NCBI GenBank assembly: GCA_964057225.1
Contig: OZ059900.1
Span: 8,804,001 to 8,868,000, forward strand
Direction of reading: 5' to 3'
DNA: 64,000 nt
Origin: Auanema rhodensis
Lineage: Eukaryota; Animalia; Nematoda
Below are positions 1-64,000 of this stretch, in pieces. The position numbers were made by a program, and so were the translations under genes. The notes beneath the pieces were generated by a model that searched no databases, was not told the origin of the DNA, and saw nothing but the letters and a program-made list of their open reading frames with translations. Every line of letters begins with the position of its first letter. The first letter of the stretch is position 1.

Positions 1-3000
1 GGACATATAAATGTAAAAATAGTCAAAGTTTATGAATCCTGAATTTCAAATCCATATCTCAAAGGGTCTGATCAAAACATACAGTTTTCACATGTTTTGT
101 ACCCAAAATCGTTGAATATATGGCGTTTTGAGCATAAAAAGGCCCATATTTCAATCAGTTTTGATAATCGTGCAAAATACACCTATATGAACATTCTATG
201 ACAGTATTACATACATTTAGTCGTTTTAGAAGAAAAAAATATGCTTAAGATCAAAAGTTTGACTGATTTTGCCAAAATGCCCTTCAAACCCCAAAAAACC
301 AATAATTCTCGATATTTTCGGTCCTTTTTGACCAAAGTGGTTAAAATTGAACATATATATGTAAAAATAGTCAAAGTTTATGAATCCTGAATTTCAAATC
401 CATATCTCAAAGGGTCTGATCAAAACATACAGTTTTCACATGTTTTGTACCCAAAATCGTTGAATATATGGCGTTTTGAGCATAAAAAGGCCCATATTTC
501 AATCAGTTTTGATATTCGTGCAAAATACACTTATATCAACATTCTATGACAGTATTCCATACATTTAGTCGTTTTAGAAGAAAAAAATATGCTTAAGATC
601 AAAAGTTTGACTGATTTTGCCAAAATGCCCTTCAAACCCCAAAAAACCAATAATTTTTGATATTTTCGGTCCTTTTTGACCAAAGTGGTTAAAATTGGAC
701 ATATATATGTAGAAATAGTCGAAGTTTATGAATCCTGAATTTCAAATCCATATCTCAAAGGGTCTGATCAAAACATACAGTTTTCACATGTTTTGTACCC
801 AAAATCGTTGAATATATGGCGTTTTGAGCATAAACCCCATATTTCAATCAGTTTTGATATTCGTGCAAAATACACCTATATGAACATTCTATGACAGTAT
901 TTCATACATTTAGTCGTTTTAGAAGAAAAAAATATGCTTAAGATCAAAAGTTTGACTGATTTTGCCAAAATGCCCTTCAAACCCCAAAAAACCAATAATT
1001 CTTGATATTTTCGGTCCTTTTTGACCAAAGTGGTTAAAATTGGACATATATATGTAGAAATAGTCGAAGTTTATGAATCCTGAATTTCAAATCCATATCT
1101 CAAAGGGTCTGATCAAAACATACAGTTTTCACATGTTTTGTACCCAAAATCGTTGAATATATGGCGTTTTGAGCATAAAAAGGCCCATATTTCAATCAGT
1201 TTCGATATTCGTGCAAAATACACCTATATCAACATTCTATGACAGTATTCCATACATTTAGTCGTTTTAGAAGAGAAAAGTATGCTTAAGATCAAAAGTT
1301 TGACTGATTTTGCCAAAATGCCCTACAATCCCCAAAAAACCAATAATTCTTGATATTTTCGGTCCTTTTTGACCAAAGTGGTTAAAATTGAACATATATA
1401 TGTAAAAATAGTCAAAGTTTATGAATCCTGAATTTCAAATCCATATCTCAAAGGGTCTGATCAAAACATACAGTTTTCACATGTTTTGTACCCAAAATCG
1501 TTGAATATATGGCGTTTTGAGCATAAAAAGGCCCATATTTCAATCAGTTTTGATATTCGTGCAAAATACACCTATATGAACATTCTTTGACAGTATTTCA
1601 TACATTTAGTCGTTTTAGAAGAAAAAAATATGCTTAAGATCAAAAGTTTGACTGATTTTGCCAAAATGCCCTTCAATCCCCAAAAAACCAATAATTCTTG
1701 ATATTTTCGGTCCTTTTTGACCAAAGTGGTTAAAATTGAACATATATATGTAAAAATAGTCAAAGTTAATGAATCCTGAATTTCAAATCCATATCTCAAA
1801 GGGTCTGATCAAAACATACAGTTTTCACGAGTTTTGTACCCAAAATCGTTGAATATATGGCGTTTTGAGCATAAAAAGGCCCATATTTCAATCAGTTTTG
1901 ATATTCGTGCAAAATACACCTATATGAACATTCTTTGACAGTATTTCATACATTTAGTCGTTTTAGAAGAAAAAAATATGCTTAAGATCAAAAGTTTGAC
2001 TGATTTTGCCAAAATGCCCTTCAAACCCCAAAAAACCAATAATTCTTGATATTTTCGGTCCTTTTTGACCAAAGTGGTTAAAATTGGACATATATATGTA
2101 AAAATAGTCAAAGTTTATGAATCCTGAATTTCAAATCCATATCTCAAAGGGTCTGATCAAAACATACAGTTTTCACATGTTTTGTACCCAAAATCGTTGA
2201 ATATATGGCGTTTTGAGCTTAAAAAGGCCCATATTTCAATCAGTTTTGATATTCGTGCAACATACACCTATATGAACATTCTATGACAGTATTTCATACA
2301 TTTAGTCGTTTTAGAAGAAAAAAATATGCTTAAGATCAAAAGTTTGACTGATTTAGCCAAAATGTCCTTCAAACCCAAAAAACCAATAATTCTTGATATT
2401 TTCGGTCCTTTTTGACCAAAGTGTTTAAAATTGAACATATATATGTGAAAATAGTCAAAGTTAATGAATCCTGAATTCCAAATCCATATCTCAAAGGGTC
2501 TGATCAAAACATACAGTTTTCACATGTTTTGTACCCAAAATCGTTGAATATATGGCGTTTTGAGCATAAAAAGGCCCATATTTCAATCAGTTTTGATATT
2601 CGTGCAAAATACACTTATATCAACATTCTATGACAGTATTCCATACATTTAGTCGTTTTAGAAGAAAAAAATATGCTTAAGATCAAAAGTTTGACTGATT
2701 TAGCCAAAATGCCCTTCAAACCCCAAAAAACCAATAATTCTTGATATTTTCGGTCCTTTTTGACCAAAGTGGTTAAAATTGGACATATAAATGTAAAAAT
2801 AGTCAAAGTTTATGAATCCTGAATTTCAAATCCATATCTCAAAGGGTCTGATCAAAACATACAGTTTTCACATGTTTTGTACCCAAAATCGTTGAATATA
2901 TGGCGTTTTGAGCATAAAAAGGCCCATATTTCAATCAGTTTTGATAATCGTGCAAAATACACCTATATGAACATTCTATGACAGTATTACATACATTTAG

Positions 3001-4450
3001 TCGTTTTAGAAGAAAAAAATATGCTTAAGATCAAAAGTTTGACTGATTTTGCCAAAATGCCCTTCAAACCCCAAAAAACCAATAATTCTTGATATTTTCG
3101 GTCCTTTTTGACAAAAGTGGTTAAAATTGAACATATATATGTAAAAATAGTCAAAGTTTATGAATCCTGAATTTCAAATCCATATCTCAAAGGGTCTGAT
3201 CAAAACATACAGTTTTCACATGTTTTGTACCCAAAATCGTTGAATATATGGCGTTTTGAGCATAAAAAGGCCCATATTTCAATCAGTTTTGATATTCGTG
3301 CAAAATACACTTATATCAACATTCTATGACAGTATTCCATACATTTAGTCGTTTTAGAAGAAAAAAATATGCTTAAGATCAAAAGTTTGACTGATTTTGC
3401 CAAAATGCCCTTCAAACCCCAAAAAACCAATAATTTTTGATATTTTCGGTCCTTTTTGACCAAAGTGGTTAAAATTGGACATATATATGTAGAAATAGTC
3501 GAAGTTTATGAATCCTGAATTTCAAATCCATATCTCAAAGGGTCTGATCAAAACATACAGTTTTCACATGTTTTGTACCCAAAATCGTTGAATATATGGC
3601 GTTTTGAGCATAAACCCCATATTTCAATCAGTTTTGATATTCGTGCAAAATACACCTATATGAACATTCTATGACAGTATTTCATACATTTAGTCGTTTT
3701 AGAAGAAAAAAATATGCTTAAGATCAAAAGTTTGACTGATTTTGCCAAAATGCCCTTCAAACCCCAAAAAACCAATAATTCTTGATATTTTCGGTCCTTT
3801 TTGACCAAAGTGGTTAAAATTGGACATATATATGTAGAAATAGTCGAAGTTTATGAATCCTGAATTTCAAATCCATATCTCAAAGGGTCTGATCAAAACA
3901 TACAGTTTTCACATGTTTTGTACCCAAAATCGTTGAATATATGGCGTTTTGAGCATAAAAAGGCCCATATTTCAATCAGTTTCGATATTCGTGCAAAATA
4001 CACCTATATCAACATTCTATTACAGTATTCCATACATTTAGTCGTTTTAGAAGAGAAAAGTATGCTTAAGATCAAAAGTTTGACTGATTTTGCCAAAATG
4101 CCCTACAATCCCCAAAAAACCAATAATTCTTGATATTTTCGGTCCTTTTTGACCAAAGTGGTTAAAATTGAACATATATATGTAAAAATAGTCAAAGTTT
4201 ATGAATCCTGAATTTCAAATCCATATCTCAAAGGGTCTGATCAAAACATACAGTTTTCACATGTTTTGTACCCAAAATCGTTGAATATATGGCGTTTTGA
4301 GCATAAAAAGGCCCATATTTCAATCAGTTTTGATATTCGTGCAAAATACACCTATATGAACATTCTTTGACAGTATTTCATACATTTAGTCGTTTTAGAA
4401 GAAAAAAATATGCTTAAGATCAAAAGTTTGACTGATTTTGCCAAAATGCC
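1..4450 (+). repeat. 8-monomer higher-order repeat, period 2780 bp (~1.6 copies in window)
   Basis: ggacatataaatgt at 1 and 2781; 3-bp-shorter variant cataaaccccat at 829 and 3609. 2780 = 8x348 minus the 3-bp and 1-bp deletions. Right boundary approximate. Confidence 0.9.
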
Positions 4451-5039
4451 CTTCAAACCCCAAAAAACCAATAATTCTTGATATTTTCGGTCCTTTTTGA
4501 CCAAAGTGGTTAAAATTGGACATATATATGTAAAAATAGTCAAAGTTTATGAATCCTGAATTTCAAATCCATATCTCAAAGGGTCTGATCAAAACATACA
4601 GTTTTCACATGTTTTGTACCCAAAATCGTTGAATATATGGCGTTTTGAGCATAAAAAGGCCCATATTTCAATCAGTTTCGATATTCGTGCAAAATACACC
4701 TATATCAACATTCTATGACAGTATTCCATACATTTAGTCGTTTTAGAAGAGAAAAGTATGCTTAAGATCAAAAGTTTGACTGATTTTGCCAAAATGCCCT
4801 ACAATCCCCAAAAAACCAATAATTCTTGATATTTTCGGTCCTTTTTGACCAAAGTGGTTAAAATTGAACATATATATGTAAAAATAGTCAAAGTTTATGA
4901 ATCCTGAATTTCAAATCCATATCTCAAAGGGTCTGATCAAAACATACAGTTTTCACATGTTTTGTACCCAAAATCGTTGAATATATGGCGTTTTGAGCAT
5001 AAAAAGGCCCATATTTCAATCAGTTTTGATATTCGTGCA

Positions 5040-6400
5040 AAATACACCTATATGAACATTCTTTGACAGTATTTCATACATTTAGTCGTTTTAGAAGAAA
5101 AAAATATGCTTAAGATCAAAAGTTTGACTGATTTTGCCAAAATGCCTTTCAATCCCCAAAAAACCAATAATTCTTGATATTTTCGGTCCTTTTTGACCAA
5201 AGTGGTTAAAATTGGACATATATATGTAGAAATAGTCGAAGTTTATGAATCCTGAATTTCAAATCCATATCTCAAAGGGTCTGATCAAAACATACAGTTT
5301 TCACATGTTTTGTACCCAAAATCGTTGAATATATGGCGTTTTGAGCATAAAAAGGCCCATATTTCAATCAGTTTTGATATTCGTGCAAAATACACCTATA
5401 TGAACATTCTATGACAGTATTTCATACATTTAGTCGTTTTAGAAGAAAAAAATATGCTTAAGATCAAAAGTTTGACTGATTTAGCCAAAATGTCCTTCAA
5501 ACCCCAAAAAACCAATAATTCTTGATATTTTCGGTCCTTTTTGACCAAAGTGGTTAAAATTGAACATATATCTGTGAAAATAGTCAAAGTTTATGAATCC
5601 TGAATTTCAAATCCATATCTCAAAGGGTCTGATCAAAACATACAGTTTTCACATGTTTTGTACCCAAAATCGTTGAATATATGGCGTTTTGAGCATAAAA
5701 AGGCCCATATTTCAATCAGTTTTGATATTCGTGCAAAATACACCTATATGAACATTCTTTGACAGTATTTCATACATTTAGTCGTTTTAGAAGAAAAAAA
5801 TATGCTTAAGATCAAAAGTTTGACTGATTTTGCCAAAATGCCTTTCAATCCCCAAAAAACCAATAATTCTTGATATTTTCGGTCCTTTTTGACCAAAGTG
5901 GTTAAAATTGGACATATATATGTAGAAATAGTCGAAGTTTATGAATCCTGAATTTCAAATCCATATCTCAAAGGGTCTGATCAAAACATACAGTTTTCAC
6001 ATGTTTTGTACCCAAAATCGTTGAATATATGGCGTTTTGAGCATAAAAAGGCCCATATTTCAATCAGTTTTGATATTCGTGCAAAATACACCTATATGAA
6101 CATTCTATGACAGTATTTCATACATTTAGTCGTTTTAGAAGAAAAAAATATGCTTAAGATCAAAAGTTTGACTGATTTAGCCAAAATGTCCTTCAAACCC
6201 CAAAAAACCAATAATTCTTGATATTTTCGGTCCTTTTTGACCAAAGTGGTTAAAATTGAACATATATCTGTGAAAATAGTCAAAGTTTATGAATCCTGAA
6301 TTTCAAATCCATATCTCAAAGGGTCTGATCAAAACATACAGTTTTCACATGTTTTGTACCCAAAATCGTTGAATATATGGCGTTTTGAGCATAAAAAGGC
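5040..6400 (+). repeat. 2-monomer (696-bp) local duplication
   Basis: Rare variants atgcctttcaatcccc and catatatctgtg each occur twice, 696 bp apart (ORFs 5396 and 6092, MTIFTDIC). Confidence 0.85.
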
Positions 6401-8989
6401 CCATATTTCAATCAGTTTCGATATTCGTGCAAAATACACCTATATCAACATTCTATGACAGTATTCCATACATTTAGTCGTTTTAGAAGAAAAAAATATG
6501 CTTAAGATCAAAAGTTTGACTGATTTTGCCAAAATGCCCTTCAATCCCCAAAAAACCAATAATTCTTGATATTTTCGGTCCTTTTTGACCAAAGTGGTTA
6601 AAATTGAACATATATATGTGAAAATAGTCGAAGTTTATGAATCCTGAATTTCAAATCCATATCTCAAAGGGTCTGATCAAAACATACAGTTTTCACATGT
6701 TTTGTACCCAAAATCGTTGAATATATGGCGTTTTGAGCATAAAAAGGCCCATATTTCAATCAGTTTTGATATTCGTGCAAAATACACCTATATGAACATT
6801 CTATGACAGTATTTCATACATTTAGTCGTTTTAGAAGAAAAAAATATGCTTAAGATCAAAAGTTTGACTGATTTTGCCAAAATGCCCTTCAAACCCCAAA
6901 AAACCAATAATTCTTGATATTTTCGATCCTTTTTGACCAAAGTGGTTAAAATTGGACATAAATATGTAAAATTAGTCAAAGTTTATGAATCCTGAATTTC
7001 AAATCCATATCTCAAAGGGTCTGATCAAAACATACAGTTTTCACATGTTTTGTACCCAAAATCGTTGAATATATGGCGTTTTGAGCATAAAAAGGCCCAT
7101 ATTTCAATCAGTTTCGATATTCGTGCAAAATACACCTATATCAACATTCTATGACAGTATTCCATACATTTAGTCGTTTTAGAAGAAAAAAATATGCTTA
7201 AGATCAAAAGTTTGACTGATTTTGCCAAAATGCCCTTCAATCCCCAAAAAACCAATAATTCTTGATATTTTCGGTCCTTTTTGACCAAAGTGGTTAAAAT
7301 TGAACATGTATATGTAAAAATAGTCAAAGTTTATGAATCCTGAATTTCAAATCCATATCTCAAAGGGTCTGATCAAAACATACAGTTTTCACATGTTTTG
7401 TACCCAAAATCGTTGAATATATGGCGTTTTGAGCATAAAAAGGCCCATATTTCAATCAGTTTTGATATTCGTGCAAAATACACCTATATGAACATTCTTT
7501 GACAGTATTTCATACATTTAGTCGTTTTAGAAGAAAAAAATATGCTTAAGATCAAAAGTTTGACTGATTTTGCCAAAATGCCCTTCAAACCCCAAAAAAC
7601 CAATAATTCTTGATATTTTCGGTCCTTTTTGACGAAAGTGGTTAAAATTGGACATATATATGTAGAAATAGTCGAAGTTTATGAATCCTGAATTTCAAAT
7701 CCATATCTCAAAGGGTCTGATCAAAACATACAGTTTTCACATGTTTTGTACCCAAAATCGTTGAATATATGGCGTTTTGAGCATAAAAAGGCCCATATTT
7801 CAATCAGTTTTGATATTCGTGCAAAATACACCTATATGAACATTCTTTGACAGTATTTCATACATTTAGTCGTTTTAGAAGAAAAAAATTTGCTTAAGAT
7901 CAAAAGTTTGACTGATTTAGCCAAAATGCCCTTCAAACCCCAAAAAACCAATAATTCTTGATATTTTCGGTCCTTTTTGACCAAAGTGGTTAAAATTGAA
8001 CATATATATGTAAAAATAGTCAAAGTTTATGAATCCTGAATTTCAAATCCATATATCAAAGGGTCTGATCAAAACATACAGTTTTCACATGTTTTGTACC
8101 CAAAATCGTTGAATATATGGCGTTTTGAGCATAAAAAGGCCCATATTTCAATCAGTTTTGATATTCGTGCAAAATACACCTATATGAACATTCTTTGACA
8201 GTATTTCATACATTTAGTCGTTTTAGAAGAAAAAAATATGCTTAAGATCAAAAGTTTGACTGATTTTGCCAAAATGCCCTTCAAACCCCAAAAAACCAAT
8301 AATTCTTGATATTTTCGGTCCTTTTTGACCAAAGTGGTTAAAATTGGACATATATATGTGAAAATAGTCGAAGTTTATGAATCCTGAATTTCAAATCCAT
8401 ATCTCAAAGGGTCTGATCAAAACATACAGTTTTCACATGTTTTGTACCCAAAATCGTTGAATATATGGCGTTTTGAGCATAAAAAGGCCCATATTTCAAT
8501 CAGTTTTGATATTCGTGCAAAATACACCTATATGAACATTCTATGACAGTATTTCATACATTTAGTCGTTTTAGAAGAAAAAAATATGCTTAAGATCAAA
8601 AGTTTGACTGATTTTGCCAAAATGCCCTTCAAACCCCAAAAAACCAATAATTCTTGATATTTTCGGTCCTTTTTGACCAAAGTGGTTAAAATTGAACATA
8701 TATATGTAAAAATAGTCAAAGTTTATGAAACCTGAATTTCAAATCCATATCTCAAAGGGTCTGATCAAAACATACAGTTTTCACATGTTTTGTACCCAAA
8801 ATCGTTGAATATATGGCGTTTTGAGCATAAAAAGGCCCATATTTCAATCAGTTTCGATATTCGTGCAAAATACACCTATATCAACATTCTATGACAGTAT
8901 TCCATACATTTAGTCGTTTTAGAAGAAAAAAATATGCTTAAGATCAAAAGTTTGACTGATTTTGCCAAAATGCCCTTCAATCCCCAAAA

Positions 8990-11900
8990 AACCAATAATT
9001 CTTGATATTTTCGGTCCTTTTTGACCAAAGTGGTTAAAATTGAACATATATATGTAAAAATAGTCAAAGTTAATGAATCCTGAATTTCAAATCCATATCT
9101 CAAAGGGTCTGATCAAAACATACAGTTTTCACGAGTTTTGTACCCAAAATCGTTGAATATATGGCGTTTTGAGCATAAAAAGGCCCATATTTCAATCAGT
9201 TTTGATATTCGTGCAAAATACACCTATATGAACATTCTTTGACAGTATTTCATACATTTAGTCGTTTTAGAAGAAAAAAATATGCTTAAGATCAAAAGTT
9301 TGACTGATTTTGCCAAAATGCCCTTCAAACCCCAAAAAACCAATAATTCTTGATATTTTCGGTCCTTTTTGACCAAAGTGGTTAAAATTGGACATATATA
9401 TGTAAAAATAGTCAAAGTTTATGAATCCTGAATTTCAAATCCATATCTCAAAGGGTCTGATCAAAACATACAGTTTTCACATGTTTTGTACCCAAAATCG
9501 TTGAATATATGGCGTTTTGAGCTTAAAAAGGCCCATATTTCAATCAGTTTTGATATTCGTGCAACATACACCTATATGAACATTCTATGACAGTATTTCA
9601 TACATTTAGTCGTTTTAGAAGAAAAAAATATGCTTAAGATCAAAAGTTTGACTGATTTAGCCAAAATGTCCTTCAAACCCAAAAAACCAATAATTCTTGA
9701 TATTTTCGGTCCTTTTTGACCAAAGTGGTTAAAATTGAACATATATATGTGAAAATAGTCAAAGTTAATGAATCCTGAATTCCAAATCCATATCTCAAAG
9801 GGTCTGATCAAAACATACAGTTTTCACATGTTTTGTACCCAAAATCGTTGAATATATGGCGTTTTGAGCATAAAAAGGCCCATATTTCAATCAGTTTTGA
9901 TATTCGTGCAAAATACACTTATATCAACATTCTATGACAGTATTCCATACATTTAGTCGTTTTAGAAGAAAAAAATATGCTTAAGATCAAAAGTTTGACT
10001 GATTTAGCCAAAATGCCCTTCAAACCCCAAAAAACCAATAATTCTTGATATTTTCGGTCCTTTTTGACCAAAGTGGTTAAAATTGGACATATAAATGTAA
10101 AAATAGTCAAAGTTTATGAATTCTGAATTTCAAATCCATATCTCAAAGGGTCTGATCAAAACATACAGTTTTCACATGTTTTGTACCCAAAATCGTTGAA
10201 TATATGGCGTTTTGAGCATAAAAAGGCCCATATTTCAATCAGTTTTGATAATCGTGCAAAATACACCTATATGAACATTCTATGACAGTATTACATACAT
10301 TTAGTCGTTTTAGAAGAAAAAAATATGCTTAAGATCAAAAGTTTGACTGATTTTGCCAAAATGCCCTTCAAACCCCAAAAAACCAATAATTCTTGATATT
10401 TTCGGTCCTTTTTGACCAAAGTGGTTAAAATTGAACATATATATGTAAAAATAGTCAAAGTTTATGAATCCTGAATTTCAAATCCATATCTCAAAGGGTC
10501 TGATCAAAACATACAGTTTTCACATGTTTTGTACCCAAAATCGTTGAATATATGGCGTTTTGAGCATAAAAAGGCCCATATTTCAATCAGTTTTGATATT
10601 CGTGCAAAATACACTTATATCAACATTCTATGACAGTATTCCATACATTTAGTCGTTTTAGAAGAAAAAAATATGCTTAAGATCAAAAGTTTGACTGATT
10701 TTGCCAAAATGCCCTTCAAACCCCAAAAAACCAATAATTTTTGATATTTTCGGTCCTTTTTGACCAAAGTGGTTAAAATTGGACATATATATGTAGAAAT
10801 AGTCGAAGTTTATGAATCCTGAATTTCAAATCCATATCTCAAAGGGTCTGATCAAAACATACAGTTTTCACATGTTTTGTACCCAAAATCGTTGAATATA
10901 TGGCGTTTTGAGCATAAACCCCATATTTCAATCAGTTTTGATATTCGTGCAAAATACACCTATATGAACATTCTATGACAGTATTTCATACATTTAGTCG
11001 TTTTAGAAGAAAAAAATATGCTTAAGATCAAAAGTTTGACTGATTTTGCCAAAATGCCCTTCAAACCCCAAAAAACCAATAATTCTTGATATTTTCGGTC
11101 CTTTTTGACCAAAGTGGTTAAAATTGGACATATATATGTAGAAATAGTCGAAGTTTATGAATCCTGAATTTCAAATCCATATCTCAAAGGGTCTGATCAA
11201 AACATACAGTTTTCACATGTTTTGTACCCAAAATCGTTGAATATATGGCGTTTTGAGCATAAAAAGGCCCATATTTCAATCAGTTTCGATATTCGTGCAA
11301 AATACACCTATATCAACATTCTATGACAGTATTCCATACATTTAGTCGTTTTAGAAGAGAAAAGTATGCTTAAGATCAAAAGTTTGACTGATTTTGCCAA
11401 AATGCCCTACAATCCCCAAAAAACCAATAATTCTTGATATTTTCGGTCCTTTTTGACCAAAGTGGTTAAAATTGAACATATATATGTAAAAATAGTCAAA
11501 GTTTATGAATCCTGAATTTCAAATCCATATCTCAAAGGGTCTGATCAAAACATACAGTTTTCACATGTTTTGTACCCAAAATCGTTGAATATATGGCGTT
11601 TTGAGCATAAAAAGGCCCATATTTCAATCAGTTTTGATATTCGTGCAAAATACACCTATATGAACATTCTTTGACAGTATTTCATACATTTAGTCGTTTT
11701 AGAAGAAAAAAATATGCTTAAGATCAAAAGTTTGACTGATTTTGCCAAAATGCCCTTCAATCCCCAAAAAACCAATAATTCTTGATATTTTCGGTCCTTT
11801 TTGACCAAAGTGGTTAAAATTGAACATATATATGTAAAAATAGTCAAAGTTAATGAATCCTGAATTTCAAATCCATATCTCAAAGGGTCTGATCAAAACA

Positions 11901-13920
11901 TACAGTTTTCACGAGTTTTGTACCCAAAATCGTTGAATATATGGCGTTTTGAGCATAAAAAGGCCCATATTTCAATCAGTTTTGATATTCGTGCAAAATA
12001 CACCTATATGAACATTCTTTGACAGTATTTCATACATTTAGTCGTTTTAGAAGAAAAAAATATGCTTAAGATCAAAAGTTTGACTGATTTTGCCAAAATG
12101 CCCTTCAAACCCCAAAAAACCAATAATTCTTGATATTTTCGGTCCTTTTTGACCAAAGTGGTTAAAATTGGACATATATATGTAAAAATAGTCAAAGTTT
12201 ATGAATCCTGAATTTCAAATCCATATCTCAAAGGGTCTGATCAAAACATACAGTTTTCACATGTTTTGTACCCAAAATCGTTGAATATATGGCGTTTTGA
12301 GCTTAAAAAGGCCCATATTTCAATCAGTTTTGATATTCGTGCAACATACACCTATATGAACATTCTATGACAGTATTTCATACATTTAGTCGTTTTAGAA
12401 GAAAAAAATATGCTTAAGATCAAAAGTTTGACTGATTTAGCCAAAATGTCCTTCAAACCCAAAAAACCAATAATTCTTGATATTTTCGGTCCTTTTTGAC
12501 CAAAGTGTTTAAAATTGAACATATATATGTGAAAATAGTCAAAGTTAATGAATCCTGAATTCCAAATCCATATCTCAAAGGGTCTGATCAAAACATACAG
12601 TTTTCACATGTTTTGTACCCAAAATCGTTGAATATATGGCGTTTTGAGCATAAAAAGGCCCATATTTCAATCAGTTTTGATATTCGTGCAAAATACACTT
12701 ATATCAACATTCTATGACAGTATTCCATACATTTAGTCGTTTTAGAAGAAAAAAATATGCTTAAGATCAAAAGTTTGACTGATTTAGCCAAAATGCCCTT
12801 CAAACCCCAAAAAACCAATAATTCTTGATATTTTCGGTCCTTTTTGACCAAAGTGGTTAAAATTGGACATATAAATGTAAAAATAGTCAAAGTTTATGAA
12901 TCCTGAATTTCAAATCCATATCTCAAAGGGTCTGATCAAAACATACAGTTTTCACATGTTTTGTACCCAAAATCGTTGAATATATGGCGTTTTGAGCATA
13001 AAAAGGCCCATATTTCAATCAGTTTTGATAATCGTGCAAAATACACCTATATGAACATTCTATGACAGTATTACATACATTTAGTCGTTTTAGAAGAAAA
13101 AAATATGCTTAAGATCAAAAGTTTGACTGATTTTGCCAAAATGCCCTTCAAACCCCAAAAAACCAATAATTCTTGATATTTTCGGTCCTTTTTGACCAAA
13201 GTGGTTAAAATTGAACATATATATGTAAAAATAGTCAAAGTTTATGAATCCTGAATTTCAAATCCATATCTCAAAGGGTCTGATCAAAACATACAGTTTT
13301 CACATGTTTTGTACCCAAAATCGTTGAATATATGGCGTTTTGAGCATAAAAAGGCCCATATTTCAATCAGTTTTGATATTCGTGCAAAATACACTTATAT
13401 CAACATTCTATGACAGTATTCCATACATTTAGTCGTTTTAGAAGAAAAAAATATGCTTAAGATCAAAAGTTTGACTGATTTTGCCAAAATGCCCTTCAAA
13501 CCCCAAAAAACCAATAATTTTTGATATTTTCGGTCCTTTTTGACCAAAGTGGTTAAAATTGGACATATATATGTAGAAATAGTCGAAGTTTATGAATCCT
13601 GAATTTCAAATCCATATCTCAAAGGGTCTGATCAAAACATACAGTTTTCACATGTTTTGTACCCAAAATCGTTGAATATATGGCGTTTTGAGCATAAACC
13701 CCATATTTCAATCAGTTTTGATATTCGTGCAAAATACACCTATATGAACATTCTATGACAGTATTTCATACATTTAGTCGTTTTAGAAGAAAAAAATATG
13801 CTTAAGATCAAAAGTTTGACTGATTTTGCCAAAATGCCCTTCAAACCCCAAAAAACCAATAATTCTTGATATTTTCGGTCCTTTTTGACCAAAGTGGTTA
13901 AAATTGGACATATATATGTA
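8990..13920 (+). repeat. Second block of the 8-monomer (2780-bp) higher-order repeat, offset 10084 bp from the first
   Basis: cataaaccccat at 10913 and 13693; C-deletion monomers at 9572 and 12352. ORFs 1572/11656 and 2268/12352 are identical at +10084. Boundaries approximate. Confidence 0.88.
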
Positions 13921-16900
13921 AAAATAGTCAAAGTTTATGAATCCTGAATTTCAAATCCATATCTCAAAGGGTCTGATCAAAACATACAGTTTTCACATGT
14001 TTTGTACCCAAAATCGTTGAATATATGGCGTTTTGAGCATAAAAAGGCCCATATTTCAATCAGTTTCGATATTCGTGCAAAATACACCTATATCAACATT
14101 CTATGACAGTATTCCATACATTTAGTCGTTTTAGAAGAGAAAAGTATGCTTAAGATCAAAAGTTTGACTGATTTTGCCAAAATGCCCTACAATCCCCAAA
14201 AAACCAATAATTCTTGATATTTTCGGTCCTTTTTGACCAAAGTGGTTAAAATTGAACATATATATGTAAAAATAGTCAAAGTTTATGAATCCTGAATTTC
14301 AAATCCATATCTCAAAGGGTCTGATCAAAACATACAGTTTTCACATGTTTTGTACCCAAAATCGTTGAATATATGGCGTTTTGAGCATAAAAAGGCCCAT
14401 ATTTCAATCAGTTTTGATATTCGTGCAAAATACACTTATATCAACATTCTATGACAGTATTCCATACATTTAGTCGTTTTAGAAGAAAAAAATATGCTTA
14501 AGATCAAAAGTTTGACTGATTTTGCCAAAATGCCCTTCAAACCCCAAAAAACCAATAATTTTTGATATTTTCGGTCCTTTTTGACCAAAGTGGTTAAAAT
14601 TGGACATATATATGTAGAAATAGTCGAAGTTTATGAATCCTGAATTTCAAATCCATATCTCAAAGGGTCTGATCAAAACATACAGTTTTCACATGTTTTG
14701 TACCCAAAATCGTTGAATATATGGCGTTTTGAGCATAAACCCCATATTTCAATCAGTTTTGATATTCGTGCAAAATACACCTATATGAACATTCTATGAC
14801 AGTATTTCATACATTTAGTCGTTTTAGAAGAAAAAAATATGCTTAAGATCAAAAGTTTGACTGATTTTGCCAAAATGCCCTTCAAACCCCAAAAAACCAA
14901 TAATTCTTGATATTTTCGGTCCTTTTTGACCAAAGTGGTTAAAATTGGACATATATATGTAGAAATAGTCGAAGTTTATGAATCCTGAATTTCAAATCCA
15001 TATCTCAAAGGGTCTGATCAAAACATACAGTTTTCACATGTTTTGTACCCAAAATCGTTGAATATATGGCGTTTTGAGCATAAAAAGGCCCATATTTCAA
15101 TCAGTTTCGATATTCGTGCAAAATACACCTATATCAACATTCTATGACAGTATTCCATACATTTAGTCGTTTTAGAAGAGAAAAGTATGCTTAAGATCAA
15201 AAGTTTGACTGATTTTGCCAAAATGCCCTACAATCCCCAAAAAACCAATAATTCTTGATATTTTCGGTCCTTTTTGACCAAAGTGGTTAAAATTGAACAT
15301 ATATATGTAAAAATAGTCAAAGTTTATGAATCCTGAATTTCAAATCCATATCTCAAAGGGTCTGATCAAAACATACAGTTTTCACATGTTTTGTACCCAA
15401 AATCGTTGAATATATGGCGTTTTGAGCATAAAAAGGCCCATATTTCAATCAGTTTTGATATTCGTGCAAAATACACCTATATGAACATTCTTTGACAGTA
15501 TTTCATACATTTAGTCGTTTTAGAAGAAAAAAATATGCTTAAGATCAAAAGTTTGACTGATTTTGCCAAAATGCCCTTCAAACCCCAAAAAACCAATAAT
15601 TCTTGATATTTTCGGTCCTTTTTGACCAAAGTGGTTAAAATTGGACATATATATGTAAAAATAGTCAAAGTTTATGAATCCTGAATTTCAAATCCATATC
15701 TCAAAGGGTCTGATCAAAACATACAGTTTTCACATGTTTTGTACCCAAAATCGTTGAATATATGGCGTTTTGAGCATAAAAAGGCCCATATTTCAATCAG
15801 TTTCGATATTCGTGCAAAATACACCTATATCAACATTCTATGACAGTATTCCATACATTTAGTCGTTTTAGAAGAGAAAAGTATGCTTAAGATCAAAAGT
15901 TTGACTGATTTTGCCAAAATGCCCTACAATCCCCAAAAAACCAATAATTCTTGATATTTTCGGTCCTTTTTGACCAAAGTGGTTAAAATTGAACATATAT
16001 ATGTAAAAATAGTCAAAGTTTATGAATCCTGAATTTCAAATCCATATCTCAAAGGGTCTGATCAAAACATACAGTTTTCACATGTTTTGTACCCAAAATC
16101 GTTGAATATATGGCGTTTTGAGCATAAAAAGGCCCATATTTCAATCAGTTTTGATATTCGTGCAAAATACACCTATATGAACATTCTTTGACAGTATTTC
16201 ATACATTTAGTCGTTTTAGAAGAAAAAAATATGCTTAAGATCAAAAGTTTGACTGATTTTGCCAAAATGCCCTTCAAACCCCAAAAAACCAATAATTCTT
16301 GATATTTTCGGTCCTTTTTGACCAAAGTGGTTAAAATTGGACATATATATGTAAAAATAGTCAAAGTTTATGAATCCTGAATTTCAAATCCATATCTCAA
16401 AGGGTCTGATCAAAACATACAGTTTTCACATGTTTTGTACCCAAAATCGTTGAATATATGGCGTTTTGAGCATAAAAAGACCCATATTTCAATCAGTTTT
16501 GATATTCGTGCAAAATACACCTATATGAACATTCTATGACAGTATTTCATACATTTAGTCGTTTTAGAAGAAAAAAATATGCTTAAGATCAAAAGTTTGA
16601 CTGATTTAGCCAAAATGTCCTTCAAACCCCAAAAAACCAATAATTCTTGATATTTTCGGTCCTTTTTGACCAAACTGGTTAAAATTAAACATATATATGT
16701 AAAAATAGTCAAAGTTTATGAATCCTGAATTTCAAATCCATATCTCAAAGGGTCTGATCAAAACATACAGTTTTCACATGTTTTGTACCCAAAATCGTTG
16801 AATATATGGCGTTTTGAGCATAAAAAGGCCCATATTTCAATCAGTTTTGATATTCGTGCAAAATACACTTATATCAACATTCTATGACAGTATTCCATAC

Positions 16901-18199
16901 ATTTAGTCGTTTTAGAAGAAAAAAATATGCTTAAGATCAAAAGTTTGACTGATTTAGCCAAAATGCCCTTCAAACCCCAAAAAACCAATAATTCTTGATA
17001 TTTTCGGTCCTTTTTGACCAAAGTGGTTAAAATTGGACATATATATGTAAAAATAGTCAAAGTTTATGAATCCTGAATTTCAAATCCATATCTCAAAGGG
17101 TCTGATCAAAACATACAGTTTTCACATGTTTTGTACCCAAAATCGTTGAATATATGGCGTTTTGAGCATAAAAAGGCCCATATTTCAATCAGTTTCGATA
17201 TTCGTGCAAAATACACCTATATCAACATTCTATGACAGTATTCCATACATTTAGTCGTTTTAGAAGAAAAAAATATGCTTAAGATCAAAAGTTTGACTGA
17301 TTTTGCCAAAATGCCCTTCAAACCCCAAAAAACCAATAATTCTTGATATTTTCGGTCCTTTTTGACCAAAGTGGTTAAAATTGAACATATATATGTAAAA
17401 ATAGTCAAAGTTTATGAAACCTGAATTTCAAATCCATATCTCAAAGGGTCTGATCAAAACATACAGTTTTCACATGTTTTGTACCCAAAATCGTTGAATA
17501 TATGGCGTTTTGAGCATAAAAAGGCCCATATTTCAATCAGTTTCGATATTCGTGCAAAATACACCTATATCAACATTCTATGACAGTATTCCATACATTT
17601 AGTCGTTTTAGAAGAAAAAAATATGCTTAAGATCAAAAGTTTGACTGATTTTGCCAAAATGCCCTTCAATCCCCAAAAAACCAATAATTCTTGATATTTT
17701 CGGTCCTTTTTGACCAAAGTGGTTAAAATTGAACATATATATGTAAAAACAGTCAAAGTTTATGAATCCTGAATTTCAAATCCATATCTCAAAGGGTCTG
17801 ATCAAAACATACAGTTTTCACATGTTTTGTACCCAAAATCGTTGAATATATGGCGTTTTGAGCATAAAAAGGCCCATATTTCAATCAGTTTTGATATTCG
17901 TGCAAAATACACCTATATGAACATTCTTTGACAGTATTTCATACATTTAGTCGTTTTAGAAGAAAAAAATATGCTTAAGATCAAAAGTTTGACTGATTTT
18001 GCCAAAATGCCCTTCAAACCCCAAAAAACCAATAATTCTTGATATTTTCGGTCCTTTTTGACCAAAGTGGTTAAAATTTGACATATATATGTAAAAATAG
18101 TCAAAGTTTATGAATCCTGAATTTCAAATCCATATCTCAAAGGGTCTGATCAAAACATACAGTTTTCACATGTTTTGTACCCAAAATCGTTGAATATAT

Positions 18200-21100
18200 G
18201 GCGTTTTGAGCTTAAAAAGGCCCATATTTCAATCAGTTTTGATATTCGTGCAACATACACCTATATGAACATTCTATGACAGTATTTCATACATTTAGTC
18301 GTTTTAGAAGAAAAAAATATGCTTAAGATCAAAAGTTTGACTGATTTAGCCAAAATGTCCTTCAAACCCAAAAAACCAATAATTCTTGATATTTTCGGTC
18401 CTTTTTGACCAAAGTGGTTAAAATTGAACATATATATGTGAAAATAGTCAAAGTTAATGAATCCTGAATTCCAAATCCATATCTCAAAGGGTCTGATCAA
18501 AACATACAGTTTTCACATGTTTTGTAACCAAAATCGTTGAATATATGGCGTTTTGAGCATAAAAAGGCCCATATTTCAATCAGTTTTGATATTCGTGCAA
18601 AATACACTTATATCAACATTCTATGACAGTATTCCATACATTTAGTCGTTTTAGAAGAAAAAAATATGCTTAAGATCAAAAGTTTGACTGATTTAGCCAA
18701 AATGCCCTTCAAACCCCAAAAAACCAATAATTCTTGATATTTTCGGTCCTTTTTGACCAAAGTGGTTAAAATTGGACATATATATGTAAAAATAGTCAAA
18801 GTTTATGAATCCTGAATTTCAAATCCATATCTCAAAGGGTCTGATCAAAACATACAGTTTTCACATGTTTTGTACCCAAAATCGTTGAATATATGGCGTT
18901 TTGAGCATAAAAAGGCCCATATTTCAATCAGTTTTGATAATCGTGCAAAATACACCTATATGAACATTCTATGACAGTATTACATACATTTAGTCGTTTT
19001 AGAAGAAAAAAATATGCTTAAGATCAAAAGTTTGACTGATTTTGCCAAAATGCCCTTCAAACCCCAAAAAACCAATAATTCTTGATATTTTCGGTCCTTT
19101 TTGACCAAAGTGGTTAAAATTGAACATATATATGTAAAAATAGTCAAAGTTTATGAATCCTGAATTTCAAATCCATATCTCAAAGGGTCTGATCAAAACA
19201 TACAGTTTTCACATGTTTTGTACCCAAAATCGTTGAATATATGGCGTTTTGAGCATAAAAAGGCCCATATTTCAATCAGTTTTGATATTCGTGCAAAATA
19301 CACCTATATGAACATTCTATGACAGTATTTCATACATTTAGTCGTTTTAGAAGAAAAAAATATGCTTAAGATCAAAAGTTTGACTGATTTTGCCAAAATG
19401 CCCTTCAAACCCCAAAAAACCAATAATTCTTGATATTTTCGGTCCTTTTTGACCAAAGTGGTTAAAATTGGACATATATATGTAAAAATAGTCAAAGTTT
19501 ATGAATCCTGAATTTCAAATCCACATCTCAAAGGGTCTGATCAAAACATACAGTTTTCACATGTTTTGTACCCAAAATCGTTGAATATATGGCGTTTTGA
19601 GCATAAAAAGGCCCATATTTCAATCAGTTTTGATATTCGTGCAAAATACACCTATATGAACATTCTATGACAGTATTTCATACATTTAGTCGTTTTAGAA
19701 GAAAAAAATATGCTTAAGATCAAAAGTTTGACTGATTTTGCCAAAATGCCCTTCAAACCCCAAAAAACCAATAATTCTTGATATTTTCGGTCCTTTTTGA
19801 CCAAAGTGGTTAAAATTGGACATATATATGTAGAAATAGTCGAAGTTTATGAATCCTGAATTTCAAATCCATATCTCAAAGGGTCTGATCAAAACATACA
19901 GTTTTCACATGTTTTGTACCCAAAATCGTTGAATATATGGCGTTTTGAGCATAAAAAGGCCCATATTTCAATCAGTTTTGATAATCGTGCAAAATACACC
20001 TATATGAACATTCTATGACAGTATTACATACATTTAGTCGTTTTAGAAGAAAAAAATATGCTTAAGATCAAAAGTTTGACTGATTTTGCCAAAATGCCCT
20101 TCAAACCCCAAAAAACCAATAATTCTTGATATTTTCGGTCCTTTTTGACCAAAGTGGTTAAAATTGAACATATATATGTAAAAATAGTCAAAGTTTATGA
20201 ATCCTGAATTTCAAATCCATATCTCAAAGGGTCTGATCAAAACATACAGTTTTCACATGTTTTGTACCCAAAATCGTTGAATATATGGCGTTTTGAGCAT
20301 AAAAAGGCCCATATTTCAATCAGTTTTGATATTCGTGCAAAATACACCTATATGAACATTCTATGACAGTATTTCATACATTTAGTCGTTTTAGAAGAAA
20401 AAAATATGCTTAAGATCAAAAGTTTGACTGATTTTGCCAAAATGCCCTTCAAACCCCAAAAAACCAATAATTCTTGATATTTTCGGTCCTTTTTGACCAA
20501 AGTGGTTAAAATTGGACATATATATGTAAAAATAGTCAAAGTTTATGAATCCTGAATTTCAAATCCACATCTCAAAGGGTCTGATCAAAACATACAGTTT
20601 TCACATGTTTTGTACCCAAAATCGTTGAATATATGGCGTTTTGAGCATAAAAAGGCCCATATTTCAATCAGTTTTGATATTCGTGCAAAATACACCTATA
20701 TGAACATTCTATGACAGTATTTCATACATTTAGTCGTTTTAGAAGAAAAAAATATGCTTAAGATCAAAAGTTTGACTGATTTTGCCAAAATGCCCTTCAA
20801 ACCCCAAAAAACCAATAATTCTTGATATTTTCGGTCCTTTTTGACCAAAGTGGTTAAAATTGAACATATCTATGTAAAAATAGTCAAAGTTTATGAAACC
20901 TGAATTTCAAATCCATATCTCAAAGGGTCTGATCAAAACATACAGTTTTCACATGTTTTGTACCCAAAATCGTTGAATATATGGCGTTTTGAGCATAAAA
21001 AGGCCCATATTTCAATCAGTTTCGATATTCGTGCAAAATACACCTATATCAACATTCTATGACAGTATTCCATACATTTAGTCGTTTTAGAAGAAAAAAA

Positions 21101-24100
21101 TATGCTTAAGATCAAAAGTTTGACTGATTTTGCCAAAATGCCCTTCAATCCCCAAAAAACCAATAATTCTTGATATTTTCGGTCCTTTTTGACCAAAGTG
21201 GTTAAAATTGAACATATATATGTAAAAGTAGTCAAAGTTTATGAATCCTGAATTTCAAATCCATATCTCAAAGGGTCTGATCAAAACATACAGTTTTCAC
21301 ATGTTTTGTACCCAAAATCGTTGAATATATGGCGTTTTGAGCATAAAAAGGCCCATATTTCAATCAGTTTTGATATTCGTGCAAAATACACCTATATGAA
21401 CATTCTTTGACAGTATTTCATACATTTAGTCGTTTTAGAAGAAAAAAATATGCTTAAGATCAAAAGTTTGACTGATTTTGCCAAAATGCCCTTCAAACCC
21501 CAAAAAACCAATAATTCTTGATATTTTCGGTCCTTTTTGACCAAAGTGGTTAAAATTGGACATATATATGTAGAAATAGTCGAAGTTTATGAATCCTGAA
21601 TTTCAAATCCATATCTCAAAGGGTCTGATCAAAACATACAGTTTTCACATGTTTTGTACCCAAAATCGTTGAATATATGGCGTTTTGAGCATAAAAAGGC
21701 CCATATTTCAATCAGTTTTGATATTCGTGCAAAATACACCTATATCAACATTCTATGACAGTATTCCATACATTTAGTCGTTTTAGAAGAGAAAAGTATG
21801 CTTAAGATCAAAAGTTTGACTGATTTTGCCAAAATGCCCTACAATCCCCAAAAAACCAATAATTCTTGATATTTTCGGTCCTTTTTGACCAAAGTGGTTA
21901 AAATTGAACATATATATGTAAAAATAGTCAAAGTTTATGAATCCTGAATTTCAAATCCATATCTCAAAGGGTCTGATCAAAACATACAGTTTTCACATGT
22001 TTTGTACCCAAAATCGTTGAATATATGGCGTTTTGAGCATAAAAAGGCCCATATTTCAATCAGTTTTGATATTCGTGCAAAATACACCTATATGAACATT
22101 CTTTGACAGTATTTCATACATTTAGTCGTTTTAGAAGAAAAAAATATGCTTAAGATCAAAAGTTTGACTGATTTTGCCAAAATGCCCTTCAAACCCCAAA
22201 AAACCAATAATTCTTGATATTTTCGGTCCTTTTTGACCAAAGTGGTTAAAATTGGACATATATATGTAAAAATAGTCAAAGTTTATGAATCCTGAATTTC
22301 AAATCCATATCTCAAAGGGTCTGATCAAAACATACAGTTTTCACATGTTTTGTACCCAAAATCGTTGAATATATGGCGTTTTGAGCATAAAAAGACCCAT
22401 ATTTCAATCAGTTTTGATATTCGTGCAAAATACACCTATATGAACATTCTATGACAGTATTTCATACATTTAGTCGTTTTAGAAGAAAAAAATATGCTTA
22501 AGATCAAAAGTTTGACTGATTTAGCCAAAATGTCCTTCAAACCCCAAAAAACCAATAATTCTTGATATTTTCGGTCCTTTTTGACCAAAGTGGTTAAAAT
22601 TAAACATATATATGTGAAAATAGTCAAAGTTTATGAATCCTGAATTTCAAATCCATATCTCAAAGGGTCTGATCAAAACATACAGTTTTCACATGTTTTG
22701 TACCCAAAATCGTTGAATATATGGCGTTTTGAGCTTAAAAAGGCCCATATTTCAATCAGTTTTGATATTCGTGCAACATACACCTATATGAACATTCTAT
22801 GACAGTATTTCATACATTTAGTCGTTTTAGAAGAAAAAAATATGCTTAAGATCAAAAGTTTGACTGATTTAGCCAAAATGTCCTTCAAACCCAAAAAACC
22901 AATAATTCTTGATATTTTCGGTCCTTTTTGACCAAAGTGGTTAAAATTGAACATATATATGTGAAAATAGTCAAAGTTAATGAATCCTGAATTCCAAATC
23001 CATATCTCAAAGGGTCTGATCAAAACATACAGTTTTCACATGTTTTGTAACCAAAATCGTTGAATATATGGCGTTTTGAGCATAAAAAGGCCCATATTTC
23101 AATCAGTTTTGATATTCGTGCAAAATACACTTATATCAACATTCTATGACAGTATTCCATACATTTAGTCGTTTTAGAAGAAAAAAATATGCTTAAGATC
23201 AAAAGTTTGACTGATTTAGCCAAAATGCCCTTCAAACCCCAAAAAACCAATAATTCTTGATATTTTCGGTCCTTTTTGACCAAAGTGGTTAAAATTGGAC
23301 ATATATATGTAAAAATAGTCAAAGTTTATGAATCCTGAATTTCAAATCCATATCTCAAAGGGTCTGATCAAAACATACAGTTTTCACATGTTTTGTACCC
23401 AAAATCGTTGAATATATGGCGTTTTGAGCATAAAAAGGCCCATATTTCAATCAGTTTTGATAATCGTGCAAAATACACCTATATGAACATTCTATGACAG
23501 TATTACATACATTTAGTCGTTTTAGAAGAAAAAAATATGCTTAAGATCAAAAGTTTGACTGATTTTGCCAAAATGCCCTTCAAACCCCAAAAAACCAATA
23601 ATTCTTGATATTTTCGGTCCTTTTTGACCAAAGTGGTTAAAATTGAACATATATATGTAAAAATAGTCAAAGTTTATGAATCCTGAATTTCAAATCCATA
23701 TCTCAAAGGGTCTGATCAAAACATACAGTTTTCACATGTTTTGTACCCAAAATCGTTGAATATATGGCGTTTTGAGCATAAAAAGGCCCATATTTCAATC
23801 AGTTTTGATATTCGTGCAAAATACACCTATATGAACATTCTATGACAGTATTTCATACATTTAGTCGTTTTAGAAGAAAAAAATATGCTTAAGATCAAAA
23901 GTTTGACTGATTTTGCCAAAATGCCCTTCAAACCCCAAAAAACCAATAATTCTTGATATTTTCGGTCCTTTTTGACCAAAGTGGTTAAAATTGGACATAT
24001 ATATGTAAAAATAGTCAAAGTTTATGAATCCTGAATTTCAAATCCACATCTCAAAGGGTCTGATCAAAACATACAGTTTTCACATGTTTTGTACCCAAAA

Positions 24101-27100
24101 TCGTTGAATATATGGCGTTTTGAGCATAAAAAGGCCCATATTTCAATCAGTTTTGATATTCGTGCAAAATACACCTATATGAACATTCTATGACAGTATT
24201 TCATACATTTAGTCGTTTTAGAAGAAAAAAATATGCTTAAGATCAAAAGTTTGACTGATTTTGCCAAAATGCCCTTCAAACCCAAAAAACCAATAATTCT
24301 TGATATTTTCGGTCCTTTTTGACCAAAGTGGTTAAAATTGAACATATATATGTGAAAATAGTCAAAGTTAATGAATCCTGAATTCCAAATCCATATCTCA
24401 AAGGGTCTGATCAAAACATACAGTTTTCACATGTTTTGTAACCAAAATCGTTGAATATATGGCGTTTTGAGCATAAAAAGGCCCATATTTCAATCAGTTT
24501 TGATATTCGTGCAAAATACACTTATATCAACATTCTATGACAGTATTCCATACATTTAGTCGTTTTAGAAGAAAAAAATATGCTTAAGATCAAAAGTTTG
24601 ACTGATTTAGCCAAAATGCCCTTCAAACCCCAAAAAACCAATAATTCTTGATATTTTCGGTCCTTTTTGACCAAAGTGGTTAAAATTGGACATATATATG
24701 TAAAAATAGTCAAAGTTTATGAATCCTGAATTTCAAATCCATATCTCAAAGGGTCTGATCAAAACATACAGTTTTCACATGTTTTGTACCCAAAATCGTT
24801 GAATATATGGCGTTTTGAGCATAAAAAGGCCCATATTTCAATCAGTTTTGATAATCGTGCAAAATACACCTATATGAACATTCTATGACAGTATTACATA
24901 CATTTAGTCGTTTTAGAAGAAAAAAATATGCTTAAGATCAAAAGTTTGACTGATTTTGCCAAAATGCCCTTCAAACCCCAAAAAACCAATAATTCTTGAT
25001 ATTTTCGGTCCTTTTTGACCAAAGTGGTTAAAATTGAACATATATATGTAAAAATAGTCAAAGTTTATGAATCCTGAATTTCAAATCCATATCTCAAAGG
25101 GTCTGATCAAAACATACAGTTTTCACATGTTTTGTACCCAAAATCGTTGAATATATGGCGTTTTGAGCATAAAAAGGCCCATATTTCAATCAGTTTTGAT
25201 ATTCGTGCAAAATACACCTATATGAACATTCTATGACAGTATTTCATACATTTAGTCGTTTTAGAAGAAAAAAATATGCTTAAGATCAAAAGTTTGACTG
25301 ATTTTGCCAAAATGCCCTTCAAACCCCAAAAAACCAATAATTCTTGATATTTTCGGTCCTTTTTGACCAAAGTGGTTAAAATTGGACATATATATGTAAA
25401 AATAGTCAAAGTTTATGAATCCTGAATTTCAAATCCACATCTCAAAGGGTCTGATCAAAACATACAGTTTTCACATGTTTTGTACCCAAAATCGTTGAAT
25501 ATATGGCGTTTTGAGCATAAAAAGGCCCATATTTCAATCAGTTTTGATATTCGTGCAAAATACACCTATATGAACATTCTATGACAGTATTTCATACATT
25601 TAGTCGTTTTAGAAGAAAAAAATATGCTTAAGATCAAAAGTTTGACTGATTTTGCCAAAATGCCCTTCAAACCCCAAAAAACCAATAATTCTTGATATTT
25701 TCGGTCCTTTTTGACCAAAGTGGTTAAAATTGGACATATATATGTAGAAATAGTCGAAGTTTATGAATCCTGAATTTCAAATCCATATCTCAAAGGGTCT
25801 GATCAAAACATACAGTTTTCACATGTTTTGTACCCAAAATCGTTGAATATATGGCGTTTTGAGCATAAAAAGGCCCATATTTCAATCAGTTTTGATAATC
25901 GTGCAAAATACACCTATATGAACATTCTATGACAGTATTACATACATTTAGTCGTTTTAGAAGAAAAAAATATGCTTAAGATCAAAAGTTTGACTGATTT
26001 TGCCAAAATGCCCTTCAAACCCCAAAAAACCAATAATTCTTGATATTTTCGGTCCTTTTTGACCAAAGTGGTTAAAATTGAACATATATATGTAAAAATA
26101 GTCAAAGTTTATGAATCCTGAATTTCAAATCCATATCTCAAAGGGTCTGATCAAAACATACAGTTTTCACATGTTTTGTACCCAAAATCGTTGAATATAT
26201 GGCGTTTTGAGCATAAAAAGGCCCATATTTCAATCAGTTTTGATATTCGTGCAAAATACACCTATATGAACATTCTATGACAGTATTTCATACATTTAGT
26301 CGTTTTAGAAGAAAAAAATATGCTTAAGATCAAAAGTTTGACTGATTTTGCCAAAATGCCCTTCAAACCCCAAAAAACCAATAATTCTTGATATTTTCGG
26401 TCCTTTTTGACCAAAGTGGTTAAAATTGGACATATATATGTAAAAATAGTCAAAGTTTATGAATCCTGAATTTCAAATCCACATCTCAAAGGGTCTGATC
26501 AAAACATACAGTTTTCACATGTTTTGTACCCAAAATCGTTGAATATATGGCGTTTTGAGCATAAAAAGGCCCATATTTCAATCAGTTTTGATATTCGTGC
26601 AAAATACACCTATATGAACATTCTATGACAGTATTTCATACATTTAGTCGTTTTAGAAGAAAAAAATATGCTTAAGATCAAAAGTTTGACTGATTTTGCC
26701 AAAATGCCCTTCAAACCCCAAAAAACCAATAATTCTTGATATTTTCGGTCCTTTTTGACCAAAGTGGTTAAAATTGAACATATCTATGTAAAAATAGTCA
26801 AAGTTTATGAAACCTGAATTTCAAATCCATATCTCAAAGGGTCTGATCAAAACATACAGTTTTCACATGTTTTGTACCCAAAATCGTTGAATATATGGCG
26901 TTTTGAGCATAAAAAGGCCCATATTTCAATCAGTTTCGATATTCGTGCAAAATACACCTATATCAACATTCTATGACAGTATTCCATACATTTAGTCGTT
27001 TTAGAAGAAAAAAATATGCTTAAGATCAAAAGTTTGACTGATTTTGCCAAAATGCCCTTCAATCCCCAAAAAACCAATAATTCTTGATATTTTCGGTCCT

Positions 27101-28650
27101 TTTTGACCAAAGTGGTTAAAATTGAACATATATATGTAAAAGTAGTCAAAGTTTATGAATCCTGAATTTCAAATCCATATCTCAAAGGGTCTGATCAAAA
27201 CATACAGTTTTCACATGTTTTGTACCCAAAATCGTTGAATATATGGCGTTTTGAGCATAAAAAGGCCCATATTTCAATCAGTTTTGATATTCGTGCAAAA
27301 TACACCTATATGAACATTCTTTGACAGTATTTCATACATTTAGTCGTTTTAGAAGAAAAAAATATGCTTAAGATCAAAAGGTTGACTGATTTTGCCAAAA
27401 TGCCCTTCAAACCCCAAAAAACCAATAATTCTTGATATTTTCGGTCCTTTTTGACCAAAGTGGTTAAAATTGGACATATATATGTAGAAATAGTCGAAGT
27501 TTATGAATCCTGAATTTCAAATCCATATCTCAAAGGGTCTGATCAAAACATACAGTTTTCACATGTTTTGTACCCAAAATCGTTGAATATATGGCGTTTT
27601 GAGCATAAAAAGGCCCATATTTCAATCAGTTTTGATATTCGTGCAAAATACACCTATATCAACATTCTATGACAGTATTCCATACATTTAGTCGTTTTAG
27701 AAGAGAAAAGTATGCTTAAGATCAAAAGTTTGACTGATTTTGCCAAAATGCCCTACAATCCCCAAAAAACCAATAATTCTTGATATTTTCGGTCCTTTTT
27801 GACCAAAGTGGTTAAAATTGAACATATATATGTAAAAATAGTCAAAGTTTATGAATCCTGAATTTCAAATCCATATCTCAAAGGGTCTGATCAAAACATA
27901 CAGTTTTCACATGTTTTGTACCCAAAATCGTTGAATATATGGCGTTTTGAGCATAAAAAGGCCCATATTTCAATCAGTTTTGATATTCGTGCAAAATACA
28001 CCTATATGAACATTCTTTGACAGTATTTCATACATTTAGTCGTTTTAGAAGAAAAAAATATGCTTAAGATCAAAAGTTTGACTGATTTTGCCAAAATGCC
28101 CTTCAAACCCCAAAAAACCAATAATTCTTGATATTTTCGGTCCTTTTTGACCAAAGTGGTTAAAATTGGACATATATATGTAAAAATAGTCAAAGTTTAT
28201 GAATCCTGAATTTCAAATCCATATCTCAAAGGGTCTGATCAAAACATACAGTTTTCACATGTTTTGTACCCAAAATCGTTGAATATATGGCGTTTTGAGC
28301 ATAAAAAGACCCATATTTCAATCAGTTTTGATATTCGTGCAAAATACACCTATATGAACATTCTATGACAGTATTTCATACATTTAGTCGTTTTAGAAGA
28401 AAAAAATATGCTTAAGATCAAAAGTTTGACTGATTTAGCCAAAATGTCCTTCAAACCCCAAAAAACCAATAATTCTTGATATTTTCGGTCCTTTTTGACC
28501 AAAGTGGTTAAAATTAAACATATATATGTGAAAATAGTCAAAGTTTATGAATCCTGAATTTCAAATCCATATCTCAAAGGGTCTGATCAAAACATACAGT
28601 TTTCACATGTTTTGTACCCAAAATCGTTGAATATATGGCGTTTTGAGCAT
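18200..28650 (+). repeat. 13-monomer duplication whose second copy contains a nested 4-monomer duplication (net offset 5914 bp)
   Basis: C-deletion monomers at 18261, 22784 (+4523 = 13x348-1) and 24175 (+1391 = 4x348-1). Rare variants (aaaagtagtc, catatctatg) recur at +5914 (ORFs 21044/26958). Confidence 0.85.
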
Positions 28651-31600
28651 AAAAAGGCCCATATTTCAATCAGTTTTGATAATCGTGCAAAATACACCTA
28701 TATGAACATTCTATGACAGTATTACATACATTTAGTCGTTTTAGAAGAAAAAAATATGCTTAAGATCAAAAGTTTGACTGATTTTGCCAAAATGCCCTTC
28801 AATCCCCAAAAAACCAATAATTCTTGATATTTTCGGTCCTTTTTGACCAAAGTGGTTAAAATTGAACATATATATGTAAAAATAGTCAAAGTTTATGAAT
28901 CCTGAATTTCAAATCCATATCTCAAAGGGTCTGATCAAAACATACAGTTTTCACATGTTTTGTACCCAAAATCGTTGAATATATGGCGTTTTGAGCATAA
29001 AAAGGCCCATATTTCAATCAGTTTTGATATTCGTGCAAAATACACCTATATGAACATTCTTTGACAGTATTTCATACATTTAGTCGTTTTAGAAGAAAAA
29101 AATATGCTTAAGATCAAAAGTTTGACTGATTTTGCCAAAATGCCCTTCAAACCCCAAAAAACCAATAATTCTTGATATTTTCGGTCCTTTTTGACCAAAG
29201 TGGTTAAAATTGGACATATATATGTAAAAATAGTCAAAGTTTATGAATCCTGAATTTCAAATCCATATCTCAAAGGGTCTGATCAAAACATACAGTTTTC
29301 ACATGTTTTGTACCCAAAATCGTTGAATATATGGCGTTTTGAGCTTAAAAAGGCCCATATTTCAATCAGTTTTGATATTCGTGCAACATACACCTATATC
29401 AACATTCTATGACAGTATTCCATACATTTAGTCGTTTTAGAAGAAAAAAATATGCTTAAGATCAAAAGTTTGACTGATTTTGCCAAAATGCCCTTCAATC
29501 CCCAAAAAACCAATAATTCTTGATATTTTCGGTCCTTTTTGACCAAAGTGGTTAAAATTGGACATATATATGTAAAAATAGTCAAAGTTTATGAATCCTG
29601 AATTTCAAATCCATATCTCAAAGGGTCTGATCAAAACATACAGTTTTCACATGTTTTGTACCCAAAATCGTTGAATATATGGCGTTTTGAGCATAAAAAG
29701 GCCCATATTTCAATCAGTTTTGATATTCGTGCAAAATACACCTATATGAACATTCTTTGACAGTATTCCATACATTTAGTCGTTTTAGAAGAAAAAAATA
29801 TGCTTAAGATCAAAAGTTTGACTGATTTTGCCAAAATGCCCTACAATCCCCAAAAAACCAATAATTCTTGATATTTTCGGTCCTTTTTGACCAAAGTGGT
29901 TAAAATTGAACATATATATGTAAAAATAGTCAAAGTTTATGAATCCTGAATTTCAAATCCATATCTCAAAGGGTCTGATCAAAACATACAGTTTTCACAT
30001 GTTTTGTACCCAAAATCGTTGAATATATGGCGTTTTGAGCATAAAAAGACCCATATTTCAATCAGTTTTGATATTCGTGCAAAATACACTTATATCAACA
30101 TTCTATGACAGTATTCCATACATTTAGTCGTTTTAGAAGAAAAAAATATGCTTAAGATCAAAAGTTTGACTGATTTAGCCAAAATGTCCTTCAAACCCCA
30201 AAAAACCAATAATTCTTGATATTTTCGGTCCTTTTTGACCAAAGTGGTTAAAATTAAACATATATATGTGAAAATAGTCAAAGTTTATGAATCCTGAATT
30301 TCAAATCCATATCTCAAAGGGTCTGATCAAAACATACAGTTTTCACATGTTTTGTACCCAAAATCGTTGAATATATGGCGTTTTGAGCATAAAAAGGCCC
30401 ATATTTCAATCAGTTTTGATAATCGTGCAAAATACACCTATATGAACATTCTATGACAGTATTACATACATTTAGTCGTTTTAGAAGAAAAAAATATGCT
30501 TAAGATCAAAAGTTTGACTGATTTTGCCAAAATGCCCTTCAATCCCCAAAAAACCAATAATTCTTGATATTTTCGGTCCTTTTTGACCAAAGTGGTTAAA
30601 ATTGAACATATATATGTAAAAATAGTCAAAGTTTATGAATCCTGAATTTCAAATCCATATCTCAAAGGGTCTGATCAAAACATACAGTTTTCACATGTTT
30701 TGTACCCAAAATCGTTGAATATATGGCGTTTTGAGCATAAAAAGGCCCATATTTCAATCAGTTTTGATATTCGTGCAAAATACACCTATATGAACATTCT
30801 TTGACAGTATTTCATACATTTAGTCGTTTTAGAAGAAAAAAATATGCTTAAGATCAAAAGTTTGACTGATTTTGCCAAAATGCCCTTCAAACCCCAAAAA
30901 ACCAATAATTCTTGATATTTTCGGTCCTTTTTGACCAAAGTGGTTAAAATTGGACATATATATGTAAAAATAGTCAAAGTTTATGAATCCTGAATTTCAA
31001 ATCCATATCTCAAAGGGTCTGATCAAAACATACAGTTTTCACATGTTTTGTACCCAAAATCGTTGAATATATGGCGTTTTGAGCTTAAAAAGGCCCATAT
31101 TTCAATCAGTTTTGATATTCGTGCAACATACACCTATATCAACATTCTATGACAGTATTCCATACATTTAGTCGTTTTAGAAGAAAAAAATATGCTTAAG
31201 ATCAAAAGTTTGACTGATTTTGCCAAAATGCCCTTCAATCCCCAAAAAACCAATAATTCTTGATATTTTCGGTCCTTTTTGACCAAAGTGGTTAAAATTG
31301 AACATATATATGTAAAAATAGTCAAAGTTTATGAATCCTGAATTTCAAATCCATATCTCAAAGGGTCTGATCAAAACATACAGTTTTCACATGTTTTGTA
31401 CCCAAAATCGTTGAATATATGGCGTTTTGAGCATAAAAAGGCCCATATTTCAATCAGTTTTGATATTCGTGCAAAATACACCTATATGAACATTCTTTGA
31501 CAGTATTCCATACATTTAGTCGTTTTAGAAGAAAAAAATATGCTTAAGATCAAAAGTTTGACTGATTTTGCCAAAATGCCCTTCAATCCCCAAAAAACCA

Positions 31601-34600
31601 ATAATTCTTGATATTTTCGGTTCTTTTTGACCAAAGTGGTTAAAATTGAACATATATATGTAAAAATAGTCAAAGTTTATGAATCCTGAATTTCAAATCC
31701 ATATCTCAAAGGGTCTGATCAAAACATACAGTTTTCACATGTTTTGTACCCAAAATCGTTGAATATATGGCGTTTTGAGCATAAAAAGGCCCATATTTCA
31801 ATCAGTTTTGATATTCGTGCAAAATACACCTATATGAACATTCTTTGACAGTATTTCATACATTTAGTCGTTTTAGAAGAAAAAAATATGCTTAAGATCA
31901 AAAGTTTGACTGATTTTGCCAAAATGCCCTTCAAACCCCAAAAAACCAATAATTCTTGATATTTTCGGTCCTTTTTGACCAAAGTGGTTGAAATTGGACA
32001 TATATATGTAGAAATAGTCGAAGTTTATGAATCCTGAATTTCAAATCCATATCTCAAAGGGTCTGATCAAAACATACAGTTTTCACATGTTTTGTACCCA
32101 AAATCGTTGAATATATGGCGTTTTGAGCATAAAAAGGCCCATATTTCAATCAGTTTTGATATTCGTGCAAAATACACCTATATCAACATTCTATGACAGT
32201 ATTCCATACATTTAGTCGTTTTAGAAGAGAAAAGTATGCTTAAGATCAAAAGTTTGACTGATTTTGCCAAAATGCCCTTCAAACCCCAAAAAACCAATAA
32301 TTCTTGATATTTTCGGTCCTTTTTGACCAAAGTGGTTAAAATTGGACATATATATGTAGAAATAGTCGAAGTTTATGAATCCTGAATTTCAAATCCATAT
32401 CTCAAAGGGTCTGATCAAAACATACAGTTTTCACATGTTTTGTACCCAAAATCGTTGAATATATGGCGTTTTGAGCATAAAAAGGCCCATATTTCAATCA
32501 GTTTTGATATTCGTGCAAAATACACCTATATCAACATTCTATGACAGTATTCCATACATTTAGTCGTTTTAGAAGAGAAAAGTATGCTTAAGATCAAAAG
32601 TTTGACTGATTTTGCCAAAATGCCCTACAATCCCCAAAAAACCAATAATTCTTGATATTTTCGGTCCTTTTTGACCAAAGTGGTTAAAATTGAACATATA
32701 TATGTAAAAATAGTCAAAGTTTATGAATCCTGAATTTCAAATCCATATCTCAAAGGGTCTGATCAAAACATACAGTTTTCACATGTTTTGTACCCAAAAT
32801 CGTTGAATATATGGCGTTTTGAGCATAAAAAGGCCCATATTTCAATCAGTTTTGATATTCGTGCAAAATACACCTATATGAACATTCTTTGACAGTATTT
32901 CATACATTTAGTCGTTTTAGAAGAAAAAAATATGCTTAAGATCAAAAGTTTGACTGATTTTGCCAAAATGCCCTTCAAACCCCAAAAAACCAATAATTCT
33001 TGATATTTTCGGTCCTTTTTGACCAAAGTGGTTAAAATTGGACATATATATGTAAAAATAGTCAAAGTTTATGAATCCTGAATTTCAAATCCATATCTCA
33101 AAGGGTCTGATCAAAACATACAGTTTTCACATGTTTTGTACCCAAAATCGTTGAATATATGGCGTTTTGAGCATAAAAAGACCCATATTTCAATCAGTTT
33201 TGATATTCGTGCAAAATACACCTATATGAACATTCTATGACAGTATTTCATACATTTAGTCGTTTTAGAAGAAAAAAATATGCTTAAGATCAAAAGTTTG
33301 ACTGATTTAGCCAAAATGTCCTTCAAACCCCAAAAAACCAATAATTCTTGATATTTTCGGTCCTTTTTGACCAAAGTGGTTAAAATTAAACATATATATG
33401 TGAAAATAGTCAAAGTTTATGAATCCTGAATTTCAAATCCATATCTCAAAGGGTCTGATCAAAACATACAGTTTTCACATGTTTTGTACCCAAAATCGTT
33501 GAATATATGGCGTTTTGAGCATAAAAAGGCCCATATTTCAATCAGTTTTGATAATCGTGCAAAATACACCTATATGAACATTCTATGACAGTATTACATA
33601 CATTTAGTCGTTTTAGAAGAAAAAAATATGCTTAAGATCAAAAGTTTGACTGATTTTGCCAAAATGCCCTTCAATCCCCAAAAAACCAATAATTCTTGAT
33701 ATTTTCGGTCCTTTTTGACCAAAGTGGTTAAAATTGAACATATATATGTAAAAATAGTCAAAGTTTATGAATCCTGAATTTCAAATCCATATCTCAAAGG
33801 GTCTGATCAAAACATACAGTTTTCACATGTTTTGTACCCAAAATCGTTGAATATATGGCGTTTTGAGCATAAAAAGGCCCATATTTCAATCAGTTTTGAT
33901 ATTCGTGCAAAATACACCTATATGAACATTCTTTGACAGTATTTCATACATTTAGTCGTTTTAGAAGAAAAAAATATGCTTAAGATCAAAAGTTTGACTG
34001 ATTTTGCCAAAATGCCCTTCAAACCCCAAAAAACCAATAATTCTTGATATTTTCGGTCCTTTTTGACCAAAGTGGTTAAAATTGGACATATATATGTAAA
34101 AATAGTCAAAGTTTATGAATCCTGAATTTCAAATCCATATCTCAAAGGGTCTGATCAAAACATACAGTTTTCACATGTTTTGTACCCAAAATCGTTGAAT
34201 ATATGGCGTTTTGAGCTTAAAAAGGCCCATATTTCAATCAGTTTTGATATTCGTGCAACATACACCTATATCAACATTCTATGACAGTATTCCATACATT
34301 TAGTCGTTTTAGAAGAAAAAAATATGCTTAAGATCAAAAGTTTGACTGATTTTGCCAAAATGCCCTTCAATCCCCAAAAAACCAATAATTCTTGATATTT
34401 TCGGTCCTTTTTGACCAAAGTGGTTAAAATTGGACATATATATGTAAAAATAGTCAAAGTTTATGAATCCTGAATTTCAAATCCATATCTCAAAGGGTCT
34501 GATCAAAACATACAGTTTTCACATGTTTTGTACCCAAAATCGTTGAATATATGGCGTTTTGAGCATAAAAAGGCCCATATTTCAATCAGTTTTGATATTC

Positions 34601-37600
34601 GTGCAAAATACACCTATATGAACATTCTTTGACAGTATTCCATACATTTAGTCGTTTTAGAAGAAAAAAATATGCTTAAGATCAAAAGTTTGACTGATTT
34701 TGCCAAAATGCCCTACAATCCCCAAAAAACCAATAATTCTTGATATTTTCGGTCCTTTTTGACCAAAGTGGTTAAAATTGAACATATATATGTAAAAATA
34801 GTCAAAGTTTATGAATCCTGAATTTCAAATCCATATCTCAAAGGGTCTGATCAAAACATACAGTTTTCACATGTTTTGTACCCAAAATCGTTGAATATAT
34901 GGCGTTTTGAGCATAAAAAGACCCATATTTCAATCAGTTTTGATATTCGTGCAAAATACACTTATATCAACATTCTATGACAGTATTCCATACATTTAGT
35001 CGTTTTAGAAGAAAAAAATATGCTTAAGATCAAAAGTTTGACTGATTTAGCCAAAATGTCCTTCAAACCCCAAAAAACCAATAATTCTTGATATTTTCGG
35101 TCCTTTTTGACCAAAGTGGTTAAAATTAAACATATATATGTGAAAATAGTCAAAGTTTATGAATCCTGAATTTCAAATCCATATCTCAAAGGGTCTGATC
35201 AAAACATACAGTTTTCACATGTTTTGTACCCAAAATCGTTGAATATATGGCGTTTTGAGCATAAAAAGGCCCATATTTCAATCAGTTTTGATAATCGTGC
35301 AAAATACACCTATATGAACATTCTATGACAGTATTACATACATTTAGTCGTTTTAGAAGAAAAAAATATGCTTAAGATCAAAAGTTTGACTGATTTTGCC
35401 AAAATGCCCTTCAATCCCCAAAAAACCAATAATTCTTGATATTTTCGGTCCTTTTTGACCAAAGTGGTTAAAATTGAACATATATATGTAAAAATAGTCA
35501 AAGTTTATGAATCCTGAATTTCAAATCCATATCTCAAAGGGTCTGATCAAAACATACAGTTTTCACATGTTTTGTACCCAAAATCGTTGAATATATGGCG
35601 TTTTGAGCATAAAAAGGCCCATATTTCAATCAGTTTTGATATTCGTGCAAAATACACCTATATGAACATTCTTTGACAGTATTTCATACATTTAGTCGTT
35701 TTAGAAGAAAAAAATATGCTTAAGATCAAAAGTTTGACTGATTTTGCCAAAATGCCCTTCAAACCCCAAAAAACCAATAATTCTTGATATTTTCGGTCCT
35801 TTTTGACCAAAGTGGTTAAAATTGGACATATATATGTAAAAATAGTCAAAGTTTATGAATCCTGAATTTCAAATCCATATCTCAAAGGGTCTGATCAAAA
35901 CATACAGTTTTCACATGTTTTGTACCCAAAATCGTTGAATATATGGCGTTTTGAGCTTAAAAAGGCCCATATTTCAATCAGTTTTGATATTCGTGCAACA
36001 TACACCTATATCAACATTCTATGACAGTATTCCATACATTTAGTCGTTTTAGAAGAAAAAAATATGCTTAAGATCAAAAGTTTGACTGATTTTGCCAAAA
36101 TGCCCTTCAATCCCCAAAAAACCAATAATTCTTGATATTTTCGGTCCTTTTTGACCAAAGTGGTTAAAATTGAACATATATATGTAAAAATAGTCAAAGT
36201 TTATGAATCCTGAATTTCAAATCCATATCTCAAAGGGTCTGATCAAAACATACAGTTTTCACATGTTTTGTACCCAAAATCGTTGAATATATGGCGTTTT
36301 GAGCATAAAAAGGCCCATATTTCAATCAGTTTTGATATTCGTGCAAAATACACCTATATGAACATTCTTTGACAGTATTCCATACATTTAGTCGTTTTAG
36401 AAGAAAAAAATATGCTTAAGATCAAAAGTTTGACTGATTTTGCCAAAATGCCCTTCAATCCCCAAAAAACCAATAATTCTTGATATTTTCGGTTCTTTTT
36501 GACCAAAGTGGTTAAAATTGAACATATATATGTAAAAATAGTCAAAGTTTATGAATCCTGAATTTCAAATCCATATCTCAAAGGGTCTGATCAAAACATA
36601 CAGTTTTCACATGTTTTGTACCCAAAATCGTTGAATATATGGCGTTTTGAGCATAAAAAGGCCCATATTTCAATCAGTTTTGATATTCGTGCAAAATACA
36701 CCTATATGAACATTCTTTGACAGTATTTCATACATTTAGTCGTTTTAGAAGAAAAAAATATGCTTAAGATCAAAAGTTTGACTGATTTTGCCAAAATGCC
36801 CTTCAAACCCCAAAAAACCAATAATTCTTGATATTTTCGGTCCTTTTTGACCAAAGTGGTTGAAATTAGACATATATATGTAGAAATAGTCGAAGTTTAT
36901 GAATCCTGAATTTCAAATCCATATCTCAAAGGGTCTGATCAAAACATACAGTTTTCACATGTTTTGTACCCAAAATCGTTGAATATATGGCGTTTTGAGC
37001 ATAAAAAGGCCCATATTTCAATCAGTTTTGATATTCGTGCAAAATACACCTATATCAACATTCTATGACAGTATTTCATACATTTAGTCGTTTTAGAAGA
37101 GAAAAGTATGCTTAAGATCAAAAGTTTGACTGATTTTGCCAAAATGCCCTACAATCCCCAAAAAACCAATAATTCTTGATATTTTCGGTCCTTTTTGACC
37201 AAAGTGGTTGAAATTGGACATATATATGTAGAAATAGTCGAAGTTTATGAATCCTGAATTTCAAATCCATATCTCAAAGGGTCTGATCAAAACATACAGT
37301 TTTCACATGTTTTGTACCCAAAATCGTTGAATATATGGCGTTTTGAGCATAAAAAGGCCCATATTTCAATCAGTTTTGATATTCGTGCAAAATACACCTA
37401 TATCAACATTCTATGACAGTATTCCATACATTTAGTCGTTTTAGAAGAGAAAAGTATGCTTAAGATCAAAAGTTTGACTGATTTTGCCAAAATGCCCTAC
37501 AATCCCCAAAAAACCAATAATTCTTGATATTTTCGGTCCTTTTTGACCAAAGTGGTTAAAATTGAACATATATATGTAAAAATAGTCAAAGTTTATGAAT

Positions 37601-38400
37601 CCTGAATTTCAAATCCATATCTCAAAGGGTCTGATCAAAACATACAGTTTTCACATGTTTTGTACCCAAAATCGTTGAATATATGGCGTTTTGAGCATAA
37701 AAAGGCCCATATTTCAATCAGTTTTGATATTCGTGCAAAATACACCTATATGAACATTCTTTGACAGTATTTCATACATTTAGTCGTTTTAGAAGAAAAA
37801 AATATGCTTAAGATCAAAAGTTTGACTGATTTTGCCAAAATGCCCTTCAAACCCCAAAAAACCAATAATTCTTGATATTTTCGGTCCTTTTTGACCAAAG
37901 TGGTTAAAATTGGACATATATATGTAAAAATAGTCAAAGTTTATGAATCCTGAATTTCAAATCCATATCTCAAAGGGTCTGATCAAAACATACAGTTTTC
38001 ACATGTTTTGTACCCAAAATCGTTGAATATATGGCGTTTTGAGCATAAAAAGACCCATATTTCAATCAGTTTTGATATTCGTGCAAAATACACCTATATG
38101 AACATTCTATGACAGTATTTCATACATTTAGTCGTTTTAGAAGAAAAAAATATGCTTAAGATCAAAAGTTTGACTGATTTAGCCAAAATGTCCTTCAAAC
38201 CCCAAAAAACCAATAATTCTTGATATTTTCGGTCCTTTTTGACCAAAGTGGTTAAAATTAAACATATATATGTGAAAATAGTCAAAGTTTATGAATCCTG
38301 AATTTCAAATCCATATCTCAAAGGGTCTGATCAAAACATACAGTTTTCACATGTTTTGTACCCAAAATCGTTGAATATATGGCGTTTTGAGCATAAAAAG
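27640..38400 (+). repeat. 14-monomer higher-order repeat, period 4872 bp (~2.2 copies), with an internal 5-monomer (1740-bp) duplication
   Basis: ORF pattern repeats at 28002/32874/37746 and 28350/33222/38094. Rare cggttct variant at about 31620 and 36490. Internal pairs 29046/30786 and 28350/30090. Confidence 0.9.
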
Positions 38401-41400
38401 GCCCATATTTCAATCAGTTTTGATATTCGTGCAAAATACACTTATATCAACATTCTATGACAGTATTCCATACATTTAGTCGTTTTAGAAGAAAAAAATA
38501 TGCTTAAGATCAAAAGTTTGACTGATTTAGCCAAAATGCCCTTCAAACCCCAAAAAACCAATAATTCTTGATATTTTCGGTCCTTTTCGACCAAAGTGGT
38601 TAAAATTGGACATATATATGTAAAAATAGTCAAAGTTTATGAATCCTGAATTTCAAATCCATATCTCAAAGGGTCTGATCAAAACATACAGTTTTCACAT
38701 GTTTTGTACCCAAAATCGTTGAATATATGGCGTTTTGAGCATAAAAAGGCCCATATTTCAATCAGTTTTGATATTCGTGCAAAATACACCTATATGAACA
38801 TTCTATGACAGTATTTTATACATTTAGTCGTTTTAGAAGAAAAAAATATGCTTAAGATCAAAAGTTTGACTGATTTTGCCAAAATGCCCTTCAAACCCCA
38901 AAAAACCAATAATTCTTGATATTTTCGGTCCTTTTTGACCAAAGTGGTTAAAATTGAACATATATATGTAAAAATAGTCAAAGTTTATGAAACCTGAATT
39001 TCAAATCCATATCTCAAAGGGTCTGATCAAAACATACAGTTTTCACATGTTTTGTACCCAAAATCGTTGAATATATGGCGTTTTGAGCATAAAAAGGCCC
39101 ATATTTCAATCAGTTTTGATATTCGTGCAAAATACACCTATATGAACATTCTTTGACAGTATTTCATACATTTAGTCGTTTTAGAAGAAAAAAATATGCT
39201 TAAGATCAAAAGTTTGACTGATTTTGCCAAAATGCCCTTCAAACCCCAAAAAACCAATAATTCTTGATATTTTCGGTCCTTTTTGACCAAAGTGGTTAAA
39301 ATTGGACATATATATGTAAAAATAGTCAAAGTTTATGAATCCTGAATTTCAAATCCATATCTCAAAGGGTCTGATCAAAACATACAGTTTTCACATGTTT
39401 TGTACCCAAAATCGTTGAATATATGGCGTTTTGAGCTTAAAAAGGCCCATATTTCAATCAGTTTTGATATTCGTGCAACATACACCTATATGAACATTCT
39501 ATGACAGTATTTCATACATTTAGTCGTTTTAGAAGAAAAAAATATGCTTAAGATCAAAAGTTTGACTGATTTAGCCAAAATGTCCTTCAAACCCAAAAAA
39601 CCAATAATTCTTGATATTTTCGGTCCTTTTTGACCAAAGTGGTTAAAATTGAACATATATATGTGAAAATAGTCAAAGTTAATGAATCCTGAATTCCAAA
39701 TCCATATCTCAAAGGGTCTGATCAAAACATACAGTTTTCACATGTTTTGTAACCAAAATCGTTGAATATATGGCGTTTTGAGCATAAAAAGGCCCATATT
39801 TCAATCAGTTTTGATATTCGTGCAAAATACACTTATATCAACATTCTATGACAGTATTCCATACATTTAGTCGTTTTAGAAGAAAAAAATATGCTTAAGA
39901 TCAAAAGTTTGACTGATTTAGCCAAAATGCCCTTCAAACCCCAAAAAACCAATAATTCTTGATATTTTCGGTCCTTTTTGACCAAAGTGGTTAAAAATGG
40001 ACATATATATGTAAAAATAGTCAAAGTTTATGAATCCTGAATTTCAAATCCATATCTCAAAGGGTCTGATCAAAACATACAGTTTTCACATGTTTTGTAC
40101 CCAAAATCGTTGAATATATGGCGTTTTGAGCATAAAAAGGCCCATATTTCAATCAGTTTTGATAATCGTACAAAATACACCTATATGAACATTCTATGAC
40201 AGTATTACATACATTTAGTCGTTTTAGAACAAAAAAATATGCTTAAGATTAAAAGTTTGACTGATTTTGCCAAAATGCCCTTCAAACCCCAAAAAACCAA
40301 TAATTCTTGATATTTTCGGTCCTTTTTGACCAAAGTGGTTAAAATTGAACATATATATGTAAAAATAGTCAAAGTTTATGAATCCTGAATTTCAAATCCA
40401 TATCTCAAAGGGTCTGATCAAAACATACAGTTTTCACATGTTTTGTACCCAAAATCGTTGAATATATGGCGTTTTGAGCATAAAAAGGCCCATATTTCAA
40501 TCAGTTTTGATATTCGTGCAAAATACACTTATATCAACATTCTATGACAGTATTCCATACATTTAGTCGTTTTAGAAGAAAAAAATATGCTTAAGATCAA
40601 AAGTTTGACTGATTTAGCCAAAATGCCCTTCAAACCCCAAAAAACCAATAATTCTTGATATTTTCGGTCCTTTTTGACCAAAGTGGTTAAAATTGGACAT
40701 ATATATGTAAAAATAGTCAAAGTTTATGAATCCTGAATTTCAAATCCACATCTCAAAGGGTCTGATCAAAACATACAGTTTTCACATGTTTTGTACCCAA
40801 AATCGTTGAATATATGGCGTTTTGAGCATAAAAAGGCCCATATTTCAATCAGTTTTGATATTCGTGCAAAATACACCTATATGAACATTCTATGACAGTA
40901 TTTCATACATTTAGTCGTTTTAGAAGAAAAAAATATGCTTAAGATCAAAAGTTTGACTGATTTTGCCAAAATGCCCTTCAAACCCCAAAAAACCAATAAT
41001 TCTTGATATTTTCGGTCCTTTTTGAACAAAGTGGTTAAAATTGAACATATATATGTAAAAATAGTCAAAGTTTATGAAACCTGAATTTCAAATCCATATC
41101 TCAAAGGGTCTGATCAAAACATACAGTTTTCACATGTTTTGTACCCAAAATCGTTGAATATATGGCGTTTTGAGCATAAAAAGGCCCATATTTCAATCAG
41201 TTTCGATATTCGTGCAAAATACACCTATATCAACATTCTATGACAGTATTCCATACATTTAGTCGTTTTAGAAGAAAAAAATATGCTTAAGATCAAAAGT
41301 TTGACTGATTTTGCCAAAATGCCCTTCAATCCCCAAAAAACCAATAATTCTTGATATTTTCGGTCCTTTTTGACCAAAGTGGTTAAAATTGAACATATAT

Positions 41401-44400
41401 ATGTAAAAATAGTCAAAGTTTATGAATCCTGAATTTCAAATCCATATCTCAAAGGGTCTGATCAAAACATACAGTTTTCACATGTTTTGTACCCAAAATC
41501 GTTGAATATATGGCGTTTTGAGCATAAAAAGGCCCATATTTCAATCAGTTTTGATATTCGTGCAAAATACACCTATATGAACATTCTTTGACAGTATTTC
41601 ATACATTTAGTCGTTTTAGAAGAAAAAAATATGCTTAAGATCAAAAGTTTGACTGATTTTGCCAAAATGCCCTTCAAACCCCAAAAAACCAATAATTCTT
41701 GATATTTTCGGTCCTTTTTGACCAAAGTGGTTAAAATTGGACATATATATGTAAAAATAGTCAAAGTTTATGAATCCTGAATTTCAAATCCATATCTCAA
41801 AGGGTCTGATCAAAACATACAGTTTTCACATGTTTTGTACCCAAAATCGTTGAATATATGGCGTTTTGAGCTTAAAAAGGCCCATATTTCAATCAGTTTT
41901 GATATTCGTGCAAAATACACCTATATGAACATTCTATGACAGTATTTCATACATTTAGTCGTTTTAGAAGAAAAAAATATGCTTAAGATCAAAAGTTTGA
42001 CTGATTTTGCCAAAATGCCCTTCAAACCCCAAAAAACCAATAATTCTTGATATTTTCGGTCCTTTTTGACCAAAGTGGTTAAAATTGAACATATATATGT
42101 AAAAATAGTCAAAGTTTATGAAACCTGAATTTCAAATCCATATCTCAAAGGGTCTGATCAAAACATACAGTTTTCACATGTTTTGTACCCAAAATCGTTG
42201 AATATATGGCGTTTTGAGCATAAAAAGGCCCATATTTCAATCAGTTTTGATATTCGTGCAAAATACACCTATATGAACATTCTATGACAGTATTTCATAC
42301 ATTTAGTCGTTTTAGAAGAAAAAAATATGCTTAAGATCAAAAGTTTGACTGATTTAGCCAAAATGCCCTTCAAACCCCAAAAAACCAATAATTCTTGATA
42401 TTTTCGGTCCTTTTTGACCAAAGTGGTTAAAATTGAACATATATATGTAAAAATAGTCAAAGTTTATGAAACCTGAATTTCAAATCCATATCTCAAAGGG
42501 TCTGATCAAAACATACAGTTTTCACATGTTTTGTACCCAAAATCGTTGAATATATGGCGTTTTGAGCATAAAAAGACCCATATTTCAATCAGTTTTGATA
42601 TTCGTGCAAAATACACCTATATGAACATTCTATGACAGTATTTCATACATTTAGTCGTTTTAGAAGAAAAAAATATGCTTAAGATCAAAAGTTTGACTGA
42701 TTTAGCCAAAATGTCCTTCAAACCCCAAAAAACCAATAATTCTTGATATTTTCGGTCCTTTTTGACCAAAGTGGTTAAAATTAAACATATATATGTGAAA
42801 ATAGTCAAAGTTTATGAATCCTGAATTTTAAATCCATATCTCAAAGGGTCTGATCAAAACATACAGTTTTCACATGTTTTGTACCCAAAATCGTTGAATA
42901 TATGGCGTTTTGAGCATAAAAAGGCCCATATTTCAATCAGTTTTGATATTCGTGCAAAATACACCTATATGAACATTCTATGACAGTATTTCATACATTT
43001 AGTCGTTTTAGAAGAAAAAAATATGCTTAAGATCCAAAGTTTGACTGATTTTGCCAAAATGCCCTTCAAACCCCAAAAAACCAATAATTCTTGATATTTT
43101 CGGTCCTTTTTGACCAAAGTGGTTAAAATTGGACATATATATGTAGAAATAGTCGAAGTTTATGAATCCTGAATTTCAAATCCATATCTCAAAGGGTCTG
43201 ATCAAAACATACAGTTTTCACATGTTTTGTACCCAAAATCGTTGAATATATGGCGTTTTGAGCATAAAAAGGCCCATATTTCAATCAGTTTCGATATTCG
43301 TGCAAAATACACCTATATCAACATTCTATGACAGTATTCCATACATTTAGTCGTTTTAGAAGAAAAAAATATGCTTAAGATCAAAAGTTTGACTGATTTT
43401 GCCAAAATGCCCTTCAATCCCCAAAAAACCAATAATTCTTGATATTTTCGGTCCTTTTCGACCAAAGTGGTTAAAATTGAACATATATATGTAAAAATAG
43501 TCAAAGTTTATGAATCCTGAATTTCAAATCCATATCTCAAAGGGTCTGATCAAAACATACAGTTTTCACATGTTTTGTACCCAAAATCGTTGAATATATG
43601 GCGTTTTGAGCATAAAAAGGCCCATATTTCAATCAGTTTTGATATTCGTGCAAAATACACCTATATGAACATTCTTTGACAGTATTTCATACATTTAGTC
43701 GTTTTAGAAGAAAAAAATATGCTTAAGATCAAAAGTTTGACTGATTTTGCCAAAATGCCCTTCAAACCCCAAAAAACCAATAATTCTTGATATTTTCGGT
43801 CCTTTTTGACCAAAGTGGTTAAAATTGGACATATATATGTAAAAATAGTCAAAGTTTATGAATCCTGAATTTCAAATCCATATCTCAAAGGGTCTGATCA
43901 AAACATACAGTTTTCACATGTTTTGTACCCAAAATCGTTGAATATATGGCGTTTTGAGCATAAAAAGGCCCATATTTCAATCAGTTTTGATATTCGTGCA
44001 AAATACACCTATATGAACATTCTATGACAGTATTTCATACATTTAGTCGTTTTAGAAGAAAAAAATATGCTTAAGATCAAAAGTTTGACTGATTTAGCCA
44101 AAATGCCCTTCAAACCCCAAAAAACCAATAATTCTTGATATTTTCGGTCCTTTTTGACCAAAGTGGTTAAAATTGGACATATATATGTAGAAACAGTCGA
44201 AGTTTATGAATCCTGAATTTCAAATCCATATCTCAAAGGGTCTGATCAAAACATACAGTTTTCACATGTTTTGTACCCAAAATCGTTGAATATATGGCGT
44301 TTTGAGCATAAAAAGGCCCATATTTCAATCAGTTTTGATATTCGTGCAAAGTACACCTATATGAACATTTTATGACAGTATTTCATATATTTAGTCGTTT

Positions 44401-47400
44401 TAGAAGAAAAAAATATGCTTAAGATCAAAAGTTTGACTGATTTTGCCAAAATGCCCTTCAAACCCCAAAAAACCAATAATTCTTGATATTTTCGGTCCTT
44501 TTTGACCAAAGTGGTTAAAATTGAACATATATATGTTAAAATAGTCAAAGTTTATAAATCCTGAACTTCAAATCCATATCTCAAAGGGTCTGATCAAAAC
44601 ATACAGTTTTCACATGTTTTGTACCCAGAATCGTTGAATATATGGCGTTTTGAGCATAAAAAGACCCATATTTCAATCAGTTTTGATATTCGTGCAAAAT
44701 ACACCTATATGAACATTCTATGACATTATTTCATACTATTAGTCGTTTTAGAAGAAAAAAATATGCTTAAGATCAAAAGTTTGACTGATTTTGCCAAAAT
44801 GCCCTTCAAACCTCAAAAAACCAATAATTCTTGATATTTTCGGTCCTTTTTGACCAAAGTAGTTAAAATTGAACATATAGATGTGAAAATAGTCAAAGTT
44901 TATGAATCCTAAACTTCAGATCCATATCTCAAAGGGTCTGATCTAAACATACAGTTTTCACATGTTTTGTACCCAAAATCGTTGAATATATGGCGTTTTG
45001 AGCATAAAAAGGCCCATATTTCAATCAGTTTTGATATTCGTGCAAATTACACCTATATAAACATTCTATGACAGTATTTCATAAATTTAGTCGTTTTAGA
45101 AGAAAAAAATATGCTTAAGATCAAAAGTTTGAGTGATTTTGCCAAAATGCCCTTCAAACCCCAAAAAACCAATAATTCTTGATATTTTCGGTCCTTTTTG
45201 ACCAAAGTAGTTAAAATTGAACATATAGATGTGAAAATAGTCAAAGTTTATGAATCCTAAACTTCAGATCCATATCTCAAAGGGTCTGATCTAAACATAC
45301 AGTTTTCACATGTTTTGTACCCAAAATCGTTGAATATATGGCGTTTTGAGCATAAAAAGGCCCATATTTCAATCAGTTTTGATATTCGTGCAAATTACAC
45401 CTATATAAACATTCTATGACAGTATTTCATAAATTTAGTCGTTTTAGAAGAAAAAAATATGCTTAAGATCAAAAGTTTGAGTGATTTTGCCAAAATGCCC
45501 TTCAAACCCCAAAAAACCAATAATTCTTGATATTTTCGGTCCTTTTTGACCAAAGTGGTTAAAATTGGACATATATATGTAAAAATAGTCAAAGTTTATG
45601 AATCCTGAATTTCAAATCCATATCTCAAAGGGTCTGATCAAAACATACAGTTTTCACATGTTTTGTACCCAAAATCGTTGAATATATGGCGTTTTGAGCA
45701 TAAAAAGGCCCATATTTCAATCAGTTTTGATATTCGTGCAAAATACACCTATATGAACATTCTATGACAGTATTTCATACATTTAGTCGTTTTAGAAGAA
45801 AAAAATATGCTTAAGATCAAAAGTTTGACTGATTTAGCCAAAATGCCCTTCAAACCCCAAAAAACCAATAATTCTTGATATTTTCGGTCCTTTTTGACCA
45901 AAGTGGTTAAAATTGGACATATATATGTAGAAACAGTCGAAGTTTATGAATCCTGAATTTCAAATCCATATCTCAAAGGGTCTGATCAAAACATACAGTT
46001 TTCACATGTTTTGTACCCAAAATCGTTGAATATATGGCGTTTTGAGCATAAAAAGGCCCATATTTCAATCAGTTTTGATATTCGTGCAAAGTACACCTAT
46101 ATGAACATTTTATGACAGTATTTCATATATTTAGTCGTTTTAGAAGAAAAAAATATGCTTAAGATCAAAAGTTTGACTGATTTTGCCAAAATGCCCTTCA
46201 AACCCCAAAAAACCAATAATTCTTGATATTTTCGGTCCTTTTTGACCAAAGTGGTTAAAATTGAACATATATATGTTAAAATAGTCAAAGTTTATAAATC
46301 CTGAACTTCAAATCCATATCTCAAAGGGTCTGATCAAAACATACAGTTTTCACATGTTTTGTACCCAGAATCGTTGAATATATGGCGTTTTGAGCATAAA
46401 AAGACCCATATTTCAATCAGTTTTGATATTCGTGCAAAATACACCTATATGAACATTCTATGACATTATTTCATACTATTAGTCGTTTTAGAAGAAAAAA
46501 ATATGCTTAAGATCAAAAGTTTGACTGATTTTGCCAAAATGCCCTTCAAACCTCAAAAAACCAATAATTCTTGATATTTTCGGTCCTTTTTGACCAAAGT
46601 AGTTAAAATTGAACATATAGATGTGAAAATAGTCAAAGTTTATGAATCCTAAACTTCAGATCCATATCTCAAAGGGTCTGATCTAAACATACAGTTTTCA
46701 CATGTTTTGTACCCAAAATCGTTGAATATATGGCGTTTTGAGCATAAAAAGGCCCATATTTCAATCAGTTTTGATATTCGTGCAAATTACACCTATATAA
46801 ACATTCTATGACAGTATTTCATAAATTTAGTCGTTTTAGAAGAAAAAAATATGCTTAAGATCAAAAGTTTGAGTGATTTTGCCAAAATGCCCTTCAAACC
46901 CCAAAAAACCAATAATTCTTGATATTTTCGGTCCTTTTTGACCAAAGTGGTTAAAATTGAACATATATATGTTAAAATAGTCAAAGTTTATAAATCCTGA
47001 ATTTCAAATCCATATCTCAAAGGGTCTGATCAAAACATACAGTTTTCACATGTTTTGTACCCAGAATCGTTGAATATATGGCGTTTTGAGCATAAAAAGG
47101 CCCATATTTCAATCAGTTTTGATATTCGTGCAAAATACACCTATATGAACATTCTATGACATTATTTCATAAATTTAGTCGTTTTAGAAGAAAAAAATAT
47201 GCTTAAGATCAAAAGTTTGAGTGATTTTGCCAAAATGCCCTTCAAACCCCAAAAAACCAATAATTCTTGATATTTTCGGTCCTTTTTGACCAAAGTGGTT
47301 AAAATTGAACATATATATGTTAAAATAGTCAAAGTTTATAAATCCTGAATTTCAAATCCATATCTCAAAGGGTCTGATCTAAACATACAGTTTTCACATG

Positions 47401-47714
47401 TTTTGTACCCAAAATCGTTGAATATATGGCGTTTTGAGCATAAAAAGGCCCATATTTCAATCAGTTTTGATATTCGTGCAAAATACACCTATATGAACAT
47501 TCTATGACAGTATTTCATACATTTAGTCGTTTTAGAAGAAAAAAATATGCTTAAGATCAAAAGTTTGACTGATTTAGCCAAAATGCCCTTCAAACCCCAA
47601 AAAACCAATAATTCTTGATATTTTCGGTCCTTTTTGACCAAAGTGGTTAAAATTGGACATATATATGTAAAAATAGTCAAAGTTTATGAATCCTGAATTT
47701 CAAATCCATATCTC

Positions 47715-48138
47715 AATTATTGGTTTTTTGAGGTTTGAAGGGCATTTTGGCAAAATCAGTCAAACTTTTGATCTTAAGCATATTTTTTTCTTCTAAAACG
47801 ACTAATAGTATGAAATAATGTCATAGAATGTTCATATAGGTGTATTTTGCACGAATATCAAAACTGATTGAAATATGGGCCTTTTTATGCTCAAAACGCC
47901 ATATATTCAACGATTCTGGGTACAAAACATGTGAAAACTGTATGTTTTGATCAGACCCTTTGAGATATGGATTTGAAGTTCAGGATTTATAAACTTTGAC
48001 TATTTTAACATATATATGTTCAATTTTAACCACTTTGGTCAAAAAGGACCGAAAATATCAAGAATTATTGGTTTTTTGGGGTTTGAAGGGCATTTTGGCA
48101 AAATCAGTCAAACTTTTGATCTTAAGCATATTTTTTTT
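47715..48138 (-). repeat. Inverted satellite cassette, copy 1 (~424 bp, ~1.2 monomers)
   Basis: Left junction ccatatctc-aa-ttattggtttttt; right junction cttaagcatattttttttcc-aaaaaccaataatt. The interior is reverse-complement monomer. Array phase shifts by +193 bp (ORFs 47489 to 48378 = 2x348+193). Confidence 0.97.
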
Positions 48139-51100
48139 CCAAAAACCAATAATTCTTGATATTTTCGGTCCTTTTTGACCAAAGTGGTTGAAATTGAACA
48201 TATATATGTAAAAATAGTCAAAGATTATGAATCCTGATTTTCAAATCCATATCTCAAAGGGTCTGATCAAAACATACAGTTTTCACATGTTTTGTACCCA
48301 AAATCGTTGAATATATGGCGTTTTGAGCATAAAAAGGCCCATATTTCAATCAGTTTTGATATTCGTGCAAAATACACCTATATAAACATTCTATGACAGT
48401 ATTTCATAAATTTAGTCGTTTTAGAAGAAAAAAATATGCTTAAGATCAAAAGTTTGAGTGATTTTGCCAAAATGCCCTTCAAACCCCAAAAAACCAATAA
48501 TTCTTGATATTTTCGGTCCTTTTTGACCAAAGTGGTTAAAATTGAACATATATATGTTAAAATAGTCAAAGTTTATAAATCCTGAATTTCAAATCCATAT
48601 CTCAAAGGGTCTGATCAAAACATACAGTTTTCACATGTTTTGTACCCAGAATCGTTGAATATATGGCGTTTTGAGCATAAAAAGGCCCATATTTCAATCA
48701 GTTTTGATATTCGTGCAAAATACACCTATATGAACATTCTATGACATTATTTCATATATTTAGTCGTTTTAGAAGAAAAAAATATGCTTAAGATCAAAAG
48801 TTTGAGTGATTTTGCCAAAATGCCCTTCAAACCCCAAAAAACCAATAATTCTTGATATTTTCGGTCCTTTTTGACCAAAGTGGTTAAAATTGAACATATA
48901 TATGTTAAAATAGTCAAAGTTTATAAATCCTGAATTTCAAATCCATATCTCAAAGGGTCTGATCAAAACATACAGTTTTCACATGTTTTGTACCCAGAAT
49001 CGTTGAATATATGGCGTTTTGAGCATAAAAAGGCCCATATTTCAATCAGTTTTGATATTCGTGCAAAATACACCTATATGAACATTCTATGACATTATTT
49101 CATATATTTAGTCGTTTTAGAAGAAAAAAATATGCTTAAGATCAAAAGTTTGACTGATTTAGCCAAAATGCCCTTCAAACCCCAAAAAACCAATAATTCT
49201 TGATATTTTCGGTCCTTTTTGACCAAAGTGGTTAAAATTGAACATATATATGTAAAAATAGTCAAAGTTTATGAAACCTGAATTTCAAATCCATATCTCA
49301 AAGGGTCTGATCAAAACATACAGTTTTCACATGTTTTGTACCCAAAATCGTTGAATATATGGCGTTTTGAGCATAAAAAGACCCATATTTCAATCAGTTT
49401 TGATATTCGTGCAAAATACACCTATATGAACATTCTATGACAGTATTTCATACATTTAGTCGTTTTAGAAGAAAAAAATATGCTTAAGATCAAAAGTTTG
49501 ACTGATTTAGCCAAAATGTCCTTCAAACCCCAAAAAACCAATAATTCTTGATATTTTCGGTCCTTTTTGACCAAAGTGGTTAAAATTAAACATATATATG
49601 TGAAAATAGTCAAAGTTTATGAATCCTGAATTTCAAATCCATATCTCAAAGGGTCTGATCAAAACATACAGTTTTCACATGTTTTGTACCCAAAATCGTT
49701 GAATATATGGCGTTTTGAGCATAAAAAGGCCCATATTTCAATCAGTTTTGATATTCGTGCAAAATACACCTATATGAACATTCTATGACAGTATTTCATA
49801 CATTTAGTCGTTTTAGAAGAAAAAAATATGCTTAAGATCAAAAGTTTGACTGATTTTGCCAAAATGCCCTTCAAACCCCAAAAAACCAATAATTCTTGAT
49901 ATTTTCGGTCCTTTTTGACCAAAGTGGTTAAAATTGGACATATATATGTAGAAATAGTCGAAGTTTATGAATCCTGAATTTCAAATCCATATCTCAAAGG
50001 GTCTGATCAAAACATACAGTTTTCACATGTTTTGTACCCAAAATCGTTGAATATATGGCGTTTTGAGCATAAAAAGGCCCATATTTCAATCAGTTTCGAT
50101 ATTCGTGCAAAATACACCTATATCAACATTCTATGACAGTATTCCATACATTTAGTCGTTTTAGAAGAAAAAAATATGCTTAAGATCAAAAGTTTGACTG
50201 ATTTTGCCAAAATGCCCTTCAATCCCCAAAAAACCAATAATTCTTGATATTTTCGGTCCTTTTCGACCAAAGTGGTTAAAATTGAACATATATATGTAAA
50301 AATAGTCAAAGTTTATGAATCCTGAATTTCAAATCCATATCTCAAAGGGTCTGATCAAAACATACAGTTTTCACATGTTTTGTACCCAAAATCGTTGAAT
50401 ATATGGCGTTTTGAGCATAAAAAGGCCCATATTTCAATCAGTTTTGATATTCGTGCAAAATACACCTATATGAACATTCTTTGACAGTATTTCATACATT
50501 TAGTCGTTTTAGAAGAAAAAAATATGCTTAAGATCAAAAGTTTGACTGATTTTGCCAAAATGCCCTTCAAACCCCAAAAAACCAATAATTCTTGATATTT
50601 TCGGTCCTTTTTGACCAAAGTGGTTAAAATTGGACATATATATGTAGAAACAGTCGAAGTTTATGAATCCTGAATTTCAAATCCATATCTCAAAGGGTCT
50701 GATCAAAACATACAGTTTTCACATGTTTTGTACCCAAAATCGTTGAATATATGGCGTTTTGAGCATAAAAAGGCCCATATTTCAATCAGTTTTGATATTC
50801 GTGCAAAGTACACCTATATGAACATTTTATGACAGTATTTCATATATTTAGTCGTTTTAGAAGAAAAAAATATGCTTAAGATCAAAAGTTTGACTGATTT
50901 TGCCAAAATGCCCTTCAAACCTCAAAAAACCAATAATTCTTGATATTTTCGGTCCTTTTTGACCAAAGTAGTTAAAATTGAACATATAGATGTGAAAATA
51001 GTCAAAGTTTATGAATCCTAAACTTCAGATCCATATCTCAAAGGGTCTGATCTAAACATACAGTTTTCACATGTTTTGTACCCAAAATCGTTGAATATAT

Positions 51101-51735
51101 GGCGTTTTGAGCATAAAAAGGCCCATATTTCAATCAGTTTTGATATTCGTGCAAAATACACCTATATGAACATTCTATGACATTATTTCATACTATTAGT
51201 CGTTTTAGAAGAAAAAAATATGCTTAAGATCAAAAGTTTGAGTGATTTTGCCAAAATGCCCTTCAAACCCCAAAAAACCAATAATTCTTGATATTTTCGG
51301 TCCTTTTTGACCAAAGTGGTTAAAATTGAACATATATATGTTAAAATAGTCAAAGTTTATAAATCCTGAATTTCAAATCCATATCTCAAAGGGTCTGATC
51401 TAAACATACAGTTTTCACATGTTTTGTACCCAAAATCGTTGAATATATGGCGTTTTGAGCATAAAAAGGCCCATATTTCAATCAGTTTTGATATTCGTGC
51501 AAAATACACCTATATGAACATTCTATGACAGTATTTCATACATTTAGTCGTTTTAGAAGAAAAAAATATGCTTAAGATCAAAAGTTTGACTGATTTAGCC
51601 AAAATGCCCTTCAAACCCCAAAAAACCAATAATTCTTGATATTTTCGGTCCTTTTTGACCAAAGTGGTTAAAATTGGACATATATATGTAAAAATAGTCA
51701 AAGTTTATGAATCCTGAATTTCAAATCCATATCTC

Positions 51736-52159
51736 AATTATTGGTTTTTTGAGGTTTGAAGGGCATTTTGGCAAAATCAGTCAAACTTTTGATCTTAAGC
51801 ATATTTTTTTCTTCTAAAACGACTAATAGTATGAAATAATGTCATAGAATGTTCATATAGGTGTATTTTGCACGAATATCAAAACTGATTGAAATATGGG
51901 CCTTTTTATGCTCAAAACGCCATATATTCAACGATTCTGGGTACAAAACATGTGAAAACTGTATGTTTTGATCAGACCCTTTGAGATATGGATTTGAAGT
52001 TCAGGATTTATAAACTTTGACTATTTTAACATATATATGTTCAATTTTAACCACTTTGGTCAAAAAGGACCGAAAATATCAAGAATTATTGGTTTTTTGG
52101 GGTTTGAAGGGCATTTTGGCAAAATCAGTCAAACTTTTGATCTTAAGCATATTTTTTTT
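51736..52159 (-). repeat. Inverted satellite cassette, copy 2
   Basis: Same junctions and interior as copy 1, 4021 bp downstream. Confidence 0.97.
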
Positions 52160-55100
52160 CCAAAAACCAATAATTCTTGATATTTTCGGTCCTTTTTGAC
52201 CAAAGTGGTTGAAATTGAACATATATATGTAAAAATAGTCAAAGATTATGAATCCTGATTTTCAAATCCATATCTCAAAGGGTCTGATCAAAACATACAG
52301 TTTTCACATGTTTTGTACCCAGAATCGTTGAATATATGGCGTTTTGAGCATAAAAAGGCCCATATTTCAATCAGTTTTGATATTCGTGCAAAATACACCT
52401 ATATGAACATTCTATGACATTATTTCATAAATTTAGTCGTTTTAGAAGAAAAAAATATGCTTAAGATCAAAAGTTTGAGTGATTTTGCCAAAATGCCCTT
52501 CAAACCCCAAAAAACCAATAATTCTTGATATTTTCGGTCCTTTTTGACCAAAGTGGTTAAAATTGAACATATATATGTTAAAATAGTCAAAGTTTATAAA
52601 TCCTGAATTTCAAATCCATATCTCAAAGGGTCTGATCTAAACATACAGTTTTCACATGTTTTGTACCCAAAATCGTTGAATATATGGCGTTTTGAGCATA
52701 AAAAGGCCCATATTTCAATCAGTTTTGATATTCGTGCAAAATACACCTATATAAACATTCTATGACAGTATTTCATAAATTTAGTCGTTTTAGAAGAAAA
52801 AAATATGCTTAAGATCAAAAGTTTGAGTGATTTTGCCAAAATGCCCTTCAAACCCCAAAAAACCAATAATTCTTGATATTTTCGGTCCTTTTTGACCAAA
52901 GTGGTTAAAATTGAACATATATATGTTAAAATAGTCAAAGTTTATAAATCCTGAATTTCAAATCCATATCTCAAAGGGTCTGATCAAAACATACAGTTTT
53001 CACATGTTTTGTACCCAGAATCGTTGAATATATGGCGTTTTGAGCATAAAAAGGCCCATATTTCAATCAGTTTTGATATTCGTGCAAAATACACCTATAT
53101 GAACATTCTATGACATTATTTCATATATTTAGTCGTTTTAGAAGAAAAAAATATGCTTAAGATCAAAAGTTTGAGTGATTTTGCCAAAATGCCCTTCAAA
53201 CCCCAAAAAACCAATAATTCTTGATATTTTCGGTCCTTTTTGACCAAAGTGGTTAAAATTGAACATATATATGTTAAAATAGTCAAAGTTTATAAATCCT
53301 GAATTTCAAATCCATATCTCAAAGGGTCTGATCAAAACATACAGTTTTCACATGTTTTGTACCCAGAATCGTTGAATATATGGCGTTTTGAGCATAAAAA
53401 GGCCCATATTTCAATCAGTTTCGATATTCGTGCAAAATACACCTATATCAACATTCTATGACAGTATTCCATACATTTAGTCGTTTTAGAAGAAAAAAAT
53501 ATGCTTAAGATCAAAAGTTTGACTGATTTTGCCAAAATGCCCTTCAATCCCCAAAAAACCAATAATTCTTGATATTTTCGGTCCTTTTCGACCAAAGTGG
53601 TTAAAATTGAACATATATATGTAAAAATAGTCAAAGTTTATGAATCCTGAATTTCAAATCCATATCTCAAAGGGTCTGATCAAAACATACAGTTTTCACA
53701 TGTTTTGTACCCAAAATCGTTGAATATATGGCGTTTTGAGCATAAAAAGGCCCATATTTCAATCAGTTTTGATATTCGTGCAAAATACACCTATATGAAC
53801 ATTCTTTGACAGTATTTCATACATTTAGTCGTTTTAGAAGAAAAAAATATGCTTAAGATCAAAAGTTTGACTGATTTTGCCAAAATGCCCTTCAAACCCC
53901 AAAAAACCAATAATTCTTGATATTTTCGGTCCTTTTTGACCAAAGTGGTTAAAATTGGACATATATATGTAGAAACAGTCGAAGTTTATGAATCCTGAAT
54001 TTCAAATCCATATCTCAAAGGGTCTGATCAAAACATACAGTTTTCACATGTTTTGTACCCAAAATCGTTGAATATATGGCGTTTTGAGCATAAAAAGGCC
54101 CATATTTCAATCAGTTTTGATATTCGTGCAAAGTACACCTATATGAACATTTTATGACAGTATTTCATATATTTAGTCGTTTTAGAAGAAAAAAATATGC
54201 TTAAGATCAAAAGTTTGACTGATTTTGCCAAAATGCCCTTCAAACCCCAAAAAACCAATAATTCTTGATATTTTCGGTCCTTTTTGACCAAAGTGGTTAA
54301 AATTGAACATATATATGTTAAAATAGTCAAAGTTTTTAAATCCTGAACTTCAAATCCATATCTCAAAGGGTCTGATCAAAACATACAGTTTTCACATGTT
54401 TTGTACCCAGAATCGTTGAATATATGGCGTTTTGAGCATAAAAAGACCCATATTTCAATCAGTTTTGATATTCGTGCAAAATACACCTATATGAACATTC
54501 TATGACATTATTTCATACTATTAGTCGTTTTAGAAGAAAAAAATATGCTTAAGATCAAAAGTTTGACTGATTTTGCCAAAATGCCCTTCAAACCTCAAAA
54601 AACCAATAATTCTTGATATTTTCGGTCCTTTTTGACCAAAGTAGTTAAAATTGAACATATAGATGTGAAAATAGTCAAAGTTTATGAATCCTAAACTTCA
54701 GATCCATATCTCAAAGGGTCTGATCTAAACATACAGTTTTCACATGTTTTGTACCCAAAATCGTTGAATATATGGCGTTTTGAGCATAAAAAGGCCCATA
54801 TTTCAATCAGTTTTGATATTCGTGCAAATTACACCTATATAAACATTCTATGACAGTATTTCATAAATTTAGTCGTTTTAGAAGAAAAAAATATGCTTAA
54901 GATCAAAAGTTTGAGTGATTTTGCCAAAATGCCCTTCAAACCCCAAAAAACCAATAATTCTTGATATTTTCGGTCCTTTTTGACCAAAGTGGTTAAAATT
55001 GAACATATATATGTTAAAATAGTCAAAGTTTATAAATCCTGAATTTCAAATCCATATCTCAAAGGGTCTGATCAAAACATACAGTTTTCACATGTTTTGT

Positions 55101-55756
55101 ACCCAGAATCGTTGAATATATGGCGTTTTGAGCATAAAAAGGCCCATATTTCAATCAGTTTTGATATTCGTGCAAAATACACCTATATGAACATTCTATG
55201 ACATTATTTCATAAATTTAGTCGTTTTAGAAGAAAAAAATATGCTTAAGATCAAAAGTTTGAGTGATTTTGCCAAAATGCCCTTCAAACCCCAAAAAACC
55301 AATAATTCTTGATATTTTCGGTCCTTTTTGACCAAAGTGGTTAAAATTGAACATATATATGTTAAAATAGTCAAAGTTTATAAATCCTGAACTTCAAATC
55401 CATATCTCGAAGGGTCTGATCAAAACATACAGTTTTCACATGTTTTGTACCCAAAATCGTTGAATATATGGCGTTTTGAGCATAAAAAGGCCCATATTTC
55501 AATCAGTTTTGATATTCGTGCAAAATACACCTATATGAACATTCTATGACAGTATTTCATACATTTAGTCGTTTTAGAAGAAAAAAATATGCTTAAGATC
55601 AAAAGTTTGACTGATTTAGCCAAAATGCCCTTCAAACCCCAAAAAACCAATAATTCTTGATATTTTCGGTCCTTTTTGACCAAAGTGGTTAAAATTGGAC
55701 ATATATATGTAAAAATAGTCAAAGTTTATGAATCCTGAATTTCAAATCCATATCTC

Positions 55757-56180
55757 AATTATTGGTTTTTTGAGGTTTGAAGGGCATTTTGGCAAAATCA
55801 GTCAAACTTTTGATCTTAAGCATATTTTTTTCTTCTAAAACGACTAATAGTATGAAATAATGTCATAGAATGTTCATATAGGTGTATTTTGCACGAATAT
55901 CAAAACTGATTGAAATATGGGCCTTTTTATGCTCAAAACGCCATATATTCAACGATTCTGGGTACAAAACATGTGAAAACTGTATGTTTTGATCAGACCC
56001 TTTGAGATATGGATTTGAAGTTCAGGATTTATAAACTTTGACTATTTTAACATATATATGTTCAATTTTAACCACTTTGGTCAAAAAGGACCGAAAATAT
56101 CAAGAATTATTGGTTTTTTGGGGTTTGAAGGGCATTTTGGCAAAATCAGTCAAACTTTTGATCTTAAGCATATTTTTTTT
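55757..56180 (-). repeat. Inverted satellite cassette, copy 3
   Basis: Same junctions and interior, 4021 bp after copy 2. Confidence 0.97.
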
Positions 56181-57340
56181 CCAAAAACCAATAATTCTTG
56201 ATATTTTCGGTCCTTTTTGACCAAAGTGGTTGAAATTGAACATATATATGTAAAAATAGTCAAAGATTATGAATCCTGATTTTCAAATCCATATCTCAAA
56301 GGGTCTGATCAAAACATACAGTTTTCACATGTTTTGTACCCAAAATCGTTGAATATATGGCGTTTTGAGCATAAAAAGGCCCATATTTCAATCAGTTTTG
56401 ATATTCGTGCAAAATACACCTATATGAACATTCTATGACATTATTTCATAAATTTAGTCGTTTTAGAAGAAAAAAATATGCTTAAGATCAAAAGTTTGAG
56501 TGATTTTGCCAAAATGCCCTTCAAACCCCAAAAAACCAATAATTCTTGATATTTTCGGTCCTTTTTGACCAAAGTGGTTAAAATTGAACATATATATGTT
56601 AAAATAGTCAAAGTTTATAAATCCTGAATTTCAAATCCATATCTCAAAGGGTCTGATCTAAACATACAGTTTTCACATGTTTTGTACCCAAAATCGTTGA
56701 ATATATGGCGTTTTGAGCATAAAAAGGCCCATATTTCAATCAGTTTTGATATTCGTGCAAAATACACCTATATAAACATTCTACGACAGTATTTCATAAA
56801 TTTAGTCGTTTTAGAAGAAAAAAATATGCTTAAGATCAAAAGTTTGAGTGATTTTGCCAAAATGCCCTTCAAACCCCAAAAAACCAATAATTCTTGATAT
56901 TTTCGGTCCTTTTTGACCAAAGTGGTTAAAATTGAACATATATATGTTAAAATAGTCAAAGTTTATAAATCCTGAATTTCAAATCCATATCTCAAAGGGT
57001 CTGATCAAAACATACAGTTTTCACATGTTTTGTACCCAGAATCGTTGAATATATGGCGTTTTGAGCATAAAAAGGCCCATATTTCAATCAGTTTTGATAT
57101 TCGTGCAAAATACACCTATATGAACATTCTATGACATTATTTCATATATTTAGTCGTTTTAGAAAAAAAAATATGCTTAAGATCAAAAGTTTGACTGATT
57201 TAGCCAAAATGCCCTTCAAACCCCAAAAAACCAATAATTCTTGATATTTTCGGTCCTTTTTGACCAAAGTGGTTAAAATTGGACATATATATGTAAAAAT
57301 AGTCAAAGTTTATGAATCCTGAATTTCAAATCCATATCTC

Positions 57341-57764
57341 AATTATTGGTTTTTTGAGGTTTGAAGGGCATTTTGGCAAAATCAGTCAAACTTTTGATCT
57401 TAAGCATATTTTTTTCTTCTAAAACGACTAATAGTATGAAATAATGTCATAGAATGTTCATATAGGTGTATTTTGCACGAATATCAAAACTGATTGAAAT
57501 ATGGGCCTTTTTATGCTCAAAACGCCATATATTCAACGATTCTGGGTACAAAACATGTGAAAACTGTATGTTTTGATCAGACCCTTCGAGATATGGATTT
57601 GAAGTTCAGGATTTATAAACTTTGACTATTTTAACATATATATGTTCAATTTTAACCACTTTGGTCAAAAAGGACCGAAAATATCAAGAATTATTGGTTT
57701 TTTGGGGTTTGAAGGGCATTTTGGCAAAATCAGTCAAACTTTTGATCTTAAGCATATTTTTTTT
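57341..57764 (-). repeat. Inverted satellite cassette, copy 4
   Basis: Same junctions, 1584 bp after copy 3. Carries a T>C change at 57587 (acccttcgag) absent from copies 1-3. Confidence 0.97.
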
Positions 57765-60721
57765 CCAAAAACCAATAATTCTTGATATTTTCGGTCCTTT
57801 TTGACCAAAGTGGTTGAAATTGAACATATATATGTAAAAATAGTCAAAGATTATGAATCCTGATTTTCAAATCCATATCTCAAAGGGTCTGATCAAAACA
57901 TACAGTTTTCACATGTTTTGTACCCAGAATCGTTGAATATATGGCGTTTTGAGCATAAAAAGGCCCATATTTCAATCAGTTTTGATATTCGTGCAAAATA
58001 CACCTATATGAACATTCTATGACATTATTTCATAAATTTAGTCGTTTTAGAAGAAAAAAATATGCTTAAGATCAAAAGTTTGAGTGATTTTGCCAAAATG
58101 CCCTTCAAACCCCAAAAAACCAATAATTCTTGATATTTTCGGTCCTTTTTGACCAAAGTGGTTAAAATTGAACATATATATGTTAAAATAGTCAAAGTTT
58201 ATAAATCCTGAATTTCAAATCCATATCTCAAAGGGTCTGATCTAAACATACAGTTTTCACATGTTTTGTACCCAAAATCGTTGAATATATGGCGTTTTGA
58301 GCATAAAAAGGCCCATATTTCAATCAGTTTTGATATTCGTGCAAAATACACCTATATAAACATTCTATGACAGTATTTCATAAATTTAGTCGTTTTAGAA
58401 GAAAAAAATATGCTTAAGATCAAAAGTTTGAGTGATTTTGCCAAAATGCCCTTCAAACCCCAAAAAACCAATAATTCTTGATATTTTCGGTCCTTTTTGA
58501 CCAAAGTGGTTAAAATTGAACATATATATGTTAAAATAGTCAAAGTTTATAAATCCTGAATTTCAAATCCATATCTCAAAGGGTCTGATCAAAACATACA
58601 GTTTTCACATGTTTTGTACCCAGAATCGTTGAATATATGGCGTTTTGAGCATAAAAAGGCCCATATTTCAATCAGTTTTGATATTCGTGCAAAATACACC
58701 TATATGAACATTCTATGACATTATTTCATATATTTAGTCGTTTTAGAAAAAAAAATATGCTTAAGATCAAAAGTTTGACTGATTTTGCCAACATGCCCTT
58801 CAAACCCCAAAAAACCAATAATTCTTGATATTTTCGGTCCTTTTTGACCAAAGTGGTTGAAATTGAACATATATATGTAAAAATAGTCAAAGATTATGAA
58901 TCCTGATTTTCAAATCCATATCTCAAAGGGTCTGATCAAAACATACAGTTTTCACATGTTTTGTACCCAAAATCGTTGAATATATGGCGTTTTGAGCATA
59001 AAAAGGCCCATATTTCAATCAGTTTTGATATTCGTGCAAAATACACCTATATGAACATTTTATGACAGTATTTCATATATTTAGTCGTTTTAGAAAAAAA
59101 AAATATGCTTAAGATCAAAATTTTGAGTGATTTTGCCAACATGCCCTTCAAACCCCAAAAAACCAATAATTCTTGATATTTTCGGTCCTTTTTGACCAAA
59201 GTGGTTGAAATTGAACATATATATGTAAAAATAGTCAAAGATTATGAATCCTGATTTTCAAATCCATATCTCAAAGGGTCTGATCAAAACATACAGTTTT
59301 CACATGTTTTGTACCCAAAATCGTTGAATATATGGCGTTTTGAGCATAAAAAGGCCCATATTTCAATCAGTTTTGATATTCGTGCAAAATACACCTATAT
59401 GAACATTTTATGACAGTATTTCATATATTTAGTCGTTTTAGAAAAAAAAAATATGCTTAAGATCAAAATTTTGAGTGATTTTGCCAACATGCCCTTCAAA
59501 CCCCAAAAAACCAATAATTCTTGATATTTTCGGTCCTTTTTGACCAAAGTGGTTGAAATTGAACATATATATGTTAAAATAGTCAAAGTTTATAAATCCT
59601 GAATTTCAAATCCATATCTCAAAGGGTCTGATCAAAACATACAGTTTTCACATGTTTTGTACCCAGAATCGTTGAATATATGGCGTTTTGAGCATAAAAA
59701 GGCCCATATTTCAATCAGTTTTGATATTCGTGCAAAATACACCTATATGAACATTCTATGACATTATTTCATATATTTAGTCGTTTTAGAAAAAAAAATA
59801 TGCTTAAGATCAAAAGTTTGACTGATTTTGCCAACATGCCCTTCAAACCCCAAAAAACCAATAATTCTTGATATTTTCGGTCCTTTTTGACCAAAGTGGT
59901 TGAAATTGAACATATATATGTAAAAATAGTCAAAGATTATGAATCCTGATTTTCAAATCCATATCTCAAAGGGTCTGATCAAAACATACAGTTTTCACAT
60001 GTTTTGTACCCAAAATCGTTGAATATATGGCGTTTTGAGCATAAAAAGGCCCATATTTCAATCAGTTTTGATATTCGTGCAAAATACACCTATATGAACA
60101 TTTTATGACAGTATTTCATATATTTAGTCGTTTTAGAAAAAAAAAATATGCTTAAGATCAAAATTTTGAGTGATTTTGCCAACATGCCCTTCAAACCCCA
60201 AAAAACCAATAATTCTTGATATTTTCGGTCCTTTTTGACCAAAGTGGTTGAAATTGAACATATATATGTAAAAATAGTCAAAGATTATGAATCCTGATTT
60301 TCAAATCCATATCTCAAAGGGTCTGATCAAAACATACAGTTTTCACATGTTTTGTACCCAAAATCGTTGAATATATGGCGTTTTGAGCATAAAAAGGCCC
60401 ATATTTCAATCAGTTTTGATATTCGTGCAAAATACACCTATATGAACATTTTATGACAGTATTTCATATATTTAGTCGTTTTAGAAGAAAAAAATATGCT
60501 TAAGATCAAAAGTTTGACTGATTTTGCCAAAATGCCCTTCAAACCCCAAAAAACCAATAATTCTTGATATTTTCGGTCCTTTTCGACCAAAGTGGTTAAA
60601 ATTGAACATGTATATGTTAAAATAGTCAAAGTTTATAAATCCTGAATTTCAAATCCATATCTCAAAGGGTCTGATCAAAACATACAGTTTTCACATGTTT
60701 TGTACCCAGAATCGTTGAATA

Positions 60722-63700
60722 GAAAATATCAAGAATTATTGGTTTTTTGGGGTTTGAAGGGCATTTTGGCAAAATCAGTCAAACTTTTGATCTTAAGCAT
60801 ATTTTTTTCTTCTAAAACGACTAAATGTATGAAATACTGTCAAAGAATGTTCATATAGGTGTATTTTGCACGAATATCAAAACTGATTGAAATATGGGCC
60901 TTTTTATGCTCAAAACGCCATATATTCAACGATTTTGGGTACAAAACATGTGAAAACTGTATGTTTTGATCAGACCCTTTGAGATATGGATTTGAAATTC
61001 AGGATTCATAAACTTTGACTATTTTTACATATATATGTTCAATTTTAACCACTTTGGTCAAAAAGGACCGAAAATATCAAGAATTTTTGGTTTTTTGGGG
61101 ATTGAAGGGCATTTTGGCAAAATCAGTCAAACTTTTGATCTTAAGCATATTTTTTTCTTCTAAAACGACTAAATGTATGGAATACTGTCATAGAATGTTG
61201 ATATAGGTGTATTTTGCACGAATATCGAAACTGATTGAAATATGGGCCTTTTTATGCTCAAAACGCCATATATTCAACGATTTTGGGTACAAAACATGTG
61301 AAAACTGTATGTTTTGATCAGACCCTTTGAGATATGGATTTGAAATTCAGGTTTCATAAACTTTGACTATTTTTACATATATATGTTCAATTTTAACCAC
61401 TTTGTTCAAAAAGGACCGAAAATATCAAGAATTATTGGTTTTTTGGGGTTTGAAGGGCATTTTGGCAAAATCAGTCAAACTTTTGATCTTAAGCATATTT
61501 TTTTCTTCTAAAACGATTAAATGTATGAAATACTGTCATAGAATGTTCATATAGGTGTATTTTGCACGAATATCAAAACTGATTGAAATATGGGCCTTTT
61601 TATGCTCAAAACGCCATATATTCAACGATTTTGGGTACAAAACATGTGAAAACTGTATGTTTTGATCAGACCCTTTGAGATATGGATTTGAAATTCAGGA
61701 TTCATAAACTTTGACTATTTTTACATATATATGTTCAATTTTAACCACTTTGGTCAAAAAGGACCGAAAATATCAAGAATTATTGGTTTTTTGGGGTTTG
61801 AAGGGCATTTTGGCAAAATCAGTCAAACTTTTAATCTTAAGCATATTTTTTTCTTCTAAAACGACTAAATGTATGTAATACTGTCATAGAATGTTCATAT
61901 AGGTGTATTTTGCACGATTATCAAAACTGATTGAAATATGGGCCTTTTTATGCTCAAAACGCCATATATTCAACGATTTTGGGTACAAAACATGTGAAAA
62001 CTGTATGTTTTGATCAGACCCTTTGAGATATGGATTTGAAATTCAGGATTCATAAACTTTGACTATTTTTACATATATATGTCCAATTTTAACCACTTTG
62101 GTCAAAAAGGACCGAAAATATCAAGAATTATTGGTTTTTTGGGGTTTGAAGGGCATTTTGGCTAAATCAGTCAAACTTTTGATCTTAAGCATATTTTTTT
62201 CTTCTAAAACGACTAAATGTATGGAATACTGTCATAGAATGTTGATATAAGTGTATTTTGCACGAATATCAAAACTGATTGAAATATGGGCCTTTTTATG
62301 CTCAAAACGCCATATATTCAACGATTTTGGTTACAAAACATGTGAAAACTGTATGTTTTGATCAGACCCTTTGAGATATGGATTTGGAATTCAGGATTCA
62401 TTAACTTTGACTATTTTCACATATATATGTTCAATTTTAACCACTTTGGTCAAAAAGGACCGAAAATATCAAGAATTATTGGTTTTTTGGGTTTGAAGGA
62501 CATTTTGGCTAAATCAGTCAAACTTTTGATCTTAAGCATATTTTTTTCTTCTAAAACGACTAAATGTATGAAATACTGTCATAGAATGTTCATATAGGTG
62601 TATGTTGCACGAATATCAAAACTGATTGAAATATGGGCCTTTTTAAGCTCAAAACGCCATATATTCAACGATTTTGGGTACAAAACATGTGAAAACTGTA
62701 TGTTTTGATCAGACCCTTTGAGATATGGATTTGAAATTCAGGATTCATAAACTTTGACTATTTTTACATATATATGTCCAATTTTAACCACTTTGGTCAA
62801 AAAGGACCGAAAATATCAAGAATTATTGGTTTTTTGGGGTTTGAAGGGCATTTTGGCAAAATCAGTCAAACTTTTGATCTTAAGCATATTTTTTTCTTCT
62901 AAAACGACTAAATGTATGAAATACTGTCAAAGAATGTTCATATAGGTGTATTTTGCACGAATATCAAAACTGATTGAAATATGGGCCTTTTTATGCTCAA
63001 AACGCCATATATTCAACGATTTTGGGTACAAAACATGTGAAAACTGTATGTTTTGATCAGACCCTTTGAGATATGGATTTGAAATTCAGGTTTCATAAAC
63101 TTTGACTATTTTTACATATATATGTTCAATTTTAACCACTTTGGTCAAAAAGGACCGAAAATATCAAGAATTATTGGTTTTTTGGGGTTTGAAGGGCATT
63201 TTGGCAAAATCAGTCAAACTTTTGATCTTAAGCATATTTTTTTCTTCTAAAACGACTAAATGTATAAAATACTGTCAAAGAATGTTCATATAGGTGTATT
63301 TTGCACGAATATCAAAACTGATTGAAATATGGGCCTTTTTATGCTCAAAACGCCATATATTCAACGATTTTGGGTACAAAACATGTGAAAACTGTATGTT
63401 TTGATCAGACCCTTTGAGATATGGATTTGAAATTCAGGATTCATAAACTTTGACTATTTTTACATATATATGACCAATTTTAACCACTTTGGTCAAAAAG
63501 GACCGAAAATATCAAGAATTATTGGTTTTTTGGGGTTTGAAGGGCATTTTGGCTAAATCAGTCAAACTTTTGATCTTAAGCATATTTTTTTCTTCTAAAA
63601 CGACTAAATGTATAAAATACTGTCATAGAATGTTCATATAGGTGTATTTTGCACGAATATCAAAACTGATTGAAATATGGGTCTTTTTATGCTCAAAACG

Positions 63701-64000
63701 CCTTATATTCAACGATTTTGGGTACAAAACATGTGAAAACTGTATGTTTTGATCAGACCCTTTGAGATATGGATTTGAAATTCAGGTTTCATAAACTTTG
63801 ACTATTTTTACATATATATGTTCAATTTTAACCACTTTGGTCAAAAAGGACCGAAAATATCAAGAATTATTGGTTTTTTGGGGTTTGAAGGGCATTTTGG
63901 CAAAATCAGTCAAACTTTTGATCTTAAGCATATTTTTTTCTTCTAAAACGACTAAATGTATAAAATACTGTCATAGAATGTTCATATAGGTGTATTTTGC
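60722..64000 (-). repeat. Same 348-bp satellite in reverse orientation (~9.4 monomers, continuing past the window end)
   Basis: After ...atcgttgaata (60721) the sequence reads gaaaatatcaagaattattgg..., the reverse complement of the monomer. The repeat-derived ORFs move to the + strand (61015, 61363, 62059...). Confidence 0.99.

Follow-up and report, generated by a model that had tools for sequence, protein, structure and literature searches.

A mirror-ordered inverted block within a 348-bp satellite array of Auanema rhodensis

The stretch at 60722-63473 (minus strand) is very probably a separate genomic copy of 38610-41709 (plus strand) that lies 19 kb away in the opposite orientation, diverged by about 0.2% and shortened by a one-monomer deletion. 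Both stretches belong to a single array of a 348-bp AT-rich satellite, which fills the entire window, the 64,000 nt of DNA analyzed here. A sequence-only reading had described them as the two arms of an inverted duplication, a description that is borne out in that the arms are mutual closest relatives, stand in opposite orientation, and follow mirror order. The inverted block copy is a real sequence feature, yet it is an ordinary type of rearrangement for satellite DNA.

Array organization and the strand switch

Monomer mapping places matches on the plus strand from 3 to 60721 and on the minus strand from 60722 to 64000, and the GC skew changes sign at the same point. This is the only strand switch in the window. 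Monomers on both sides form one family with 96-99% identity to one reference monomer, such that a single family occupies opposite strands around a point inside one array. At the head-to-head junction (60716-60727), position 116 of a forward monomer is joined to position 317 of a reversed monomer. The join at 60721/60722 is blunt, with 0 bp of microhomology and 0 shared bases, and thus lacks the junction microhomology of a fold-back.

No ORF of 100 aa or longer occurs anywhere in the 64-kb window. The peptide tags attached to certain monomers in the sequence-only reading serve only to label DNA variants. Three exact 25-26-mers of the satellite matched 0 papers, and a literature search on "348 bp" satellites returned only unrelated taxa. 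A 349-bp wasp satellite from a centromere atlas was set aside, as period length is the sole match and no identity is claimed.

The forward array (1-60721, plus strand) is composed of recurring monomer types and recent direct multi-monomer duplications. Duplication of multi-monomer blocks with near-identity is the rule here, and the inverted orientation alone is unusual. Among forward 6-monomer blocks, 44% can be paired with a direct partner at 6 or fewer differences, and direct runs of 5-13 monomers carry 1-6 differences. Runs of 13, 12, 11, and 8 monomers lie at offsets of 14, 17, 29, and 21 monomers, respectively; near-identical runs reach an offset of 32 monomers at most, with one looser 99.5% match at 48 monomers. 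These runs were taken from monomer-matrix diagonals in place of a megablast self-comparison; the inverted pair is absent from the latter after identity filtering, with HSP merging assumed as the cause. The in-register near-identical blocks, together with a hybrid monomer at an indel, are the features of unequal exchange.

Correspondence between the two arms

The forward arm (38610-41709, plus strand) retains the ancestral arrangement, with monomers 40349 and 40697 both present, and the reversed arm (60722-63473, minus strand) is a mirror of 41709-38610 minus one monomer. Two segments make up the core of the alignment: forward 40750-41709 corresponds to reversed 61681-60722 (960 bp, 2 mismatches), and forward 38806-40401 corresponds to reversed 63277-61682 (1596 bp, 3 mismatches). 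The 2556-bp core (60722-63277) is 99.8% identical between the arms, with 5 mismatches and an arm divergence of 0.20% (Poisson 95% interval of about 0.06-0.46%), and 2 more mismatches fall in 63278-63473. The match extends to the final base of the junction, where 60722 corresponds exactly to 41709, a position previously given as approximate, and the last 364 bp are identical. The mirror-ordered inverted copy therefore starts exactly at the junction, at 60722. The mirror register is that of 38431-41709 near the junction and that of 38083-41361 farther out.

The same order is seen along the diagonal of the monomer matrix. The pairs 61039~41045, 61387~40697, 61735~40001, 62083~39653, 62431~39306, 62778~38958, and 63126~38610 show 1, 2, 2, 1, 0, 0, and 2 differences, respectively, and the diagonal breaks at 63474~38262 with 9 differences. 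The mirror order proposed for the reversed monomers against 38.8-41.7 kb thus holds across 7 monomers with 0-2 differences each. Each of the 5 core differences is a singleton; the reversed arm carries 2 of them and the forward arm 3. Private changes had been noted on each arm, and this is the pattern expected of two copies that mutate independently.

One monomer-length stretch of the forward arm, 40402-40749 (plus strand), has no counterpart in the reversed arm, and its placement is ambiguous. It accounts for a monomer at 40529 that had been listed without a partner. In the reversed arm, monomer 61387 combines parts of 40349 and 40697, and the crossover of this hybrid falls between monomer alignment columns 52 and 180. 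The hybrid marks a derived one-monomer deletion in the reversed-arm lineage.

Rare variants follow the same pairing. TTGAACAAAG is present in one copy per strand (41022 and 61400), as is AAGATTAAAA (40245 and 61829), and each is confined to mirrored partners, as had been claimed for such variants. GTAACC has 4 forward sites and 1 reverse site, with the pair 39749/62329 in register. GTATTTTATA is present in both arms as reported, but the forward array has it once (38811) and the reversed domain has three copies (63263, 63611, and 63959), where a single copy had been given.

The mirror had been drawn as far as 38770-64000. It is found up to ~63.3-63.5 kb, but beyond this point 63474-64000 does not mirror 38083-38609. 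Strict collinearity is lost in these outer reversed monomers (63474-64000, minus strand), where the window ends, and the entire outer 723 bp of the reversed side has 15 mismatches in the mirror alignment. Both outer monomers carry a C>T marker at column 207 that the forward array shows only in monomer 38610, and 63822-64000 is 100% identical to 38779-38957. The extra monomers at 63474-64000 represent a local copy-number difference.

The pairing is specific when a missing monomer is accommodated. With a monomer skip allowed at each of 141 loci, the 7-monomer chain has 8 differences at its best locus, the runner-up has 21, and the median locus has 50; a block tree places the reversed arm and the 38610 block as sisters with support of 100/99. 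The reversed monomers are thus nearer to 38.8-41.7 kb than to other blocks, as the sequence-only reading had supposed. Across 6 monomers, the forward block differs from the reversed arm at 6 sites versus 12-17 for its best forward partner, so the match is reciprocal. Mirror comparison with the adjoining 58019-60574 gives 85 differences in 2556 bp (3.3%). If the monomer skip is disallowed, several loci tie at 23-26 differences, and in a whole-arm comparison, ungapped or by megablast, the true partner ties with others or leads narrowly, at 39 versus 43 mismatches.

The spacer and its inverted cassettes

The arms are separated by a non-duplicated spacer of 19,012 bp (41710-60721, plus strand). 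Positions 41710-44176 contain ordinary-type monomers, while 44177-60721 contains variant types and four inverted cassettes. The spacer had been equated almost exactly with the cassette-bearing domain; the two match loosely, but with 0.4-2.5 kb of slack and new types from ~44.2 kb. Within the cassette domain, 48929-50646 shares 99.7% identity with the block 42124-43841. A breakpoint shared by this duplication and the arm end at 41709 was considered and rejected, as near-identity begins only at 42124.

The cassette is 438 bp long (47715-48152, minus strand), with further copies at 51736-52173, 55757-56194, and 57341-57778. It reproduces forward 44407-44827 and 46147-46567 in inverted form with 1 mismatch each, and these source segments sit 1.15 and 2.9 kb upstream. 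The phases at its junctions, 60/305 and 215/292, do not fit in-place inversion. The cassette records an inverted-copy event independent of the arms. The reversed arm was rejected as the cassette source, because forward segments at 44.4, 46.1, and 54.2 kb match the cassettes with only 0-2 mismatches.

Copies of the cassette unit differ by 0.13-0.52%, a range not separable from the 0.20% arm divergence. The cassette domain may thus have expanded inside the inversion or been captured by it, as had been proposed, but these values fit more than one order of events. Spacer monomer types differ from arm types by up to ~3%, far above what 0.2% of time would allow. At least a seed of the spacer therefore probably already lay between the arms.

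Origin and meaning of the reversed arm

Templated inverted copying is, tentatively, the most likely mechanism for the reversed arm, and direct duplication followed by inversion is nearly equal to it in likelihood. In templated copying, a break or fork collapse at 60721 would be followed by re-priming on the opposite strand at 41709, and leftward synthesis from this point would yield the mirror-ordered arm together with its head-to-head junction in a single step. The event would be a fold-back or template switch with a 19-kb spacer. In a sub-variant, long-tract conversion would enter an already reversed array and halt at the junction, where homology ends. One-monomer slippage or unequal exchange, during or after copying, would fuse 40349 and 40697 into hybrid 61387, and the 38610-type monomer would also change copy number at the outer end.

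Templated copying is supported by the mirror near-identity up to the junction base, the unique reciprocal match, doubletons confined to mirrored partners, and a third variant common only to 38610. The singleton differences, the reversed-arm deletion, and the independent inverted copy of the cassette also argue for it. Human fold-back inverted duplications have spacers of 766-70,466 bp (median 3,428 bp), a range that includes the 19-kb spacer, and 13 of 21 sequenced junctions contain 2-8 bp of microhomology (PMC3907307). As in these human events and in yeast foldback inversions (PMC7467729), a mirror-ordered copy extends from the junction and a non-duplicated spacer is present. Unlike them, this case has no inverted junction microhomology, and its spacer is larger than most reported, exceeding 20 of the 21 sequenced in PMC3907307; both points weigh against templated copying. 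It also lies inside a tandem array, appears fixed in an assembly, and shows no trace in the window of a terminal deletion, of telomere healing, or of a dicentric history. Further points against templated copying are that the reversed orientation extends past the strictly collinear part, that no read or contig is shown bridging 60721/60722, and that a direct-partner rate of 44% predicts a partner for an inverted block even under plain inversion.

Because direct duplication is the norm here, the data are accounted for about equally well by plain inversion of a direct duplicate and by a dedicated inverted duplication. A direct segmental duplication would be followed by a two-break inversion with its distal breakpoint inside one copy, placing that copy head-to-head at 60721. 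Taken by itself, this sequence of events is a possible but rather unlikely one. The direct runs of 8-13 monomers and the frequency of partnered 6-monomer blocks favor it, an arm of 7.9 monomers is of typical size for a direct block, the reversed domain is longer than the collinear block, and a blunt junction is compatible with end joining. It requires a breakpoint within the duplicated block, which is not rare (roughly 0.4), but the two direct copies must also have started at least ~62 monomers apart, well beyond the offsets of the direct runs, and the cassette shows that inverted copying happens in this array. Unequal exchange between satellite repeats likewise accounts for a near-identical block of ~8 monomers and a hybrid monomer at a one-monomer deletion; however, it yields direct copies only, and a further event, or one of another kind, is required for the opposite orientation.

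An assembly artefact, in which the array was fused, through a chimeric read or an error in the graph, to the opposite strand of that region or of its other haplotype, is improbable. Comparison of 60422-61021 with Logan contigs of only ~60-100 bp from four runs lists no piece bridging 60721/60722, a gap that proves nothing. Depth is lowest in bin 60702-60721 in all four runs, but such a dip is expected, as ordinary satellite contigs cannot cross the junction. Two haplotypes might also show 0.2% divergence and a monomer indel, but nothing allelic-looking stands in mirror position to the outer reversed monomers. The arms are non-identical (5 singletons and the hybrid-monomer deletion), so they are not one sequence traversed twice. 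Hairpin and missed-adapter chimeras fold back at once, unlike a junction with a 19-kb spacer. Chance recurrence of common monomer types in otherwise unrelated blocks would fit the many forward positions with identical or one-difference copies of single reversed-arm monomers and the ties seen without a monomer skip, but on the skip-allowed chain, the doubletons in mirror register, and the block tree it is effectively refuted.

Large palindromes, such as those of sex chromosomes, have inverted arms kept similar by arm-to-arm conversion with a spacer between them. The opposite arms described here, at least 99.75% identical around a unique spacer, resemble this arrangement in sequence, but they are only ~2.75 kb long and consist of satellite monomers. 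In human beta-satellite, HSat3, and some alpha-satellite HOR arrays, strand switches are reported to be frequent and to arise as by-products of array expansion (10.64898/2026.07.22.740206; PMC9186530). The nematode array shares with them one monomer family on both strands and an abrupt head-to-head point. It differs in organism and satellite family, in having one switch in the window, and in that the switch is accompanied by a near-identical copy in mirror order that can be traced 19 kb away. The array does not reveal an element of a new kind, as complete genome assemblies already document both strand switching and inverted duplication of satellite DNA.

The array instead offers a clean, datable case that links a strand switch to the array's own sequence. 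The mirror copy, private mutations, and hybrid monomer allow the order of events in the history of the arms to be reconstructed. In principle, homologous recombination between arms that form a 2.75-kb inverted repeat of 99.75% identity could invert the spacer. More speculatively, and with little likelihood, the array may evolve partly by recurrent templated inverted copying, as in the 438-bp cassette, taken from 1-3 kb upstream, and the arm of at least 2.75 kb, taken from 19 kb upstream; the latter event would make the 19-kb cassette-bearing domain invertible and possibly orientation-polymorphic. If the junction is real, its mode of origin would bear on how satellite arrays, possibly centromeric ones, gain inverted domains.

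A 348-bp satellite with recurrent direct duplication

The window is non-coding eukaryotic satellite DNA. A single 348-bp repeat, found with Tandem Repeats Finder, spans it entirely, and one reference monomer has 195 matches across it at 96-99% identity. These matches lie on the + strand as far as 60721 and on the - strand over 60722-64000. The GC content of the window is 30%, the sign of GC skew flips at the strand switch, and no open reading frame of at least 100 amino acids lies within the window. The 348-bp satellite is an abundant family common to related taxa. Its 31-mers are present in 14 public runs from 5 organisms, at shares between 0.10 and 0.98 and with summed word depths of up to millions.

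The array is composed of recurring monomer types, so single monomers are not diagnostic, and near-identical multi-monomer duplication is the rule. Direct duplications at 27474-36869 (13 monomers, offset 14 monomers, 1 difference), 18428-28517 (12 monomers, offset 17, 1 difference), and 3-13910 (11 monomers, offset 29, 3 differences) are very recent, and blocks of this kind make up the array as a patchwork. A further direct run covers 8 monomers at offset 21, and all four runs carry 1-6 differences. A non-overlapping partner at no more than 6 differences exists for 44% of all forward 6-monomer chains.

The mirrored arms

The sequence-only reading had proposed that the reversed domain mirrors monomers at 38.8-41.7 kb and not its neighbours. 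The reverse complement of 60722-64000, aligned to the forward array with one long gap permitted, pairs 38806-40401 (+) with 63277-61682 (-) over 1596 bp with 3 mismatches, and 40750-41709 (+) with 61681-60722 (-) over 960 bp with 2 mismatches. The proposed correspondence of 60722 to 41709 is exact in this alignment, and monomer 40529, described as partnerless, appears as one unpaired monomer length at about 40402-40749. Against the adjoining forward monomers, the mirror shows 85 differences in 2556 bp (3.3%), in agreement with the exclusion of neighbours. The outer 723 bp (63278-64000 versus 38083-38805) carry 15 mismatches, which is background level; by monomer, differences along the mirror diagonal are 1, 2, 2, 1, 0, 0, 2, and then 9.

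Among the rare variants used for pairing, TTGAACAAAG and AAGATTAAAA each have one copy per strand, in register, while GTAACC has four forward copies and one reverse copy, with 39749/62329 in register. GTATTTTATA has one forward copy (38811), but the reversed domain has three.

The ordered monomer chain is diagnostic of the relation between the arms. Scored at 141 loci with one monomer skip permitted at each, the reversed 7-monomer chain has 8 differences at 38610, 21 at the runner-up locus, and a median of 50. Two variants are doubletons carried only by mirrored partner monomers, and a third, in the chain's monomer 63126, has as its only other carriers monomer 38610 and the two reversed monomers beyond it. 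The reversed arm (60722-63473) and the 38610 block group together at 100/99 support in a maximum-likelihood tree of concatenated blocks. The relation is reciprocal because the forward block lacks a close forward partner, its best differing by 12-17 over 6 monomers compared with 6 for the reversed arm. Chance recurrence of monomer types, with no specific relation between the arms, is excluded.

The size and similarity of the inverted pair are ordinary for this array, and orientation is its distinguishing trait. At 0.20% divergence, it is somewhat older than the youngest direct pairs, which stand at about 0.02-0.08%. All five core differences are array singletons, two in the reversed arm and three in the forward arm; private SNPs had been noted in each, and this is the pattern expected of two independently mutating copies. 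In reversed monomer 61387, column 52 shows the allele of 40349, and the alleles from column 180 on, with the private marker at column 343 among them, are those of 40697. This monomer thus combines both forward monomers as a hybrid. The lineage of the reversed arm has therefore lost one monomer, by slippage or unequal exchange, and the ancestral state is the one preserved in the forward arm.

A column-207 marker occurs in 63126, 63474, and the partial 63822-64000, and within the forward array only in monomer 38610; 63822-64000 and 38779-38957 show 100% identity. Strict collinearity thus breaks at a local difference in the number of 38610-type monomers. Monomers 63126 and partial 63822 are near-identical, and the intervening 63474 differs by 7. 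The window edge at 63126-64000 suggests a repeated two-monomer unit.

Spacer and inverted cassettes

The spacer between the arms (41710-60721) is 19,012 bp long. Ordinary monomer types fill its first ~2.5 kb, and new types appear from ~44.2 kb. Just right of the forward arm, 42124-43841 matches 48929-50646, which lies between the first two cassettes within the cassette domain, over 1.7 kb at 99.7% identity (5 mismatches); near-identity begins at 42124, not at the forward-arm end. This match ties the spacer start to the cassette domain. Spacer monomer types lie up to ~3% from arm types, so they cannot stem from mutation since the arms separated, and we infer that a seed of the spacer was already between them at that point. 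Divergence among cassette-unit copies (0.13-0.52%) is inseparable from the arms' 0.20% and does not set an order of inverted duplication first and expansion later.

Four 438-bp reversed cassettes (-), at 47715-48152, 51736-52173, 55757-56194, and 57341-57778, interrupt the forward array. They differ from one another by 0-1 mismatch and from forward segments 44407-44827, 46147-46567, and 54189-54609 by 1-2 mismatches, and are inverted copies of forward segments a few kb off. The reversed arm, to which they are not close, was rejected as their source. Their junction phases (forward 60 to reverse 305; reverse 215 to forward 292) are at odds with simple in-place inversion, and ~438 bp of inverted copy takes the place of 231 bp of monomer. 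Matches and phases therefore indicate independent inverted-orientation copying of a nearby segment in the array. BLAST matches overlap at these junctions, over 2 bp at one and over 12 bp of T/A-rich sequence at the other, which leaves the true microhomology uncertain.

Origin of the reversed arm

The array holds two real-looking inverted copies, the reversed arm and the cassette. At 60721|60722, forward monomer position 116 joins reversed position 317 with 0 shared bases, a phase unlike the cassette junctions. Templated inverted copying beginning at the junction would yield the reversed arm, and a start there would explain why identity extends as far as the final base at the junction; the cassette is a precedent for it in the same array. 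The junction without microhomology counts against this account, as does the spacer, which is large relative to sequenced human fold-back events (PMC3907307). Inverted duplications of the fold-back type, with spacers, form a known class of rearrangement (PMC3907307). Templated inverted copying is tentatively preferred at slightly below an even chance, a small part of which belongs to long-tract conversion into an already reversed array.

Direct duplication with a later inversion is nearly as good and is favoured by how common partners are in the array; it is a possible origin, though on the unlikely side. Misassembly is improbable. Four runs (the probable source sample, another sample, one from a different study, and a second organism) provide only Logan contigs of ~60-100 bp over 60422-61021, and no listed piece bridges the junction. 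Depth is at its minimum in the bin directly left of the junction in 4/4 runs, a dip to be expected, since canonical satellite contigs are unable to span the junction.

Human beta-satellite and HSat3 arrays are rich in strand switches, which are also present in active alpha-satellite arrays (10.64898/2026.07.22.740206). For T2T-CHM13, satellites with a mosaic inversion structure are described, as are symmetric inverted duplications that enclose satellite expansion (PMC9186530). The pair formed by 60722-63473 and 38610-41709 adds a new, well-resolved example to a kind of structure already known.
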